Part shown: one piece after another, positions 1 to 64,000 of the stretch
How the letters are laid out: each line of letters opens with the position of its first letter
Numbering within the stretch: the first letter of the stretch is position 1
Assembly (NCBI GenBank): GCA_902614945.1
Contig: CACMNE010000007.1
Coordinates: 1,235-65,234 of the forward strand
Direction of reading: 5' to 3'
DNA: 64,000 nt
DNA from: an uncultured Alphaproteobacteria bacterium
Lineage (GTDB): Bacteria > Pseudomonadota > Alphaproteobacteria > Rhodobacterales > Rhodobacteraceae
Notes under the pieces: generated by a model
What the model saw: the letters and a program-made list of their open reading frames with translations, nothing else
Databases searched by the model: none
Told to the model about the DNA's origin: nothing
Program-made: the position numbers and the translations under genes

Positions 1-586
1 GATAAAATTAGCATTCCAAACTCCTAGCTATAATTTTCTTGCACTAGGATTTTTCACCTGTGGATTTCATGTAGCTTTTATTTCAACCCATATGCCTGGT
101 GTGATAGCTTATTGTGGTTTACCTACTTCTTTATCAGGGTGGTCTTTAGCTTTTATAGGTCTCTTCAATATTATAGGTAGTTTATTTGCGGGTTGGTATA
201 TTTCCAAAAGGAGTATGAAACTTTTTTTATCCTCAATTTATTTAAGTAGAGCATTAATTGTTCTTGTTTTTCTAATTTCCCCAAAAACCGAAGTCACTTT
301 TCTTATTTTTTCAGCTCTTTTGGGAGTTACATATTTATCAACAGTTCCACCAACAGCTGCTCTAGTATCAAAAATGTTTGGACCAAGTTGTATGGGTACT
401 TTATTTGGCCTTGCTTTATTTTCACATCAAATTGGCGCTTTTTTTGGTGCTTATTTAGGAGGTTACTTTTTTACTATTACAGGTGAGTATACTTTTGTCT
501 GGTTAATTGATATAATTTTAGCTATCTTTGCTGCACTAATACACTTGCCAATAAAAGAAAAGTTAGTAACAAAAAGTACTGTCTGA
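1..586 (+). CDS. MFS-type transporter, C-terminal part (gene begins upstream of the window)
   Basis: The frame of ORF 92..586 stays open back to base 2 (IKLAFQTPSYNFLALGFFTCGFHVAFISTH-MPGV...), so the gene is cut by the window edge. The product is a run of hydrophobic helices typical of the second half of a major-facilitator permease. Confidence 0.7.
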   Translation, partial: IKLAFQTPSYNFLALGFFTCGFHVAFISTHMPGVIAYCGLPTSLSGWSLAFIGLFNIIGSLFAGWYISKRSMKLFLSSIYLSRALIVLVFLISPKTEVTFLIFSALLGVTYLSTVPPTAALVSKMFGPSCMGTLFGLALFSHQIGAFFGAYLGGYFFTITGEYTFVWLIDIILAIFAALIHLPIKEKLVTKSTV

Positions 587-631
587 TTTGATCTTATGAA
601 TTATATTTTTTAAGGTATGCCGAGGTAAAAA

Positions 632-2080
632 ATGCTTTCCAAAGAATTAAGATCAGCAAGCCAAATAGTTGCACTTGTTGGACTATTTTTTTCAACATTA
701 ATGTTTATACCTTGGCTTGCATCTGTTGCAGTTGGTTGGAAAGGTGGTGATTCTTTTCTGTGGTCTGGGTTAACAGCTGGTTTTGGTTGTATTTTGATTT
801 TGTTGGCCACTAGGGGGGAAACGCCCAAGATATCAGCAAGGTTTGGAATATTAGTTGTTAATTTCTTATGGTGGGTAGTACCTTTGATATGTGCATTTCC
901 ATTTATTTTAGCTTTGCCAGAATTAACAATAGTAGATGCAATTTTTGAATCAACGTCTGGTTTAACCACAACTGGTGCAACAGTATTGTCAGATTTAATT
1001 AATCAACCTCGACCAATTTTACTTTGGAGGTCTTTAATGCAATGGGTTGGGGGACTTGGGATTTTATCGTTAGGATTAATACTTTTGCCCTTTCTTAGGG
1101 TCGGGGGTATGCAATTATTTAGAATGGAAAGTTCAGATAGGGCAGACAAGCCACTTCCAAGACTAATTGAGATATCAAAGTCTATAATTTTAATTTATCT
1201 AGTACTATCTGGATTATGTGCTTTTTCATATATAGCTGTAGGTGTAGCCCCTTTTGACTCTATTGCCCATGCTATGACTACAGTTGCTACAGGTGGTTTT
1301 TCAACTCATGATGAGTCAATTGGATATTACCAAAGCTCAAAGGTTTTATGGGTATCAATTATATTTATGATATTAGGAGGTTTACCATTTAGTTTTTTTA
1401 TTGCCATTTTCTTCACGCGAAATATACCAAAATCAGACCCGCAAATAATCTTTTTTTTAAGCTTAATTTTTCTTGCTAGTATTACTGTGATTTTAGTTGA
1501 TGTAACATTAATCGATATATCTTTTTTTAAAATCACACAATATATTTTTAATATTGTAGCAATTATTACGACAACTGGGTACGCCTCTGGCGATTTCATG
1601 ACATATTCAGGAATTGGTCCTGTGTTATTCTTTTTTTTAATTTTTGTTGGGGGTTGTGCTGGTTCCACTTCTGGAGGTATCAAAATTTATCGTTTTGTAA
1701 TTCTAGCTCAATTAATTAAATCTTCACTTAATGAGTTAATTTATTCCAGAGGTGTTTTTCTTATGAGATATGGGAGGCAAGTTGTTGATCAAACTGTTTT
1801 TAGATCAGCAATGATAATGATAACAACATTTTTAAGCTTTTTAGCGTTATTTACTATCATTTTAGGAGCTATGGGATTAGATTTTATAACAGCATTATCA
1901 GGTGCGGCTAGCGCTTTGGCCAATGTTGGTCCTGGTATTGGAGAAATAATAGGACCTTCAGGAAATTATAGTACCCTTGAAGATTCAGAAAAATTTGTTC
2001 TAATCATAGCAATGATTTTAGGGCGATTAGAATTGTTAGTAGTAATGGCTTTATTTATGCCAATTTTATGGAGAGATTAA
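632..2080 (+). CDS. trkH: TrkH-family K+ uptake membrane subunit
   Basis: 482-aa polytopic protein with repeated pore-loop-like segments (SGLTTTGATV, TVATGGFSTHD, ITTTGYASGDF, GGCAGSTSGGIK) characteristic of TrkH/KtrB. Confidence 0.88.
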   Translation: MLSKELRSASQIVALVGLFFSTLMFIPWLASVAVGWKGGDSFLWSGLTAGFGCILILLATRGETPKISARFGILVVNFLWWVVPLICAFPFILALPELTIVDAIFESTSGLTTTGATVLSDLINQPRPILLWRSLMQWVGGLGILSLGLILLPFLRVGGMQLFRMESSDRADKPLPRLIEISKSIILIYLVLSGLCAFSYIAVGVAPFDSIAHAMTTVATGGFSTHDESIGYYQSSKVLWVSIIFMILGGLPFSFFIAIFFTRNIPKSDPQIIFFLSLIFLASITVILVDVTLIDISFFKITQYIFNIVAIITTTGYASGDFMTYSGIGPVLFFFLIFVGGCAGSTSGGIKIYRFVILAQLIKSSLNELIYSRGVFLMRYGRQVVDQTVFRSAMIMITTFLSFLALFTIILGAMGLDFITALSGAASALANVGPGIGEIIGPSGNYSTLEDSEKFVLIIAMILGRLELLVVMALFMPILWRD

Positions 2081-2099
2081 TCTAGGTTTTACTTTTTTA

Positions 2100-2804
2100 A
2101 TGGAGATGATTATGGAAAAAGTTTTTCAGTCTGCTGAAAAAGCAATACAAGAGTTAATTTTTGATGGAATGAAAATAGCAGCTGGTGGGTTTGGGCTATG
2201 CGGAATTCCAGAAGAGTTGATCAATGCTCTTAAACTATCTGGGGTAAAAAATCTAACTATTGCTTCTAATAATGCAGGTGTAGATAACTTCGGTATAGGT
2301 CTTTTACTACAAACTAAACAAGTGAAAAAGATGATTTCATCATATGTTGGAGAGAATTCTGAATTCATGAGACAATATTTAAGTGGAGAGTTAGAATTAG
2401 AATTTACACCACAAGGTACATTAGCAGAAAGGATGAGAGCTGGAGGAGCTGGTATCCCAGGCTTTTATACAAAAACAGGACTTGGAACAGTCATTGCTGA
2501 AGGTAAAGAGCATAAGGATTTTAATGGCCAAATTTATATCCTAGAAGAGGGCTTTTTTGCAGATCTATCTATTGTAAAAGCATGGAAAGGTGATGAAGAA
2601 GGAAATTTAGTATATCGTAAAACTGCTAGAAACTTTAACCCAGTTGCTGCAATGTGTGGGAAAGTATGTATTGCCGAAGTTGAAGAATTAGTTCCAGTGG
2701 GTTCTTTGGATCCTGATCATATTCATACACCTGGAATATTTGTAAATAAAATATTAGTAGGGAAGCACGAAAAAAGAATTGAAAATATGACTTTATCAAA
2801 GTGA
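2100..2804 (+). CDS. scoA: 3-oxoacid CoA-transferase subunit A
   Basis: 234 aa with AAGGFGLCGIPEELI and the EFTPQGTLAERMRAGGAGIPGFYT block typical of class I CoA-transferase A subunits. Followed directly by the B subunit. Confidence 0.9.
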   Translation: MEMIMEKVFQSAEKAIQELIFDGMKIAAGGFGLCGIPEELINALKLSGVKNLTIASNNAGVDNFGIGLLLQTKQVKKMISSYVGENSEFMRQYLSGELELEFTPQGTLAERMRAGGAGIPGFYTKTGLGTVIAEGKEHKDFNGQIYILEEGFFADLSIVKAWKGDEEGNLVYRKTARNFNPVAAMCGKVCIAEVEELVPVGSLDPDHIHTPGIFVNKILVGKHEKRIENMTLSK

Positions 2805-2814
2805 GGATTTATCG

Positions 2815-3441
2815 ATGTGGGATCGTAATGAAATGGCTGCGAGGGCGGCAAAAGAAATTAAAAATGGTATGTATGTAAATTTGGGTATAGGTATACCTAC
2901 TCTTGTTTCTAATTTTATACCAAATAACATAGATATTACTCTACAATCTGAAAATGGTATGTTGGGTATGGGTCCGTTTCCAACTGAAGAAAATGTAGAC
3001 CCAGATTTAATTAATGCAGGAAAACAAACCATTACTGAGTTAAAAAAGACAAGTTATTTTTCAAGTGCTGACAGCTTTGCAATGATTAGAGGTGGTCATA
3101 TCGACATGGCTATTTTAGGTGCAATGGAAGTTTCAGAAAAAGGGGATTTGGCGAATTGGATGATACCTGGAAAACTCATTAAAGGAATGGGAGGAGCAAT
3201 GGATTTAGTTTCAGGTGTTAAGAGGGTAATTGTCATCATGGACCATACAAATAAAAAAGGTGAAAGTAAACTTTTAAAAGAATGCTCGCTGCCACTGACG
3301 GGTAAAAGTGTTGTAAATTCTGTTATTACAAATTTGGGTATGTTTGAAATCAATAAAGGAGGTATCAGGATTCTAGAAATTGCAGAAGGTTCAACAATAG
3401 ATGATATTAAAAAGTCAACAGAGGCTCATATTATTAATTAG
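2815..3441 (+). CDS. scoB: 3-oxoacid CoA-transferase subunit B
   Basis: 208 aa containing the catalytic-Glu SENG motif (LQSENGMLGMGPFP). Paired with subunit A 10 nt upstream. Confidence 0.9.
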   Translation: MWDRNEMAARAAKEIKNGMYVNLGIGIPTLVSNFIPNNIDITLQSENGMLGMGPFPTEENVDPDLINAGKQTITELKKTSYFSSADSFAMIRGGHIDMAILGAMEVSEKGDLANWMIPGKLIKGMGGAMDLVSGVKRVIVIMDHTNKKGESKLLKECSLPLTGKSVVNSVITNLGMFEINKGGIRILEIAEGSTIDDIKKSTEAHIIN

Positions 3442-4660
3442 TATTAAGAATTTCCTTAGTATTTATTGATAAATAAATCAGACCTATTGCCGATAGCGAC
3501 ATTACAAAAGACATCATAATAAATTGAGTATTTAAATTAATTTGGTTATCTAGCATTAATCCACTTATGAATGGGCCTAATGCAGAGGCGATTACCATAA
3601 AAGATGTTGCTATAGCTCTGACATCTCCAAGATATTTTGTTCCAAAATATTCTGGCCAGAAAGTTCCACTTAAAGAATTACTTATGCCTTGCATTATACC
3701 TAATAAGCTGAATGGAATTACAAAAAAAATTGGGTCTTTTAAAAAAATCATTGACAAAAATCCTAGTATGCCGGGGATTTGGTAATAGGGTAATACGGTC
3801 CGCACTCCAAACTTGTCTATAATATAACCAGTTAAAAAGGTGAAAATAATACTTGTAAATGTATAAAATGGAATAAGTATAGCAAATTGTGAAGCAGACC
3901 AATTATTTTCTATCCCAAGTGTAACCTGTTGAAAAAAGAAAATTGTTAAAAACATTGAATGAACAACAATTGCAAAAATCATTGGCCATGCAATCCATGA
4001 ATTAAGTACATCATATTTAGTCCAATATTTATTATAAATTCCTACTTCTTTTTTTATAAGTGAAGTATTATCAACATTACTAGGAGTTCTATCGTGAGTT
4101 AAAAGTATTTTAATTATAATAGAGATTAATAATAATATTAAACAAGCTAACCCCCAGGAAGGTCTCCACCCCAAAACCCCAATTAATGTAACAAAGATAA
4201 TTGGTAATAGAGCTTCTCCAAAGGTAAAACCAAGACTTGTAAAAGCAACAGTTTTCCCTCTATTCTTCGAAAACCATTTACCGCATAATACCATAGACAA
4301 ATGACTAGCAAAACCTTGCCCAAAAAATCTAAGGCCAAAAATTATCAAAATTAAAAGAACGATATCTTCTGCAAAAATCATCAAAAAACAGAAAAATGCA
4401 AGTGAAATAATCACTACAATACTCAGATTAACAGATTTAAATTTCTCAGTAATTCCTCCTAATTTAAACATCAGAGCAGCTGACAAGCATGTCCCTAATG
4501 CATAAATACTTCCCCAAGTTGTGTGGCTTACGTCAAAATCATATCGAATATATCCGGCAAAAATGGCAATAAAAAAAGTTTGCCCAAAGGATGACCCAAA
4601 GTAAAGTAGAGTAGTTATTACTAACCATCTCAAATTAGTATAATAAAAATTATTTTTCAT
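3434..4660 (-). CDS. MFS transporter
   Basis: 408 aa with about 12 predicted hydrophobic helices and an MFS-like loop (GKWFSKNRGKTVA). Its 3' end overlaps the scoB stop by 8 nt (convergent). Confidence 0.75.
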   Translation of the reverse strand: MKNNFYYTNLRWLVITTLLYFGSSFGQTFFIAIFAGYIRYDFDVSHTTWGSIYALGTCLSAALMFKLGGITEKFKSVNLSIVVIISLAFFCFLMIFAEDIVLLILIIFGLRFFGQGFASHLSMVLCGKWFSKNRGKTVAFTSLGFTFGEALLPIIFVTLIGVLGWRPSWGLACLILLLISIIIKILLTHDRTPSNVDNTSLIKKEVGIYNKYWTKYDVLNSWIAWPMIFAIVVHSMFLTIFFFQQVTLGIENNWSASQFAILIPFYTFTSIIFTFLTGYIIDKFGVRTVLPYYQIPGILGFLSMIFLKDPIFFVIPFSLLGIMQGISNSLSGTFWPEYFGTKYLGDVRAIATSFMVIASALGPFISGLMLDNQINLNTQFIMMSFVMSLSAIGLIYLSINTKEILNTN

Positions 4661-4694
4661 TTGTATTTAACTACTTCTATTGAATTAAGTATTA

Positions 4695-5030
4695 TTAACC
4701 CTTCATGCAATCAAAACATTTTTTTACTGCAGGGTTTGATTTAATGCGTTGAAATTCTATATCCTCTCCACAATCTATACAAACTCCAAAGTCTTCATTT
4801 TCTAGATTTTTCAAAGCCTCTTCCAATTGATTAAGACGCAGCTTTTGTCTTTCTAGTTTAGCAACAGACATTTCTTTATCTATAATACTATCCATTCTTG
4901 ACAGTCGTCCAATAAGTTGTTGGTCTAAATCAACTATTTTGTTTTTGGTTTCAATCATCTTAATGGCATTGAAAGTTATTCTTAACTCATTTTTAATAAT
5001 AAGTTCAATGTCTTTAAAATTTTTTTTCAC
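4695..5030 (-). CDS. DksA/TraR-family C4 zinc-finger protein
   Basis: 111 aa with an N-terminal coiled-coil region and a C-terminal CxxC-N17-CxxC finger (CIDCGEDIEFQRIKSNPAVKKCFDC). Apparent GTG start. Confidence 0.75.
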   Translation of the reverse strand: MKKNFKDIELIIKNELRITFNAIKMIETKNKIVDLDQQLIGRLSRMDSIIDKEMSVAKLERQKLRLNQLEEALKNLENEDFGVCIDCGEDIEFQRIKSNPAVKKCFDCMKG

Positions 5031-5134
5031 TTAATTAATAGTTTCTAAAAAAAAATTAAATCTATTATAAATAATATAAATATTATATTTATAAAAAATT
5101 ATTGAATTCATTTAAATTAATTAGAAAGAGTTAT

Positions 5135-5908
5135 ATGTCTAACAGTGTTATTGAATATAAGGTTTTAGATGGAGTAGCAAATATTTGTTTATCTAGGCCA
5201 AAACAATATAATTCATTGAATGGAGAATTAAGACAAAATTTTATACAAATTTTAGACAAAATTGAAAAAGATATTTCAATTAGAGTTGTTGTAATTAGTG
5301 GAGCAGGACCTGGCTTTTGTGCTGGGGCTGATTTAATTGAAACAACAGCAGAGGATATACCCATACAATTAGAAAATGAATATAAGCCAATTTTTGAGAA
5401 AATTGTAAATGGGAAAAAAATTTTTATTGCTGCAGTACACGGATCTGCTGCCGGTATAGGATCTACTTTAGCACTTGCTTGTGATTTTTTGCTTATGTGT
5501 GAAAATTCTAAGTTATCTTTTGTTTTTTCTAATATTGGGCTTATTCCAGATGGAGGGGCACATTGGTCATTATCACAAAAACTGGGCTATAATAAAGCCT
5601 TGGAATTTATTATTAATGGAGAACATGTAAGTGCTTCTGAATGCGAAAAATTAGGATTGGCAAATAAGATTTTTAAAGAAAATAATTTTATGAATGAAGT
5701 AGAGTCTTGGGCTAAAAAATTAGCCAAAAGATCTCCTTTAGTAGCAAAAGAAACAAAAGAACTTCTAAGGTATTCTAAGTATAGTGATTATTGGTCTACT
5801 TTTAATAAGGAAATTAAAATTCAAGCTAATTTAGCAAAAACAGATGATTTCAAAAATGCTGTGAAAGCTTTTTTTAATAAAGAAAAACCCAAATTTTCTG
5901 GTAAATAA
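5135..5908 (+). CDS. enoyl-CoA hydratase/isomerase (crotonase) family protein
   Basis: Crotonase oxyanion-hole signature ISGAGPGFCAGADL and GSAAGIGSTLALACD. The ORF track starts at TTG 5102; I prefer ATG 5135 (MSNSVIEYK...), which is preceded by AAAGAG. Confidence 0.82.
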   Translation: MSNSVIEYKVLDGVANICLSRPKQYNSLNGELRQNFIQILDKIEKDISIRVVVISGAGPGFCAGADLIETTAEDIPIQLENEYKPIFEKIVNGKKIFIAAVHGSAAGIGSTLALACDFLLMCENSKLSFVFSNIGLIPDGGAHWSLSQKLGYNKALEFIINGEHVSASECEKLGLANKIFKENNFMNEVESWAKKLAKRSPLVAKETKELLRYSKYSDYWSTFNKEIKIQANLAKTDDFKNAVKAFFNKEKPKFSGK

Positions 5909-5944
5909 TTTTTTTGTAAATACCAATTAATTTTTAGGATTAAC

Positions 5945-6820
5945 TTGAGTGCAAGTTTAAGAATTAGAAACTTTAATTATCTCAAAAGCATTTTTTTAAT
6001 GCTTTTGACAGGTTTATGCTTTGTTGCAGTAATGGTCAGTGTGAAATATTTAAGTAAAGATCTGCCTTCTATACAGGCAGCTTTTTTTAGATATTTATTT
6101 GGTTTGATTCTGATTTTACCTCTTTTTAAATTTCAGTACAAAAAAAATATAAATAAATTGCCTATATTCAAATATGGCTTAAGAGGAATAATCCATGGAT
6201 TTGCTGTAGTTCTATGGTTTTATTCTGTTGTTAACATTCCCATGGCAGATGTAACCGCAATAAACTATTTAACACCAATTTTTACAACTATTGGTGCAAT
6301 ATTAATTTTCAAAGAAGTTATTACTCTTAATAGAGTAGTTGCTCTTCTATTATCATTTATAGGTGCTATGTTAATTTTAAAGCCAGGCTTTGAAATTTTT
6401 TCTTATGGTAAAATTGCTCAACTATTTAGTACTATATTATTTGCTACTTCATATTTAATAGCGAAAAACCTAACTAAAACAGAAAGTACAAATTTAATTG
6501 TAATTTTCCTTACTTTTTTTGCTACAATTACCCTATTACCTTTTACTTTTTTTCTGTGGGTTAACCCTTCAATAGGTGATTTATTATTATTATTTGGTGT
6601 GGCAATTTTAGGAACACTTGGTCATTATTTTATGACTATGGCCTTATCATTAGCACCACTATCTGTTACTCAGCCAGTTATTTTTTTTCAGCTGATCTGG
6701 TCAACTTTAATTGGATTATTACTATTTGGTGAGTCGCTAGATATTTTTATATTAATTGGTGGTTCATTTATAGTGGTAGCTATAGTTCAATTATCATCTA
6801 ATGAAAAATTAAAAAAATAA
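5945..6820 (+). CDS. EamA/DMT-family transporter
   Basis: 291 aa with about 10 TM helices arranged as two EamA-like halves. TTG start as given by the ORF track; the exact start is uncertain. Confidence 0.72.
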   Translation: MSASLRIRNFNYLKSIFLMLLTGLCFVAVMVSVKYLSKDLPSIQAAFFRYLFGLILILPLFKFQYKKNINKLPIFKYGLRGIIHGFAVVLWFYSVVNIPMADVTAINYLTPIFTTIGAILIFKEVITLNRVVALLLSFIGAMLILKPGFEIFSYGKIAQLFSTILFATSYLIAKNLTKTESTNLIVIFLTFFATITLLPFTFFLWVNPSIGDLLLLFGVAILGTLGHYFMTMALSLAPLSVTQPVIFFQLIWSTLIGLLLFGESLDIFILIGGSFIVVAIVQLSSNEKLKK

Positions 6821-6854
6821 AAAACCCCCTAAAATAAATATTCTAGAGGGTTTT
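6821..6854. terminator. Candidate bidirectional intrinsic terminator between the convergent EamA gene and fccB
   Basis: AAAACCC(C)CT-loop-AG(A)GGGTTTT. The core is 7 bp plus 2 bp with one mismatch, with A/T runs on both sides so each strand reads stem plus T-tract. Confidence 0.45.
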
Positions 6855-6874
6855 AAATTTAGAAATTTTTAAAC

Positions 6875-8137
6875 TTAGCCAAACATGTCAGATGTTATAC
6901 CAGCGTACCATCCAAGACTTTCTTCATAAGTAGCTTTTCTAACAGCAGCATCTTCCCCAGTTTTGGAAACAAACCCAGAAACTTTAGCAATTTTCTCATC
7001 TGTAGCTTCATAACTTGCTCCAACTTTAATACCATCATTAGTATCAACAAGGGACCAACAAGTATTTGAGAATTTAGCTGGAAATACTTTTGAATCTGTA
7101 AGTTCGCCTCTGACTGCCATTGCGCATACCTTGGCTTGAGAATTAGCAGAAAACCCTGATTTTGGCATATCACCTTGTGCAGCTGCATCTCCCAGGATAT
7201 GAATATCACTATTTTTTCTACTTTGCATTGTATGTGCAATTGTTGGTGCCCAATTACCGTCTGTAACTCCTGCTAATTCAGCAATCTTACCGGCTTTCAT
7301 AGCTGGTATTACGTTACATACGTCAACTTTTTCAGCTTCACCATCAACAATTACTTCCATACTGGCAGGCCTTACTTCAACCCCTTTACCACCCATTTCT
7401 GGTCCTATCATTTCAATCATACCAGAATAGTGCTTATTCCAACCTTCTTCGAATAAGCCCTGTTTAGAAAATTTTGGTTTTGGTTCGAGGATTAAAATTT
7501 TTGCACTTGGGTTTATCTTCTTAAGTTTATGAGCCACCATGGAAACTCTTTCATAAGGTCCTGGAGGACACCTATAAGGATTAGGTGGTGCTACCATGCA
7601 ATAAGTCCCTCCTTGTCTCATATTCTCAATTTGGGCATTAAGAAGTTGAGTCTGAGATCCAGCTTTATAAGAATGAGGCATTTTATTTTGAGATGATAAA
7701 TCCCAACCTGGCACAGAATTGTCAACGAAATCAATTCCTGGAGAAAGAATTAGCTTATCATAATTCAAAGTTCCTCCACCAGCTAATGATACGGTCTTAC
7801 CACTTGAATCAACATCAACTGCCCAATCATGAACAACATTAATACCAAAATCACTGGCTAACTTTCCGTAACTATGGCCAATAGAATCAAAATCTCTAAA
7901 GCCACCTAGATATAAGTTTGAGAAAAAACAAGTATAATAGCTTCTCGTTGGTTCCACTAATGTAACATCAATAGCACCTTTTGAATCTTTGGCGATATAT
8001 CTTGCTGCTGTCGCTCCTCCTGCGCCACCACCTATCACCACAACTTTTGGTCTTGATGCTCCAAAAACCATTGGTGAAGACATTGTAGCGGCTATACCTG
8101 CCGAAGCAGAAATAAAATTTCTTCGATTTAGTTTCAT
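6875..8137 (-). CDS. fccB: Flavocytochrome c sulfide dehydrogenase, FAD-binding subunit
   Basis: Twin-arginine signal (MKLNRRNFISASAGIAA...), FAD fold VVVIGGGAGGATAARY, and FccB/SoxF-type blocks YYTCFFSN, RCPPGPYERVS, MPKSGFSANSQAKV and a C-terminal ...SDMFG. Confidence 0.9.
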   Translation of the reverse strand: MKLNRRNFISASAGIAATMSSPMVFGASRPKVVVIGGGAGGATAARYIAKDSKGAIDVTLVEPTRSYYTCFFSNLYLGGFRDFDSIGHSYGKLASDFGINVVHDWAVDVDSSGKTVSLAGGGTLNYDKLILSPGIDFVDNSVPGWDLSSQNKMPHSYKAGSQTQLLNAQIENMRQGGTYCMVAPPNPYRCPPGPYERVSMVAHKLKKINPSAKILILEPKPKFSKQGLFEEGWNKHYSGMIEMIGPEMGGKGVEVRPASMEVIVDGEAEKVDVCNVIPAMKAGKIAELAGVTDGNWAPTIAHTMQSRKNSDIHILGDAAAQGDMPKSGFSANSQAKVCAMAVRGELTDSKVFPAKFSNTCWSLVDTNDGIKVGASYEATDEKIAKVSGFVSKTGEDAAVRKATYEESLGWYAGITSDMFG

Positions 8138-8156
8138 ATTTGATCCTCCTTATAAA

Positions 8157-8525
8157 TTAATTATTTATCGATTCAAAAAAAATTGCAAGAGAAGCAATTT
8201 CTTCATTTGATAATCTTTGCGTAATCATTTCCATTATTGGATGGTTGCGTGCTCCACTCTTATATGAATGAAGGGCCCACACAAATGATTCTATAGGCCA
8301 TCCTGTAATTGAAGGAATACCTTCATCTAAACCTTGTGCATGATGGCATGTAGTGCATTCACTTGACAGATACTCTCCATAATCTATGTCACCAACAATG
8401 GCTAAAATTTCGTCAGAAACTTCAAATCCATCTTCATCATTGACTTGTTCGCTTGCCAATACATAAAAACCACAAAGATTTAAACATAGAGTTGAAATAG
8501 ATAATACTGATATTAAGCTTTTCAT
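8157..8525 (-). CDS. fccA: Monohaem c-type cytochrome, probable FccB partner subunit
   Basis: 122 aa with a Sec-type signal peptide and a single CxxCH site (CTTCHH). The gene sits 19 nt upstream of fccB on the same strand. The monohaem form resembles the small subunit of some flavocytochromes c or SoxE. Confidence 0.7.
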   Translation of the reverse strand: MKSLISVLSISTLCLNLCGFYVLASEQVNDEDGFEVSDEILAIVGDIDYGEYLSSECTTCHHAQGLDEGIPSITGWPIESFVWALHSYKSGARNHPIMEMITQRLSNEEIASLAIFFESINN

Positions 8526-8563
8526 AACCTAATTATACATATGAAATATGCTCCTGCAAGATA

Positions 8564-9463
8564 TTAACTTATTTGAATGCTCACACTTTTAATATAAAAA
8601 GACTTAATCTGGTTAGATATTAATTCTGGATTTTCTTCATGCATAAGATGTCCATGTTCAGGATTAGATATAAATTCTGCTTTTGGAATATCCTTTGATG
8701 CTTTAAGATTATCATGATTTTCAACAATATTATCATTTTGCCCAACTATTAAACAAACTGGAATTTCAATTTGTTTCAATCTCAATATGAGTTGGTTTAA
8801 ATTCCATTGCGACATCATCGCTAATGTTCCTTCAACATGTTTTTTGTCTGAAATTAATTTTTTATAATAAATTATACCTTTAGGATTAATCTTACTTCCT
8901 GTTAAACTGAGAAATTTTTCAACTTGATTTTTTGAAGAGTATAAAGAGGTAAAAAAAGGAACCGTTAGAGGACTCATTGATAAAAATTTAGCTAACAAAG
9001 GATATAATATTCCTGCAATGCCTGAAAAATTACCTAATGCTCCATTTAAACATAATATACCTTGTATTTTAATTTTTTTTGAAAGTGCTAAATTTAAAGC
9101 AACTGCTGCTCCTGCAGAATGACCTATAACTAAATTAGGATTTACATTCATTTTAATTAAAAGAAATTCTAAATCTTTAGTTATAGCCTCTAGGCTGGAT
9201 CGATTTTTTTTTCCTAATCTTGAAAAACCATGCCCTGGCAAGTCTACAAGAATTACTCTAAAATTATCTTTTAATTGATCTAAAATTAATCGCCAACTAT
9301 GTGTTGATGCACCAGCCCCGTGAATAAATAGAGCTATGGGCAAATTTTTTTTCTTGGTTTTAAGTTTGTTAGTATCTTGTACGTGCCAAGTATGAGTTTC
9401 GGAATCAATAAAATTACTTAATTCATGATGTGGCCAATCAAATTTTTCTTTATCCCATTGCAT
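8564..9463 (-). CDS. bchO: Alpha/beta-hydrolase BchO (Mg-chelatase-associated)
   Basis: 299 aa with the oxyanion region FIHGAGAS and the nucleophile elbow GHSAGAA. It sits immediately after bchD (the ATG overlaps the bchD stop by 1 nt), as in the Rhodobacter bchI-bchD-bchO arrangement. Confidence 0.85.
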   Translation of the reverse strand: MQWDKEKFDWPHHELSNFIDSETHTWHVQDTNKLKTKKKNLPIALFIHGAGASTHSWRLILDQLKDNFRVILVDLPGHGFSRLGKKNRSSLEAITKDLEFLLIKMNVNPNLVIGHSAGAAVALNLALSKKIKIQGILCLNGALGNFSGIAGILYPLLAKFLSMSPLTVPFFTSLYSSKNQVEKFLSLTGSKINPKGIIYYKKLISDKKHVEGTLAMMSQWNLNQLILRLKQIEIPVCLIVGQNDNIVENHDNLKASKDIPKAEFISNPEHGHLMHEENPELISNQIKSFYIKSVSIQIS

Positions 9464-11106
9464 TAGTTTAATTTATTTAAAATCATATTTGATAATTGGT
9501 GAGCATTGGCTCTGGGTAGAAGCACATATTCCCCACCTAAATTTTTAGCTAAATCTTTTGCATTTTGAGAAATCCTTTGAGAAGTATCAATCACCATTGT
9601 TTTTAATTTATTTGATACAAATAGTTTTGAAACTTGAGAACTATCTTCTAAAGCCTTAATTCTTCCTTTTTCTCCATCTAAATCTATATTAGCTTTTCCA
9701 TCTGTTAAAATAATACTCACGGGTGAAAAACCTTTTTGAGAATAATCGATAGATAATTTTAGCGCTGACATTAATCCCGAAGCTAAAGGTGTTCCACCTC
9801 CACCAGGTAAAGAACCTAAAACACGTTTAGTTTTACTCAATGATCTAGTTGGAGTTAATAAAGTTTCAGCATTATCTCCTCTAAAAGATATAAGCGCTAC
9901 TAAATCCCTTGAAGAGTAAGCATTAGCAAGAAGTAATTCTATAGCACCTTTTGCTTCCGCTAATCTTCCTACTGCTAAAGATCCAGAGGCATCAACAGTA
10001 AAAATGATGACCCTATTTTTTGAATCCTTAAATTTTTTTATTTGTATATCAGATGTTCTGAATTCAATTTTAAACTTATCACTATTTGATAATGTTTTTT
10101 TTCTAATCAATTGCCAAGGTGCTGCGGATTTCAATGTACCTATAACGTCTATTTTATTTCTTCCATTAGGAATACCATTGTTAGAAGGAAGTGGGCGTCC
10201 ACGCTGAAAAGAAATTTTATTTTGCCCGCTACCTGACTTATTAACCAAGGATTTATTGTTACTTTTTCCATGGATTATTTTTTCTAAAATATTTGATGGT
10301 AAATTAACTTTCACTGCATCTAACAGTAATTCAAGAGGAATATCAGTGGATTTTTTTTTATTTTCTTCTCTATTATCGTTAGTTTCATTTTTCTTTTGGT
10401 TTTGTTCTTGATTATCTTCAATAGGGGGAGGAAAATTTTTTATTTTATGTGCTAAGGTTAGTCCAATACTCTCAATTAGGTCTTTTTCTTCAACAACTTT
10501 TACTCCTCTTAGTGCTGATAAAGCACTAGCAACTTTTACAGCGAATAATACAGGTCTTATACTATTTATTCCAGTTGTGGATGTAATTTTAAATAAATCG
10601 CTATAAAAATTTTCAGGCATTTCAATTTGGTTTAAAAGAGATTTCGCATTGGAAATATCATATTTTTTTATTTTGAAATTTTTAATTTTTTTAAAAGGTA
10701 TTGAATTTAAATCAATAAAAAAAGAAATTCTTTCTTTGAGACAATCAGGTATTTCTTCTTCTTCTATACCTTCATCTACTACTAATAATAAAAAATTTGG
10801 TTTTATATCCATTTTTTGGGCAAAGATAGCAGCCACTCTTGGTTCAAACCTTTCCCCCATCATCAGTTTTAAAATTTTTGGATTATCGTCAAAAAGACTT
10901 TTTCTATAAACTGGTTTTCCTAAATTAAGGGTCTCTGAAAAATCTAGCCCTCCGTGTAATTTTGAATCTGAGATTTCTGGAAATATTTTTTTTACAGGAA
11001 ATTCATTTAAATTTTTTTCTATAAGACTTAGTGCTAAACTTCTAGTTTCACTATGTCGTGATTTTATTATTAATCCCCCTATATCAAAAGGGAGTAATCG
11101 TAACAC
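9463..11106 (-). CDS. bchD: Mg-protoporphyrin IX chelatase subunit D
   Basis: Degenerate N-terminal AAA+-like region, an acidic/Asn-rich linker (PPPIEDNQEQNQKKNETNDNREEN) and a C-terminal vWA domain with MIDAS DASGS. GTG start, and the frame is open for a few more codons upstream. Confidence 0.92.
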   Translation of the reverse strand: MLRLLPFDIGGLIIKSRHSETRSLALSLIEKNLNEFPVKKIFPEISDSKLHGGLDFSETLNLGKPVYRKSLFDDNPKILKLMMGERFEPRVAAIFAQKMDIKPNFLLLVVDEGIEEEEIPDCLKERISFFIDLNSIPFKKIKNFKIKKYDISNAKSLLNQIEMPENFYSDLFKITSTTGINSIRPVLFAVKVASALSALRGVKVVEEKDLIESIGLTLAHKIKNFPPPIEDNQEQNQKKNETNDNREENKKKSTDIPLELLLDAVKVNLPSNILEKIIHGKSNNKSLVNKSGSGQNKISFQRGRPLPSNNGIPNGRNKIDVIGTLKSAAPWQLIRKKTLSNSDKFKIEFRTSDIQIKKFKDSKNRVIIFTVDASGSLAVGRLAEAKGAIELLLANAYSSRDLVALISFRGDNAETLLTPTRSLSKTKRVLGSLPGGGGTPLASGLMSALKLSIDYSQKGFSPVSIILTDGKANIDLDGEKGRIKALEDSSQVSKLFVSNKLKTMVIDTSQRISQNAKDLAKNLGGEYVLLPRANAHQLSNMILNKLN

Positions 11107-11214
11107 AGCAATAATTTTTTCAAGTTTATTTAGTAAAAAGTTATTACAATCTTTTTCATTAAAGTTGATATCTTTTGATATTTTTTCCTCCGATATATTT
11201 CCATTTTAATAAAA

Positions 11215-12225
11215 TCATTTTCCTATGGTTTCTTCAATTGCTCTTTCAACTCTAACATTTGATCCTACATCATCGAGAGGGTCTTTGCGAAGTCTGTGTC
11301 CCAAACAAATTGAAGCAACTTTTCTTAGATGTGAAATTTCAACAGTATCTTTATTTTCAAATGATGCTTGTGCTTTTGATGTTCTTATTAAGGTCAATTC
11401 TCCTCTTAAGCCATCTGAACCTAAAGCAAGACATAATTTTGCACAGCTTTCTAGTACTTCATTTGATACTTTAACATCAATTAGTTTTTTTCGAGCTCTA
11501 ATGATTTTTCTCCTTAATTTTGAGTCCTCTTTTTCCCAAAAAAGGAAAAATTCTTTATCTTTATCATCAAATTTGGTCCTTCTTTTTATTACTTCCATTC
11601 TTTCTTTTAATTCTCTGGGAGATTTTACTTCAACTGATAGCCCAAATCGATCAAGAAGTTGAGGTCTTAATTCTCCTTCTTCTGGGTTCCCTGAACCAAC
11701 AAGTACAAATTTAGAATCGTGTTTTACGGATAATCCTTCTCTTTCAATAAGGTTTTCTCCTGAAGCAGAAACATCTAGTAATAGATCCACAATATGATCT
11801 TCTAATAAATTGACCTCATCGATATATAGATATCCTCTATTAGCGTAAGCTAGAAGTCCTGGCTCAAAGCTTTTTTTGCCCTGGCTCAATGCTACTTCTA
11901 AATTTAAAGATCCAACTACTCTATCTTCTGTTGATCCAAGTGGTAAATCTATAATCGGTGTTGGTTTTTGTTCTACTTTTTTAACAGAAGTTGTAGAACA
12001 ATGAGAACAATTTTTATTAAGGTTTTCACAATTGTAGGGGCAGCCTTTAATTGACTTTATTTTAGGCAACAAAGCCGTTAGAGATCGAACTATTGTTGAT
12101 TTTCCTGTACCTCTTTCACCAAAAACCAATACTCCGCCTATCAATGGATCGATAGCGGTAAGAATGAGAGCTTGCTTCATGGTTTTCTGCCCAACAATAG
12201 CAGAGAATGGATAATCCAACTTCAT
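11215..12225 (-). CDS. bchI: Mg-protoporphyrin IX chelatase subunit I (AAA+ ATPase)
   Basis: Walker A GERGTGKST and Walker B YLYIDEVNLLEDH, with length and sequence typical of BchI/ChlI. Confidence 0.96.
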   Translation of the reverse strand: MKLDYPFSAIVGQKTMKQALILTAIDPLIGGVLVFGERGTGKSTIVRSLTALLPKIKSIKGCPYNCENLNKNCSHCSTTSVKKVEQKPTPIIDLPLGSTEDRVVGSLNLEVALSQGKKSFEPGLLAYANRGYLYIDEVNLLEDHIVDLLLDVSASGENLIEREGLSVKHDSKFVLVGSGNPEEGELRPQLLDRFGLSVEVKSPRELKERMEVIKRRTKFDDKDKEFFLFWEKEDSKLRRKIIRARKKLIDVKVSNEVLESCAKLCLALGSDGLRGELTLIRTSKAQASFENKDTVEISHLRKVASICLGHRLRKDPLDDVGSNVRVERAIEETIGK

Positions 12226-12242
12226 TTTATTCCCAAATTAAT

Positions 12243-13040
12243 TTAAATAACAGATTTACCACACCATTTTCCAATTGCTTTTTCTACTTTAAATCTTGCA
12301 TATAATTCCTCAGAGAACCAGTTACCTTCTCGAACTGATTTGATTGCTTTTGCGTGGGGACCGTCTTTTCTTGCGAAATTAGACATTGATTCTGCATTTG
12401 GCCAAATAGAAAAGGTTACTTGATGAAACCATGGAATTTCTCCTAATCCCATTTTAAAAAGCACATTGTTATCATTACCTATAACTTTTGAAATTGCGGG
12501 TACTCTAGACCAAAACTTGAGCATTATTTTTGGTTTTATAGTAGCTCTAGTTAATGCAGCCAACATTTTCTCTTCTGAGATTGTTTCTTTTTTTAATGGG
12601 TCGAATGGATTAATTTTATCCCAATATCCTTTGCTTGAAATTGGAGAAAGAAAAACATTCCAATTCTCAACTGATTTTGCTCTATATTTTTTATATATTT
12701 CTTTTTCTCTTATATTCTTTTCAGCAATGTTAATATCATTCCAAACGCTCAAGATAGCATAAACACTTGTATTAGGATAAGGCGTAAATCCCTCGCCAGT
12801 TCCTGAACCAAATAATTTATAAAAAGATATTTCTTTTATATTTTTCAACTTTTTACGCGCAAAACCCATTTGACCAAATGCCCATAATTTTTGGAAGATT
12901 CCTTTGAATCTAAAAAAACTTATAACTACAATTTGTGTATCTGTTTGCAAAGTTTTTTGACCAATTTCAAATTTTTTGTTTTCCATACTTTCAAGTACAA
13001 AGAAGCATTCATTTAATATGTTGTCAAATTTTTCTGACAT
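12243..13040 (-). CDS. crtA: Spheroidene monooxygenase
   Basis: 265 aa at the canonical position: upstream of bchI on the same strand and divergent from crtI. The family call rests on overall resemblance to CrtA plus synteny. Confidence 0.82.
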   Translation of the reverse strand: MSEKFDNILNECFFVLESMENKKFEIGQKTLQTDTQIVVISFFRFKGIFQKLWAFGQMGFARKKLKNIKEISFYKLFGSGTGEGFTPYPNTSVYAILSVWNDINIAEKNIREKEIYKKYRAKSVENWNVFLSPISSKGYWDKINPFDPLKKETISEEKMLAALTRATIKPKIMLKFWSRVPAISKVIGNDNNVLFKMGLGEIPWFHQVTFSIWPNAESMSNFARKDGPHAKAIKSVREGNWFSEELYARFKVEKAIGKWCGKSVI

Positions 13041-13073
13041 GATAAGTTTATAATATGTTAAAAAGATCTGACA
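13022..13073. promoter_or_regulatory. Two PpsR/CrtJ-type palindromes (TGT-N12-ACA) covering the crtA and crtI start codons
   Basis: TGTCAAATTTTTCTGACA (13022..13039) overlaps the crtA ATG. TGTTAAAAAGATCTGACA (13056..13073) overlaps the crtI ATG. The two start codons are 14 nt apart. Confidence 0.6.
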
Positions 13074-14656
13074 ATATTGAATTTGACTTACCTAACTCTT
13101 CTGAAAATGTATCAAAAACAGCTATAATTATTGGCGCTGGGTTTGGTGGTTTAGCAGCAGCAATGCGATTAGGAGCAAAGGGATACAAAGTCGTTGTTTT
13201 TGATAAAATGAATAGCCTTGGTGGTAGAGGTTCTTCAATAAATTTGAGAGGTTATAGATTTGACTTAGGTCCAACTATAGTAACGTTGCCAAATATGTTC
13301 AGATCTCTTTGGAATTATTGTGGTCGTGACTTTGATAAGGACGTAGAACTTAAATCACTCGATCCATTTTATAAAATTAAATTTCCAGATAATTCAGAAT
13401 TTTCAGCTTCAAATGACACTTGCCAAATGAAAAAGCAAGTAAAGGAATTTTCTCCAAATGATTTAGCTGGCTACGAAAAATTTATGCGAGAATCAAAAAT
13501 CCGTTATGACATAGCCTTTTCTGAAGAAAAAAGTATTGGTAGAGTATCCATGCATAAACTTTGGGATACGCTAAAAGTCCTGCCCTTGTTTGGTTTATTA
13601 AGAGCAGATAGGTCAGTTTATCAAATGGCTGCTGCAAGAGTCAAAGATTCGAGACTTAGATTTGCTCTAAGTTTTCACCCCCTATTTGTTGGTGGAGATC
13701 CATTCAATGTAACATCTATGTGGGGGTTAGTAAGCCATATTGAGAAAGTCTTTGGAGTCCACTGTGCAATTGGAGGCTTTAGTGCAATTGCAAAAGCCAT
13801 GGGTAAGATAATTTTAGAGCAGGGTGGAGACATTTATTTAAATTCTGAGGTAAAAGAAATAACATATGTACATAATAAAGTCACTGGCGTTAAATTAAAG
13901 GACAATAGAAATGTTAAAGCAGACATTGTAATTTCTAATTCTGATCCAGCTTATACTTATAATGAATTACTAAAGACAAAAAATAAAAAAAGATGGACTG
14001 AAAAAAAATTAAAAAACAAAAAATGGTCCATGGGTTTATTTGTCTGGCATTTTGGTACCAAAAATACAAAAAATATGTGGTCAGATGTTGGGCATCACAC
14101 AATTTTACATGGTCCAAGATATGAAGGTCATGTGAAAGATATATTTATAAATGGTATTTTGTCAGAAGATATGAGTCTTTACGTTCACCGCCCTTCTGTA
14201 ACAGACCCCACATGTGCCCCTGATAATTGTGATACTTTTTATGTCTTATCATGTGTGCCTCATTTAGGTCATTCTAATTCTGTAAATTGGGAAGATGAAA
14301 AGGAAAAATATTTAAAAAAGGTAGCAAAATTTTTAGATAGCAGATTACTTCCAGGGTTTCAGAAGAAAATTGTAGAAAGCTACATAATGACACCTAATGA
14401 GTTTGGTAAAAATTATTTAAGCCCAATGGGTACTGGATTTTCAATTGAACCCAGAATGTTTCAAAGTGCATGGTTTAGGCCTCATAATATATCTGAAGAA
14501 GTTGATGGTCTCTATTTAGTTGGAGCAGGTACGCATCCAGGTCCAGGAGTTCCAGGTGTAATAGCATCCGCAGAAATCATAGCAAAAGAGATTCAGGATG
14601 AAAAATTAAATTATAATCAAAATAAAAAACTTCATGAAAAAATTGATGTAGGGTGA
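13055..14656 (+). CDS. crtI: Phytoene desaturase
   Basis: N-terminal FAD fold IIIGAGFGGLAAAMRLGAKGY and C-terminal LVGAGTHPGPGVPGV. Followed by crtB. Confidence 0.95.
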   Translation: MLKRSDNIEFDLPNSSENVSKTAIIIGAGFGGLAAAMRLGAKGYKVVVFDKMNSLGGRGSSINLRGYRFDLGPTIVTLPNMFRSLWNYCGRDFDKDVELKSLDPFYKIKFPDNSEFSASNDTCQMKKQVKEFSPNDLAGYEKFMRESKIRYDIAFSEEKSIGRVSMHKLWDTLKVLPLFGLLRADRSVYQMAAARVKDSRLRFALSFHPLFVGGDPFNVTSMWGLVSHIEKVFGVHCAIGGFSAIAKAMGKIILEQGGDIYLNSEVKEITYVHNKVTGVKLKDNRNVKADIVISNSDPAYTYNELLKTKNKKRWTEKKLKNKKWSMGLFVWHFGTKNTKNMWSDVGHHTILHGPRYEGHVKDIFINGILSEDMSLYVHRPSVTDPTCAPDNCDTFYVLSCVPHLGHSNSVNWEDEKEKYLKKVAKFLDSRLLPGFQKKIVESYIMTPNEFGKNYLSPMGTGFSIEPRMFQSAWFRPHNISEEVDGLYLVGAGTHPGPGVPGVIASAEIIAKEIQDEKLNYNQNKKLHEKIDVG

Positions 14657-14662
14657 TCTCAA

Positions 14663-15688
14663 ATGAAAATTGATAATAGTGATTTAAAAGAATGCAAACT
14701 ACTTATTAAAGAGGGGTCACATTCCTTTTATGCTGCTTCAAAATTATTACCAAAATATGTTCGTGATCCAGCCATAGTACTTTATGCATTTTGTAGAATT
14801 GCTGATGATGTAGTAGATCAGGAATCAAAGCTTAAAAACCCTATACAAGATTTAAGACACCGGTTGGATTTAGTTTATAATGCTAATCCAAGAAATTGTA
14901 GTACTGATAGAGCTTTTGCAGCATTAGTAAAAAGCTATGAACTCCCAAAAGAATTACCTTTAGCTTTAATTGAAGGGCTTGAATGGGACCAGGATGGGAG
15001 AAGGTTTAAAAATTTATCTGAATTGTATAGTTATTGTGCTAGGGTAGCTTCTTCAGTGGGAGTAATGATGTGTATTTTAATGAATGTAAGAGATGGAGAT
15101 GCACTAGCAAGAGCCTGTGATTTAGGAATAGCAATGCAGCTTACAAATATTGCAAGAGATATTGGTGAAGATGCTAGAAATAATAGAATTTATATTCCAA
15201 CAGACTGGATGAAACGAAATGGTATAGCTATTGATGCTTTTCTTAAAAATCCAGAAAATTTTCCTGAGGTGAGTATTTTAGTAAAAAAACTTTTGAATAA
15301 AGCTGACTATTTTTATAAACGGGCTGGTGCTGGTTATTTTTCTCTTCCTAAGGAATGTAGACCAGGTATTTTTTCAGCTGGTAAAATTTATTCTAAAATA
15401 GGTAAACATATAGCTGCTTCAAATTACGATAGTGTTAGTAGAAGGGCATATACAACTACTTTTGAAAAATTTTTAATGCTTATATCGTCCATAGGTAATT
15501 CTGCACTAACAACAGTAATGCCAATTCCATCTACTATTCATGCTGCAGCATTACCAGAAGTTAATTTTTTGGTAAATTCTGTTAAAACACCTAAAGAAAG
15601 CAAAAAGTCATTTAAACAAAGGTCAGGTAAATTTATTAATTTACTATTTGATTTAGAGCAAAAAGATAGAGCACTTGCTGGAATATAA
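14663..15688 (+). CDS. crtB: Phytoene synthase
   Basis: Squalene/phytoene synthase signatures YAFCRIADDVVD and MQLTNIARDIGEDA. Confidence 0.95.
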   Translation: MKIDNSDLKECKLLIKEGSHSFYAASKLLPKYVRDPAIVLYAFCRIADDVVDQESKLKNPIQDLRHRLDLVYNANPRNCSTDRAFAALVKSYELPKELPLALIEGLEWDQDGRRFKNLSELYSYCARVASSVGVMMCILMNVRDGDALARACDLGIAMQLTNIARDIGEDARNNRIYIPTDWMKRNGIAIDAFLKNPENFPEVSILVKKLLNKADYFYKRAGAGYFSLPKECRPGIFSAGKIYSKIGKHIAASNYDSVSRRAYTTTFEKFLMLISSIGNSALTTVMPIPSTIHAAALPEVNFLVNSVKTPKESKKSFKQRSGKFINLLFDLEQKDRALAGI

Positions 15689-15717
15689 ATTGATTTATTT
15701 TTCAAGAAAATAATTTT

Positions 15718-16170
15718 ATGGATTGGATTGCATTTACTCTCTTTTTTTTAACTTGTTGCGTAGCTGCTTCTACGGGAGCACTTTTCCCACCAAATGACTG
15801 GTATAAAAAATTAAAAAAACCTTTTTGGAATCCACCAAACTGGTTATTCCCAATAGCCTGGTCTATTCTTTATATAATAATAGCCTATGTAGGAATGAGG
15901 ATTTCAGCTCTTCCAGGTTCAAAAAATTATTTAGTTGCATTATGGGCTTTACAAATTTCATTCAATACGATTTGGACACCCATTTTTTTTGGATTAAATA
16001 ATATAAAATTGGCAATGCGATTTATGGTTGGGCTTTGGGTATCTGTTCTATTGATGGTTTTAACTTATTGGTTCGAAGATACACTATCAGCAATTTTAAT
16101 ATTACCTTATTTTATTTGGGTAAGTTTTGCTGCAGCTTTAAATTTTCGTATCATGCAACTTAACGATTAA
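15718..16170 (+). CDS. tspO: Tryptophan-rich sensory protein TspO
   Basis: 150 aa, five hydrophobic helices, Trp-rich (PFWNPPNWLFPIAWSILY). Canonical position after crtB. Confidence 0.92.
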   Translation: MDWIAFTLFFLTCCVAASTGALFPPNDWYKKLKKPFWNPPNWLFPIAWSILYIIIAYVGMRISALPGSKNYLVALWALQISFNTIWTPIFFGLNNIKLAMRFMVGLWVSVLLMVLTYWFEDTLSAILILPYFIWVSFAAALNFRIMQLND

Positions 16171-16183
16171 AAATTAAAATTGT

Positions 16184-17143
16184 TTATCTATTAAATCTAG
16201 GTACTTTTACAGCTAGCATTGGTTTCAATATCGGGTTTGAAAATCTATTAAGATCCAAAGCTTCATGAACTCCTATACTTTTTTCTCCAAAAATTGAAGT
16301 TTCTACTCCTGATCTTGTATAAAAGGGAGTATCAAGCATATGTTTAATTTGTTTTGGTTTGAAGTCTTCATCTGATCTTGTTTCTCTCTTAACAAGCCAT
16401 AAAGATCTTGATAATTTAGTTACTTTTGGGGGATTTAGGACTTTTTCTACTTTCCCATTGTTTTTAAATAATAAAGCAATATTTACATTTTTTTCTCTTC
16501 TTGGGGTAGCATCATAAAAAGTATAACTCCCTTCTTTTGTTGGAAATCTACCCCAGGTCCAATATGAGAAATCTTGTTCTAATGCACTTAAACCAAAATT
16601 TGCATCAAAATATCCGTGGCCTTCCCATTGCCATCCTGGTTTGTTTATATCTACTTGAATTTTTGATAGTGGAGCAAATGGTCGCCAAATGTGACTATTG
16701 TTTTTCAATAATTTACATTCTATATCTGAAATAAATTCAGGAAAAATTTTAACTGTTCCTTTTACGCAGTCAAAATGCGGAATAGAATATTCTTTAAAAT
16801 TAATTACTAGGTGATCTTTTTCCCAATGAAAAAAACTTGGCCCAACTTTAAGTGTATCCTTGTCTCTTTGGAGTTGTTTTTCACCTCTTTCGGTCATTGT
16901 CCATCTCCAGCCCTTCCCGTACATAGCTACATTTATACAAACATGGTTTGAAGGATTTTTTCTTCCTGACCAATAATACCAAGGTGAAAATACGGAGCCA
17001 ATAAAACCGATTATTGATATTGCTTTCTTACCATCATTTGAAATTCCATCTATATACCACCAGGCATATCCATTAGGTTTTACTTCTATATCAAACTTAG
17101 GTCTTTCAATATCATTTCTGCTGCATGCCTTCCTGATAGGCAT
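16184..17143 (-). CDS. crtC: Acyclic carotenoid 1,2-hydratase (hydroxyneurosporene synthase)
   Basis: CrtC-like N-terminus ERPKFDIEVKPNGYAWWYIDGISNDG. The track ORF runs to 17389 but its first 82 codons lie inside crtD in another frame. I place the start at ATG 17143 (MPIRK...), which is uncertain. Confidence 0.85.
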   Translation of the reverse strand: MPIRKACSRNDIERPKFDIEVKPNGYAWWYIDGISNDGKKAISIIGFIGSVFSPWYYWSGRKNPSNHVCINVAMYGKGWRWTMTERGEKQLQRDKDTLKVGPSFFHWEKDHLVINFKEYSIPHFDCVKGTVKIFPEFISDIECKLLKNNSHIWRPFAPLSKIQVDINKPGWQWEGHGYFDANFGLSALEQDFSYWTWGRFPTKEGSYTFYDATPRREKNVNIALLFKNNGKVEKVLNPPKVTKLSRSLWLVKRETRSDEDFKPKQIKHMLDTPFYTRSGVETSIFGEKSIGVHEALDLNRFSNPILKPMLAVKVPRFNR

Positions 17144-18612
17144 GCCATTGGGAGCCCTGCTCCTGGATGCGTTCCTCCTCCCACTAGAAGTAAACCCTGT
17201 ATTTTGTTTCTGTTCTTGGGTCTCATGAAAGTTGATGTTATTCCGTGAGGTGTTCTGCCATAAAGAGAGCCTTGAGAGCCAGGAAACATCAGGTTGAACT
17301 CTTCGGGTGTAGTAAGCATTTCTTCTGATGGTTTTAAATCTATTTTTAAACCCATTGATTCCAGAATAGAAAATGTTATTTCCTTGCATTTGGCATATTC
17401 CTTTTGTTTGTTATAATTTTTATTTAATGATACTGGAGATCCATTTATTATTATTTCAAAACGTCCCAAAACGTTTTCCTTAGGATAAGGGTCATTATTG
17501 TTTCCTTGTGCGCAAATATAAAGTGTTGGGTCTTTTGGAATTTCACCTTTTTTGATATCTTCAAATTCATTTTTATAATTTTTATTAAATAAAACATTAT
17601 GGTGACGAAGTTTTAATCCCTTTGTTTTAGCGGCAAAACTCCAAACATATGCTGATAGAGATCTATTCTGAACATTTTTAGTTGATACGGCCTTTTTCAC
17701 ATCTTTTCCTACAAGTCCATCTAAGAGTGCCTTTGGATCTCCATTAAATATTACTGTATTTGAATGAATAACTCTGCTATCATTTAGTTCTATTCCTGTA
17801 ATTTTATTATTTTTCACTAAGATTTTTTTAACCTTGCTTTTGTAAAAAAACTGGGTGTCAGATTTTCTTGCTACTGATTCAATTTCTTTTGCTAGATTAT
17901 ACATACCACCCTTTACCCTCCATACCCCTTGACATTCCACATTCCAAATTAGAGAAAGAATATTAGGAGACATAAATGGTGAACCGCCAACATAAGTAGA
18001 ATATCTAGAAAATAGTTGTTTTAAACGATAATCTGAAAAATTTTCACTAAGATAATTATATAAATTTTTATTTTTTATTAACAATTCTTTTAAAAGTTTC
18101 CAATAAACAAAACTATTTAAAAATAATGGAAATATTTTAGGTTTTGGACTCATTATTATTGGATCTTTAAAGAAATCAAAAAGACTTTCAGAAAACTTAT
18201 TGAATTTTTCAAATTCTAAAGCAGATTTATGGCCCGCAAATTTTTTTATTTCTTCAAAATTTTTTTCAAAAGACGAATATAAGTCCAGTGTACTCTGATC
18301 CCTCCACCAATGCCTTGCAATTATTTCTTCTTTAATGAAATCTAAATTTTCATTGATATCATGGCCACAAGAGTTAAATAAGTTTTCAAAAATGTTATAC
18401 ATAGTTAAAACAGTTGGGCCTGCATCAATAGGTCCTGCTTTGCTTTTAAGATACCTAATTTTTCCGCCTGGTTTTTCGTGTTGCTCATAAACTTCAACAC
18501 TTACCCCTGACGTGGAGAGTTTCATGGCTGCTGTCAATCCAGCAATACCGGCCCCAATAATTATAACTTTTTTATTTCTCAAAACTAATTTGCAATCTTT
18601 AAGTAATGTCAT
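17086..18612 (-). CDS. crtD: Methoxyneurosporene / hydroxyneurosporene desaturase
   Basis: CrtI-family FAD fold VIIIGAGIAGLTAAMKL and C-terminal LVGGGTHPGAGLPMA. The track start is TTG 18636; I prefer ATG 18612 (MTLLKDCK...). Confidence 0.92.
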   Translation of the reverse strand: MTLLKDCKLVLRNKKVIIIGAGIAGLTAAMKLSTSGVSVEVYEQHEKPGGKIRYLKSKAGPIDAGPTVLTMYNIFENLFNSCGHDINENLDFIKEEIIARHWWRDQSTLDLYSSFEKNFEEIKKFAGHKSALEFEKFNKFSESLFDFFKDPIIMSPKPKIFPLFLNSFVYWKLLKELLIKNKNLYNYLSENFSDYRLKQLFSRYSTYVGGSPFMSPNILSLIWNVECQGVWRVKGGMYNLAKEIESVARKSDTQFFYKSKVKKILVKNNKITGIELNDSRVIHSNTVIFNGDPKALLDGLVGKDVKKAVSTKNVQNRSLSAYVWSFAAKTKGLKLRHHNVLFNKNYKNEFEDIKKGEIPKDPTLYICAQGNNNDPYPKENVLGRFEIIINGSPVSLNKNYNKQKEYAKCKEITFSILESMGLKIDLKPSEEMLTTPEEFNLMFPGSQGSLYGRTPHGITSTFMRPKNRNKIQGLLLVGGGTHPGAGLPMACLSGRHAAEMILKDLSLI

Positions 18613-18648
18613 TAAATAATTACATATTATTGTCAAAAAAAATAGACA
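18607..18648. promoter_or_regulatory. Two tandem PpsR-type palindromes in the divergent crtD/crtE control region
   Basis: TGTCATTAAATAATTACA (18607..18624) overlaps the preferred crtD ATG. TGTCAAAAAAAATAGACA lies at 18631..18648. The gap between them is 6 bp. Confidence 0.6.
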
Positions 18649-18688
18649 TAAATTTTTATTTATGTTATTCCTCAGATCAGGAGTGATT

Positions 18689-19570
18689 ATGAGAAATATA
18701 AGAAATATTCACGAAAGATTAAATTTAGCACTTTCAAAAACACTTAAGGATGCTAAACAAACACCAGCTCCTCCTAAGTTAGCGGCTTCGGTTGACTATG
18801 CAGTTTTTCCGGGTGGAGCGAGAGTAAGACCTACACTTTGTTTATCAGTTGCAGAAGCCTGTGGTGAGGATGACTATGCTATTGCCGAGTCTTCTGCGGT
18901 AGCTTTGGAACTAATTCATTGTGCAAGTTTGGTTCACGATGACCTACCTTGTTTTGATAATTCTGAACTTAGGAGAGGTAAACCAACTGTTCATAGAGCT
19001 TTTGGTGAGACTGTTGCTGTTTTAGCTGGTGACTCATTGATTATTCTAGCTTTTGAAAACTTAGCTAGGGGTTGTGAAAAAAAACCAGAAAGATTAATTC
19101 AGCTAATTAAAATATTATCAAAATCTTCTGGCGTTCCTTTTGGAATATGTTCAGGTCAGGGTTGGGAAAGTGAAAATGAAATTAATTTAAGTGCTTATCA
19201 TCAATTAAAAACAGGTTCTTTATTCGTAGCTGCAACTTGTATGGGAGCAGTTTCGGCAGGGGAAGATCCAGAACCATGGGTAGAACTTGGAGCTAGAATA
19301 GGTGAAGCTTTTCAAGTTGCAGATGATTTAAAAGATGTTACCAGCTCTGAAAAAAATGTTGGAAAACCAACTGGTCAAGATGCCAAAAATTCCCGGCCTA
19401 GTGCTGTTAATGAATTTGGTGTTGAAGGAGCTATTAATCGATTGCAAGACATACTTAGCGGTGCAATTGCTTCAATTCCAGCTTGTCCAGGTGAGGCACG
19501 ATTATGTGATATTGTAAGAAAACAAGCTAAACAGCTAATGCCTTCTTTTGCTGCTGACAGAGTTCTTTAA
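18689..19570 (+). CDS. crtE: Geranylgeranyl diphosphate synthase
   Basis: Two Asp-rich prenyltransferase motifs (LVHDDLPCFDN and FQVADDLKD). I prefer ATG 18689, which is preceded by CAGGAG, over the track start at 18662. Confidence 0.93.
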   Translation: MRNIRNIHERLNLALSKTLKDAKQTPAPPKLAASVDYAVFPGGARVRPTLCLSVAEACGEDDYAIAESSAVALELIHCASLVHDDLPCFDNSELRRGKPTVHRAFGETVAVLAGDSLIILAFENLARGCEKKPERLIQLIKILSKSSGVPFGICSGQGWESENEINLSAYHQLKTGSLFVAATCMGAVSAGEDPEPWVELGARIGEAFQVADDLKDVTSSEKNVGKPTGQDAKNSRPSAVNEFGVEGAINRLQDILSGAIASIPACPGEARLCDIVRKQAKQLMPSFAADRVL

Positions 19571-19587
19571 AAATCCTGAGATTATTT

Positions 19588-20685
19588 ATGGAAATATTCA
19601 CCAATTGGCTGAATAATCTAGTAGCAAAACCATCTTTTCATTCGTTAATTAAGAAAATTCCTATTATTAGGAGATTGGCATTTAATGATGGAAAAATAAT
19701 CTATGACCTTGTAGCTGGATTTGTATATTCACAAGTGCTTTTAGCTATAATTGAATTACGCCTAATAGATTTTTTAATTACTGGAAAGAAGAAGATAGAC
19801 GATATATCAAGATTTACTGGTTTGCCACATGATAAGTGTATTTTATTATGTAATGCTGCAGCGTCGGTTGGACTATTAAAAAAAAATAAAGATTCTACTT
19901 ATAGACTTACAAGAATTGGAGCTGCTATTAAAGGAGTTTCAGGGTTAGATAAAATGATATTACATCATAAAATGTTTTATCGTGATCTAATAGATCCTGT
20001 AAAACTTCTAAATAAAAATTTTAATACTGAACTTAAAAATTTCTGGACCTACGTACCATCAAACAAAAAAATTACCAAAGAGGAAGCTAAAACTTATTCT
20101 GAATTAATGGGTATTTCTCAGCATATAGTTGCAGAAGAAACCCTAAATCTAGTAAATTTAAATCCTTTTAAAAGCCTTTTAGATTTAGGTGGAGGCAATG
20201 GTACATTTATTTTAGAGGTTAGAAGACGTTATCCTAATTTAATTTTGAATGTATTCGACCTCCCTAGTGTTATAGAAACAGCTAAATCTAAAATTAGCCA
20301 TTTAGGTGATAAATCTAAGATTAAATTAATTCCAGGTAATTTTATTGAGGATAAATTACCAGATGGCAATGATATAATTTTTTTAAATCGAGTACTATAT
20401 GATCACAATGATACGAATGTAGAATTATTAATTAAAAAAATTTATGATGCGCTATCTCCGGGTGGGCATTTAGTAATATCAGAGCCAATGGCAGGAAATG
20501 AAAAACCCACTCGTTCAGGGGATGCTTATTTTGGTTTTTATACACTAGCAATGACCTCTGGAAAGCCAAGAAGTAAAAACCAACATTTTAAAATACTAAA
20601 AAAAAGTGGATTTATGCAATTAAAATTTCTTCATGGTGCCAATGATTTTGTTACTTCGGTCATACTAGCAAAAAAAAATAACTAA
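19588..20685 (+). CDS. crtF: Demethylspheroidene O-methyltransferase
   Basis: Class I SAM-binding motif LLDLGGGNGTF with an N-terminal dimerisation-like domain. Position is crtE-crtF-bchC. Confidence 0.9.
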   Translation: MEIFTNWLNNLVAKPSFHSLIKKIPIIRRLAFNDGKIIYDLVAGFVYSQVLLAIIELRLIDFLITGKKKIDDISRFTGLPHDKCILLCNAAASVGLLKKNKDSTYRLTRIGAAIKGVSGLDKMILHHKMFYRDLIDPVKLLNKNFNTELKNFWTYVPSNKKITKEEAKTYSELMGISQHIVAEETLNLVNLNPFKSLLDLGGGNGTFILEVRRRYPNLILNVFDLPSVIETAKSKISHLGDKSKIKLIPGNFIEDKLPDGNDIIFLNRVLYDHNDTNVELLIKKIYDALSPGGHLVISEPMAGNEKPTRSGDAYFGFYTLAMTSGKPRSKNQHFKILKKSGFMQLKFLHGANDFVTSVILAKKNN

Positions 20686-20690
20686 TTTTC

Positions 20691-20742
20691 GTTTATAGTG
20701 TAAATTTTAGTTGACACTATAAACTGTCAGTATAAAATTACA
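20691..20742. promoter_or_regulatory. bchC promoter region with two PpsR-type palindromes and a TTGACA-N16-TAAAAT sigma70-like promoter
   Basis: Site 1, TGTAAATTTTAGTTGACA (20699..20716), contains a perfect -35 TTGACA and is embedded in a perfect 11-bp-arm inverted repeat GTTTATAGTGT-N12-ACACTATAAAC (20691..20724). Site 2, TGTCAGTATAAAATTACA (20725..20742), covers the -10 TAAAAT (20733..20738). Confidence 0.7.
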
Positions 20743-20788
20743 CTAGTTTTGCAAAATGTAACTAAACCTAACGTGAGGTATTTTTGAA

Positions 20789-21733
20789 TTGATTACTAAA
20801 GCTGTAGTGATGTCTGAGCCAGGTAGTTTGTCTATTCAACCTGTAGATTTAAAAAGCCCTTCAAAAGAAGATATTGTTATAGATATTAATTACTCTGGTA
20901 TCTCTACTGGTACTGAAAAACTATTTTACAACGGTAAGATGCCACAGTTTCCTGGCATGGGTTATCCTTTAGTTCCTGGATACGAATCAACAGGTGAAGT
21001 GGTACAGGCTCCTAAGGATTCAAATCTTAAAATCGGTGACATGGTTTTTGTACCTGGTGCTGATTGTTATTCAGGATCTGTAAAGAGTTTATTTGGAGGA
21101 GCAGCACAAATGATTATTTCTTCTCCCAATAGGCTTATAAAAATTGATCCAACTATGGGATGTAATGGTGCTTTATTCGCTCTTGCAGCTACCGCAAGAC
21201 ATGCAATTGCAGGTTTTGGAAATAAAATGCCAGATGTAATTGTAGGTCATGGAGTACTAGGTCGTTTGTTAGCCAGGCTCGTTATGCTTGCAGGTGAAAA
21301 GCCTCCAATAGTTTGGGAAAAAAATATTCTACGCCATTCAGGAGCAACAGATTATGAGGTTGTATTGCCTGAATATGATGAGCGTTCAGATTATGATTGT
21401 ATTTTTGATGTAAGTGGCGACTCTGAAATCTTAGATAGTTTAATTGGAAGAGTTCGAAAAGGTGGAGAGGTAGTTTTGGCTGGCTTTTATCCAGATAGAA
21501 TAGGGTTTGGGTTTGCCCAAGCTTTTCTTAAAGAAGTTTCACTTAGGGTCTCGGCAGAATTTACACCTGAAGATGTTGCAACAACAAAATTGCTAATAGA
21601 AGATGGTTCATTATCATTTGATGGACTAATTAGTGATGTTTATTCTGCTAAAAATGCAAACAAAGCCTACAATATCGCATTTAACAATGCTGAGTGTTTA
21701 AAAATGGTTTTAGATTGGAGAAATGCGGCATGA
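20789..21733 (+). CDS. bchC: Bacteriochlorophyllide a dehydrogenase
   Basis: Medium-chain dehydrogenase fold (GISTGTEKL, PLVPGYESTGEV). Begins the bchCXYZ block. TTG start 10 nt after GAGG; ATG 20810 is an alternative. Confidence 0.92.
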   Translation: MITKAVVMSEPGSLSIQPVDLKSPSKEDIVIDINYSGISTGTEKLFYNGKMPQFPGMGYPLVPGYESTGEVVQAPKDSNLKIGDMVFVPGADCYSGSVKSLFGGAAQMIISSPNRLIKIDPTMGCNGALFALAATARHAIAGFGNKMPDVIVGHGVLGRLLARLVMLAGEKPPIVWEKNILRHSGATDYEVVLPEYDERSDYDCIFDVSGDSEILDSLIGRVRKGGEVVLAGFYPDRIGFGFAQAFLKEVSLRVSAEFTPEDVATTKLLIEDGSLSFDGLISDVYSAKNANKAYNIAFNNAECLKMVLDWRNAA

Positions 21734-22755
21734 CTATAGAAACAATAAATGTCAAGGGGAATGCCAGTAAGGCTCTTGAGGACCACCATAATAGGTTAAA
21801 AAAAGAAGCCAAGGAACCAGTAGATGGTCTACATTTGAATGAACCTAAGAAAAAATGTCAAATAATTGCAATATACGGTAAAGGGGGGATTGGAAAATCT
21901 TTCACTTTAGCAAATTTGAGTTGTATGATGGCTGAGCAAGGTAAGCGAGTTCTGTTAATAGGCTGTGACCCTAAATCAGATACTACATCACTATTGTTTG
22001 AAGGTAAGGCATGTCCCACAATTATAGAGACTTCTACCAAAAAGAAACTTTCTGGCGAAGAGGTTGCTATTGGCGATGTTTGTTTCAAGAGAAATGGTGT
22101 TTTTGCTATGGAATTAGGTGGTCCAGAAGTAGGAAGAGGATGTGGAGGACGTGGCATAATTCATGGTTTTGAATTACTTGAAAAATTAGGTTTTCATGAC
22201 TGGGATTTTGATTACGTATTACTTGATTTCTTAGGAGATGTTGTTTGTGGAGGCTTTGGGTTACCAATAGCAAGGGATATGGCCCAAAAGGTAATTGTTG
22301 TTGGATCTAATGATTTACAGTCTTTATATGTTGCAAATAATGTTTGTTCGGCAGTTGAATATTTTCGAAAATTAGGTGGAAGCGTTGGAGTAGCTGGTAT
22401 TGTTATCAATAGGGATGACGGAACTGGAGAGGCGAAGAAATTTGCCGAAAAAGTTGGAATCCCAGTCCTTAGTACTATACCTGCAGATGATGACATAAGA
22501 AGGAAATCAGCAATGTATCAGATAATTGGGACAAAGCAAAGCCAGTGGGGAAATCTTTTTGAAACATTGGCTACAAATGTAGCAGGTGCTCCCCCTGTAA
22601 GACCCACTACTTTAAACCAAGACGAACTTTTGGGATTATTTGATGGTGGTCAAACAGGAGCTGGTTTTACGCTGGTACCAGCAACTGATGCAGATATGCG
22701 AGGAAAGTTTTCAAAGCCGAAGAAATCGTTGGAAGTTATATATGACAAGGTTTGA
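21730..22755 (+). CDS. bchX: Chlorophyllide a reductase iron protein subunit X
   Basis: NifH/BchL-like P-loop YGKGGIGKS with cluster cysteines in RGCGGRG and VVCGGF. The ATG overlaps the bchC TGA (ATGA). The track start at 21694 lies inside bchC. Confidence 0.95.
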   Translation: MTIETINVKGNASKALEDHHNRLKKEAKEPVDGLHLNEPKKKCQIIAIYGKGGIGKSFTLANLSCMMAEQGKRVLLIGCDPKSDTTSLLFEGKACPTIIETSTKKKLSGEEVAIGDVCFKRNGVFAMELGGPEVGRGCGGRGIIHGFELLEKLGFHDWDFDYVLLDFLGDVVCGGFGLPIARDMAQKVIVVGSNDLQSLYVANNVCSAVEYFRKLGGSVGVAGIVINRDDGTGEAKKFAEKVGIPVLSTIPADDDIRRKSAMYQIIGTKQSQWGNLFETLATNVAGAPPVRPTTLNQDELLGLFDGGQTGAGFTLVPATDADMRGKFSKPKKSLEVIYDKV

Positions 22756-22776
22756 TACTAAAAATAGGTTAAATAA

Positions 22777-24348
22777 ATGAGCACAGAGATCAAATATGAT
22801 CAAACGAATGAGGTCAAGTTGACAGAGGCTAATCAAGATCAAATGGAGAATTCACTGAGATCCTCTGAGCTTAAGTCATCTGGATGCCATTCAAAGCTTA
22901 ATAAAGAGAAATCAATAAAGTCTATAAATGGTAATAATAAGCTTTTAGATAAATTTAAAAAAGATTACCCGCTGGGGCCACATGATAAACCGCAAAGTAT
23001 GTGTCCTGCTTTTGGATCTTTAAGAGTTGGTCTTAGAATGAGAAGAGTTGCTACAATTTTATCTGGCTCTGCATGTTGTGTCTATGGATTAACATTTGTT
23101 TCTCACTTTTATGGTGCTAGAAGATCTGTTGGTTATGTTCCTTTTAGCTCAGAAACACTTGTGTCTGGGAAATTATTTGAAGATATTAGAGATTCTGTAC
23201 ATAAAACTGCTGATCCCTCAAAATATGACGCTATTATAGTTACAAATTTATGTGTCCCTACTGCATCAGGTGTACCATTAAGATTGCTTCCAAACGAAAT
23301 TAATGGTGTAAGAATTATTGGTATTGATGTTCCGGGTTTTGGAGTTCCAACTCACGCAGAGGCTAAAGATGTTCTTGCAGGTGCCATGCTTAATTATGCT
23401 AGAAAAGAAGCAGAGAAAGGCCCAGTATCAACACCGCTGTCAGGTAAATCTGATAGACCAACTGTAGCTTTGCTTGGGGAAATGTTTCCGGCCGATCCAA
23501 TAGGAATAAGTGGGATATTATCCCATTTAGGACTAACTACAGGGCCTGTGGTTCCTTGTCGTGAATGGAGAGAATTATATGGTGCCTTGGACTGCTCATT
23601 GGTTTCAGCTATTCATCCGTTTTATACTGCTTCAATCAGAGAATTTGAAGAGGCTGGTAGACCAATTTTAGGATCAGCTCCAGTTGGCAGTGAAGGAACT
23701 GAGGATTGGATTCAATCAGTGGGTGAAATTTTTAATATTAAAAAGGGTATAATCTCAAAATGTAAAAATGAAATTCTTCCAAAGATAAAAGAGAGTTTAA
23801 AATTACATAAGATTAAAGGAACAATAACGCTTTCTGGTTATGAGGGATCTGAGCTACTTGTTGCTCGTCTCTTAATAGAAAGTGGAGCAAAAATTCCTTA
23901 TGTTGGAACTGCGTGTCCAAAGACTAAATGGTCTGAAAAAGACAAAGAATGGTTAGAGTCAAAGGGAACAATGGTTAAATTCAGGGCGAGTTTGGAGGAT
24001 GATTGTGCTGCTGTTAAAGCAATCAAGCCATCTCTTGCAATTGGCACTACTCCTGTAGTCCAAAAAGGTAAAGAACTTGGGATTCCATCTTTATATTTCA
24101 CAAATTTAATTTCAGCTCGTCCTTTAATGGGTGTTGCTGGAGCCGGAAGCTTAGCACAAGTAGTGAATGCAGCCATGAAAAATAAAAAAAGAATGGCAGA
24201 TATGAAAAGCTTTTTTTCTGGAGTTGGTAGAGAAGATACATCAGGTATCTGGGAGAAAAGCCCGAATTTAAAACCTCAATTTCGAGAGCATAATTTAAAA
24301 AAGATAGAAAAAAGAAAAAAAGCTGAAAAAGCAGCGGAGATGATTTAA
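22777..24348 (+). CDS. bchY: Chlorophyllide a reductase subunit Y
   Basis: NifD/BchN-like, with the conserved block [24 protein letters not shown]. Confidence 0.95.
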
Positions 24349-25802
24349 TGCTAATTCAAGATCATGACAGAGCTGGTGGATATTGGGGATCTGTATATGC
24401 CTTTTGTGCAATCAAAGGTCTTCAAGTTGTAATTGATGGACCTGTTGGTTGTGAGAATTTACCAGTTACATCTGTCTTGCATTATACTGATGCATTACCA
24501 CCTCATGAATTACCAATAGTAGTAACTGGATTAGCAGAAGAAGAGTTAGGAAGAGAAGGTACCGAAGGTTCAATGAAGCGAGCATGGAAAACCTTAGATC
24601 CCGCGTTGCCTTCTGTAGTTGTCACTGGATCAATTGCAGAAATGATTGGTGGTGGAGTAACACCAGAGGGAACAACCATTCAAAGGTTTCTACCCCGTAC
24701 CATTGACGAAGATCAATGGCAGTCTGCTGATAGAGCCATGACATGGATATTTACTAACTTTGGACAAACAAAAGGTAGAATGCCTAGGGAAGCAAAAAGA
24801 GAAGAAGGAGCAAAACCAAGAGTAAACATTTTAGGGCCTATGTATGGAACATTTAATATGCCATCTGACTTAGCAGAGATAAGAAGATTAGTTGAAGGTA
24901 TAGGGGCAGAAATAAATATGGTTTTCCCCCTCGGTAGTCACTTGGCAGATGCCAATAAACTAGTTAATGCAGATGTAAATGTTGTCTTATATAGAGAGTT
25001 TGGTAGAGGTCTAGCTGAAATTCTTGATAAACCTTATCTTCAAGCCCCGATTGGAATAGACTCTACAACTAAATTTTTGCGCAAATTAGGAGAATTATTA
25101 AAGCTAGATCCTGAACCATTTATTGAACAAGAAAAACATTCTACAATAAAACCTGTTTGGGATTTATGGAGATCAGTTACTCAAGATTTTTTTGCAACTG
25201 CTAGCTTTGGAATTGTAGCTAATGAAACATATTCCCGTGGAATACGAAATTTTCTGGAAAATGATTTAGGCTTACCCTGTAGTTTTGCAATAGCAAGAAT
25301 TTCAGGAAAAAAAACAAATAATGACGAAGTAAGGTCATTGATAAGGGAAAAAAGACCTTTAGTATTAATGGGTTCCATTAATGAAAAAATGTACTTAGCA
25401 GAATTAAAGAAAGGATTTGGACCTAGTCCTTCCTTTATTCCTGCAAGCTTCCCTGGAGCTGCAATTAGAAGATCAACTGGGACTCCGATGATGGGTTTTG
25501 CTGGTGCTACCTATTTGTTGCAAGAGGTTTGTAATAGTCTCTTTGACTCTCTTTTTCATATTTTACCACTTGGTTCTGATATGGACGAAGTTGCTGCAAC
25601 ACCAACAAATTTAAAAAGAGATTTCCCATGGGATAAAGATGCTAAGGAATTTTTAGATAAGATTGTTCAAGAACATCCAGTAATCACAAGGATTTCAGCA
25701 GCAAAGAATCTTAGAGACGAAGCGGAAAGATCAGCATTAGCTGAAGGTAATGAAAGAGTTGTCTTGGAGACAGTTAAGAAAATTAGAGATAAAAGAATTT
25801 AA
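24348..25802 (+). CDS. bchZ: Chlorophyllide a reductase subunit Z
   Basis: NifK/BchB-like N-terminus ([36 protein letters not shown]). The ATG overlaps the bchY TAA by 1 nt. Confidence 0.95.
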
Positions 25803-25828
25803 TAACAAGGAAAAAGGGGAGAATAAAA

Positions 25829-26065
25829 ATGAAGCAGTCAACAGTTAAAGAGTTTTGTGTTTCAGATTACAGAAGGACAATTAAGTTGGAGTACAGAATT
25901 TATTTTGCTCTAATTTTTTTGATTTCTATACCTTTAGCTACTTTCACATGGTTAACTTATTTAATTATGAACATTTTTAATTCTAAAGCAAAAACAAATG
26001 AGGGTATTTTTAGAAGGGCATGGGGACATGCACAAGTGATAACCCCAATGATATTTACCGCATGA
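25829..26065 (+). CDS. pufQ: PufQ
   Basis: 78 aa with one central TM helix. LEYRIYFALIFLISIPLA and the C-terminal FRRAWGHAQVITPMIFTA parallel Rhodobacter PufQ as I recall it. Located between bchZ and pufB. Confidence 0.85.
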   Translation: MKQSTVKEFCVSDYRRTIKLEYRIYFALIFLISIPLATFTWLTYLIMNIFNSKAKTNEGIFRRAWGHAQVITPMIFTA

Positions 26066-26185
26066 GAGCGGTTTACGAAATTCGGTGGCACTCTAGCTAC
26101 CGGATAGTTCTGAGCCATGAGGGTTCAGAAATGTCAACCCTGCGAGCAATCGTGGGATCAGTCGAAACAATCCGGAGGATTAAAC
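26066..26185 (+). promoter_or_regulatory. GC-rich structured pufB 5' leader (pufQ-pufB intercistronic RNA)
   Basis: Visibly more GC-rich than all other intergenic DNA in the window. Candidate hairpins are CGGTGGC-ACTCTA-GCTACCG (26083..26102) and two mutually exclusive stems, CTGAGCC-ATGAG-GGTTCAG (26110..26128) and AGGGTT-N10-AACCCT (26120..26141). SD GGAGGA at 26174..26179. Confidence 0.55.
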
Positions 26186-26344
26186 ATGGCTGGAAATAAC
26201 GACCTGTCATTATCAGGTTTAACAGAGGATCAAGCACAGGAACTTCATAGTGTTTATATGAGCGGTCTTTGGACATTCACACTTATGTGTGTACTGGCTC
26301 ATATTGCAACATGGATTTGGCGTCCTTGGTTCTATTTCAGTTAA
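26186..26344 (+). CDS. pufB: Light-harvesting 1 beta polypeptide
   Basis: 52 aa, [49 protein letters not shown]..., with the BChl-ligand His in AHI. ATG 26186 follows GGAGGA. The track start at 26117 is an unsupported in-frame extension. Confidence 0.93.
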
Positions 26345-26355
26345 AGGAGAATTAA

Positions 26356-26526
26356 ATGAGTCAATTTTACAAAATATGGCTGATTTTTGACCCACGTAGA
26401 GTGTTCGTGGCTCAAGGCGTATTTCTCTTTTTATTAGCAGCGTTAATACATTTAGTGTTGCTAAGCACAGAACACTTCAATTGGTTTGAGGCAGCAGCAA
26501 CTGCTTCTAAGGCCGCTGGTGGCTAA
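26356..26526 (+). CDS. pufA: Light-harvesting 1 alpha polypeptide
   Basis: 56-aa ORF not in the ORF track because it falls below the length cut-off. It reads [64 protein letters not shown] lies 7 nt upstream. The sequence is nearly canonical Rhodobacter/Roseobacter-type PufA. Confidence 0.93.
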
Positions 26527-26540
26527 ACCAATTTAAAGTG

Positions 26541-26579
26541 GCCGTGGGCGGGCTCCCCCCCAAACAACCCGCCTACGGC
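26541..26579 (+). terminator. pufA-pufL intercistronic stem-loop (partial terminator / mRNA-stability element)
   Basis: GCCGTGGGCGGG (26541..26552) pairs with CCCGCCTACGGC (26568..26579), giving 12 bp with one G-U pair and a 15-nt C-rich loop, with no U-tract. The position matches the known Rhodobacter puf intercistronic hairpin. Confidence 0.75.
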
Positions 26580-26641
26580 AAATATATTAAGATTTATTGG
26601 ATGTAAATAAAAAATGAAGAATTTTAATAGGAGGTCGCGAG

Positions 26642-27532
26642 ATGGCATTACTCAGTTTTGAGAGAAAGTATCGTGTTCCCGGAGGCACCCTAATCGGAAG
26701 AGACTTATTCGATTTTTGGGTTGGGCCTTTTTATATTGGCTTTTTTGGTTTAATGACCATATTTTTTGCCTCATTAGGTACATTGCTTATCTTATGGGGA
26801 GCCGCATTACAGGGAACTTGGAATCCTTTCCTTATAAGTATAAATCCACCAGCATTGGAGTATGGTTTACAATTTGCTCCACTCAGAGATGGAGGATTAT
26901 GGCAAATAATTACTATTTGTGCACATGGTGCATTTATAGCTTGGTTATTAAGAGAAGTAGAAATTTGTAGAAAGTTAGGTATTGGTTATCACGTACCTTT
27001 TGCTTTTGGTGTAGCTATTTTTGCATATACTTCATTGGTTGTAATAAGACCTGTGTTAATGGGTGCATGGGGTCATGCATTTCCTTACGGAATATTTTCA
27101 CACTTAGATTGGGTATCTTATACAGGATATGCGTATATTAATTTTCATTTTAATCCAGCACATTGGGTTGCAATTACTTTTTTCTTTACAACCACTTTAG
27201 CGCTAGCATTACATGGTGGATTAGTATTATCAGCTGCAAATCCAGAGAGTGGAAAAGAATCAAAATCTCCAGATCACGAAGATACTTATTTTAGGGATTT
27301 TATTGGTTATTCAATTGGAACTATAGGTATTCACAGAATAGGATTACTTCTCGCATTAAATGCAGGATTTTGGTCTGCAGTGTGTATATTGATTTCTGGG
27401 CCAGCGTGGATATTCCCTGAGGGATCTAGTTGGGTTGAATGGTGGAATTGGTGGCCTAGATTAACCACTTTTTCTGAAGCACAATATCAAGAAACAATGA
27501 CTTTTATAAACAGTCTAGAATGGACGCAGTAG
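26642..27532 (+). CDS. pufL: Photosynthetic reaction centre L subunit
   Basis: [19 protein letters not shown]..., five TM helices, [28 protein letters not shown] and the C-terminal WWNWW block. SD AGGAGG upstream. Confidence 0.97.
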
Positions 27533-27539
27533 GAGGTTT

Positions 27540-28505
27540 ATGATGGCTGAATATCAAAATATTTTTACACAAGTCCAAGTGAAAGGTCCTCCCGAGATGG
27601 GAATGGACGAGACTGGAAATCTATCAAGTGAAAGAACTAAATCAACAAGAAATAATACCTGGTTAGGTTATATTGGAAATGCTCAGCTTGGCCCAATCCA
27701 TTTGGGAATGTTTGGAGTAGTATCAATATATTTATTCTTTGTATGGTTTTTTCTTGTTGGATTTGCGATGCTACAACAAGTAAACTTTGATTTTGCTCTT
27801 TTCATAAGAACATTATTTTGGTTATCTCTTAATCCACCACCTGAGAAGTATGGATTATCATTTCCTCCCATTAATGATGGTGGGTTATACATGATTGCCA
27901 GTTTTTGTCTACTGTTCTCAGTTTTGAGCTGGTGGGTAAGGTCTTATTTGAGAGCTAATGAATTAGGAATGGGCAAGCATATTTGTTGGGCATTTGCAGC
28001 AGCGATATGGTTGTTTCTTGTAATTGGACTTTTTCGACCAATTGCCATGGGTTCATGGTCAGAAATGGTTCCTTATGGAATTTTTCCTCACTTGATTTGG
28101 ACTAATAATTTGTCTGTAGCTTGGGGAAATCTTTTTTATAATCCGTTTCATGCTTTATGTATTGTTTTTCTTTATGGTTCAGCTCTTTTATTTGCTATGC
28201 ATGGTGCCACAATATTAGCAACATCCAGACTTGGTGGAGATCGTGAATTAGAACAAATTTATGATAGAGGAACAGCTTCAGAAAGGGCTGCTCTATTTTG
28301 GAGATGGACGATGGGTTTTAATGCATCAATGGAAGGTATTCATCGGTGGGCTTGGTGGTTTGCTGTACTAGTACCTATAACAGGTGGAATAGGAATTCTA
28401 CTAACAGGTACAGTAGTAGATGATTGGAGATACTGGGCTGTAGAGCATGGTTTTGCAACTGAAATAGAATATTCAGTACCAGAATCCACATTATTAGGAG
28501 AATAA
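27540..28505 (+). CDS. pufM: Photosynthetic reaction centre M subunit
   Basis: [20 protein letters not shown]..., [18 protein letters not shown] and [11 protein letters not shown]. Confidence 0.97.
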
Positions 28506-28507
28506 TT

Positions 28508-29263
28508 ATGGAACCATTTTTTTCAAATTTTGATATTGCACAATTAAGTCTTTACCTCTTTTGGGCATTTTTCATTGGTTTAGTTATTTATCTCCAAAAA
28601 GAAAATATGAGAGAGGGATATCCTTTGGAAAATGAGCAATCTAATACTGCTTATAATCAGGGGATGTATCCCTTACCTTCCCCCAAAACTTTCAAGCTTA
28701 TGCATGGGCGAGGGGAAGTGAACGTACCAAATGATAAAGGCGAAACAAGAAAACTAAAGCTAGAAATAAAGAATGTTGCAAATGGTTCTCCTCTTTATCC
28801 GACAGGTGATCCTATGGATGATGGATTGGGTGCAGCTGCTTGGGCTGAAAGAAGAGATGTTCCTGAGCTAGATGGTCATGGAAATCCTAAAATAAGGCCT
28901 ATGAGTAGCTTGAAAGGGTATGAAGTTTCGGCTGGTAAAGATCCAAGAGGTATGGATGTTATTTCTGCTGACAAAGTGACAGTTGGTAAAGTCACAGATA
29001 TGTGGATTGATGTACCGGAACAATTTGTCAGATATCTAGAACTTGAGTTAAAAGATGGAACAAAAAGACTACTACCAATGCCTTTGTCTAAAATCAATAG
29101 TAAGTCCGTTGATGTTCATTCATTATATGGTAAGCACTTTAAAAAAGTCCCAACTATAAAAAAATCAAAAGAAATTACTATGTTAGAGGAAGAAAAAGTA
29201 AGTGCTTATTATACAGGTGGTAAATTATATGCATCCTATGACAGGTTAGTATCACCAGTATAA
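28508..29263 (+). CDS. puhA: Photosynthetic reaction centre H subunit
   Basis: N-terminal TM helix followed by [16 protein letters not shown], then [36 protein letters not shown] and [16 protein letters not shown]. The ATG lies 2 nt after the pufM stop, with an SD inside the pufM 3' end. Confidence 0.95.
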
Positions 29264-29271
29264 ATTTATAA

Positions 29272-29306
29272 AAATAGCAGGAGAGATCTTTTCACTCCTG
29301 CTATTT
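29272..29306 (+). terminator. Stem-loop at the 3' end of the puf-puhA transcription unit
   Basis: AAATAGCAGGAG (29272..29283) pairs perfectly with CTCCTGCTATTT (29295..29306), giving 12 bp and an 11-nt loop. It begins 9 nt after the puhA stop. No clear trailing U-tract, so it may attenuate or stabilise rather than fully terminate before dxs. Confidence 0.6.
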
Positions 29307-29321
29307 ACTAAAGGGGGACAA

Positions 29322-31244
29322 ATGTCAAAACAAGCTATATTGGATAGAGTTAATTTTCCAAGTGATCTTAGAAATTTAACTGATGACGATCTTAATCACT
29401 TGGCTAATGAATTAAGACAAGAAACTATTTCAATTGTTTCTAAAACGGGTGGTCATCTAGGTTCTAGTCTTGGTGTTATAGAATTAACTATAGCGATACA
29501 TTCGGTATTTAACACTCCTTTCGATAAATTGATTTGGGATGTTAGTCATCAGTGTTATCCTCATAAAATTCTCACGGGTAGAAGAAAGGGCATGATGACA
29601 TTGAGACAAGATAAAGGCTTGTCGGGTTTTACTAAGAGAACTGAAAGTGAATACGACCCGTTTGGTGCAGCACATTCTTCAACATCAATTTCTGCAGCTT
29701 TAGGTTTCACTGTAGCTCGTGACCTAGGTTCTAGTGTAGGGGATTCAATTGCGGTAATTGGTGATGGATCAATAAGTGCTGGTATGGCTTATGAAGGTTT
29801 AAATAACGCAGGATCAGAAGGCAGGAGGTTATTTGTAATTTTAAATGATAATGAAATGTCTATAGCTCCCCCAGCAGGTGCAATGTCAAAGTATTTGTCC
29901 AGTTTATATGCTAATAATGAATTCTACAGTCTTACACAGTTAGCAGAAGGTTTAGCAAAAAATCTGCCTGGTCCATTACAAGAAGGTGCAAGACGTGCGA
30001 AAAGTATAATCACAGGCCTTGCTGCTGGTGGTACATTTTTTGAAGAATTAGGTTTTTCATACCTAGGTCCAATAGATGGTCATGATTTAAACCAATTATT
30101 ACCTGTGTTAAGAGCAGTTAAGGCAAGAGCAAAAGGCCCCATTTTAATACATTGTGTAACAAAAAAAGGAAAGGGTTATTATCCAGCAGAAAACTCTGCT
30201 GATAAATATCATGGGGTATCAAAATTTGATATTAGTTCCGGGGAGCAAAGTAAATCAAAACCTAATGCTCCTTCTTATACCTCTGTATTTGGAAAAGCCT
30301 TAGTAAGTGAAGCTTCTAGAGATCATCGTATTGTTGCTGTTACCGCTGCTATGCCATCTGGTACTGGAGTTAACCTTATGCAGAAAGAATATCCCCAAAG
30401 AACCTTTGACGTTGGTATTGCTGAACAACATGCGGTTACTTTTGCAGGAGGTATGGCGGCTGGTGGATTAAAGCCTTTTTGTGCAATTTATTCTACTTTT
30501 TTACAACGCGGATATGATCAAATTGTACATGATATAGCATTGCAAAATTTACCAGTGAGATTTGCAATAGATAGGGCAGGTCTAGTTGGTGCGGATGGAG
30601 CCACACATGCTGGTTCATATGATATAGCATATTTATCAAATTTACCTGGTTTCGTGGTTATGGCAGCGGCTGATGAACTTGATTTAATGAATATGGTTGC
30701 AACTGCAGCATCTTATAACGATGGTCCTATTGCATTTAGATATCCAAGAGGTGAAGGAGTAGGTATCGAATTACCTGAGAAAGGTACCCCTCTTGAAATA
30801 GGAAAAGGTCGAATGATAAAAGAAGGTAAAAGTGGCGTTGCTATTCTAAATTTTGGCGCACATTTATTGGAAGTTAAAGAGGCTGCCGAAATGTTATTAC
30901 AATCAGGAGTTGATATAACAATAGCAGATGCTAGATTTGCAAAACCACTAGATAAAAAACTAATTACTAATTTAGCGAAAAATCATTCAGCTTTGATATC
31001 AATAGAGGAAGGGGCTATTGGTGGTTTTGGTTCGCATGTATCCAATTTGCTAAGTGAGTCAGGACTCTTGGATGGAAAATTAAAATTTAGATCAATGTTT
31101 ATGTGTGATAAATTTATTGATCAAGGCAAACCTGAAAATATGTATAAAGAAGCTGGCTTAGGTGTGCAGGATATAGTAGATAAAGTGATGAGTTTGATGG
31201 GTGTTTCAGTAGTTAAATTCAAAAAAAATGATTTGTCAGCTTAA
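29322..31244 (+). CDS. dxs: 1-deoxy-D-xylulose-5-phosphate synthase
   Basis: 640 aa with the ThDP motif [18 protein letters not shown]...NDN and a transketolase-like C-terminus. Occupies the position downstream of the puf operon, as Rhodobacter dxsA does. Confidence 0.96.
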
Positions 31245-31267
31245 ATATCAGAACTTACTGTAATTAA

Positions 31268-31789
31268 TTATCCCAAAATATCATTAGAATATTTTTTCAT
31301 GTAAATTTTAAACCATTCTGTAAAAATTTTAGGAGATTTATCTATTTCTTTTAAAACTGATGTGATTGTCATCCATTTTGTAGACATTACTTCTTGGGGA
31401 TTTGGAACCATAACTATACTAGATGTTTTTGGAATTTCAGAAATAAAAACACTGACTACTTCATGCTCTATGAGGCTATTCCCCACATCAGCTTTATATT
31501 CGATTTCTTTACAAAATTTTAGATCTAAAGATTTTATATTAAGTTCTTCTTCAAGTCGTCTTATTGCACAATTATAAGAATCTTCACCCCAATGCGGATG
31601 AGTGCAAACCGTATTAGCCCAAAGACATGGGCTATGATATTTGGAAGCAGATCTCTGTTGTAATAAAATTTCATTGCCTTTTTTTAAGAAGACAGATACT
31701 GCTGGATGTTTGAGCCCTCTTTTATGAACTTCCAACTTGTCTACAGGAGATAGTATATTATCTTGCCACGCAGCAATTGGTTGGTTCAT
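31268..31789 (-). CDS. idi: Isopentenyl-diphosphate delta-isomerase, type 1 (Nudix)
   Basis: 173 aa with HRGLKHPAVSVF, CTHPHWGE and LIEHEV. The start overlaps the bchP stop. Confidence 0.9.
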   Translation of the reverse strand: MNQPIAAWQDNILSPVDKLEVHKRGLKHPAVSVFLKKGNEILLQQRSASKYHSPCLWANTVCTHPHWGEDSYNCAIRRLEEELNIKSLDLKFCKEIEYKADVGNSLIEHEVVSVFISEIPKTSSIVMVPNPQEVMSTKWMTITSVLKEIDKSPKIFTEWFKIYMKKYSNDILG

Positions 31790-32967
31790 GTTGTAGCTCT
31801 GATCAAGCCAGTCAAATGAAGTAAATTTTTGATCATTATTTTTAAATGAGCAGTAGGTTTCTTTGTGACTAACTTTTTATTCATATAAGATTCAAAAGTT
31901 AATCTTTGTACATCTTCATCTTTACATAAGCTAACAAATCTTTCCCTTCTTTCATCTGATTTGTAATAAGCATTTTGCATAGCTTCCAAAACTCTAAAAA
32001 CAGTTTTATGCTCAGACATAAATCTTTTTCTAGCTAATTTTAAAAATTTGGGATTTTTATATTTTATACATTCGTTTACTGCATATGCAGCTTCTTGACC
32101 ACCAATCATAGCATAATAGATACCTTCTCCAGACGATGGAGCAACCACCCCTGCAGCATCACCAGCTAAAACTAAGTCTTTTCCATTATCCCAATTATCA
32201 AGGGGTTTTAATGGGATAGGAGCACCTTCTTTTCTAATAGTATTACATTTATCTAAACCAGAGGTTTCTCTTATCTTAGCAGTAGCTTCCTTTAGGTCAA
32301 ATCCATTCTTCCCAGTACCCATACCTACGCTAGCTGATTTTCCGTGTGGAAATACCCAGCCATAAAAATCAGGCGATATTCTTCCATCATAAATTACATC
32401 ACATCTGTCTGGATCATATACTCCTCCTTTTGGTGCTTCAATTATTTCATGATAAGCAATCACGTAAGGAATGGTTTTACCTCCTGGCATTTCTGATCTA
32501 GCTACATCTGATCTAGCTCCATCAGCACCAATAACGAATCTTGATTTTAATTCAATTTCTTTTCTTGATTTTTTGTCCTTGAAAAAAACAGAAACTATAT
32601 CCTTTTCAGCTATTCTTTCTATCCTTAAAAAAGTTCCAGTAAAACGTTTTGCCCCTTTATTACTTGCCCTATTTCTGAGGAATTCGTCAAAATTTTCCCT
32701 TTCAACCATTCCAACATAGCCATTTTCTATAGGTATATCTACCGTCCTAGAGGTAGGGGAAATCATTCTTGCTGTTTTTATTTTTGCAACTATTTGACTT
32801 TCAGGTATATTGAAATCACGAATTAGTCTAGGTGGAACTGCCCCGCCGCAAGGTTTAATTCTTCCTTCGCGATCTATAAAGGCAACTTTACGATTTTGAA
32901 GAGCTAGCTCCATAGCTGCAGTAGCTCCTGATGGACCTCCACCAATTATTATAGCATCATATATCAT
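31786..32967 (-). CDS. bchP: Geranylgeranyl (bacteriochlorophyll) reductase
   Basis: FAD fold YDAIIIGGGPSGATAA and LAGDAAGVVAPSSGEGIYYAM. I prefer ATG 32967 (MIYDAII...), 1 nt after the upstream gene's stop. The track start at 33000 overlaps that gene. Confidence 0.93.
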   Translation of the reverse strand: MIYDAIIIGGGPSGATAAMELALQNRKVAFIDREGRIKPCGGAVPPRLIRDFNIPESQIVAKIKTARMISPTSRTVDIPIENGYVGMVERENFDEFLRNRASNKGAKRFTGTFLRIERIAEKDIVSVFFKDKKSRKEIELKSRFVIGADGARSDVARSEMPGGKTIPYVIAYHEIIEAPKGGVYDPDRCDVIYDGRISPDFYGWVFPHGKSASVGMGTGKNGFDLKEATAKIRETSGLDKCNTIRKEGAPIPLKPLDNWDNGKDLVLAGDAAGVVAPSSGEGIYYAMIGGQEAAYAVNECIKYKNPKFLKLARKRFMSEHKTVFRVLEAMQNAYYKSDERRERFVSLCKDEDVQRLTFESYMNKKLVTKKPTAHLKIMIKNLLHLTGLIRATT

Positions 32968-32968
32968 T

Positions 32969-34270
32969 TCATTTTCCACTATAAGATAAGTTGGCTGCAT
33001 TAGCAGGTATTATTATTAGCTTAGTCGCAAGAACAGCAGATGCCAAGAATAAAATACCCTCTAAGGTAAAAATTATTCCATATGAAAAAGCAGCATCTTT
33101 GGTTACACTTTGCAAGATATCTACAAATAGAGTAGAAAAAATCATAGCATTTCCAGCTGCTATTGCTTGACCAGCTCCCCATAAACCCATTCTTGTGCCT
33201 TCCCTTTGTTTAATGCCATATCCTGCGAGCTCCATCATTGATCCGATTGCTCCTACGGCAAAATTACCATTAAAGAAACCTAATAATGCAACTGAATAAT
33301 TTAAAGCATTTTTTGAAGGATAAATTTGTCCTAATATAGCGATTAATATAAGTGCAGAACCAGAACCAACACATCCAAAAAGTACCCAAAATCTCAAAGA
33401 ACCAAATTTAATTCCTGTTACAAAAAAACCAACAAGGATCATTCCCAATAGAATCCCACTTTGATGATATCCTGTAAGTTGAGTAGACTCACCCACTGAG
33501 AATTTAAATATTAAGCCAGCATAAGGTTCAAGTATCGGTTCTTGCATAAAATATGCTGTCATGGATAAAAAAACAAATATAGTAAACCATCTGGTGTTTT
33601 GTTCTAATAATACTTGTTTAAGTCCCTGATAGAAAGTAATGGAAACTGGTTCAAAGCGATCAAGAACTTTTTGTTTATGAGTATTTTCTAATTTGTATAA
33701 TGTTATAAATGATGTAATTATCCAAAATAAACTTATTATAGTTACAATTTTTAACAACTTTTCAATGGAATATGGGTCAATAATTTTACCTACAAATATT
33801 GCTGTAAAAGCAGCTCCAAAAATCATCATTATCCAAGTTATAGTAGCTGCTGCTGCTTTTTTACTATTATTAGTCCTGGTTGCTAAAAGAGCTAATAAAG
33901 ATGTACCAGAAGCACCAACACCAATTCCTATTAAGGTGTAAGCGAATATTGATATAGTTAAACCTAATAGGTAATTTTCTGGAATAAATAAAATACCAAT
34001 ACAAGCTAACACAGATCCAAGACATAAAATTATTACACCTATAATAATCCAAAAACTTCTATTACCACCTTTGTCAGACAAAAAACCCCAGTTTGGTCTA
34101 CTTATCTGAATAAAATAATGTAGTGATAAAAGAAGACCTGGAATAATTTGTAACAGTGAAAGTTCCACAACCATAACTCTATTAAAGGTCGAGGCTGCAA
34201 TAGATACAAGTGACCCTAATGCCATTTGGATAAATCCTAATCTGATGATTCCAAACCAAGAAAGGTACAT
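32969..34270 (-). CDS. PucC/LhaA-family (BCD) membrane protein, counterpart of Rhodobacter orf428
   Basis: 433 aa with about 12 TM helices, in the canonical position between bchG and bchP. Resembles the lhaA product at 46315..47748 in architecture. Confidence 0.82.
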   Translation of the reverse strand: MYLSWFGIIRLGFIQMALGSLVSIAASTFNRVMVVELSLLQIIPGLLLSLHYFIQISRPNWGFLSDKGGNRSFWIIIGVIILCLGSVLACIGILFIPENYLLGLTISIFAYTLIGIGVGASGTSLLALLATRTNNSKKAAAATITWIMMIFGAAFTAIFVGKIIDPYSIEKLLKIVTIISLFWIITSFITLYKLENTHKQKVLDRFEPVSITFYQGLKQVLLEQNTRWFTIFVFLSMTAYFMQEPILEPYAGLIFKFSVGESTQLTGYHQSGILLGMILVGFFVTGIKFGSLRFWVLFGCVGSGSALILIAILGQIYPSKNALNYSVALLGFFNGNFAVGAIGSMMELAGYGIKQREGTRMGLWGAGQAIAAGNAMIFSTLFVDILQSVTKDAAFSYGIIFTLEGILFLASAVLATKLIIIPANAANLSYSGK

Positions 34271-34271
34271 T

Positions 34272-35168
34272 TTAAAAATATCCTAAACCAGTGGCACTAA
34301 CCATCATCCCAATTACATATAAAAGCACTCCAGTGCCATTATACCAAGGGACTAATTTTTTTGGATCTCTAAGCATTTTTGACATAGCAACCAACTGGAT
34401 GCAAAGCAAAAAAAGTATAGTAAAAGCAATAAAATATATTTTTAAATAAATAAATATACTAATTACAGCAATCTGTCCTAATGACATAATTAGACAAGAA
34501 AGTAATCCTGCTTTTTTTAGACCTAGTGTGACTGGAAGTGAATTAATACCAAGCTTTTGATCTCCTTCTGTAGCTTTAAAGTCATTTAAAACCATAATAC
34601 CAAATGCTCCGAATGCGTAAAATCCAGCTACCAAAATTGTATTTATTGATGGAAATTGGGAAGTTAAAATTGCTACCCCAGTAAACCATGGTAACCCTTC
34701 GTAACAAAGCGCCACAATACTTGGACCAATGATTCCAGAGCGTTTTAATCTAATTGGTTCTGCCGAGTAAGCCCAAGCACAAGCTATCGCAAGTAGAGTG
34801 GCAAAAAACCCCCAAAAACCTAAAAACCAAGAAACTATAATCCCTGTAATTGACATAATTACAGCTATCCAAAATCCCCAACTTCCTGGCACCTTACCTG
34901 AAGGAATTGGTCTGCTTGGTTCATTGATTGCATCTACTTCTTTATCGCACCAATCATTTATAGCTTGGCTCATACCACAAACTATTGGCCCTGATAATAT
35001 TAATCCAATTAATAATAGCATAGATGTATCAAAAGAGATATTTGAGCTTGAAACTGCCCCGCAAAGAAATGCCCACATTGGAGGAAACCAGGTAATAGGT
35101 TTTATTAGAGTTATAATTGATGATATGGATGGGATGTTTTTATACGGATAATTTTCTAGGGAATTCAT
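34272..35168 (-). CDS. bchG: Bacteriochlorophyll a synthase (UbiA prenyltransferase)
   Basis: UbiA Asp-rich motif NDWCDKEVDAINEPSRPIPSG and a second motif, VLNDFKATEGD, with about 9 TM helices. Confidence 0.95.
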   Translation of the reverse strand: MNSLENYPYKNIPSISSIITLIKPITWFPPMWAFLCGAVSSSNISFDTSMLLLIGLILSGPIVCGMSQAINDWCDKEVDAINEPSRPIPSGKVPGSWGFWIAVIMSITGIIVSWFLGFWGFFATLLAIACAWAYSAEPIRLKRSGIIGPSIVALCYEGLPWFTGVAILTSQFPSINTILVAGFYAFGAFGIMVLNDFKATEGDQKLGINSLPVTLGLKKAGLLSCLIMSLGQIAVISIFIYLKIYFIAFTILFLLCIQLVAMSKMLRDPKKLVPWYNGTGVLLYVIGMMVSATGLGYF

Positions 35169-35202
35169 TTTAGCTTACTGGTTTGATGATTATTTTATAT
35201 GT

Positions 35203-36609
35203 CTACAAAAGGTTATACTTCCTCAGTTTAACATAAAGACTTTGGCGAGATAGATTAAGCATTTCAGCAGTTGCAACTCTATTATTTTTAGTCATTTTAA
35301 GTGCTGTTTCGATACATATTTTTTCAACGATATCACTTGTATCTGCTACTAAATCTTTTAAAGGAGCTGAGCCCACTAATTTCATGATTTTTTTGGTTGC
35401 TCTTTCACTAACTACATTTCCATTTGTGTTATTCTCACTTTCTGTTTCACTTTCATTAGGTCTGTGAGATATAAGGAAGCATATATAATCTCCGAAATTA
35501 TTTGAGGTTTTAGTACTTGTGATTTCTATATTAGTTTTGATTTCATAATTTGAAATTAACTGAGTTTTAAACGGCATTGTTGATCCATTTTCCAGTGTTG
35601 CCTCTATTAAAACTTTAATATCAATTATCCCACGAGCTAAAAAGTCAGAAAAAGGTCTTTCAATTAAAAATTGCTGGTTTTCAATTTTGCATAATGAAAC
35701 AAAACTATCATTTGCATATTTTATAGTTCCTAAACTATCGGTAAAAACAATTCCATAACGGGTATTATCATAGAATTTATTTAAAATATTATCTAATTCA
35801 CTTTCTTTTACTTTGATTTCGTTTTCTTTTTGTAATCGCACAATAATACAAACTTCATTTTCAGCTCTAAAAATTGACGATTGGAAATTAAAGTTGGTTT
35901 TATTTCTGATAATCTTATTTAAGTTATAGTTTTTAACAATTTCGTCAGATTTTAATAATTCAATGAATTCGTTATTATTTTTAAAATTAAAAAATTTTGA
36001 AAGATATGTTCCAACTAACTTTTCTCTTTTTTCATTTATAATTCTAGCTGCTGAATCATTTACATTTAAAATTTTTCCTTTAACGCCTTCTAGTAAAAAT
36101 AATGGCTCTTCTGAAAACTCAATTAAAGCTTTATATTTAGTTTCAAAACTTCTGTATCTTGAATATTCTCTTTCTAATGCTAGTTGAGAGTTTACAAACT
36201 TTTTTTGAATTTCTGCAACTGGAGATAGATCATTACCTATAAGAATAACATTTTTTTTATTTGCTGCTTTAAACCCTTTATATTTAACAGGAAATTCACC
36301 TGTTATTTCAGATATATGATTTAACTCAAACCATTTTGTACTAGATTGGCTTAAATCTGAAAGTGAAGTTAAATGAAAATTAAGTTTTTCTTTACTCTCA
36401 ATCGTTAAAAAATCGTAAATATTTTTATTAGCCCAACTGCTGAGATTTTTAAATATAGAGCCTGCTGGTGTCTTTATTTGTAAAATTGTACCCCTAGAAT
36501 CCAAAAATATGTTAATATCACCTAATTCTGATATTATATTTGTGTAGATATCGGATGTTGTGGAGTTTTCATAACCCTCAATAAATTCTTTTAGTTTATT
36601 GTCTTCCAA
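35203..36609 (-). CDS. ppsR: PpsR/CrtJ transcriptional repressor of photosystem genes
   Basis: 468 aa with PAS-like repeats and a C-terminal Fis-type HTH (NRVATAEMLNLSRQSLYVKLRKYNL) preceded by the conserved Cys (EKICIETAL). Located between bchG and ppaA. Apparent TTG start. Confidence 0.9.
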   Translation of the reverse strand: MEDNKLKEFIEGYENSTTSDIYTNIISELGDINIFLDSRGTILQIKTPAGSIFKNLSSWANKNIYDFLTIESKEKLNFHLTSLSDLSQSSTKWFELNHISEITGEFPVKYKGFKAANKKNVILIGNDLSPVAEIQKKFVNSQLALEREYSRYRSFETKYKALIEFSEEPLFLLEGVKGKILNVNDSAARIINEKREKLVGTYLSKFFNFKNNNEFIELLKSDEIVKNYNLNKIIRNKTNFNFQSSIFRAENEVCIIVRLQKENEIKVKESELDNILNKFYDNTRYGIVFTDSLGTIKYANDSFVSLCKIENQQFLIERPFSDFLARGIIDIKVLIEATLENGSTMPFKTQLISNYEIKTNIEITSTKTSNNFGDYICFLISHRPNESETESENNTNGNVVSERATKKIMKLVGSAPLKDLVADTSDIVEKICIETALKMTKNNRVATAEMLNLSRQSLYVKLRKYNLL

Positions 36610-36646
36610 TTTTAGAACTCTACATTAAGTCAAAGAATAAGCATTC

Positions 36647-37435
36647 TTAATTTATTTTTTTATACTTTAAACTCAGTTGTTTTAAAATCTCTTCAAGATT
36701 TTGTGTAATAAAATCAACCTTTAATTTATCGTTTGTTTGTTTATAGGTGTTTACAAGATTACCACCTAAAACGATTGGAGTTTTTCTCTCTACAATAGCA
36801 GATATTTTAGAAGATAAATTATTAATTTTTTCAATCATGAAATTATTAGCTGATGATATACCAATGAAATCGTAATTTCTTTCAAATAGTAAATTTTCCA
36901 ATTCATTTTTATTGAAGTCAAAAATTAAAAATGTGTCTATACCCATTCCACGTAGTTTCCTGGTTGCAGCAATACCACCGTAAGTATGATCTTCTCCCTT
37001 AGGTATTATAATTAAGGTCTTAGTTTTGTAGTATGCTGAATTAAGGAAGGAAATATATAGTGGTTCAAATTTTGAATTCAAAAACTGAATTTTACCTAAA
37101 GCTATTGTTACATTAGAAAACGAAATTTCATCTGCGACCCAGTCATCGCCTAATCTTTTGGCAATTGTTGGTAAATAAGAATCTAAGATAAGTTCTATCG
37201 AACGACCACATTTAATCAATTTATCAATTAATTTCTCGTTAATTTTTAAAGATTTTGATTTGATTGAAAAATAAAGATTATCTATATCATTATCAAAGTT
37301 AAGAGTACTAATCGGTTTACTTTTTTCTATTAATTTTTCTAAAGTCTCCAATACGAGTGGGTTTACAGTCGAAATGTTATCCACTCTTTTTAAACCTTTT
37401 GAGGAGCTCATTGCTTTATACCTTAATTTATGCAT
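36647..37435 (-). CDS. ppaA: PpaA/AerR cobalamin-binding antirepressor
   Basis: 262 aa with a C-terminal B12-binding-type Rossmann domain carrying a His-containing loop (IIPKGEDHTYGG). Canonical position upstream of ppsR and divergent from bchF. An alternative ATG at 37411 follows AAGG. Confidence 0.8.
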   Translation of the reverse strand: MHKLRYKAMSSSKGLKRVDNISTVNPLVLETLEKLIEKSKPISTLNFDNDIDNLYFSIKSKSLKINEKLIDKLIKCGRSIELILDSYLPTIAKRLGDDWVADEISFSNVTIALGKIQFLNSKFEPLYISFLNSAYYKTKTLIIIPKGEDHTYGGIAATRKLRGMGIDTFLIFDFNKNELENLLFERNYDFIGISSANNFMIEKINNLSSKISAIVERKTPIVLGGNLVNTYKQTNDKLKVDFITQNLEEILKQLSLKYKKIN

Positions 37436-37587
37436 CGATTCGTTGGAACTAATTACTTCTTCAATTAAAATCTAATTATTCAGAAAATAAAAATGGAACT
37501 CATTATTAAATAATTGGTGCTAGGATAGTTGACTTTTTTTATAAAATAACATGTTAATCTCTTAATTATGTTAAATTTTCAAAAAAA

Positions 37588-37605
37588 TGTCAAAGATTAT
37601 TGACA
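37588..37605. promoter_or_regulatory. PpsR-type palindrome overlapping a candidate ppaA promoter
   Basis: TGTCAAAGATTATTGACA. On the minus strand its TTGACA (37593..37588) is followed after 17 nt by CATAAT (37570..37565). Confidence 0.55.
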
Positions 37606-37755
37606 CTTTTACTTTTTTTGAAATTTATGTATTATATTTTCTCCTCCTTTTTAAGTGTGCTCAACAAATTAACCAATAAATATTGTATATTTTTTTATTT
37701 TATTGAGTGTAATTAAATAAATAATTACAATAAATTTTAAAAAAAATAAAATAAG

Positions 37756-37773
37756 TGTAAATTTTAGTTGACA
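37756..37773. promoter_or_regulatory. PpsR-type palindrome over the bchF -35 region
   Basis: TGTAAATTTTAGTTGACA. It lies inside a 22-nt stretch (37754..37775) identical to 20697..20718 in the bchC promoter, and it contains a perfect TTGACA. A weak -10 (TACTCT) follows after 16 nt. Confidence 0.65.
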
Positions 37774-37840
37774 CTTTTTGGTACTTTATTACTCTCAATA
37801 CCAGCAATTAAATAAATCTGGGGGTTTTAAAGTGCAAAAA

Positions 37841-41133
<3,293 letters not shown>

Positions 41134-41144
<11 letters not shown>

Positions 41145-44100
41145 AAACCTCAGTAAAATTAAAGCTGATAGTTATAAATTTGTAATTATAACTTTAGATT
41201 CTCATAGTGCAGGTCCAGTTTCAAGAGTACAAGCTAAACTAAAACCATTTTTCCCAACATTAGAGATTACTGTTCATGCAGCAGCAGAATGGGCAGAAAA
41301 CCCTAGTTCTTTAGATGCTGCCAAAAAGGATATATTTGATGCAGATATAATAATAGCTAACCTACTATTTTTAGAAGAGCATGTGAGAGCTATATTACCA
41401 ACACTTAAAACAAAAAGAGAGAATTGTGACGCATTAGTGGGTTGCATATCCTCAAAAGAAGTTGTTTCCCTTACAAAAATGGATCGACTTGATATGAGTA
41501 AACCAACAACAGGTTTTTTGAGTCTATTAAAAAAATTAAGGGGTAGTAGCAAATCAGGTAAGCCGGCTAGTGGAAAAAGGCAAATGTCAATATTAAGGCG
41601 CTTGCCAAAAATATTAAAATTTATTCCCGGAAAAGCTCAAGATGTACGTTCTTATTTTCTTACTATGTTATATTGGCTAGGTGGATCTGACGATAATGTT
41701 GAATCAATGATAATATATTTATGTCAGAAATATGGGAAATTGAAAGGAAAGGGTAATTTAGTTGCAAAACCTCCAATTGAATATCCAGAAACAGGTTTAT
41801 ATCACCCTAAACTGAAATCAAGAGTATCAACAGAAATTCGAGATATTCCTGTTAAAAAAAATGTAAAGGGAAAAGTAGGTCTTCTATTAATGAGATCGTA
41901 TGTTTTATCTGGAGACACAGCTCATTATGATGCAGTAATTAGCGAATTAGAAAGTTTGGATTTACAGGTTATTCCAGCATTTTCAGCCAGCTTAGATTCA
42001 AGACCAGCAATCAATGAATTTTTCTATGTAAATAGTAAATTAAATGTTGATTGCATATTATCTTTAACTGGATTTAGCTTGGTTGGAGGTCCTGCATATA
42101 ATGACAGCCAAGCCGCAGAAGAGATTTTATCTAAATTAGATGTACCATATATTGCTGCACATGCTTTGGAATTCCAAACGCTACCAAATTGGGAAGAAAA
42201 TAATTTAGGTTTGGGACCTGTTGAGACTACAATGCTAGTAGCCTTGCCAGAAATTGATGGTGCGATTGCACCAACCGTATTTGGAGGTAGAGTTGCTCAT
42301 GGTTTGGAAATGCAACCCTGTCATGAAAGAGTTAAAAACTTATCATTAAAAGTAAAAAAATATGTAGATCTTCGCACAAAAAACATTAGTGATAAAAAAA
42401 TATCAATTGTATTATATGGGTTCCCTCCAAATGCAGGTGCAGTTGGTACAGCAGCTTATCTAGATGTTTTTCAATCACTATTTAATACACTTTTAAGGTT
42501 AAAAGAAGAAGGTTATTTTGTAGAACTACCTTCAAGTATTGATGAACTTAAAGAAAATATTCTTAATGGTAATAAAGATCGATATGGACAAGAAGCTAAT
42601 GTATACAAAAGAATTTCTGCTGATGATATAGTTTTAAATGAACCATACCTGAAAGATATTGAGGAGACTTGGGGGCCAGCTCCAGGAAAGCTACAATCAG
42701 ATGGTTCAGGTTTGTTTATTTTAGGCCAGAAATTTGGAAATATATTTATAGGAATTCAACCGGTTTTTGGTTATGAAGGTGATCCTATGAGACTTCTATT
42801 TGAAAAAGGTTTTGCTCCTACACATGCGTTTAATACATTTTACAGATTTATTAGGAATGAAATTAAATCGGATGCGATTATTCATTTTGGAATGCATGGA
42901 GCGCTTGAGTTCATGCCTGGTAAAAAATCTGGTGTCAGCGAAAGTTGTTGGCCAGATAGATTAATTGGGGAAATACCAAATATTTATATTTATGCTGCAA
43001 ATAACCCTAGTGAGGGCTCATTAGCAAAGCGAAGATCCAATGCTGTGATTATCTCCCACCTCACGCCACCTTTATCTAAAGCAGGATTATACAAAGGTCT
43101 TTTAGAGTTAAAAGAATCTCTCATTCAATTTAGACAAGAGCATGACAAAACAAAAAATTTGTCTGATCTGAAACAGCTTATCAAAGATCAAGCCGAAGCT
43201 CTTGAAATTGACTTTGGGAATGATTTTGAAATACTTAAATCTAAACTATATGAATTAGAAGAAGCACTAATCCCAGAGGGGCTTCACATAATTGGATCAC
43301 CACCCTCTAAAAATGCACGAGATAGTTATCTTGACGTAATTCCTGGTTTAGAAAATAAAAAAGATCGCGATCATTTTGATCAGTTGCTGACTGTTGATTG
43401 TGAGCTACAAGGACTAATGGATGCACTTAACGGAAAATATATAAAACCTGTTCCTGGTGGTGATATTATTAGATCTCCAGAAATACTTCCAACAGGAAGA
43501 AATATGCATGCTTTTGATCCATTTCGAATGCCAACAAGTTTTGCAATGCAGGAAGGTAAAAATCAAACTAAAGCATTACTAGAGGCTCAAAGTAAAATGC
43601 CTGAAACAGTAGCAATGGTTCTTTGGGGTTCAGATAATATAAAAACAGATGGTGGTTCTATTGCACAAGCTATGAACCTTATGGGTGCAAAACCATTTTT
43701 TGATGATTATGGAAGACTTTCTGGGGCTGAATTAATTCCGTTAGAAGAATTAGGTAGGCCAAGAATTGATGTTTTGATGACACTATCTGGAATTTTCAGA
43801 GATTTGTTGCCACTACAAATAAAAATGTTGGCAGATGCAGCAAAAAAAGCTGCCTTAGCTGATGAACCCTTGGAGATGAATTATGTAAAACGAAATACAC
43901 TGGACTTTGTTAAAAAACACACTTTTAAAATTGAGCAAGCAGTACTTCGTGTTTTTTCTAATGCGGAGGGAACTTATGGATCAAACGTAAATCATCTTGT
44001 AAGTTCAGCTACTTGGGATGAAGAAGATCAACTAGCAGATACTTACGAAAATCGTAAAAGTTATGCTTATGATTCAAAAGGTAAGTGTTCTCGGCAAACA

Positions 44101-44673
44101 CAATTACTACAAGCAATATTGGAACAAGTTGATTGTACTTATCAAAATTTAGAAAGTGTAGAACTAGGAGTAACAACTGTTGATCATTATTTCGATACTT
44201 TAGGGGGAATAACTAGAGCTGTAAAAAGAGCAAGAGGTGAGGATACACCTGTTTACATAGGTGATCAAACAAGAGGAGGGTCAAAAGTACGAGCACTGGC
44301 AGATCAAATCGCCCTTGAAACTCGCTCAAGGTCTTTAAATCCAAAATGGTTTGAGCCACTACTCAAGCATGGTTATGAGGGGGTAAGACATATTGAAAGT
44401 CAGGTCACAAATACCCTTGGTTGGTCTGCTACTACAGGTCAAGTTGAACCATGGGTTTATGGAAAATTATCAGAAACATTTATCTTAGATGAGGAAATGA
44501 GAAGAAGACTTGCTTCATTGAATCCAGCAGCAAGCTTAAGAGTAGCAAATAGATTGATGGAAGCTCATGATAGGTCTTATTGGGAGCCAGATGAAGAAAC
44601 GCTGGAAGCATTGAGAGATTCACTTGCAGAATTGGAAGATAATCTAGAAGGAGTGAAGCTTGCAGCAGAATAA
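41134..44673 (+). CDS. bchH: Mg-protoporphyrin IX chelatase large subunit H
   Basis: About 1180 aa of the CobN/BchH family ([13 protein letters not shown]..., [14 protein letters not shown]). ATG 41134 overlaps the bchB end by 11 nt. ATG 41116 is also possible. Confidence 0.96.
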
Positions 44674-44684
44674 AAAAATTTTAA

Positions 44685-45626
<942 letters not shown>

Positions 45627-45628
45627 AA

Positions 45629-46318
45629 ATGAGAACTTATTCTCAAAATAGAGATAGAATAGCCGAATACTTCGATAAAACAGGTTTTCGAGCATGGGAA
45701 GCTTTGACAACTGAAACACCTGTATCAAAAATTAGATTAAAAGTTAGAGCAAGTAGAGAGAAGATGAGAAGTAAAATGTTATTACATTTACCAAAGGATC
45801 TCTCTGGAAAAAGAATTTTAGATGCCGGATGTGGTGCTGGCCAATTTTCTATTGAGTTAGCTCTAAGGGGAGCTAATGTTTTAGGTATAGATATTTCATC
45901 GAATCTAATTGAAATAGCTAAAAAAAGATTGCCTAAAAATCTTAAAGAAAATGCTGAATTTATTACATCCGATATGATGCAAAATCATGGAAGTTTTGAC
46001 TACGCTATATTGATGGATAGTTTAATTCATTATCCTGAAAAAGATACTGTTAATATTTTAGAAAACTTACTGAGAAACACTAATGAAAAAATATTATTTA
46101 CCTTAGTTCCTTCAAATTTTATTCTAACATTAAAACTGATGATAGGCCGTCTTTTCCCAAAATCAGATCGTTCTCCTACTTTATCACCATTAAATACCAA
46201 ATCTTTTATTGAAATATATAAAGATAAATTTGAGAGAGAATATAATGCTACTATTTCCAGGATTAGTAAAGTCAATGATCTTTTTTATACATCTGAGTTT
46301 CTAGAATTGAGAAAATGA
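45629..46318 (+). CDS. bchM: Mg-protoporphyrin IX methyltransferase
   Basis: SAM motif ILDAGCGAGQFS. 229 aa, between bchL and lhaA. Confidence 0.93.
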   Translation: MRTYSQNRDRIAEYFDKTGFRAWEALTTETPVSKIRLKVRASREKMRSKMLLHLPKDLSGKRILDAGCGAGQFSIELALRGANVLGIDISSNLIEIAKKRLPKNLKENAEFITSDMMQNHGSFDYAILMDSLIHYPEKDTVNILENLLRNTNEKILFTLVPSNFILTLKLMIGRLFPKSDRSPTLSPLNTKSFIEIYKDKFEREYNATISRISKVNDLFYTSEFLELRK

Positions 46319-47748
46319 TTATTTCTAAAGAACATATATTCAAAATAAGTAAAAATATTTTACCTTTTTCGGATGCTGGAAGTACAAACTTCTCTTTGTT
46401 TCAACTTTTGAGATTATCTCTTTTTCAAATATCTGTAGGAATGGCTACAGTTATGTTAGCAGGTACATTAAATAGAGTAATGATTGTAGAGCTTTTAGTT
46501 CCAGCATCACTAGTGGCTATAATGATTGCAATACCAGTTTTAATTGCGCCACTTAGAACTTTCTATGGCCATAAATCAGACACTTATAAGTCTTTCATTG
46601 GATGGAAAAGAATACCTTATATGTGGTTTGGTAGCTTGTTCCAGTTTGGAGGTCTTGCGATAATGCCTTTTGCCATAATTATACTTTCTGGTGATCAAAC
46701 TGTGGGTCCAAGTTGGGCAGGAGAAGTTTTGGTTGCAATTGCTTTCTTATTTACTGGAATTGGAATGCATATTACTCAAACGGTTGGATTAGCTTTAGCA
46801 GCCGATAGAGCAACAAAAGAAAATCGACCAAGAGTGGTAGCTTTACTTTATTTTATGTTTCTATTTGGAATGGGAATTTCAGCTGTAGTAATTGGTATTT
46901 TATTAGCAGATTTTTCTAAGTTACGTTTAATACAGGTAGTTCAAGGATCCGCAGTACTTACATTAATTCTTAATCTTGTAGCGGTTTGGCGACAGGAACA
47001 AATAATTATTAATCAACAGAAAAATGACAAATCTGAAAAGTTTTTTTTATCATGGAAAAAATTTATTTCTGATCGAAAAACAAAGAGTTTAATTTGGGTT
47101 GTTTTCTGGGGAACTTTGGCTTTTTCAATGCAAGATGTGTTATTGGAACCATATGGTGGTCAAATTTTAGGATTAAGTGTTTCTGAAACAACAAATCTTA
47201 CAGGAGTATGGGCTTTGGGTGCACTTCTTGGTTTGGCACTGGCTGCCAATAATTCAAAAAAGACAATTTCTTCTGTAAGTAATGCAATGACAGCGCTTCT
47301 CATAGGTATAGTAGGTTTCTCTGCCATAATATTTTCAAGCCCTATGCAATTTCCTTTTTTATATTTTCTTGGAACATTATTTATTGGATTTGGAACAGGC
47401 TTATTTTCAGTTTCACTACTAATAATTGCAATGGCATTGTCATCAAAAACTAATTTAGGCAGTGGTTTTATTTTAGGTTCTTGGGGTGCAGCTCAAGCCT
47501 TAGGAGCTGGATTGGGTATAGCTGTGGGTGGAATATTACGTGATGTAGTTAATAAAATCGCGCTCTCTGGTTATTTAGGGTCAACTTTTGAAAACAATTC
47601 GATAGGTTATATTTTTGTATACCACTTGGAAATTTTATTCATTTTTATAACTTTGATTGTCCTTGGGATGCTTTCACAAGAAATAAATAAAGGGAAAATT
47701 AAAGATCATGACCAAAAAAGCTTTGGATTGACTGAAATACCATCATAA
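46315..47748 (+). CDS. lhaA: LH1 assembly factor LhaA (PucC family)
   Basis: 477 aa with about 12 TM helices. ATGA overlap with bchM. Canonical position after bchM. Confidence 0.9.
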   Translation: MIISKEHIFKISKNILPFSDAGSTNFSLFQLLRLSLFQISVGMATVMLAGTLNRVMIVELLVPASLVAIMIAIPVLIAPLRTFYGHKSDTYKSFIGWKRIPYMWFGSLFQFGGLAIMPFAIIILSGDQTVGPSWAGEVLVAIAFLFTGIGMHITQTVGLALAADRATKENRPRVVALLYFMFLFGMGISAVVIGILLADFSKLRLIQVVQGSAVLTLILNLVAVWRQEQIIINQQKNDKSEKFFLSWKKFISDRKTKSLIWVVFWGTLAFSMQDVLLEPYGGQILGLSVSETTNLTGVWALGALLGLALAANNSKKTISSVSNAMTALLIGIVGFSAIIFSSPMQFPFLYFLGTLFIGFGTGLFSVSLLIIAMALSSKTNLGSGFILGSWGAAQALGAGLGIAVGGILRDVVNKIALSGYLGSTFENNSIGYIFVYHLEILFIFITLIVLGMLSQEINKGKIKDHDQKSFGLTEIPS

Positions 47749-47760
47749 TAGGGAAAAAGA

Positions 47761-48405
47761 ATGTATAAGATAAATAATACACCACCAAAAGACATATTAA
47801 GTGTTATTCCTAAAGATGAGGAGATAATTTGGCATGGTAGGCCAGATTTGAGAAGATTTTGTTTAACTGCAATAGGAATAAAGTATATTCTGGTTTATCT
47901 AATTATAATTACCTGTTCTATAATTTACACAAGGTATGGTGATTTCAATTTAATTACTATTTTACAGGTGCTTGTCCCTTATTTATTGAGTTGTTGTTTA
48001 GCTATTATACTACTAGTCATTGTTGGAATTTCACAAGTTTTACCAACAGTTTATGTAATTACAAGTAAGCGAGTAATTATTAAAAGTGGCTTGGCACTAA
48101 TTTTTATGCTTAATGTTCCATTTGATAAGATTGCTAGTATTGACAAAAATCATTATAGTGATGGATCTGGAAATATTTCATTTAAACTTATTAGCAATAA
48201 AAGAGTTCCTTTTTTTGCAAGCTGGCCAAGTGTAAGGCCTTGGTACTTCAGTAATCCTGAGCCAACATTCAGATGTATTGCTGATGTAGATGTTATAGCT
48301 TTAAAATTATCGGAGGCAGCTCAATCTAGAGTTTCTGAAGTAAATTTAAAAAAGATAAATGATATTAAAAACGTTAAAATGCAAGATGGGGGGATAACTG
48401 CATGA
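47761..48405 (+). CDS. puhB: RC assembly protein PuhB
   Basis: 214 aa with two or three TM segments and a PH-like (YdbS-type) domain. Assigned by synteny after lhaA, where puhA would normally intervene. Confidence 0.8.
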   Translation: MYKINNTPPKDILSVIPKDEEIIWHGRPDLRRFCLTAIGIKYILVYLIIITCSIIYTRYGDFNLITILQVLVPYLLSCCLAIILLVIVGISQVLPTVYVITSKRVIIKSGLALIFMLNVPFDKIASIDKNHYSDGSGNISFKLISNKRVPFFASWPSVRPWYFSNPEPTFRCIADVDVIALKLSEAAQSRVSEVNLKKINDIKNVKMQDGGITA

Positions 48406-48851
48406 GAGAAAACACTGGGACACATGAAAAAGAAGTAATTCCTATACGATTAGTACAAGCAGTTGGAGCATTACTTTTAGTCACATTATTAATGGTTGGA
48501 TATGCAAGACTGTCTGATATGCCACTTATTGGAACTCCTAAACAAGTTCCAGTGGTTTCTGAAACTTCCTTAGAATTTATTAAGCAGAAAAATGGATCTG
48601 TTTCTATATTTAACAAAAATGGTCAGGAAATTATTAATTCAAGGGCTGGTCCATATGGTTTTATAGTAGTAGTATATAATGGTTTTATGTCAGAAAGGAA
48701 AAAGAAAGAAATTGATATTAACAATCCACTAAAACTTATTCAATATGAAGACGGTAGACTTACAATTGTTGATGAATCTTCTTCTTGGGATATGCATCTA
48801 AATAGTTTTGGGTCTATGAATACAGCTGTATTTAAGGAATTAATAAAATAA
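48402..48851 (+). CDS. puhC: RC assembly protein PuhC
   Basis: 149 aa with a single N-terminal TM anchor (AVGALLLVTLLMVGY) plus a soluble domain. ATGA overlap with puhB. Confidence 0.8.
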   Translation: MRENTGTHEKEVIPIRLVQAVGALLLVTLLMVGYARLSDMPLIGTPKQVPVVSETSLEFIKQKNGSVSIFNKNGQEIINSRAGPYGFIVVVYNGFMSERKKKEIDINNPLKLIQYEDGRLTIVDESSSWDMHLNSFGSMNTAVFKELIK

Positions 48852-48853
48852 AA

Positions 48854-49162
48854 ATGGGGGGATATTTAAAAATGATAAGAAGAAGAAAAGAAATGACGCC
48901 TTGTACCATAGAAGTATCTCATACTTTTGAGAGTTTGCATGCTCATGTTCGCTTTAATAATGGAGCAATTGTTCATCCGGGAGATGAGGTTATAGTTCAT
49001 GGAGATCCTGTTATTGCTCCCTATGGTAAGGTAGTAATTGAGGACAGAATAGCTACTATAAAAAGAGCAGTTTGGTTTCATAGATTATGGACAAAAATTA
49101 CAGGAAATTTTGAATTTATGGAAATTTGTGAATTTTCTTTTTCAGAGGAGATTTCATTATGA
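48854..49162 (+). CDS. Conserved PGC hypothetical protein between puhC and acsF
   Basis: 102-aa soluble ORF. ATG 48872 (MIRRRK...) follows GGGGGA and may be the true start. The stop overlaps the acsF ATG (ATGA), which implies co-translation with the puh/acsF genes. Confidence 0.65.
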   Translation: MGGYLKMIRRRKEMTPCTIEVSHTFESLHAHVRFNNGAIVHPGDEVIVHGDPVIAPYGKVVIEDRIATIKRAVWFHRLWTKITGNFEFMEICEFSFSEEISL

Positions 49163-50238
49163 AAGAAGTAGATTATCAAAATGAAAGAGTTGATTCAATT
49201 AATGAAACAACCGCTATGGCACATGAAACGACACTACTAAATCCTCGTTTTTATACAACTAATTTTAAAGAAATGGATGAACTTAATGTAGAAAGTGTTA
49301 GAAAAGATTGGGATGAATTAATTTCTGAAATGAAATCAGATCCAAATCGTACACACTTCAAAAAAACAGAAGATTGGGATCAGATAGATTTTAAAAGTTT
49401 AGAACCCGAATTAAGGAAAGAGTTTATTGATTTTTTAGTAAGTTCATTAACAGCAGAATTTTCAGGATGTGTTCTTTACAAGGAAATGAAGAGAAGGGGA
49501 ACTAATAAGGAAATTTGTGAATTATTTTCATACATGTCTAGAGATGAAGCTCGGCACGCTGGTTTTATTAATGATGCTCTTAGGGAAGCTGGTATAGGAG
49601 TAAACCTTGGTTTTCTTACTAGAAAAAAAAATTATACATATTTTACGCCTAAATTTATTTACTATGCCACGTATTTATCAGAAAAAATTGGTTATGCTAG
49701 ATATATAACAATTTATAGACATTTGGAAAAAAATCCTGATAAGCGATTTCATCCAATTTTTAAGTGGTTTGAAAAATGGTGTAATGATGAATTTAGACAT
49801 GGGGAAGCATTTGCTTTAATTATGAAGTCTGATCCTAAATTTACATCTGGATTAAATATATACTGGATTAAATTTTTCTTAGTTGCAGTCTTTGCTACGA
49901 TGGTTATTCGAGACCATGCGAGACCTGCTTTTCATAAAGCACTTGATGTTGATATTGAGTGGTATGATGAAACTGTTCTTAGAATTACTTCAGAAATTAC
50001 TCGACAAGTTTTCCCAATTGAAATTGATTTAGAAAATCCAAAATGGAAATCTGGATTGAAAAAATTATGTGTTACTTTTGATAGTATGGAAAAAGCAAAA
50101 AGGTCAGGTGGTATTAGGGGAAAATTAAAATATTATGCATATTCTACAAAAGCATTAATGATTTTTGTGGGACTTTATTTAATTCCTTCAAAGAAAAATT
50201 TAGTTCCTGAAACTTCAAGACTTCAACCTAGCTATTAA
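49159..50238 (+). CDS. acsF: Aerobic Mg-protoporphyrin IX monomethyl ester oxidative cyclase
   Basis: Di-iron ExxH motifs (SRDEARHAGF and NDEFRHGEAF) and an N-terminal LLNPRFYTT block. Confidence 0.95.
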   Translation: MKEVDYQNERVDSINETTAMAHETTLLNPRFYTTNFKEMDELNVESVRKDWDELISEMKSDPNRTHFKKTEDWDQIDFKSLEPELRKEFIDFLVSSLTAEFSGCVLYKEMKRRGTNKEICELFSYMSRDEARHAGFINDALREAGIGVNLGFLTRKKNYTYFTPKFIYYATYLSEKIGYARYITIYRHLEKNPDKRFHPIFKWFEKWCNDEFRHGEAFALIMKSDPKFTSGLNIYWIKFFLVAVFATMVIRDHARPAFHKALDVDIEWYDETVLRITSEITRQVFPIEIDLENPKWKSGLKKLCVTFDSMEKAKRSGGIRGKLKYYAYSTKALMIFVGLYLIPSKKNLVPETSRLQPSY

Positions 50239-50250
50239 CCTGGAGAATTA

Positions 50251-51111
50251 ATGTATCAAGGAATATTTACAGTTTTTAGTATACCCTGGGTGGCTGCATT
50301 CACAGCAGTATTTTTTTGGTGGTTTTTAACAGGATTGATACTATTCATTGTTAAAAAGGTAGATGAATTGAATCATAAAGCACATATCTTTGTTACACTG
50401 ATTTTGAGTCCAGTAATTTTCTTAGGAATTTATTTATTTTTTAATTCTCTTCCAACGATAACACTGTCATCAATTTATAGTTCATTTTTTGCAAGCTTGT
50501 TAATTTGGGCTTGGTTTGAACTTGCATTTTTGTCTGGATTAATCACGGGGCCTAGTAAACAGCTATGTCCTAAGGATATTAAACAAATGAAACGTTTTGG
50601 TTATGCTTTATCTAATATTGCTTATTCAGAGTTAATTCTCTTTATTACTTTATTAATTATGTTTTATTTTTCATTTAATGCTGAAAATACAGTAGGTTTA
50701 TGGACATTTTGGATTTTATTTTTTGCTAGAATTTGTGCGAAGTTGAATTTATTCCTGGGAGTGCCAAACGTGAATACAGAATTCTTACCTTCTCCTGTTG
50801 TGCATCTTGCTAGTTACTTTAGGGTTGGGAGTACAAGTTGGTTTTTTCCAGTTTCAATATCATTGATATCATTTACCCTATTTTTCTTAGTAGATAGTAT
50901 TTTTAATGCAAACAACCAAACTCCATCAGTGATAGGCTATACTTTGTTAGCGTCACTAACTACTTTAGCCTTAATTGAGCACTGGTTTATGGTTGTACCA
51001 TTAAGAGATGCAGAACTCTGGAAATGGATGTTGCCAAAGCAAAAAAAAGATACAAATATAAATAATGAATCTAGTGAAAATTTTAGTTCGGAGAAAATTC
51101 ATGGATTATGA
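50251..51111 (+). CDS. puhE: PuhE membrane protein
   Basis: 286 aa with about 7 TM helices, located between acsF and hemA as in Roseobacter-type PGCs. Confidence 0.82.
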   Translation: MYQGIFTVFSIPWVAAFTAVFFWWFLTGLILFIVKKVDELNHKAHIFVTLILSPVIFLGIYLFFNSLPTITLSSIYSSFFASLLIWAWFELAFLSGLITGPSKQLCPKDIKQMKRFGYALSNIAYSELILFITLLIMFYFSFNAENTVGLWTFWILFFARICAKLNLFLGVPNVNTEFLPSPVVHLASYFRVGSTSWFFPVSISLISFTLFFLVDSIFNANNQTPSVIGYTLLASLTTLALIEHWFMVVPLRDAELWKWMLPKQKKDTNINNESSENFSSEKIHGL

Positions 51112-52318
51112 CCATTTATTTAATTCACAACTTCAAAAGTTAAAAGACGAAGGAAATTACAGAATTTTTGCCGAACTTGAAAGATGTCAAGGTAACTTTC
51201 CTAAGGCTAAAAATTATTTCAAAAGTAATAAAACTTCAGAGGTTACCGTTTGGTGTTCAAATGATTATTTAGGTATGGGACAAAATCCAAGTGTTTTATC
51301 ATCAATAAAAAATGCCTTGAATGAGTGTGGAGCTGGAGCTGGAGGGACAAGGAATATTTCTGGAACAAACCACTATCATGTTCTACTTGAAAAAGAATTA
51401 GCAGATTTGCATAAAAAGGAGTCTGCATTATTGTTTACATCAGGATATATTTCAAATTGGGCAACTCTTTCAACTTTAGGTGCACGGTTGCCAGGCTGTA
51501 CTATTTTATCTGATGAAAAAAACCATGCTTCTATGATAGAGGGAATAAGACATTCTCGAGCAGGTAAGCTAATTTGGAAACATAATGATCCAGAAGATTT
51601 AAGAAATAAATTATCCTCTTTACCCAATGATGCTCCAAAAATAGTTGCATTTGAAAGTGTTTATTCTATGGATGGCGATATTGCGCCAATAGATGAAATT
51701 TGTGATGTTGCAAAAGAATTTGGTGCAATGACTTATTTAGATGAGGTCCATGCTGTAGGTCTTTATGGAAAAAGTGGAGGTGGAATCTCAGAACTAGAAA
51801 ATGTAGCACATAAAGTTGATCTTATTGAGGGTACTCTTGGTAAAGCTTATGGTGTAGTAGGTGGCTATATTACGGGCTCAAATGTGCTTTGTGATTTTAT
51901 TCGTTCATTTTCTAGTGGTTTTATTTTTACAACTGCTCTTCCTCCCGCAGTTGCAGCCGGTGCCTTAAGTTCAGTGAAACATTTAAAAACAAGTCAAATT
52001 GAACGTGATAATCAAAAAGTGAAGGTAACTTATTTAAGGAGCAAATTGGATTCTATGGGTATTCCTCATTTAATGAATCCAAGCCATATAGTTCCTGTTA
52101 TGATCAAAGATTCTATTAAATGCAAACAAATAAGTGATATTTTACTTAATGATTACTCAATCTATGTTCAGCCAATTAATTATCCCACTGTGCCCAAAGG
52201 TACTGAAAGGTTGAGATTTACACCATCGCCATTACATACATATGATGATATTGATTATCTAGTTAAAAGTTTAGCTTCTCTATGGAAGCAGTGTGCCTTA
52301 TCTAGGGTAGTTGCTTAA
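51101..52318 (+). CDS. hemA: 5-aminolevulinate synthase
   Basis: MDYDHLFNSQLQKLKDEGNYRIFAELER..., PLP lysine region EGTLGKAYG, SMDGDIAP. ATG 51101 follows GGAG and overlaps the puhE end by 11 nt. Confidence 0.95.
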   Translation: MDYDHLFNSQLQKLKDEGNYRIFAELERCQGNFPKAKNYFKSNKTSEVTVWCSNDYLGMGQNPSVLSSIKNALNECGAGAGGTRNISGTNHYHVLLEKELADLHKKESALLFTSGYISNWATLSTLGARLPGCTILSDEKNHASMIEGIRHSRAGKLIWKHNDPEDLRNKLSSLPNDAPKIVAFESVYSMDGDIAPIDEICDVAKEFGAMTYLDEVHAVGLYGKSGGGISELENVAHKVDLIEGTLGKAYGVVGGYITGSNVLCDFIRSFSSGFIFTTALPPAVAAGALSSVKHLKTSQIERDNQKVKVTYLRSKLDSMGIPHLMNPSHIVPVMIKDSIKCKQISDILLNDYSIYVQPINYPTVPKGTERLRFTPSPLHTYDDIDYLVKSLASLWKQCALSRVVA

Positions 52319-52397
52319 ATAGTTTGCCATTATCTTTTAATTAGAGTAAATCATTTTCGTTAAAGATATAAATATAATTTTTTTATATGAGGGAAAA

Positions 52398-52841
52398 ATG
52401 AGAAAGCTTTTTTTAATTATTACTACAATAATTTTTACTTTTACTTTTAATTCTGTTTTTGCTGCTGAAATTGAAGTTAAAATGCTTAATAAAGATGCGG
52501 ACGGTAATAAAATGATATTTGAGCCAATGCTAATAATGGCAGAAAAGGGAGATACGGTTACTTTTTTACCCACGGAGAAAGGACATATGGCAGCGAGTAT
52601 TAAAGGTATGTTACCAAAAGGTATTAAAAAGTTTAAAGGTAAAATCAATAAACCAGTAAGTATCGTGGTTTCAGAAGATGGCCTTTATGGTGTGAAATGT
52701 ACACCACATTTAGCAAATGGAATGGTAGCACTTATAGCTGTTGGTGATGTTAATACAGATGGTTTCTTAGACGGAGTTAAATTACCAAAGAAATCAAAAG
52801 CTAGAATGGAAGAAATGCTCGCTCAATTAGCAGCAAAGTAA
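52398..52841 (+). CDS. Pseudoazurin (type 1 blue copper protein), periplasmic
   Basis: Signal peptide ending SVFA-AE. EIEVKMLNKDADGNKMIFEP..GDTVTFLPTEKGH..YGVKCTPHLANGMVALIAVG matches the pseudoazurin pattern, with His, Cys, His and Met copper ligands. Confidence 0.9.
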   Translation: MRKLFLIITTIIFTFTFNSVFAAEIEVKMLNKDADGNKMIFEPMLIMAEKGDTVTFLPTEKGHMAASIKGMLPKGIKKFKGKINKPVSIVVSEDGLYGVKCTPHLANGMVALIAVGDVNTDGFLDGVKLPKKSKARMEEMLAQLAAK

Positions 52842-52845
52842 ATGT

Positions 52846-53544
52846 TTAAGTATAGATAAGCTGCCTTAATTCTGGTGGTAGCTTATCTTTTGTAAAATCA
52901 TCGCAAATAAAGTCAGCTTCTTCAAAATTATCATCAATATGATATTTACTAGGGGAACAAATTGTTTTTAATTTTGCTCTTTTGGCTGATATAAGTCCAT
53001 TATTACTATCCTCTAAAGCTATACATTCCTCTGGTCTTAATGATAATTGATTTAAAGCGAGTAAATATAATTCAGGGTCGGGCTTTTTTCTCTTTACCAT
53101 ATCACCTGTGGCTATAACTTTAAAAATTAAATCTGGTTTAATTTCAAAACATTTTTTAAATAATGCTTCTACATTCATCAGACTAGTGGATGTGGATATA
53201 GCTAATTGAATTTTGCTTTTTAAGGCATTATCTATAAGCGATTTTATGCCTGGTCTGAGCTGAAGTAATCCTTCATCCACCCATTTGTTATATAGTTCAT
53301 TTTTTTTTGAATGAATTCTCGATATATCATTAATATCCAAATGGTAATTTTTGGAATTAAAATTTTCTTTGTAGTGTTTTAAGCGTTCTTTACCTCCAGT
53401 AACTTTTAATAATTCTTTGTACAATTTCTTTGACCAGTTCCAGTTAATACCTTCGTCAGAAAATATACTATTATATGCTTTTCTATGTAATTCTTCTGTT
53501 TCAGCGATTGTTCCATCAACATCAAAAATTAATGCTTTTACCAA
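52846..53544 (-). CDS. HAD-superfamily phosphatase, CbbY-like
   Basis: Motif I FDVDGTIAETE, followed by TGGKERL and EDSNNGLISAKRA. Resembles CbbY/beta-phosphoglucomutase-type HAD proteins. Confidence 0.75.
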   Translation of the reverse strand: MVKALIFDVDGTIAETEELHRKAYNSIFSDEGINWNWSKKLYKELLKVTGGKERLKHYKENFNSKNYHLDINDISRIHSKKNELYNKWVDEGLLQLRPGIKSLIDNALKSKIQLAISTSTSLMNVEALFKKCFEIKPDLIFKVIATGDMVKRKKPDPELYLLALNQLSLRPEECIALEDSNNGLISAKRAKLKTICSPSKYHIDDNFEEADFICDDFTKDKLPPELRQLIYT

Positions 53545-53642
53545 TAAAAATTCCTTTCAGGATTTCATTTTCTAATTGAATATACTTAGGATATTTTGTT
53601 TTCTTTAACAATAAAATTTTTTCAAATTTAGGAGAGGTCAAA

Positions 53643-54011
53643 ATGGAAGATTTTTTTGAAGTCGGATTAAGAGAAAGAAAAGCAACTTTAGGTGAGAAAT
53701 ATGTAGAAAAAAATTTAAAGGAAGCAGATGAATTCACAAAACCTTTTCAGGAAGCTATGACGTCTTGGTGTTGGGGCTTTGGATGGGGTGACAAGAGTAT
53801 TGATAGAAAAACTAGATCAATGATGAACCTAGCAATGATTGGAGCTCTTGGTAAATTGAATGAGTGGGAAATACATTGTAGAGGAGCTTTGAAAAATGAT
53901 GTCTCTAAAGAACAAATAAGAGCTATAATTCATGTAATTGGTATCTATTGTGGTGTTCCCCAAGCTTTAGAATGCTTTAGAATTGCAAAAAAAGTTTTTT
54001 CAGAAAGGTAG
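53643..54011 (+). CDS. Carboxymuconolactone decarboxylase (CMD) family protein
   Basis: 122 aa with WCWGFGWGD..IDRKTRSMMNLAMIGALG...EWEIHCRGALKNDVSKEQIRAIIHVIGIYCGVP, typical of gamma-CMD/AhpD-like proteins. Confidence 0.8.
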   Translation: MEDFFEVGLRERKATLGEKYVEKNLKEADEFTKPFQEAMTSWCWGFGWGDKSIDRKTRSMMNLAMIGALGKLNEWEIHCRGALKNDVSKEQIRAIIHVIGIYCGVPQALECFRIAKKVFSER

Positions 54012-54105
54012 ATACCAGAGAGAGATTTGTTAAAAATCCTTTTAATTATTTATTAATTTATTTAATTATAGTGTAAGACTAAAATTTATTATTTAAAAAT
54101 TAAAA

Positions 54106-55584
54106 ATGCTAAAAAAGAATTCAACTAAATTAAAAAAAGAAAATTTTGTACGATTTTATTTAAATGATAATTTGATTGAAAAATCGATTAGTGACCCACA
54201 ACAGACATTATTAGATTTTTTAAGAATTGATCAAAATTTAAAAGGGACAAAAGAAGGTTGTGCTGAAGGTGATTGTGGTGCGTGTACAGTACTAATTGGT
54301 AAAGTTAATAAATATCATAAAGTTTCATATAGGACCGCAAATTCATGCATAGTTTTCTTACCATCAATTGATTGTTCACACTTGATTACAGTAGATGGTT
54401 TGTCTAAAGGCTTGGAAGAACTCCATCCAGTACAAGAGGCAATGGTAAGAAATTCTGGGGCTCAGTGTGGTTTTTGCACACCTGGTTTTGTGATGTCAAT
54501 ATACGGATTGTTTTTAAAAACCAAAAAACCCAATAGAGCTCAAATCTTGAATTCAATTCAAGGTAATCTTTGTCGATGTACGGGATATGGTCCAATAATT
54601 TCAGCTGCCGAAGATCTTAGTAAAAGTTTTTCTTGTTCAAATGATTTTCTGATAAAAAATAACAAAAAATGGGCTCAGAAATTAACATATTTAATAGAAA
54701 ATGGTTCTAAAGAAAAAGAAAATAATCCGAATTACTCTATTCCAAAAAATATAAGGGAATTAAAGGAAGTCTTGTATCATAAGAAAAATTCAACAATAGT
54801 CGCTGGTTCAACTGACGTAGGTCTATGGGTAAATAAACAATTTAAAGAAATAAGGCCTATAGTATTTATAAATCAAATTGATGAATTAAAGTATATTAAG
54901 ATTTATAATGATAAAATTTTACTAGGTTCCTTAGTTACTTATTCAGATTTTCAAGATTTTGTAACTAAATATTTTCCAAATTTAAATGAGTACATAAACA
55001 GAATTGGAGGGGATCAAATAAGAAATATGGGCACTATTGGTGGTAACATTGCAAATGGATCTCCAATTGGTGATATAGCACCACTTTTTTTAGCTCTTGG
55101 TGCAAAAATGAAAATCATCGGTAAAGAAACAACCCGAAAAATAAATGTAGAAAATTTTTTTATTGAATATGGTTTGCAAGCAATAAATGCAAAAGAATAT
55201 ATTCATGATTTTGAAATTCCAAATCCAAAAACAAAAAAATTTGATTTTATAGCTTATAAAGTGTCAAAAAGACGTTATGAAGATATTTCTACTATCACAG
55301 GAGCATTTTTCTTTGAAAAAAAATTGAATAAGAAATCTAATGTTAGGTTTGCCTATGGAGGAATGGCAGGAATCCCAAAGAGATCCAAATCTTTGGAAAA
55401 TTTATTTAACCAAAAATTTGAAAGTAATTTCGATGAAAAAAGTATTGAGATGGCTATTAAAAATGACTTTCAGCCACTTACTGACTGCAGAGCGACTTCA
55501 CTTTATCGTCATAGAGTTGCAGAAAATCTTTTTAAAAAATTTTCATGCTTTGTTAAAAATATACCTAATATAAAAGAAGTGTAA
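54106..55584 (+). CDS. xdhA: Xanthine dehydrogenase small subunit (2x[2Fe-2S] + FAD)
   Basis: Cluster motifs GCAEGDCGACTV and CGFCTPGF...CRCTGYGPI, followed by an FAD-binding domain (VAGSTDVGLWV). Confidence 0.92.
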   Translation: MLKKNSTKLKKENFVRFYLNDNLIEKSISDPQQTLLDFLRIDQNLKGTKEGCAEGDCGACTVLIGKVNKYHKVSYRTANSCIVFLPSIDCSHLITVDGLSKGLEELHPVQEAMVRNSGAQCGFCTPGFVMSIYGLFLKTKKPNRAQILNSIQGNLCRCTGYGPIISAAEDLSKSFSCSNDFLIKNNKKWAQKLTYLIENGSKEKENNPNYSIPKNIRELKEVLYHKKNSTIVAGSTDVGLWVNKQFKEIRPIVFINQIDELKYIKIYNDKILLGSLVTYSDFQDFVTKYFPNLNEYINRIGGDQIRNMGTIGGNIANGSPIGDIAPLFLALGAKMKIIGKETTRKINVENFFIEYGLQAINAKEYIHDFEIPNPKTKKFDFIAYKVSKRRYEDISTITGAFFFEKKLNKKSNVRFAYGGMAGIPKRSKSLENLFNQKFESNFDEKSIEMAIKNDFQPLTDCRATSLYRHRVAENLFKKFSCFVKNIPNIKEV

Positions 55585-55597
55585 AAGGTTTAGGGAA

Positions 55598-57934
55598 TTG
55601 AAGCAAATTAGAAGAAAAGAAGGAATACTAAGGTCTACTGAAGAGGATATAGTGAGGCATGAGTCCCTTAACAAATTTGTCAGTGGTAAAGCAGAATATA
55701 TAGATGATTTAGCTGAGGAGCATGGAACTTTACATGCTTACGTAGGAAAATCTGACTTTGCAAAGGGAATAATACTAGATATTGACCTAAAAGAAGTTTG
55801 GGCTTCAGAGGGTGTCGTAGATATATTTACAGCGAAAGATTTACCTGGGTCGAATGATATAAGCCCCACCTCTATGAGAGATGAACCAGTTTTAGTAGAC
55901 AAAGATGTTTCTTTTTTTGGACAACCGCTATTTGTAGTAGTCGCTAAAACAAGACTTGAAGCCAGAAAAGCGGCTTCCTTAGTAAAGATAAAAAAAAATA
56001 TTCACAACCCTCTACTAGATATACATAATATTAATAATAAAAATCCAGAAATAGTCACAACTCCGTTGAAATTAGAGAGAGGTGATGTATGCGAATATCT
56101 AAAAAAATCAAAATACAAAATAAGTGGTGAAATTTATATTGGAGGGCAAGATCATTTCTATTTGGAAAGCCACATTGCCATGGCGAGAATTGAAGAAAGT
56201 GAAGAGATAATAATTCACTCTTCAACCCAGCATCCTACCGAAGTACAACATATGGTGGCTAAAGTATTAGATATTCCATTTAACAAAGTTATTGTAAAAG
56301 TTAAAAGAATGGGTGGAGGATTTGGAGGAAAAGAAACTCAGTCGAATTTTTTTGCAGTAATTGCTGCTTTAGCTGTAGTAAGAAATGGAACTGCAGTTAA
56401 AATAAGACCTGATAGAGATGATGACATGATTATGACCGGTAAAAGGCACCCATTTCATATATCTTACAATGTTGGTTTCGAAAAAAATGGAGAAATAATG
56501 GCTGTTGATGCATTATTAAGTGCAGATTGTGGATTTTCTTCTGATCTTTCTGGACCTATTACTGATCGAGCATTATTTCATTCTGATAATTGTTATTTTT
56601 ATCCAAATGTGCGACTTATTTCTAGACCACTTAAAACAAATAAAGTTTCTAATACTGCATTTCGTGGTTTTGGGGGTCCCCAAGGTATGATGTTAGCTGA
56701 AAGAGTTATCCAAGAGGTTGCCTTTTTTCTTGGAAAGGATCCACTTGATATTAAAAAAATGAATCTATATGGGACAGGTAAAAAGTCAATATCACCGTAC
56801 TATCAAAAGATTTCTGATAATATTTCAAAGCGAATTATAATGGAATTAGAAAATTCTTCTAATTATAAAAAAAGAAGAAAAGAAGTTCTTATATTTAATA
56901 AAAATAATATTTTTTTTAAAAAAGGTATTGCTCTTACCCCTGTAAAATTTGGAATATCTTTTACTGCTACATGGTTTAATCAAGGTGGTGCATTAGTTCA
57001 TGTTTATACTGATGGGTCAGTAATTGTTAATCATGGTGGAACTGAAATGGGTCAGGGTTTGCATACTAAAGTTTTAGGAATAATAACTAAGGAGTTGGGG
57101 GTAAGTCTTGATAAAATAAAAATAACAGATACTGATACAAGTAAGATTGCAAATACCTCCGCTACGGCTGCTTCGTCTGGTTCAGATTTAAATGGAATGG
57201 CAGCTTTTAAAGCAGCAAAAAAGATTAAAAAAAGAATATTAAATTTTATAACAAAAAGATATGGTGTATCTCCAAAAAATATTAACTTTAAAAATAATTT
57301 TATTCTAACTCCAGATAAAATTTATCCCTTTCATGAAATTGTTAAAGAGGCATATTTGGAAAGGGTTCAGCTTTGGGATTCTGGATTTTATAAAACTCCA
57401 AAAATTCATTGGGACAGAAAAAAAGCAAAGGGCAAACCTTTTTACTATTATAGTTATGGTGCTGCTGTTTCTGAAGTTACAATTGATATTTTAACTGGCG
57501 AATACAAGGTGAATAGGGTTGATATATTGCATGATGTTGGTAAGTCTCTAAATAAAACAATAGATATAGGACAAATTGAGGGGGGGTTCATCCAGGGAAT
57601 GGGTTGGTTAACTTGTGAAGAACTTTTTTGGGATCAAGATGGTTTTTTAAAAACTCATGCCCCTTCTACTTATAAAATACCCCTTGCGTCTGATAGACCT
57701 GAAATTTTTAATATCCAAATAGCAAGTTGGTCAAAAAATAGTGAAAAAACAATTAAACGATCCAAGGCTGTCGGGGAACCACCTTTTATGTTGGCAATAT
57801 CTGTACATGAAGCTCTTCAAATGGCTGTAGCTTCTATTGCTGATTACAAAGTAAAGCCAAAAATGAATGCTCCAGCTACACCAGAAGAGGTTTTATCATC
57901 AATTTATGATATTAAGAAAGAGTATCAATTTTGA
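55598..57934 (+). CDS. xdhB: Xanthine dehydrogenase molybdopterin-binding subunit
   Basis: 778 aa with GGGFGGKETQ, AFRGFGGPQG and GTEMGQGLHTK blocks. TTG start. Confidence 0.93.
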   Translation: MKQIRRKEGILRSTEEDIVRHESLNKFVSGKAEYIDDLAEEHGTLHAYVGKSDFAKGIILDIDLKEVWASEGVVDIFTAKDLPGSNDISPTSMRDEPVLVDKDVSFFGQPLFVVVAKTRLEARKAASLVKIKKNIHNPLLDIHNINNKNPEIVTTPLKLERGDVCEYLKKSKYKISGEIYIGGQDHFYLESHIAMARIEESEEIIIHSSTQHPTEVQHMVAKVLDIPFNKVIVKVKRMGGGFGGKETQSNFFAVIAALAVVRNGTAVKIRPDRDDDMIMTGKRHPFHISYNVGFEKNGEIMAVDALLSADCGFSSDLSGPITDRALFHSDNCYFYPNVRLISRPLKTNKVSNTAFRGFGGPQGMMLAERVIQEVAFFLGKDPLDIKKMNLYGTGKKSISPYYQKISDNISKRIIMELENSSNYKKRRKEVLIFNKNNIFFKKGIALTPVKFGISFTATWFNQGGALVHVYTDGSVIVNHGGTEMGQGLHTKVLGIITKELGVSLDKIKITDTDTSKIANTSATAASSGSDLNGMAAFKAAKKIKKRILNFITKRYGVSPKNINFKNNFILTPDKIYPFHEIVKEAYLERVQLWDSGFYKTPKIHWDRKKAKGKPFYYYSYGAAVSEVTIDILTGEYKVNRVDILHDVGKSLNKTIDIGQIEGGFIQGMGWLTCEELFWDQDGFLKTHAPSTYKIPLASDRPEIFNIQIASWSKNSEKTIKRSKAVGEPPFMLAISVHEALQMAVASIADYKVKPKMNAPATPEEVLSSIYDIKKEYQF

Positions 57935-58746
57935 TTTTGACTATCGAAGAACTTCAAAAATTTTTAAAAGATAATAAAGATGTTGCTTATTGCAAAATTT
58001 TAAAAAATTTAGGCTCCTCTCCAAGGGAGAAAGGAGCTTGGATGTTAATTAGTAAGCAGGGGAAAATTTTTGGAACAATAGGAGGTGGACAATTAGAATA
58101 TAATCTTATTCAAAGTGTTATGAAACAAGACTGGAAAGTTGATTTCAACTTAGAGATTGAAACGACTTTGGGACCAGATATTGCACAATGTTGTGGTGGA
58201 AAAGTCATTATTTCAATACTTAAAATGAATTATACGTTTTCCAAACATTTATTAGAAAAATTTAAAAAGGATATATCTAAACTTACTCAAGTACTTATTT
58301 TTGGTGCAGGTAATGTTGGAACATCATTGGCTTTACAAATGTACAATTTACCTTTCAAAATAAAGTTGATTGATAATAGAGAAAATTTCATTTCAAAACT
58401 AAATTTACCTATTGAAAAAAAATTTAGCTTAATTCCAGAGCAAGAAGTTCGTGCAGCAAATGCTTGCTCTTGTTACATAATTACCACTCATGATCATGGC
58501 CTTGATTTCTTACTGTGCTATGAAATTTTAAAAAGGAATGATGCTTCTTATATTGGAATGATTGGTTCAAAAACTAAAAGAGGAACTTTAAAAAATTGGC
58601 TTAGAAAAAAAGGTATTAATGATATTTCAAATGTAAATATACCAATAGGTAAATCATTAGTTGATACTTATGATAAAAGACCTGAAATTATATCAGCCCA
58701 CATAATTTCAGAAATGTTATCCATAATTGAAAAAAAAGCGACATAG
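57931..58746 (+). CDS. xdhC: Xanthine dehydrogenase accessory protein XdhC
   Basis: 271 aa with GTIGGGQLE and a Rossmann-like IFGAGNVG. TTGA overlap with xdhB. Confidence 0.85.
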   Translation: MILTIEELQKFLKDNKDVAYCKILKNLGSSPREKGAWMLISKQGKIFGTIGGGQLEYNLIQSVMKQDWKVDFNLEIETTLGPDIAQCCGGKVIISILKMNYTFSKHLLEKFKKDISKLTQVLIFGAGNVGTSLALQMYNLPFKIKLIDNRENFISKLNLPIEKKFSLIPEQEVRAANACSCYIITTHDHGLDFLLCYEILKRNDASYIGMIGSKTKRGTLKNWLRKKGINDISNVNIPIGKSLVDTYDKRPEIISAHIISEMLSIIEKKAT

Positions 58747-58770
58747 AAATTATATAATTAGGAAAATTAC

Positions 58771-60051
58771 ATGATTTTAAAAGGAAGAATTTTTCATTTC
58801 TTAGATAAAGGAAATATAGACAATCCAGAAAATTCTTTTGAATATATTGAAAAAGGCGGATTAGTAATTTCAGGGGAAAAAATAATCGATATTGGAGAAT
58901 TTAATAAAATAATTCTTCAATATCCAAATTATGAAGTTATAGATCATAAAAATAATATAATTTTCCCTGGTTTTATTGATTTACACAATCACTTTCCTCA
59001 AGTTCAGGTAATTGGTTCATATGGCACACAACTTTTAGAGTGGTTAAGCAAATATACTTTTCCTGAAGAATCTAAATTTATATCTAAAGATTATTCTAAA
59101 CAGCAAGCTAAGAAATTTATAAAATTACTTATCAGCAATGGCACTACTACTTCGGTATCATTTTGTTCTGTCCATAAGGAGTCTGTAAATGCTCTTTTTG
59201 AAGAAGCTTCTAAAAAAAACATGTGTATGATTGCTGGTAAAGTAATGATGGATAGAAATGCTCCTAAGAACCTTTTAGATACTCCTCAGACCTCATTTCA
59301 AGATACACAGGACTTAATTTCAAAATGGCACAAAAAAAATAGGAACTTTTATGCGATAACACCAAGGTTTGCAATAACTTCATCTCCAGAGCAATTAAAA
59401 TTAGCAGGTGATTTGTCAAATAGTAATCCTACTTGTTATATTCAAACCCATCTTTCAGAAAATAGAGATGAAATAGAATATACTTTATCTCTATATCCAA
59501 AATTTACCCACTATCTGGATATTTACCTTAAAAATGGTATTGTTAATGACAGATCTTTAATGGGACATTCAATTCACCTCAACGATGATGAAATTTCAAT
59601 ATTTAATCAAACTCGAGCCGTTGCAGTTCATTGTCCAACTTCAAATCTTTTCCTAGGTAGTGGTTTATTCCCATTTGAAAAGTTATATAATTCCAACGTC
59701 AATTTGGGTATTTCTACTGATGTTGGTGGGGGAACGTCTTATTCAATGCTAAACACTTTAGATGCTGCTTATAAAATTCAGCAATTTAGAAATTTTAGTT
59801 TAAATCCAAAATATTCCTTTTATTGGTCCACACTTGGTAATGCAAAATCTTTAGGATTAGAAGATGAGATTGGAAGTTTTAAAAAAGGAAGTTTTGCTGA
59901 TATTATAGTTTTGGACAGTTCTAGTGATATGGTTTCAAAAATTAGAATGGAAACTTGTGAGACACTTACTGAAGAATTATTTATTTTGCAAACTTTAGGA
60001 GGAGCGCATTCAATTAAATCCGTTTATATTGCAGGTAATTTATTATTGTAA
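58771..60051 (+). CDS. guaD: Guanine deaminase (amidohydrolase)
   Basis: PGFIDLHNHFPQ metal-binding HxH, HLSEN and STDVGGG. Follows xdhABC. Confidence 0.88.
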   Translation: MILKGRIFHFLDKGNIDNPENSFEYIEKGGLVISGEKIIDIGEFNKIILQYPNYEVIDHKNNIIFPGFIDLHNHFPQVQVIGSYGTQLLEWLSKYTFPEESKFISKDYSKQQAKKFIKLLISNGTTTSVSFCSVHKESVNALFEEASKKNMCMIAGKVMMDRNAPKNLLDTPQTSFQDTQDLISKWHKKNRNFYAITPRFAITSSPEQLKLAGDLSNSNPTCYIQTHLSENRDEIEYTLSLYPKFTHYLDIYLKNGIVNDRSLMGHSIHLNDDEISIFNQTRAVAVHCPTSNLFLGSGLFPFEKLYNSNVNLGISTDVGGGTSYSMLNTLDAAYKIQQFRNFSLNPKYSFYWSTLGNAKSLGLEDEIGSFKKGSFADIIVLDSSSDMVSKIRMETCETLTEELFILQTLGGAHSIKSVYIAGNLLL

Positions 60052-60128
60052 TTATTTTTTTATATAAAAAATTATAATAATGAATTAATCTTGATTAATA
60101 AAAAAATTAAAACAATACAACTTTACAA

Positions 60129-61097
60129 ATGACTATTTTAAATATTTCGATTTTCACCTTTTTAATTGGTTTAGGTTTATTTTCATATACTATATATGAG
60201 AGATCTTCAATTTTAAGCTCGGATGAGCAAAAACCTAAAACTGAGAATTTAAATTATAAAAATGATAAAAAAGTATTAGAGACCTCACAAAATGAAAAAA
60301 GTTTGTTGGATATAAGAAATAGTTTGCAATCTGAAATATTAGCAAAAAAGCATGAAATTAAAGAAAAATCCACACAAAAAACTCAATTAGAAGAAAAAAT
60401 AAATTTACTTAATTTTACTAAGGAGGAGCTAGAATCTGATTTATTTAATCTTAAGCTTGAGATATCAAAGATAAAGTTGAATTTATCAAAAGAACTAAAA
60501 CCTGATGACCAACAAAATAAAGTTAACAAGATAAAGGAGAATGATCCTTTATTTGCAAAAAACATTGAATTGTCTAATCAAATAAAACAAAAAAATGGTA
60601 TAATTATAGAATTAGAAAAAAAATTACTAATTGCGGAAGAAAAAAATTTAAAATTTTCAAAAAATGAATTTAATAAATTAAAGAATGATATTGAAACTTA
60701 CAAGGTAAACAATAAAAACTTTGAACAAATCATAAATAAGCAAAAAGAGAAAATTTTAGAATTAAAATCTGCAAATTTAATTTTTGAGAAAGAATTAAAA
60801 CAGCAGAATAAGGAAACTACTCCACAAAAAAAATCAGATGGTATTGTTGCTACTTTTTCTGGTAATCTTCTCTATGAACCAAACAAAAAAAGAATTATTC
60901 TTATTTCTTCAGATGGAACTCAATATACAATTTTGCAAGATGATTTTCCTGGAGATTTAGTGGCAAAGTGTGGACTTCCTATCACTAATAATTCTAAAAA
61001 TCGATGTATTGCAACCATCGTAGCTGAACTTATTGTGGAAGACGATCAATTAATTCTTAAAGGAAAAGAAATTAAACAGATAACAAAAAATAAGTAA
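60129..61097 (+). CDS. Membrane-anchored coiled-coil protein of unknown function
   Basis: N-terminal TM helix (ISIFTFLIGLGLFSYTIY), about 200 aa of Lys/Glu/Asn/Leu-rich heptad-like sequence, and a C-terminal region of about 90 aa that is not low-complexity. Confidence 0.6.
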   Translation: MTILNISIFTFLIGLGLFSYTIYERSSILSSDEQKPKTENLNYKNDKKVLETSQNEKSLLDIRNSLQSEILAKKHEIKEKSTQKTQLEEKINLLNFTKEELESDLFNLKLEISKIKLNLSKELKPDDQQNKVNKIKENDPLFAKNIELSNQIKQKNGIIIELEKKLLIAEEKNLKFSKNEFNKLKNDIETYKVNNKNFEQIINKQKEKILELKSANLIFEKELKQQNKETTPQKKSDGIVATFSGNLLYEPNKKRIILISSDGTQYTILQDDFPGDLVAKCGLPITNNSKNRCIATIVAELIVEDDQLILKGKEIKQITKNK

Positions 61098-61114
61098 ATG
61101 AATACCACCAATTA

Positions 61115-62002
61115 GTGGCACGTTGTTTGCAGTTTAGTGTTATGTTCTTTTCTTTCTATCATAATACAAAATATACATCTAATTTATTTATTTTTATATT
61201 ACTAATTCTAGTTATATATTTAGTTGGAAGTATAGTATGGTCAGCTGATTTAAATAATAAACCTAATTGTGAGGATTTAGCTAATCAAGTTGAGCGAGAA
61301 GAAAATTTACCAATCCATTTATTAAGTAGTATTTCCAGAGTTGAAGCAGGAAGAAAATTATCAAACGGGGAAGTCAGAGGATGGCCTTGGTCCATTAATC
61401 ATGCTGGAAAAGGACTTTATTTTGAGACAAAAGAAGGGGCCTTGAAATATTTGAAAAACGCGGTTGCAAATGGATCTAGGAATATTGATGTAGGTTGCAT
61501 GCAATTAAATTACAGATGGCATAAAGGTGGATTTACTTCTCTAGAAGATATGTTTGATCCTGTGAAAAATATTAATTATGCAGCTGAATTTGTTAAAGAA
61601 CTCTTTGAAAGACATAAAAATTGGGAAGATACAATTAAGCACTACCATTCGAATAAAAAAAAATTTAATATCCCATATCATAAAAAAGTAGCAAAGGTTT
61701 GGGATGAAAAGAAAGAGAATGGACTTACCAATAATCCTTTAGGATTTTCGTCCACAGAAAATATTTTGCCTGTGGCTGAAAAAAAGTCTATTTTTATAAA
61801 AGAAGTTGAACCAATAATTGTTTACGATGCTTCTTCTCACATTGATATTACTGAGACAAGTCAGATTTTAAATGAAAGTGGTATTCCTTTTGAGGGAAAT
61901 CGAAATGAGCATACTTTTAATTCACCTAAAAATGTTCCAAAATTTATTAAAAAACATTGGTCATTAGTACTTTCTTTAAGACAACAACTTGAAAAAGATT
62001 AA
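61115..62002 (+). CDS. Lytic transglycosylase (SLT-domain) protein
   Basis: TM/signal anchor followed by LLSSISRVEAGR...WPWSINHAGKGLYF...IDVGCMQLNYRWH, typical of alphaproteobacterial SLT-domain proteins. GTG start; ATG 61142 is an alternative. Confidence 0.72.
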   Translation: MARCLQFSVMFFSFYHNTKYTSNLFIFILLILVIYLVGSIVWSADLNNKPNCEDLANQVEREENLPIHLLSSISRVEAGRKLSNGEVRGWPWSINHAGKGLYFETKEGALKYLKNAVANGSRNIDVGCMQLNYRWHKGGFTSLEDMFDPVKNINYAAEFVKELFERHKNWEDTIKHYHSNKKKFNIPYHKKVAKVWDEKKENGLTNNPLGFSSTENILPVAEKKSIFIKEVEPIIVYDASSHIDITETSQILNESGIPFEGNRNEHTFNSPKNVPKFIKKHWSLVLSLRQQLEKD

Positions 62003-62037
62003 AAACCTTTTAAAATAATACATAAAATGGGGCAATT

Positions 62038-62262
62038 ATGGAAGAACTTGAACAATTTCTTATGAAAGAATTAAAATCTCTTTTATCTAAATATGATGAG
62101 CTTTATCTTGATCCAATTATAAGGGATAATGGTGATTTTCTAATACCATTACACCCTGATTTGAAAAAAAATAAAGAAGCACAAAAGAGAGTTGCTGATG
62201 CATTTAGTGAGATGATGAAAGCGGATTTGAGTAAAAAACCCAAAAGTAAGGCTTGGGTCTAA
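62038..62262 (+). CDS. Small hypothetical protein
   Basis: 74-aa charged ORF preceded by GGGGCA, tightly packed between neighbouring genes. No recognisable family. Confidence 0.45.
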   Translation: MEELEQFLMKELKSLLSKYDELYLDPIIRDNGDFLIPLHPDLKKNKEAQKRVADAFSEMMKADLSKKPKSKAWV

Positions 62263-62263
62263 T

Positions 62264-63178
62264 TTGGTTTTTTTATCCAAAAAACGTACATTAGAAATTC
62301 TGGAAAAAGCAAAACCTGGTGATAAAACTAGTCAATATAGCGATCTATTTTTATCAACATTAATTATTTTAAATCTTTTAGCGGTTTCTCTAGAATCTGT
62401 AGAATCAATTGGAAATATTTTTAGAAAAGAATTTTATATTTTTGAAGTATTTTCAGTATCTATTTTTGTTATCGAGTATATATTAAGAATTTGGGCAACA
62501 GGTGCAAAAGGAGACGGAACCAACAGTTCTGCGTTCAAAAACAGATTAAAGTATATTTTTAGTTTTACTGGTCTAATTGACTTATTGGCTATATTACCAA
62601 GTTTATTACCCTTATTATTTAGTGTGGATCTAAGATGGTTGAGAGTATTAAGGCTTTTAAGACTACTTAAAATTTCACATTATTCAAGTGCGTTAGAGGA
62701 TCTATTTTCTGCTATTCATCATGAAAGATCTTCTTTTGCTGCTGCATCTTATCTTTTTATCTTAGCTCTATTTTTTGCATCATCCTTAATGTATGTAGCT
62801 GAGAATAGCGTCCAGCCTGATAAATTTAGTTCTATTCCAGAAACAATGTGGTGGTCATTAATTACGTTGACTACAGTTGGTTATGGTGATGTTTCTCCAA
62901 TTTCCCCTTTAGGAAAAATAATTGGTGCGTTTACTGCAGTAATGGGTGTTTTCTCAGTAGCTCTTCTAACAGGTATTGTTGCAAATGCGTTTGCACATCA
63001 AGTGGCCCAAAGAAAAGCGATATTAGAAGCCCAAATAGCAAACGCTTTAGAAGATGGAGAAATTGACTCAGAAGAACAAGCTGAAATTGATAATCTAAGG
63101 AAAAGATACGATATATCTGAAGACCATGTTAAAGCAATAATAGAGGTTTTAAAGGATAAATCATCAAGTAAAAAGTAA
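62264..63178 (+). CDS. Voltage-gated-type K+ channel (ion transport family)
   Basis: S4-like LRWLRVLRLLRLLKISH and the selectivity filter TLTTVGYGDV, with six TM segments. TTG start. Confidence 0.88.
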   Translation: MVFLSKKRTLEILEKAKPGDKTSQYSDLFLSTLIILNLLAVSLESVESIGNIFRKEFYIFEVFSVSIFVIEYILRIWATGAKGDGTNSSAFKNRLKYIFSFTGLIDLLAILPSLLPLLFSVDLRWLRVLRLLRLLKISHYSSALEDLFSAIHHERSSFAAASYLFILALFFASSLMYVAENSVQPDKFSSIPETMWWSLITLTTVGYGDVSPISPLGKIIGAFTAVMGVFSVALLTGIVANAFAHQVAQRKAILEAQIANALEDGEIDSEEQAEIDNLRKRYDISEDHVKAIIEVLKDKSSSKK

Positions 63179-63205
63179 ATTAAGTCATACTCATTGATTT
63201 AGGTC

Positions 63206-64000
63206 TCAAGACAATGTCATTTCCATTTTTGCTTTTCTTCTTCTTTCTGATGACGATGGAATATTCAAAATTTCCCTATATTTAGCTACAGTTCTTCTTG
63301 CGAGCTTTACACCTCTTTTACTAATATTTTTTGCTATGGCATCGTCACTTAGTGGTTTGACTGGCTTCTCATCCTGTATCATCTTTGAGATCATATGTCT
63401 TACTGCTGCTGCAGATGTTCCTACTCCATTAGAGTTACTCTGTATGCTCACACTGAAAAATGATTTCAATGTAAAAGTACCTCTAGGTGTATTCATTAAT
63501 AATCCCGCTGTTACTCTGCTGACAGTACTTTCATGCATACCAACTGTTTCAGCGACATCTTTTAAAGAAAGAGGTTTGAGAAAATCTAGCCCATTATCTA
63601 GAAAATCTGTTTGTCTTCTAACTATTTCAGCAGAAATTTTTAATGTAGTAGTATTTCTTTGTTCTAAAGCTCTTTTAAGCCATCTAGCAGATGCTAGAGC
63701 TTGATTTGCAAAAGCATTAACCTTTTTATCATGTTTAGGTTTTGAGTTAACAGTGGTTGCATAATCTTCGTTAACAAAAACTGTAGGTAAGGTAGACTTA
63801 TTTAAATCAACAGACCATCCATTTTTAGTTTTCTTTACGATTAAATCTGGTGAACTAATTTGTGGTAAATCATTTTCAAACAATGCACCTGGTTTGGGAT
63901 TAAAACTTCTAATAAGTTTGAGATAATTTGTTATATCAATAGTTCTACAATTACATTTTTTGGCTAAACTTTTTAAATCTCCCTTTGCTAATAAAGTTAA
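63206..64000 (-). CDS. rpoN: RNA polymerase sigma-54 factor, C-terminal part (gene continues past the window end)
   Basis: RpoN box ARRTVAKYR, HTH region ESTVSRVTAG and ...SFNPKPG upstream. I translated the frame by hand and it is open from 63883 to base 64000, so the TTG start in the track is artefactual. Confidence 0.9.
   Translation of the reverse strand, partial: LTLLAKGDLKSLAKKCNCRTIDITNYLKLIRSFNPKPGALFENDLPQISSPDLIVKKTKNGWSVDLNKSTLPTVFVNEDYATTVNSKPKHDKKVNAFANQALASARWLKRALEQRNTTTLKISAEIVRRQTDFLDNGLDFLKPLSLKDVAETVGMHESTVSRVTAGLLMNTPRGTFTLKSFFSVSIQSNSNGVGTSAAAVRHMISKMIQDEKPVKPLSDDAIAKNISKRGVKLARRTVAKYREILNIPSSSERRRKAKMEMTLS

Follow-up and report, generated by a model that had tools for sequence, protein, structure and literature searches.

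Genes for a sulfide dehydrogenase directly behind a bacteriochlorophyll and carotenoid operon raise the question of whether they are expressed together with the photosynthesis genes or on their own. The clade concerned is unusual in combining bacteriochlorophyll photosynthesis, RuBisCO and sulfur oxidation, and the site and mode of expression of the enzyme bear on whether reduced sulfur feeds electrons in the light. We analysed this locus in a 64,000-nucleotide stretch of DNA (the window) from an uncultured member of the Rhodobacteraceae, for which the initial annotation had proposed that flavocytochrome c genes, fccA and fccB, are co-transcribed with crtA-bchIDO from a PpsR-controlled crtA promoter. 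The neighbourhood is real and old, but the two genes seem to form a self-sufficient module that has moved in, and not an addition to the photosynthesis operon; read-through from bchO may occur, and a shared crtA-bchIDO-soxEF operon is only hypothetical.

The positions of the open reading frames and their profile matches bore out the gene calls, spacing, strand and missing internal terminator of the initial annotation. Six genes follow one another in the same orientation, all on the minus strand: crtA for spheroidene monooxygenase (12243-13040; NF045923, 335 bits against a cut-off of 300); bchI for Mg-chelatase ATPase subunit I (11215-12225; TIGR02030, 487 bits), starting 17 nt after crtA; bchD for Mg-chelatase subunit D (9463-11106), with scores of 517 bits (NF009943) and 393 bits (TIGR02031) that are below the curated cut-offs although the matches are full-length; bchO for an alpha/beta hydrolase (8564-9463; TIGR03056, 292 bits), its ATG overlapped by the bchD stop (TAATG); a gene for a 122-aa monohaem c-type cytochrome of the SoxE/FccA type (8157-8525); and a gene for a 420-aa flavoprotein of the SoxF/FccB type (6875-8137). 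The gaps before the last two genes measure 38 nt (8526-8563) and 19 nt (8138-8156), as had been claimed. Folding revealed no hairpin at the junction of bchO and the cytochrome gene (z +0.59, not beyond chance), and the only terminator-like site found by scanning the minus strand from crtA to the flavoprotein stop is that at 6854-6821. This hairpin (6821-6854; -21.6 kcal/mol, z -3.59), with flanking T/A runs, is an intrinsic terminator and separates the flavoprotein gene from a convergent gene for an EamA-family transporter (5945-6820, plus strand), the first housekeeping neighbour in a flank that is conserved genus-wide. The pair thus has in common with crtA-bchIDO a single strand, short spacers and the absence of a terminator ahead of it. 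The order and strand of crtA-bchI-bchD-bchO and the bchD-bchO coupling are those of Rhodobacter-type photosynthesis clusters; as to the Rhodobacter-type order of the further window genes, crtI, crtB and crtA to bchO were profiled, and the others were named by position and size only.

The flavoprotein carries the three-part architecture of flavocytochrome c sulfide dehydrogenase, an N-terminal Pyr_redox_2 domain (PF07992, 1.9e-10), FCSD_central (PF21706, 3.7e-44) and a C-terminal FCSD flavin-binding domain (PF09242 FCSD-flav_bind, 1.2e-21), all above the Pfam cut-offs. It aligns end to end with the flavocytochromes c of Thioalkalivibrio paradoxus (5N1T), Allochromatium vinosum (1FCD) and Thermochromatium tepidum (3VRD) at 1e-100 to 3e-84 (1e-100 for 5N1T_A, 7e-89 for 1FCD_A), with only moderate identity. 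Cys70 (SYYTCFFSN) is aligned with Cys42 of 1FCD_A, the established attachment site for covalent 8-alpha-S-cysteinyl FAD, and Cys190 (YRCPPGPYER) and Cys360 (SNTCWS) are aligned with the 1FCD redox pair Cys161/Cys337. The N-terminus, MKLNRRNFISASAGIAATMSSPMVFGA, was judged by inspection to be a twin-arginine signal with R5R6, and dN/dS of the gene is 0.01-0.03. These features identify the product as the flavoprotein of a periplasmic flavocytochrome c sulfide dehydrogenase, with sulfide:cytochrome c oxidoreductase as its predicted activity.

The 122-aa cytochrome has a hydrophobic N-terminal signal, a single haem motif (C57TTCH61) and candidate methionine ligands at Met98/Met100, and its gene lies 19 nt upstream of that of the flavoprotein, as befits a SoxE/FccA subunit. 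None of the Pfam or NCBIfam profiles matched it; its matches are c4/c552 cytochromes and 5N1T_B, a monohaem FccA chain of 102 aa. With one haem only it departs from the two-domain, dihaem architecture of roseobacter and Paracoccus SoxE and of Allochromatium FccA, whereas 5N1T_B is monohaem too. Deep species of the genus retain a 230-aa dihaem SoxE, and the alignment shows that about 108 residues were lost in frame from the window's protein, the missing part being the N-terminal cytochrome c2-like domain, which is kept in genomes G064, G067 and G070 and in the outgroups and lost in the window's subclade. The window's SoxE is the C-terminal domain of a dihaem SoxE, monohaem by secondary loss and not ancestrally. 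The idea of a decaying remnant was rejected: dN/dS is 0.06-0.11, invariance is seen at 89 of 122 residues but at only 7 of 32 four-fold sites, and the protein keeps its signal peptide and haem motif.

The sox cluster of Paracoccus and roseobacters has the order soxRSVWXYZABCDEF..., and its SoxE and SoxF belong to the same enzyme family as FccAB, likewise with the cytochrome gene before the flavoprotein gene and a Tat signal. The names fccA and fccB therefore held as to family, and the pair is SoxE/SoxF of the Sox system: SoxF proteins encoded behind soxCD in Rhodobacteraceae are 72-79% identical to the window flavoprotein. In Sulfitobacter, soxEF encodes flavocytochrome c, and soxF can stand apart from the cluster (PMC11034169). 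Outside the genus, the order soxC-soxD-soxE-soxF was found at about 55 of 74 Rhodobacteraceae loci, and also in at least 20 family loci, with soxE beginning 0-6 nt after soxD. Within the genus, the sox cluster reads soxVWXYZABCD, followed by dmdA and rimO; soxEF is absent there and is not contiguous with soxCD. Unlike roseobacter soxEF, the window pair is detached from soxD and not translationally coupled to it, lies behind bchO, has a promoter-like element before soxE and, in the subclade, lacks the c2-like domain.

The adjacency to bchO, whose recurrence in relatives the initial annotation had left to be surveyed, extends throughout the genus and stops at its border. The order bchO-soxE-soxF was present in 9/9 genus genomes having bchO and in 11/11 informative metagenome contigs, and it is kept between deep species whose BchO proteins are only 64% identical; the flank trkH...ech-eamA is as conserved across the genus as this neighbourhood. 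In contrast, none of 29 other Rhodobacteraceae genera has soxEF-like genes after bchO, and in five of those genera a c2-like cytochrome gene is convergent to it. In the SoxF tree the sequences of the genus group in a single clade (SH-aLRT 100) that branches from among SoxF proteins with soxCD context, which indicates that the arrangement behind bchO, a conserved neighbourhood, arose once, in the genus ancestor. A gain from outside the family is not supported, as the genus clade nests within Rhodobacteraceae SoxF, and the stand-alone soxEF of the MAGs nearest in identity (L084-86, behind carB) is placed elsewhere in the tree and does not share this origin.

Two relatives show what became of the pair when the photosynthesis genes were lost. 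In G067 (97% complete) and G070, pufM, crtA, bchI and bchD are absent, and fragments of crtF, crtD, crtC and bchO are the only photosynthesis remnants; soxEF is intact, at 89% identity. These relatives still have soxEF, RuBisCO and Sox, and retention of soxEF is independent of the photosynthesis cluster. The genus has a reaction centre as well as RuBisCO and Sox, and the description of the organism as otherwise resembling an aerobic anoxygenic phototroph did not hold, RuBisCO being present and congeners having a full Sox cluster. In the G000 assembly, which is 68% complete, the sox core was not found; a true loss was rejected as unproven, because the assembly is so incomplete, the flanking rimO/dmdA are missing and SoxB is present in the closest relatives, whose SoxF is 99% identical.

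The initial annotation had named an independent promoter between bchO and the cytochrome gene as evidence against its proposal, and the 38-nt spacer (8526-8563, minus strand) indeed contains a predicted, conserved element of the sigma-70 type. Its -35 hexamer, TTGCAG (8554-8559), agrees with the consensus at 3/6 positions, and its -10 hexamer, TATAAT (8532-8537), is separated by 16 nt from the -35 and by 6 nt from the ATG; both hexamers and both distances (TTGCAG-N16-TATAAT-N6-ATG) are constant across the nine spacer haplotypes. In an alignment of seven genomes, 26 of the 38 positions are invariant, in two blocks, and all seven positions directly 3' of the -35 are variable; in the flanking genes, 27% of four-fold sites (76/285) are invariant, with dS between lineages of 0.75-1.1. 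Over both strands of the assembly, 3.2 Mb in all, the full architecture is found only eight times; the genome is AT-rich, and TATAAT-like strings are common in it. A standard promoter scan of the window did not flag the site at 8532-8559, because its -35 fits the consensus at so few positions. Deeper species carry equivalent promoter-like elements of other sequence before soxE: TTGATA-N17-TATTAT-N5-ATG in G064, the top promoter-like match of a regional scan, with TATCAT as the -10 on a G064-like contig, and TTGAGG-N16-TATAAT-N7-ATG in G067 and G070. The G063-type lineage has TATAAC as its -10, without the usually invariant final T.

With only 6 nt between the predicted -10 and the ATG, the mRNA would have no leader or almost none. 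The spacer alignment of the genus contains no conserved Shine-Dalgarno sequence before soxE; genome-wide, such motifs precede only about 27% of crude gene starts, and their absence here is therefore weak evidence for a leaderless mRNA. Leaderless AUG-initiated mRNAs are known in alphaproteobacteria, including an operon of Rhodobacter sphaeroides (work cited in PMC3616915). Other readings of the spacer were rejected. An extended -10 (TGnTATAAT) fails as the TG directly abuts TATAAT, and an upstream ATG (ATGTATAAT...) is not the true soxE start, with an in-frame stop immediately after it in 4/9 haplotypes. For an RpoH-type site (CTTG ... CCTATGT) the blocks are 13 nt apart; the alphaproteobacterial heat-shock consensus has 17-18 nt between them.

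At the divergent crtA/crtI start region, a pattern search located two PpsR/CrtJ-type TGT-N12-ACA palindromes (13022-13039 and 13056-13073), in what is presumed to be the regulated promoter of crtA-bchIDO. The motif is not enriched window-wide (19 found against 15.1 expected), and paired sites occur at crtA/crtI, crtD/crtE and bchC. The same search of the window returned no paired palindromes near soxE. A lone site at 8446-8463 was discarded as a soxEF regulator, being single, inside a coding region and not conserved in G073-type genomes.

These data are probably best explained if soxEF is a relocated SoxE/SoxF module with its own sigma-70-type promoter, for which read-through from bchO is possible but not required. 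The pair would have left its place behind soxD in the genus ancestor and landed between bchO and the housekeeping genes. Transcription would most probably start from TTGCAG-N16-TATAAT, on the A of the start codon or the base beside it, and stop at the hairpin shared with eamA; soxF would be translated from a strong Shine-Dalgarno sequence, AAGGAGGA (8144-8151, minus strand), which is kept in 9/10 aligned genus genomes. Since there is no terminator after bchO, read-through from crtA-bchIDO may supplement this transcription, without the pair depending on it. SoxF, exported by Tat, would oxidise sulfide at its FAD/disulfide site and pass electrons to the SoxE haem, from which a soluble c-type cytochrome could carry them to the reaction centre or to a terminal oxidase.

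Dual control in the manner of a superoperon, in which the soxE promoter provides basal or sulfur-responsive expression and a photosynthesis-linked share of physiological weight comes on top through regulated read-through from crtA-bchIDO, is possible but doubtful. Overlapping transcripts are established in the photosynthesis clusters of Rhodobacter and other purple bacteria and provide a precedent; the missing terminator after bchO would permit such transcripts here, the adjacency has been kept over the long divergence recorded in BchO, and a genus with a reaction centre, RuBisCO and Sox could benefit in the light from electrons drawn from sulfur. However, the neighbourhood may persist simply because so streamlined a genome is seldom rearranged, the trkH...ech-eamA flank being equally conserved, and in most lineages soxE would lack a ribosome-binding site on the read-through mRNA. 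An extension of this reading, joining the leaderless promoter and PpsR-controlled read-through to the transfer of sulfide-derived electrons from monohaem SoxE to the cytochrome that re-reduces the reaction centre and to photolithoautotrophy in the oxic surface ocean, is improbable; if true, sulfide oxidation would be wired into light-driven electron flow.

We consider it quite improbable that the conserved spacer blocks are no promoter and serve as a translation-initiation device, an RNA-processing site or a regulator-binding site. The ATG within the conserved block is in frame with soxE in 5/9 haplotypes, GGAG stands 10 nt upstream of it in 5/7 genome sequences, and a further conserved stretch ahead of the -10, TTTCCTATG, is superfluous for a sigma-70 promoter; its conservation, which a plain promoter of that type does not explain, may reflect a regulator site or something else. 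As a translation device, GGAG and the upstream ATG would make up a mini-ORF (MYN*) or a five-codon extension coupled to soxE. Against this, the frame is closed at once in 4/9 haplotypes, by TAG (G000, L187, L188), TGA (G074) or TAA (L190), the supposed Shine-Dalgarno is the variable part (GGAG, GGTA, TAAGG, GAAAG), and what is common to the deep species is the -35/-10/ATG geometry, not the sequence.

A single crtA-bchI-bchD-bchO-soxE-soxF operon driven by the PpsR-controlled crtA promoter alone, which would switch on sulfide oxidation with pigment synthesis, is very unlikely: the shared strand, the 38- and 19-nt spacers, the lack of a hairpin between bchO and soxE, the two palindromes at the crtA/crtI start and the adjacency in every genus genome bearing the photosynthesis cluster, which the initial annotation had in part invoked, are outweighed by the conserved promoter-like element inside the spacer, by G067 and G070, in which crtA-bchID is deleted and soxEF is intact and strongly constrained by purifying selection, by the absence of paired PpsR sites near soxE and of a conserved Shine-Dalgarno for its internal translation, and by an arrangement confined to the genus (0/29 other Rhodobacteraceae genera).

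By description, the organism resembles 'Candidatus Luxescamonaceae' and the LUX cluster, which are likewise low-GC and streamlined and combine anoxygenic photosynthesis with RuBisCO and Sox (PMC6018677; bioRxiv 10.1101/2025.07.01.662563). As far as they were searched, Graham et al. 2018 (PMC6018677) and that preprint make no mention of a sulfide dehydrogenase, of soxF or of its place beside the photosynthesis cluster; the clade is reported to be abundant among pelagic roseobacters. The predicted leaderless promoter is open to direct testing, the relatives that lost photosynthesis and kept soxEF offer a natural experiment, and the clean domain deletion that turned a dihaem into a monohaem SoxE is likewise open to experiment.

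The initial annotation had placed two flavocytochrome c genes directly downstream of crtA-bchIDO, and the open reading frames, profile matches, spacers and folding scores confirmed its gene order, spacing and hairpin in every detail. The contig of the window has a GC content of 32% and belongs to a 1.6-Mb assembly of 68% completeness. NCBIfam matches confirmed CrtA (12243-13040), BchI (11215-12225), BchD (9463-11106) and BchO (8564-9463), all encoded on the minus strand, as are the two following genes, with spacers of 38 nt (bchO-soxE) and 19 nt (soxE-soxF). The 420-aa product of soxF (6875-8137) contains both Pfam domains specific to flavocytochrome c sulfide dehydrogenase and its alignments with the solved enzymes 5N1T_A (1e-100), 1FCD_A (7e-89) and 3VRD_B span the entire protein; the FAD-binding Cys70 and the redox pair Cys190/Cys360 are conserved, and the N-terminus carries a twin-arginine motif. 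The 122-aa product of soxE (8157-8525) matched no Pfam or NCBIfam family model; it has a hydrophobic signal and a single CTTCH motif, and its matches are c4/c552 cytochromes and the monohaem FccA chain 5N1T_B. Both belong, as ordinary members, to a known protein family. The terminator-like hairpin at 6821-6854 folds better than shuffled sequence (z -3.6), and the bchO-soxE junction folds no better (z +0.59).

Gene context identifies the pair as SoxE/SoxF, which form the flavocytochrome c of the Sox system: elsewhere in the family the same genes follow soxC-soxD, in more than 20 loci of a family sample and in roughly 55 of the 74 non-genus loci in a scan of species genomes. In these loci soxE starts 0-6 nt past the soxD stop. 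A survey of Sulfitobacter names the genes likewise (PMC11034169). The genus of the window comprises 15 species genomes, namely single-cell genomes and MAGs labelled Alphaproteobacteria, Rhodobacteraceae or Paracoccaceae, of which 11 encode SoxB. The genus sox cluster reads soxVWXYZABCD, followed directly by dmdA (DMSP demethylase type; 7921-9033 on L075, a locus of G065; also L076, L077) and rimO, and soxEF is absent from it. The window's own assembly lacks SoxB, the whole sox core and its housekeeping flank, which reads as incompleteness. In a SoxF tree of 118 sequences, all genus sequences form one clade (support 100) nested among soxCD-context sequences, and soxEF was therefore relocated once, inside the family. 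In a different Paracoccaceae MAG group (L084-L086, L199-L204), stand-alone soxEF lies behind carB, with a terminator and a conserved intergenic region of ~100 nt containing TTGATT-N17-TACAAT; this is an independent detachment from the sox cluster. Two contigs assigned to Flavobacteriaceae and Gammaproteobacteria MAGs (L105, L124) carry a Rhodobacteraceae-type soxF that has 74-75% identity and falls within the family tree; this is probably binning contamination.

The adjacency to bchO recurs within the genus and not outside it. In all nine genus genomes with bchO the next gene downstream is soxE (cut off by the contig end in one of them), the same holds for all 11 metagenome contigs reaching far enough, and the far flank (eamA, enoyl-CoA hydratase, DksA-like, MFS, CoA-transferase, TrkH) is as conserved in the genus as the adjacency. 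bchO is absent from every soxF locus outside the genus, soxF from all 29 bchO loci of other genera, and in 16 genera with both genes the two are 728 kb apart or on separate contigs. This is a genus-wide gene neighbourhood of single origin. The genus is not alone in having a c-type cytochrome beside bchO: at the cluster edge of 5/29 other genera (L160, L170, L174, L181, L184), a cytochrome c2-like gene converges on bchO, differing in orientation and family from the window's soxE. In the metagenome contig L192 the 3' end of bchO is identical to that of the window, and the soxE is of the G073 type; the contig is therefore a recombinant or an assembly chimera. The broken soxE frame in the GOS metagenome contig L188 is possibly a sequencing error.

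The 38-nt spacer was aligned across seven genus genomes of the window's subclade; these diverge by as much as 0.75-1.1 at synonymous sites, and just 27% of their four-fold sites are invariant. Of the spacer positions, 26/38 are invariant: ATCTTGCAG is followed by seven positions that all vary, then by invariant TTTC-n-TATGTATAATT, three variable positions, TT and ATG. All nine haplotypes, metagenome variants included, share TTGCAG, TATAAT, the 16-nt distance between them and the 6 nt up to ATG; one haplotype comes from a divergent lineage in which most of the sequence between the hexamers differs. In the deep species the region is unalignable, yet the geometry is the same: TTGATA-N17-TATTAT-N5-ATG in G064, the top promoter-like hit of a promoter scan there (-10 TATCAT in a G064-like metagenome contig); TTGAGG-N16-TATAAT-N7-ATG in G067 and G070; and TTGATG-N17-TATAAC-N8-ATG, with a poor -10, in the G063 type. 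The strict architecture occurs eight times in the assembly, counting both strands. A -10 ending 5-8 nt ahead of the start, which is ATG in all elements compared, predicts a leaderless or nearly leaderless soxE mRNA; alphaproteobacteria are known to have leaderless mRNAs that start with AUG (PMC3616915). No conserved Shine-Dalgarno site precedes soxE in the genus alignment, unlike soxF, which has AAGGAGGA.

A second line of evidence comes from G067 (97% complete) and G070, where neither pufM nor full-length bchO was found. A decayed photosynthesis cluster remains in place (L071 of G067, 6700-9200; L072 of G070, 9600-12700), in which dxs and a crtF fragment are followed by a complete crtE, a broken-up crtD, part of crtC and the final ~75 codons of bchO; bchCXYZ-puf-puhA and crtB/I/A-bchID have been lost. 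An intact soxE-soxF pair follows (identity 89%, dN/dS about 0.03), which the crtA promoter cannot drive there. As RuBisCO, SoxB and soxEF persist in G067, this lineage may have lost phototrophy.

Weighing both lines against the caveats, we consider the pair's own promoter the probable main driver of soxEF. The caveats are a weak -35, a site in the window that the promoter scan did not list, an AT-rich genome in which Shine-Dalgarno motifs are sparse anyway, and the lack of any obstacle to read-through from bchO. The last point favours a physiologically meaningful dual control, by own promoter and read-through together, which we regard as possible though considerably less likely. The single operon with crtA-bchIDO under a PpsR-controlled crtA promoter, as initially proposed, is improbable, opposed by the conserved spacer element and the intact soxEF of G067 and G070. 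Paired TGT-N12-ACA palindromes of the PpsR type occur at crtA/crtI, crtD/crtE and bchC; near soxE there is no such pair, only one isolated site, which lies in coding sequence and is not conserved.

In the deep species G063, G064, G067 (L071, 9225-9917) and G070, as in other genera, SoxE is a dihaem protein of 230 aa, with an N-terminal cytochrome c2-like domain (1CO6, 3e-21) and a C-terminal FccA-like domain. Members of the window's subclade have a monohaem SoxE of 122 aa instead, still under purifying selection: a single clean in-frame deletion took out exactly the c2-like domain (about 108 residues) and left the signal peptide and the FccA-like domain. The shortened SoxE has thus kept the flavoprotein-side haem and lost its built-in output domain, and would have to hand electrons to a separate cytochrome.

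The RuBisCO large subunit is encoded in the window's assembly and 10/14 congeners, and pufM in 10/15 genus genomes. This gene content fits 'Ca. Luxescamonaceae', which has been described as uniting phototrophy, the CBB cycle and Sox (PMC6018677); in this group, sulfur oxidation had thus already been linked to phototrophy. The literature on the group, as far as searched, does not mention the position of soxEF. Within its known family the pair is a variant in its position, in the leaderless promoter predicted for it and in the domain lost from SoxE.

Two further motifs were noted. A promoter-like TTGCAA-N17-AATAAT, flagged by the promoter scan in both the window (8160-8188, minus strand) and G064 (L073, 8307-8335), overlaps the soxE end just upstream of soxF; its conservation is uninformative because it lies within conserved coding sequence. 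Two TGT-N12-ACA motifs 5 bp apart (11969-12009), within the 5' part of the bchI coding sequence, could be a chance occurrence or an internal PpsR-type site.

Follow-up and report, generated by a model that had tools for sequence, protein, structure and literature searches.

A clade of uncultured low-GC ocean phototrophs with the reaction center gene puhA behind pufM instead of lhaA

Why does a gene for the H subunit of the photosynthetic reaction center (RC) lie directly behind pufM in a 64-kb stretch of DNA, hereafter the window, when described relatives keep the two genes apart? In 44 of 44 Rhodobacteraceae clusters, pufM is followed by pufC or pufX, and puhA follows lhaA (Brinkmann 2018, PMC6052148). 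The order bchFNBHLM-lhaA-puhABC was conserved in all clusters analyzed by Zheng 2011 (PMC3176799), and puhA was likewise located apart from pufLM by Imhoff 2019. A 2025 survey of 653 Roseobacter genomes distinguished pufLMX, pufLMC, and pufLM-only operon types; its main text has no word that starts with "puh" (PMC12661815), and a search of its supplements for genome names and gene terms gave no hits.

The window (~33% G+C) contains a complete Rhodobacter-type photosynthesis gene cluster that extends from bchO (8564) to hemA (52318). Its order is bchO-D-I(-), crtA(-), crtI, crtB, tspO, crtC(-), crtD(-), crtE, crtF, bchC, X, Y, Z, pufQ, B, A, L, M, puhA, dxs, idi(-), bchP(-), pucC(-), bchG(-), ppsR(-), ppaA(-), bchF, N, B, H, L, M, lhaA, puhB, puhC, orf102, acsF, puhE, and hemA, in which crtA is named by position alone, its ORF having no Pfam match. 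The arrangement pufQ-B-A-L-M directly after bchCXYZ is that of a Rhodobacteraceae puf operon. All of these genes are on the plus strand: bchC, bchX, bchY, and bchZ (20789-25802; ORFs with Pfam matches) are directly 5' of pufQ (25829-26065; PF05398, 65 bits), which is followed by pufB for LH1 beta (26186-26344; PF00556, with 100% tblastn identity to clade members), pufA for LH1 alpha (26356-26526; PF00556, 56 bits), pufL (26642-27532; PF00124, 306 bits), and pufM (27540-28505; TIGR01115, 488 bits). The likely start of pufB is an internal ATG at 26186, just after a GGAGGA, and the fold of the leader before it agrees with this assignment. Beyond puhA lies dxs (29322-31244, +; PF13292, PF02779, and PF02780), positioned as in pufX- and pufC-type clusters. 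Rfam and tRNA scans of the 64 kb returned no matches.

The open reading frame behind pufM, at 28508-29263 (+), encodes 251 amino acids and was taken for the H subunit in an earlier note on this DNA, a reading borne out by profile and structure comparisons. The translation matches the puhA equivalog TIGR01150 over its full length (residues 3-246; 327 bits against a cut-off of 200) and has the expected pair of domains, PRCH (PF03967; residues 4-133, 174 bits) and PRC-barrel (PF05239; residues 141-203, 42 bits). It contains a hydrophobic stretch of 17 residues, with a membrane-spanning helix in the N-terminal PRCH region, as well as both protein motifs quoted in the earlier note. Alignments to the H chains of solved RCs in the PDB span the whole protein (residues 3-247), with E values of 3e-95 for 9wqv_H and 3e-86 for the H chain of R. 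sphaeroides. Positions 28508-29263 encode a full-length RC-H, which is predicted to assemble with L and M into an active RC.

The site at which puhA would ordinarily be found is empty. The end of lhaA (46315-47748, +; PF03209, 443 bits) and the start of puhB at 47761 are separated by a 12-nt spacer (47749-47760, +) with no puhA in it, and six independent assemblies show the same. The exact PuhB of the window occurs in 574 blocks of the assembly collection, on contigs of up to 1.13 Mb, and always as lhaA-12 nt-puhB. Apart from puhA, the order bchF-N-B-H-L-M-lhaA ... puhB-puhC-orf-acsF-puhE-hemA is intact; puhB and puhC (47761-48851, +; NF040894, 145 bits, and TIGR03054, 118 bits) stayed within the bchFNBHLM-lhaA unit, and no remnant of the 3' part of lhaA was seen beside puhA at its new locus. 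The earlier note had placed puhA in the slot that pufC or pufX fills in described Rhodobacteraceae (Brinkmann 2018, PMC6052148), away from its textbook place after lhaA, and had reported a stem-loop and dxs downstream. All of this holds: the gene after pufM is puhA, rather than pufC or pufX, and it is succeeded by a hairpin at 29272-29306 (+) and then dxs.

Synteny alignment and a database search, both proposed previously for this locus, reveal that pufM-puhA adjacency recurs in one clade and is absent from more distant relatives. Scanning a single representative genome for each GTDB species gave 58 loci. All eight of those with a PuhA 80 to 100% identical to that of the window read bchZ-pufQBALM-puhA-dxs-idi(-); they come from SAGs of the AG-* series, MAG LRMED-261, and MAG NAT102, and their locus G+C contents range from 0.34 to 0.41. 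The 50 other Rhodobacterales loci encode a PuhA that is at most 61% identical, and 49 of the 50 have the order bchM-lhaA-puhA-puhB; the remaining contig begins at puhA, such that the upstream gene is off the contig, and has puhB downstream. Metagenomic contigs divide in the same manner, with pufM-puhA-dxs on each of the 13 whose PuhA is at least 79% identical and the canonical lhaA-puhA-puhB on each of the 11 whose PuhA is 67% identical or less. Within the assembly collection, 63 blocks contain the exact PuhA of the window, and the gene order is repeated in another six assemblies that carry this PuhA. The arrangement pufM-puhA-dxs is confirmed as a real, conserved, lineage-specific variant of a well-known gene cluster. 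Two older studies, by Yutin & Beja in 2005 and by Yutin et al. in 2007, in which pufM phylogroups were reportedly defined partly by operon structure on GOS scaffolds, lay outside the scope of the literature searched, and no description of a pufM-puhA layout was found within it.

The direction of the change is apparent from the closest relatives that lack the linkage. The nearest PufM proteins outside of the clade (77 to 79% identical; 326 to 328 amino acids; related contigs L059-L061) come from contigs on which the order is pufL-pufM-(72-78 nt)-dxs-idi(-) and pufC, pufX, and puhA are all lacking. Two sister contigs include both the old and the new sites of puhA. MDTG01070275.1 (GC 0.31) reads pufL-pufM-74 nt-dxs ... 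bchFNBHLM-lhaA-puhA-puhB-puhC-orf-acsF-puhE-hemA-cupredoxin, and SUNY21-1 scaffold_6554 (GC 0.43) reads pufQBALM-53 nt-dxs ... lhaA-puhA-puhB. Both are otherwise collinear with the window, save that MDTG01070275.1 is without ppaA, and neither has pufC or pufX. Unlike the window, these lineages retain puhA at its ancestral position and have a hairpin-containing spacer of 53 to 74 nt between pufM and dxs; their identities to the window are ~67% for PuhA and 72 to 75% for Dxs. Because both sites are present on each of these contigs, the canonical position of puhA is ancestral and the slot after pufM was already empty, so that puhA did not displace pufX or pufC. The two contigs point to the translocation of a single gene over ~18 kb.

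In a neighbor-joining tree of 38 PuhA sequences, the pufM-linked set groups with the canonical PuhA of L068-L070 (75% identical) in 200 of 200 bootstraps, and the monophyly of the pufM-linked proteins with respect to L068-L070 is recovered in 83 of 200. A single origin of the linkage is likely, being the simplest reading of these data. The PufM proteins of the sister lineages end in ...GN, like the M subunits of pufC-type operons, which hints at an older loss of pufC.

The junction itself is compact. The pufM stop codon (TAA, 28503-28505) is separated from the puhA ATG at 28508 by the two nucleotides TT (28506-28507), and a Shine-Dalgarno sequence, AGGAGA (28496-28501, +), lies in the last codons of pufM, 6 nt before the ATG, exactly as the earlier note had read it from the sequence. 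Across all 22 clade junctions, the gap is 2, 5, or 6 nt, and the GGAG core is retained in every one (22/22) within the last two pufM codons, which specify GE or GD in the sub-lineage of the window versus KE or QE in the sub-lineage of ~80% identity. No hairpin is detected at the junction, where the predicted fold is no better than that of shuffled sequences (z = -1.3), and there is no terminator-like site in the gap, the sole match between pufL and puhA being inside the pufM coding sequence.

Two hairpins bracket the RC genes. The hairpin after puhA (-19 kcal/mol; z = -3.2), a likely end or stabilizer of the puf transcript, is present in 21 of 21 clade spacers just 5' of the dxs ribosome-binding site. 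Its stem sequence differs between sub-lineages, and within the sub-lineage of the window alone, 5 of its 13 pairs show compensatory changes. Most members of the ~80%-identity sub-lineage have a run of 7 or 8 T residues after the stem; the window's own sub-lineage has just a weak U tail, making read-through from puhA into dxs likely there. Sister lineages have a hairpin at the matching position, between pufM and dxs, indicating that puhA was inserted 5' of a preexisting 3' hairpin of the operon.

The other hairpin, between pufA and pufL (26541-26579, +), has a stable 12-bp stem composed almost purely of G+C, which is striking in a genome of 33% G+C, and was found in each of the 12 clade sequences inspected; L003, L006, and L007 have changes that are paired. 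We take it to be the counterpart of the intercistronic decay terminator of R. capsulatus, which makes pufBA mRNA outlast pufLM. The conserved short gap, the embedded GGAG, the lack of a hairpin at the junction, and the presence of hairpins after puhA and between pufA and pufL together favor cotranscription and coupling of pufM and puhA. On these grounds, puhA is probably cotranscribed with pufL and pufM, such that all three RC subunits would be made from one mRNA, and all evidence that can be computed favors translational coupling of puhA to pufM. As a separate matter, the pufQ-pufB leader (26066-26185) folds at -45 kcal/mol (z = -3.3 versus shuffled sequences), as expected of a structure that stabilizes the 5' end of pufBA mRNA.

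The account that we regard as probable is that puhA moved as a single gene into the puf operon, with the result that production of H is matched to that of L and M. The move would have taken place in the ancestor of a single low-GC pelagic Rhodobacterales clade, which includes NAT102: puhA alone would have left the lhaA-puhB interval and settled after pufM, ahead of the hairpin 5' of dxs, pufC and pufX being already gone. It would now be the terminal cistron, the sixth, of pufQBALM-puhA; the puf promoter, the bchC promoter, or both would drive its transcription together with that of pufL and pufM, and its translation would be coupled to pufM termination by way of the Shine-Dalgarno sequence in the last pufM codons; the transcript would end, or be protected, at the hairpin after puhA. 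Situated 3' of the pufA-pufL hairpin, puhA would lie on the same rapidly decaying stretch of mRNA as pufL and pufM, with pufBA persisting longer, and H synthesis would keep step with that of L and M instead of issuing from the bchF-lhaA unit as in Rhodobacter. Functional consequences of the move, including any effect on subunit stoichiometry, are plausible.

Pairs of TGT-N12-ACA palindromes occur in the promoter regions of crtA/crtI (13022-13073), crtD/crtE (18607-18648), bchC (20699-20742), and bchF (37588-37773), and no such PpsR-type pair is found in the window in the vicinity of pufM/puhA or of the last part of lhaA. The total of 19 TGT-N12-ACA matches in the window is not above chance (15 +/- 4), and it is their pairing and intergenic placement that stand out. 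The pair upstream of bchC (+; PpsR/CrtJ type) overlaps a promoter-like TTGACA-16-TAAAAT site and could be where a bchCXYZ-pufQBALM-puhA superoperon begins. The old and new positions of puhA are both in superoperons with PpsR-type sites, and the regulatory consequence may be small. In one alternative, the move is real but functionally neutral, a change of position within overlapping superoperons that left H expression and RC assembly essentially as before. We consider this unlikely. It draws on the shared type of palindrome pair upstream of bchC and bchF and on the variation in photosynthesis gene cluster order between lineages (Zheng 2011, PMC3176799), but the 2- to 6-nt junction and its GGAG have been kept across ~20% protein divergence and a range in GC from 0.34 to 0.43, and the lhaA-puhA linkage is invariant in every relative outside the clade whose upstream gene is visible. 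Both forms of conservation argue that the position of puhA matters.

A second alternative places puhA outside of the puf transcript, under a promoter of its own in the 3' part of pufM. There is precedent in R. capsulatus, where a secondary puhA promoter lies inside the preceding gene (lhaA in Rhodobacter). A scan with a sigma-70-like consensus, which captures alphaproteobacterial photosynthesis promoters poorly and leaves this idea some room, found no promoter-like site on the plus strand between 27700 and 28507. Moreover, a 2-nt gap with a Shine-Dalgarno sequence inside pufM is typical of a coupled cistron, and since no terminator separates pufM from puhA, such a promoter would add to read-through from pufM without replacing it. 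An independent puhA transcript of this kind is improbable.

That the pufM-linked gene is an extra paralogue, with a canonical copy elsewhere in the genome, is highly improbable: the view of the genome is confined to 64 kb, but no puhA occupies the canonical slot of the window or of the six independent assemblies, homology searches yield one PuhA lineage for the clade, and the pufM-linked protein is itself a full-length, conserved H subunit. A chimeric puf-puh join produced by assembly or binning is almost certainly not the explanation, for although chimeric public sequences exist in this group (contig L067 and protein P0010), the same join appears in SAGs, MAGs, and short-read metagenomes of independent projects, the sequences that span it have diverged, and the empty slot is seen on contigs of up to 1.13 Mb.

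One of these sequences would, if genuine, have represented an intermediate. Contig L067 (1-1808) has the order pufM-puhA-puhB, but was rejected as a chimera or, at best, an unconfirmed recombinant. Its nucleotide identity to the pufM-puhA-dxs contig L080 is 97 to 100% up to approximately nt 1260 and then falls abruptly to ~60% inside puhA, just past a conserved 14-residue region, and no other contig in the metagenome scan shows the order pufM-puhA-puhB. Protein P0010 is also a chimera, consisting mostly of a near-exact P0095, but with a C-terminal tail that from ...AVLVPITGG on is identical to the PufM of the window.

With puhA in the slot after pufM, the cluster appears to have neither PufC nor PufX. 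A tblastn search of the 64-kb window with PufC and two PufX sequences gave a best E value of 0.36, a weak negative given that PufX is poorly conserved, and the only unassigned intergenic space in the cluster, the ppaA/bchF promoter region, holds no plausible ORF. The previous claim that the core complex lacks both PufX and a tetraheme subunit stands within the 64 kb; for the genome as a whole, we infer as much, an extension strengthened by the absence of pufC and pufX from the clusters of the sister lineages.

A pseudoazurin gene (52398-52841, +; TIGR02375, 141 bits; signal peptide present) follows hemA by 79 nt, where the cluster ends. A copper-protein gene also follows hemA in six other assemblies of the same species, in sister contig L064, and in L015, and is absent from ~45 other Rhodobacterales loci; in MDTG01070275.1, too, a pseudoazurin gene occupies this place. 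As there is no pufC in the cluster, this copper protein could serve as an electron donor to the RC, a role that might spare iron. A broader proposal would unite a minimal RC-LH1 core without tetraheme subunit or PufX, a single unstable mRNA segment for the three RC subunits, and re-reduction of the RC by pseudoazurin rather than by a c-type cytochrome. That full combination seems doubtful; if true, it would amount to a streamlined, iron-sparing photosystem whose assembly is independent of premade H.

The cluster shares with the pufQBALMX-dxs arrangement of Rhodobacter capsulatus and R. sphaeroides the order bchCXYZ-pufQ-B-A-L-M, the pufA-pufL hairpin, and a 3' hairpin followed by dxs, and it is collinear with the Rhodobacter cluster in the crt genes, idi-bchP-pucC-bchG-ppsR-ppaA, bchFNBHLM-lhaA, puhB, puhC, acsF, puhE, and hemA. 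It differs in having puhA where Rhodobacter has pufX, no pufX-like ORF, and no puhA after lhaA. With the pufQBALMC clusters of Roseobacter and Dinoroseobacter it has in common the cluster architecture and a PufM extended at its C terminus beyond the 308 amino acids of the pufX type, but the extension is shorter and of different sequence, pufC is missing, and puhA is in its slot. Cultured AAPs among the Sphingomonadales, as well as Loktanella vestfoldensis SKA53, also have a puf operon in which pufM is last, neither a cytochrome subunit nor PufX being encoded after it (Zheng 2011); unlike the window, they keep bchFNBHLM-lhaA-puhABC, leaving H unlinked from L and M.

The lengths and C termini of PufM proteins follow operon type. 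PufM is 308 amino acids long in pufX types; longer proteins, presumed to be of the pufC type with their operon context assumed, have 321 to 326 amino acids and end in ...YGYExYxGGN. Those of the pufM-dxs sister group have 326 to 328 amino acids and end in ...YSVPECSAVCERLTSGN, and those of the puhA-linked clade have 321 and a C-terminal ending of their own (compared with P0003, P0031, and P0014).

Related to "Ca. Luxescamonaceae," this clade of uncultured, low-GC phototrophs from the ocean breaks the lhaA-puhABC rule, and does so without constituting a new kind of system. Its practical impact is modest, the proteins being ordinary and no new protein or chemistry being involved. The clade and its rule-keeping sister lineages nevertheless provide a naturally matched pair in which to address two long-standing questions: whether the separate expression of H matters for RC assembly, as in the "H first" model derived from work on Rhodobacter, and how the L:M:H stoichiometry is set. 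The group in which the three RC genes form one tightly packed unit is composed of widely recovered ocean phototrophs. The clade member NAT102 was among the founding MAGs of "Ca. Luxescamonaceae" (PMC6018677), and this family has been equated with pufM phylogroups C and D; in samples from the open ocean, C2 is reported to outnumber all other AAP groups (PMC13219746, PMC13219738). Operon typing by pufLMC, pufLMX, or pufLM alone (PMC12661815) would miss the linkage to puhA.

Two further features of the window concern its gene content. The regulatory gene ppaA/aerR lies between ppsR and bchF in the window (36647-37435) and in the SUNY21-1 sister contig, and is absent from MDTG01070275.1 (L101 7779-9530; GC 0.31). 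Beside the bchO end of the cluster, at 6875-8525 (-), are genes for a flavocytochrome-c sulfide dehydrogenase flavoprotein and a 122-amino-acid monoheme cytochrome c with a CTTCH motif, which fit the sulfur-oxidation potential reported for "Ca. Luxescamonaceae."

Follow-up and report, generated by a model that had tools for sequence, protein, structure and literature searches.

Which carrier returns electrons to the reaction centre (RC) of an uncultured Rhodobacteraceae bacterium whose photosynthesis gene cluster (PGC) ends beside the gene of a small copper protein? To our knowledge, the experimentally established soluble donors to the purple-bacterial RC are all iron proteins, namely cytochromes c2, c8 and cy and HiPIP. 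Pseudoazurins are copper-binding proteins with a blue spectrum and a midpoint potential of about +230 to +280 mV, and their established partners are NirK, cd1 nitrite reductase and NosZ. A first-pass annotation of the 64,000-nt stretch of DNA analysed here (the window) had proposed that a pseudoazurin gene at the PGC border might encode a copper stand-in for cytochrome c2; the alternative that it named was a neighbouring gene serving denitrification enzymes encoded elsewhere. In this work, we analysed the protein, its position relative to the PGC, and the corresponding position in relatives with and without photosynthesis genes.

Gene organization of the PGC and its borders

The window has a GC content of about 32% and carries a complete Rhodobacteraceae-type PGC, from bchO to hemA, arranged in blocks on both strands (Table 1). 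Near-identical DNA is carried by the single-cell genome AG-891-A21, and MAGs related to it bear the label of either Rhodobacteraceae or Paracoccaceae. The pseudoazurin gene lies 79 nt downstream of the hemA stop on the same strand, as the first-pass annotation had it, and this interval is the widest gap in the run of genes that extends from bchF to the pseudoazurin gene. The start of hemA was inferred from homologues and gives an 11-nt overlap with puhE.

Table 1. Positions of the features discussed, numbered from the first nucleotide of the window
Feature	Position	Strand	Remark
FccB/SoxF-type flavoprotein gene	6875..8137	-	Pfam; directly downstream of the 122-aa cytochrome gene
Monohaem c-type cytochrome, 122 aa, secreted, CTTCH	8157..8525	-	CxxCH scan and translation; other PGC border
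bchO	8564..9463	-	First gene of the PGC
PGC block 1: bchO-D-I-crtA		-	
PGC block 2: crtI-B-tspO		+	
PGC block 3: crtC-D		-	
PGC block 4: crtE-F-bchCXYZ-pufQ-B-A-L-M-puhA-dxs		+	
PGC block 5: idi-bchP-pucC-bchG-ppsR-ppaA		-	
PGC block 6: bchFNBHLM-lhaA-puhB-puhC-orf-acsF-puhE-hemA		+	
pufL, pufM, puhA (reaction-centre genes)	26642..29263	+	TIGR01157, TIGR01115, TIGR01150
pufM	27540..28505	+	
puhA	28508..29263	+	Begins 2 nt after pufM; dxs next
bchF-N-B-H-L-M-lhaA-puhB-puhC-orf102-acsF-puhE-hemA run	37778..52318	+	Pseudoazurin gene is the last same-strand member
hemA (5-aminolevulinate synthase)	51101..52318	+	Last canonical PGC gene; TIGR01821, 647 bits
hemA-pseudoazurin intergenic region, 79 nt	52319..52397	+	
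Conserved block AATTAGAGTAAA	52339..52350		Alignment of 8 close relatives
TATAAT hexamer	52373..52378		Not conserved; alignment of 8 close relatives
Shine-Dalgarno sequence GAGGGA	52389..52394		Conserved, 3 nt before ATG; alignment of 8 close relatives
Pseudoazurin gene	52398..52841	+	ATG start; 147-aa precursor, ~125-aa mature protein
Predicted Sec-type signal peptide (MRKLFLIITTIIFTFTFNSVFA, then AEIEV...)	52398..52463	+	Read from the sequence
Ligand His63 (His40 in usual pseudoazurin numbering)	52584..52586	+	Invariant column
Ligand loop CTPHLANGM (Cys101, His104, Met109)	52698..52724	+	Invariant ligands

The window was reported to lack pufC, pufX and cycA, and our searches gave the same result. 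The puhA gene sits where relatives have pufC or pufX, the pufM-puhA-dxs junction has no space for an additional ORF, and tblastn searches of the window with four cytochrome c2 proteins returned only matches with E > 2. The absence of pufC and pufX from the cluster implies that the RC requires a soluble or membrane-anchored donor. The docking residues of the RC were also considered as evidence for the nature of this donor and were set aside, since the residues of PufL that we take to be Tyr L162 and Asp L155, both of them present, are retained irrespective of the donor and hence do not discriminate.

A c-type cytochrome that had been missed in the first-pass annotation is encoded at the other border of the PGC, 38 nt from bchO. 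This 122-aa protein is the sole c-type cytochrome in the window; comparison of it with cytochrome c2 gave nothing significant (E > 2), and its scores against the Pfam cytochrome families were below the cut-offs. The gene is followed by that of an FccB/SoxF-type flavoprotein, and judged by their sequences the two form an fccA/fccB-like pair, a cytochrome-plus-flavoprotein combination being the usual arrangement of flavocytochrome c sulfide dehydrogenase.

Identity and predicted copper site of the pseudoazurin

The earlier description of the gene product as a secreted pseudoazurin with an intact His/Cys/His/Met copper site was upheld. The protein scored 141.4 bits against TIGR02375, the NCBIfam pseudoazurin equivalog (cut-off 109.85), over profile positions 1–116 of 116, and matched Pfam Copper-bind with E = 8e-13. 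Solved pseudoazurins in the PDB aligned with it over the full length (E = 5e-33, approximately 50% identity), and dN/dS values of 0.03–0.14 across relatives indicate that the gene is real. The family is abundant in marine metagenomes, with several 90%-identity clusters of 280–660 sequences each. In the AlphaFold2 (AF2) model (pLDDT 89), strands lie within residues 24–115 and a helix spans residues 131–145, so that the predicted fold is an eight-stranded beta-sandwich with a C-terminal helical extension, the latter setting it apart from plastocyanin and amicyanin. When the model was compared with the PDB by Foldseek, the top 27 matches were all pseudoazurins, with TM scores of 0.87–0.91, while plastocyanins reached only about 0.72. 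The N-terminal region has the features of a Sec-type signal peptide; the solved mature pseudoazurins begin to align at residues 23–25 of the precursor, and the model places a helix of low pLDDT at residues 2–18 in this region.

In the precursor, the copper ligands fall at His63, Cys101, His104 and Met109, which were unchanged in 22 relatives and aligned to the ligands of the solved structures; they correspond to the predicted type-1 copper ligands His40, Cys78, His81 and Met86 of the usual numbering, with canonical spacing. Around His63, the clade has the signature KGH-M-AAS. The usual Asn/Asp after the first His ligand is thus absent from the second coordination sphere and is replaced by Met64, and Asn107 stands at the place of the usual Met84. 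The residue after the His ligand covaried with residue 84 among 240 homologues together with the locus-derived proteins, and we regard the Met64/Asn107 combination as a variant within the pseudoazurin family and no reason for exclusion from it.

The mature protein has a computed pI of 9.2, a net charge of +4 and 18 lysines, and in our reading of the alignment lysines equivalent to the canonical K10, K38, K57 and K77 are present. The protein would therefore be small, secreted and redox-active, and would offer a basic surface for docking, as is predicted for an occupant of a donor slot. Compared with the pseudoazurins of denitrifiers, namely those of Paracoccus pantotrophus (1ADW), Alcaligenes faecalis (1PAZ) and Achromobacter cycloclastes (1BQK), it is 47–51% identical and shares the four copper ligands, the fold with the C-terminal helix and the lysine ring. 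It differs from them in having Met for Asn/Asp after the His ligand and Asn for Met at residue 84, and in its genomic context, which is a photosynthesis cluster and not nir or nos genes, with no link to a denitrification enzyme found.

Position of cytochrome c2 genes in related clusters

A statement in the first-pass annotation, that a cytochrome donor gene lies in or beside Roseobacter-type clusters, was borne out in a sharper form, as cycA was found immediately after hemA both in a published cluster and in annotated plasmids. In the PGC table of Dinoroseobacter shibae, hemA (Dshi_3546) is gene 49 and cycA, encoding cytochrome c2 (Dshi_3547), is gene 50 (Brinkmann et al. 2018, PMC6052148). 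A CxxCH protein of 139–158 aa with the cytochrome c2 motif GPNLYG is encoded in each of the plasmid-borne PGCs of Roseobacter litoralis, Tateyamaria omphalii, Thalassococcus sp. S3 and Roseinatronobacter sp. S2, where its gene shares the strand of hemA and follows it at a distance of 74–114 nt; on two Sulfitobacter plasmids, no such cytochrome was found after hemA.

To this comparison we added a scan of metagenomes based on a PuhE alignment, which yielded 80 PGC borders, supplemented with the plasmid PGCs. Among the PuhE-anchored loci with a complete hemA and enough downstream DNA to be informative (n = 65), the slot after hemA was occupied by cycA in 40 and by a pseudoazurin gene in 3, and held neither gene in the remaining 22. 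A fourth PuhE-anchored locus with a pseudoazurin gene in the slot had a truncated hemA match and lies outside the 65. The pseudoazurin gene of the window occupies exactly the cycA slot of canonical Rhodobacteraceae PGCs. A search for a decayed cycA in the larger hemA-pseudoazurin gaps of five loci (L006, L016, L017, L018 and L103) revealed nothing significant, and only a small, conserved ORF on the opposite strand was present there.

Two pseudoazurin lineages in the same slot

The window belongs to a low-GC clade, termed PAZ1 here, of twelve loci that have the gene of a Sec-type pseudoazurin in the slot. A different protein was seen at locus L128, where a 172-aa pseudoazurin with a twin-arginine signal (TRRDALAG) and the canonical motifs KGHN and CKPHANMGM was encoded; it is 44% identical to the protein of the window and an outlier in the pseudoazurin tree. 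A protein search with this sequence led to a marine family of Tat-type pseudoazurins, named PAZ2. The PAZ2 members that were looked up at ≥66% identity (L175–L180) were all located at a PGC border and, together with L128, lie 99–135 nt after hemA; at one PAZ2 locus, a second pseudoazurin gene stands in tandem with the first. The genes downstream of PAZ2 vary, with zinc-uptake genes and a Fur-family regulator at some loci and an oligopeptide transporter or gcvP at others, and the link to hemA is constant. No PGC was found near more distant Tat-type relatives (57–58% identity).

A neighbour-joining tree of PuhE and HemA was constructed from 82 loci with 200 bootstraps. PAZ1 was monophyletic in 199/200 and PAZ2 in 200/200 of the bootstraps, and in none of the 200 did the two together form one exclusive group; PAZ2 was sister to a cycA-bearing PGC in 126/200. 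By these sequence comparisons, two PGC lineages have independently recruited different pseudoazurins into the cycA position. In Erythrobacter sp. JL475, a pseudoazurin gene inside the PGC has been mentioned without interpretation (PMC4919336), and this may be a third case of replacement.

In PAZ1, adjacency to the PGC was rejected as proof of function by itself, since the HAD-CMD-xdh block downstream is conserved as well as the PGC upstream. Because the adjacency in the window clade may be plain inherited synteny, we built the argument on the identity of the slot and on independent recurrence. The same slot, two independent replacements and the absence of nirK nearby together shift the gene from a neighbour by chance to a well-founded candidate for a cytochrome c2 replacement.

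Retention of the pseudoazurin gene in the absence of the PGC

Two sister species have lost the PGC by deletion and retain an intact pseudoazurin gene (L013, cluster2_bin.51; L015, GCA_014239455.1). The gene order in both is EamA-fccB-cytochrome-(bchO fragment)-(crtD fragments)-crtE-(27-aa puhA fragment)-dxs-idi-(hemA 3' fragment)-pseudoazurin-HAD-CMD-xdh, and the hemA stubs differ in length between the two. The pseudoazurin gene of these species had a dN/dS of 0.12 at a dS of 0.28, and its housekeeping neighbours CMD and xdhB had matching values of 0.12 and 0.11. The persistence of purifying selection after loss of the PGC means that the pseudoazurin has a function without an RC and is not a dedicated component of photosynthesis. 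In addition, a PAZ1-type protein is encoded in about 20 more single-cell genomes of marine Rhodobacteraceae, in which no gene of the PGC lies closer to it than 10 kb.

The proposal of a copper stand-in for cytochrome c2 is accordingly narrowed by these data: the part that holds rests on the slot, the two lineages and the absence of nirK nearby, and the part that is lost is that of a donor dedicated to the RC. Retention after PGC loss, the conserved HAD-CMD-xdh block and the features of the upstream region given below are all compatible with a dual role like that of cytochrome c2, which in Rhodobacter has a respiratory role as well and is transcribed from its own promoters.

Upstream region

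The gene had been credited with its own Shine-Dalgarno sequence and TATAAT hexamer. In an alignment of 8 close relatives the former was conserved, whereas the hexamer, although present, was not. Promoter and terminator scans (37400..53000; 51800..53700) gave counts equal to the shuffle expectation, so that a promoter of its own is unsupported either way. A further conserved block, AATTAGAGTAAA, showed no enrichment elsewhere in the window. No PpsR/CrtJ palindrome (TGT-N12-ACA) was found upstream of the pseudoazurin gene, the sole nearby match being inside the coding region; paired sites occur at crtA/crtI, crtD/crtE, bchC and bchF, and the total in the window, 19 against 15 expected, is at chance level. 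The sole hairpin after the gene (52860..52879) is weak and lies inside the convergent HAD gene. In a deeper PAZ1 subclade (L006, L017 and L018), a small gene on the opposite strand lies between hemA and the pseudoazurin gene, indicating that the two are not one transcript in this distant subclade.

Discussion

With a modest lean in its favour, our reading is that the pseudoazurin took over the job of cytochrome c2 in the lineage of the window, carrying electrons from the bc1 complex to the RC and to oxidases. The main rival is a purely respiratory role, in which the pseudoazurin would shuttle electrons from bc1 to oxidases or a peroxidase only, P+ would receive its electrons from a cytochrome c2 or cy whose gene lies elsewhere in the genome, and the adjacency to hemA would be inherited. 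The continued purifying selection after PGC loss fits such a role, as do the PAZ1 proteins encoded far from PGC genes in about 20 single-cell genomes, the equally conserved HAD-CMD-xdh block of the window clade, the lack of PpsR sites upstream, and the opposite-strand gene that splits the pair in three loci. We nevertheless consider it less likely, for it leaves unexplained why, in another PGC lineage, a second, unrelated pseudoazurin subfamily occupies this very slot and is kept there despite changes downstream, and why this slot is the cycA position in most relatives; moreover, no gene of an alternative donor, be it cytochrome c2, cytochrome cy, HiPIP or PufC, was found in the 64 kb that span the whole PGC.

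Two further explanations concern other partners. That the 122-aa monohaem cytochrome is the true RC donor, with the pseudoazurin having no part in photosynthesis, is in our judgement very improbable: the window encodes no other CxxCH protein, and this cytochrome is secreted and lies close to bchO, but a same-strand FccB/SoxF-type gene directly follows it, the pair is kept in species without a PGC (FccB 89% identical), and its sequence is not like that of cytochrome c2, with Pfam scores under the cut-offs. We give still less credence to a classical denitrification pseudoazurin whose partner, be it NirK, cd1 nitrite reductase or NosZ, would be encoded elsewhere, although nitrite and nitrous-oxide reductases are the established partners of the family and four canonical pseudoazurin genes (in Mameliella, Epibacterium, Maritimibacter and a Hyphomicrobiales MAG) had the NirK motif HNIDFH at a distance of no more than 10 kb. 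The same motif was absent from the window and from about 45 PAZ1 and PAZ2 loci (≤10 kb on either side), a result that goes against the denitrification alternative of the first-pass annotation. No copper-oxidase or nosZ Pfam family was present in the annotated neighbourhoods, the subfamily of the window is distinct from the nirK-linked pseudoazurins, and the hosts are bacteria of the oxic surface ocean (Tara and GORG sources).

In the replacement of cytochrome c2 that we favour, the pseudoazurin would be exported by the Sec system and then loaded with copper. It would be reduced by cytochrome c1 of the bc1 complex, gaining one electron, diffuse along the periplasmic face of the membrane and re-reduce the photo-oxidised special pair of an RC that has no bound tetrahaem subunit, and the light-driven cycle would be closed. 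In the dark it would probably also supply the terminal oxidases, by analogy with cytochrome c2 in Rhodobacter, and such feeding of oxidases would account for its retention in relatives without photosynthesis. We infer both electron-transfer partners, as well as the redox potential of the protein, the expression of its gene together with the PGC, and that the exchange was selected because it spares iron. In Paracoccus, bc1 can pass its electrons to either pseudoazurin or cytochrome c550, the two being interchangeable.

The closest functional parallel is cytochrome c2 itself (CycA of Rhodobacter, Dinoroseobacter and Roseobacter). Like the pseudoazurin gene, its gene is the next one beyond hemA, in the same orientation and separated from it by about 60–120 nt, and both proteins are small, basic, secreted one-electron carriers. 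Cytochrome c2 serves both the RC and respiration, and the parallel would explain why the pseudoazurin is retained after PGC loss. It differs in carrying haem c, in its fold and in the lack of any sequence relationship, and its donor role is proven by experiment, whereas that of the pseudoazurin is predicted. HiPIP, cytochrome c8 and cytochrome cy show that non-orthologous replacement of the purple-bacterial RC donor has happened several times, although all of these are iron proteins and none is a cupredoxin.

For a copper donor, the nearest precedents come from Chloroflexi, which have auracyanin, and from oxygenic phototrophs, which have plastocyanin. Plastocyanin and cytochrome c6 of cyanobacteria and algae are a cupredoxin and a c-type cytochrome that act as alternative RC donors, the copper protein sparing iron. 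They differ from the present case in that they serve photosystem I, a type I RC, with electrons from cytochrome b6f, and in that their genes often coexist and are switched by copper, while the exchange of cycA for a pseudoazurin gene is a fixed difference between lineages. Auracyanin, the blue copper protein of Chloroflexus and Roseiflexus, has been proposed as a periplasmic carrier to a type II RC in an anoxygenic phototroph (PMC10873879). It belongs to another cupredoxin subfamily, is membrane-tethered and is connected with alternative complex III instead of bc1; its RC has a bound tetrahaem subunit, and the role of auracyanin is itself debated. In a full-text literature search, we found no paper proposing pseudoazurin or another cupredoxin as a donor to the proteobacterial RC.

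More broadly, the data raise the possibility, which we regard as evenly balanced, that open-ocean Rhodobacteraceae that are aerobic anoxygenic phototrophs swapped cytochrome c2, the mobile carrier in light-driven cyclic electron transport, for a cupredoxin at least twice independently, plausibly in response to iron scarcity; the exchange may have included a retuned copper site (Asn41 to a hydrophobic residue, Met84 to Asn). If this is true, a copper protein would be a new class of donor to the purple-bacterial RC and the counterpart, in purple bacteria, of the plastocyanin/cytochrome c6 alternative. Aerobic anoxygenic phototrophs make up a sizeable fraction of surface-ocean bacteria, and they would thereby have a plastocyanin-style trade of copper for iron, with their use of light tied to the supply of both iron and copper.

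Conservation and gene surroundings of the pseudoazurin

We examined the spacer between hemA and the pseudoazurin gene in the Sec-type lineage to which the window's protein belongs (PAZ1). The block AATTAGAGTAAA was conserved among the close PAZ1 relatives (loci L008 and L010-L015), including those lacking the photosynthesis gene cluster (PGC), and showed no enrichment elsewhere within the window. No conservation of the TATAAT hexamer of the same spacer was found among these close relatives. In the deeper PAZ1 subclade, hemA and the pseudoazurin gene are separated by a conserved small ORF (about 60-70 aa) encoded on the opposite strand. Downstream, a CMD-xdh-amidohydrolase block is conserved and syntenic in all close relatives; it looks like a purine-catabolism cluster, in which the amidohydrolase is probably a guanine deaminase.

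Across 240 pseudoazurin homologues (P0001-P0240), near-perfect covariation linked the residue that follows the first His ligand to the residue two before the Met ligand: proteins with Asn or Asp in the former place have a residue other than Asn in the latter, and those with Met, Phe, or Tyr in the former have Asn in the latter. This swap appeared in PAZ1 as Met/Asn and recurred in Tat-type proteins as Phe/Asn or Tyr/Asn, and it may retune the copper site. The Tat-type bearers include the second copy of a tandem pair following hemA in L180, with the canonical KGHN and ANMGM motifs in one copy and KGHF and AANGM in its partner. A flavodoxin gene was also observed two genes from a more distant Tat-type pseudoazurin. 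Because flavodoxin is an iron-sparing protein, this proximity gives a weak hint that Tat-type cupredoxins of this kind belong to low-iron physiology.

Features of the window and of related loci
Feature	Locus	Coordinates	Strand
Conserved spacer block	window	52339..52350	
Small ORF with hydrophobic C-terminal tail	L006	9519..9698	-
Small ORF with hydrophobic C-terminal tail	L017, L018	hemA-pseudoazurin gaps	
CMD/PcaC-like gene, xdhA-xdhB-xdhC, amidohydrolase	window	53643..60051	
Covarying residue Met64 (precursor numbering)	window	52587..52589	
Covarying residue Asn107	window	52716..52718	
Tandem Tat-type pseudoazurins after hemA	L180	8001..9334	
Flavodoxin and Tat-type pseudoazurin	L181	1356..3072	
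Paired TGT-N12-ACA palindromes	window	13022..13073, 18607..18648, 20699..20742, 37588..37773	
PGC loss	L013	1390..10435	
PGC loss	L015 (= L001)	675..10435	
PGC loss	L002		
Cytochrome and FccB/SoxF-type flavoprotein	window	6875..8525	-
230-aa cytochrome	L015	2849..3541	
pufM-puhA	window	27540..29322	
lhaA-puhB	window	46315..48405	

Organization and loss of the photosynthesis gene cluster

Pairs of PpsR/CrtJ-type palindromes (TGT-N12-ACA) occur at the promoter regions of crtA/crtI, crtD/crtE, bchC, and bchF; this 32%-GC genome thus preserves the classical layout of the PGC regulon. In two species and one more metagenome contig, the 44-kb PGC is reduced to fragments of bchO, crtD, puhA, and hemA, while crtE, dxs, idi, and the pseudoazurin gene are intact; these loci constitute a natural PGC knockout. 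The hemA stubs of the two species differ in length (84 versus 46 aa), and decay therefore continued after the species split. Next to the FccB/SoxF-type flavoprotein, the window encodes a monohaem cytochrome of 122 aa; its 230-aa counterpart in the PGC-less relatives carries an extra N-terminal domain with similarity to cytochrome c2 (Thalassococcus CycA, E = 4e-15).

In the window, pufM is followed directly by puhA, and puhB lies directly 3' of lhaA, a layout common to the close relatives L004 and L008-L014. The deeper PAZ1 subclade (L006, L017, and L018) keeps the canonical lhaA-puhA order. The post-pufM position was occupied by pufC or pufX in all 44 Rhodobacteraceae PGCs analysed previously (PMC6052148). 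The window's arrangement, with puhA after pufM and puhB after lhaA, seems to represent a third type of PGC within Rhodobacteraceae.
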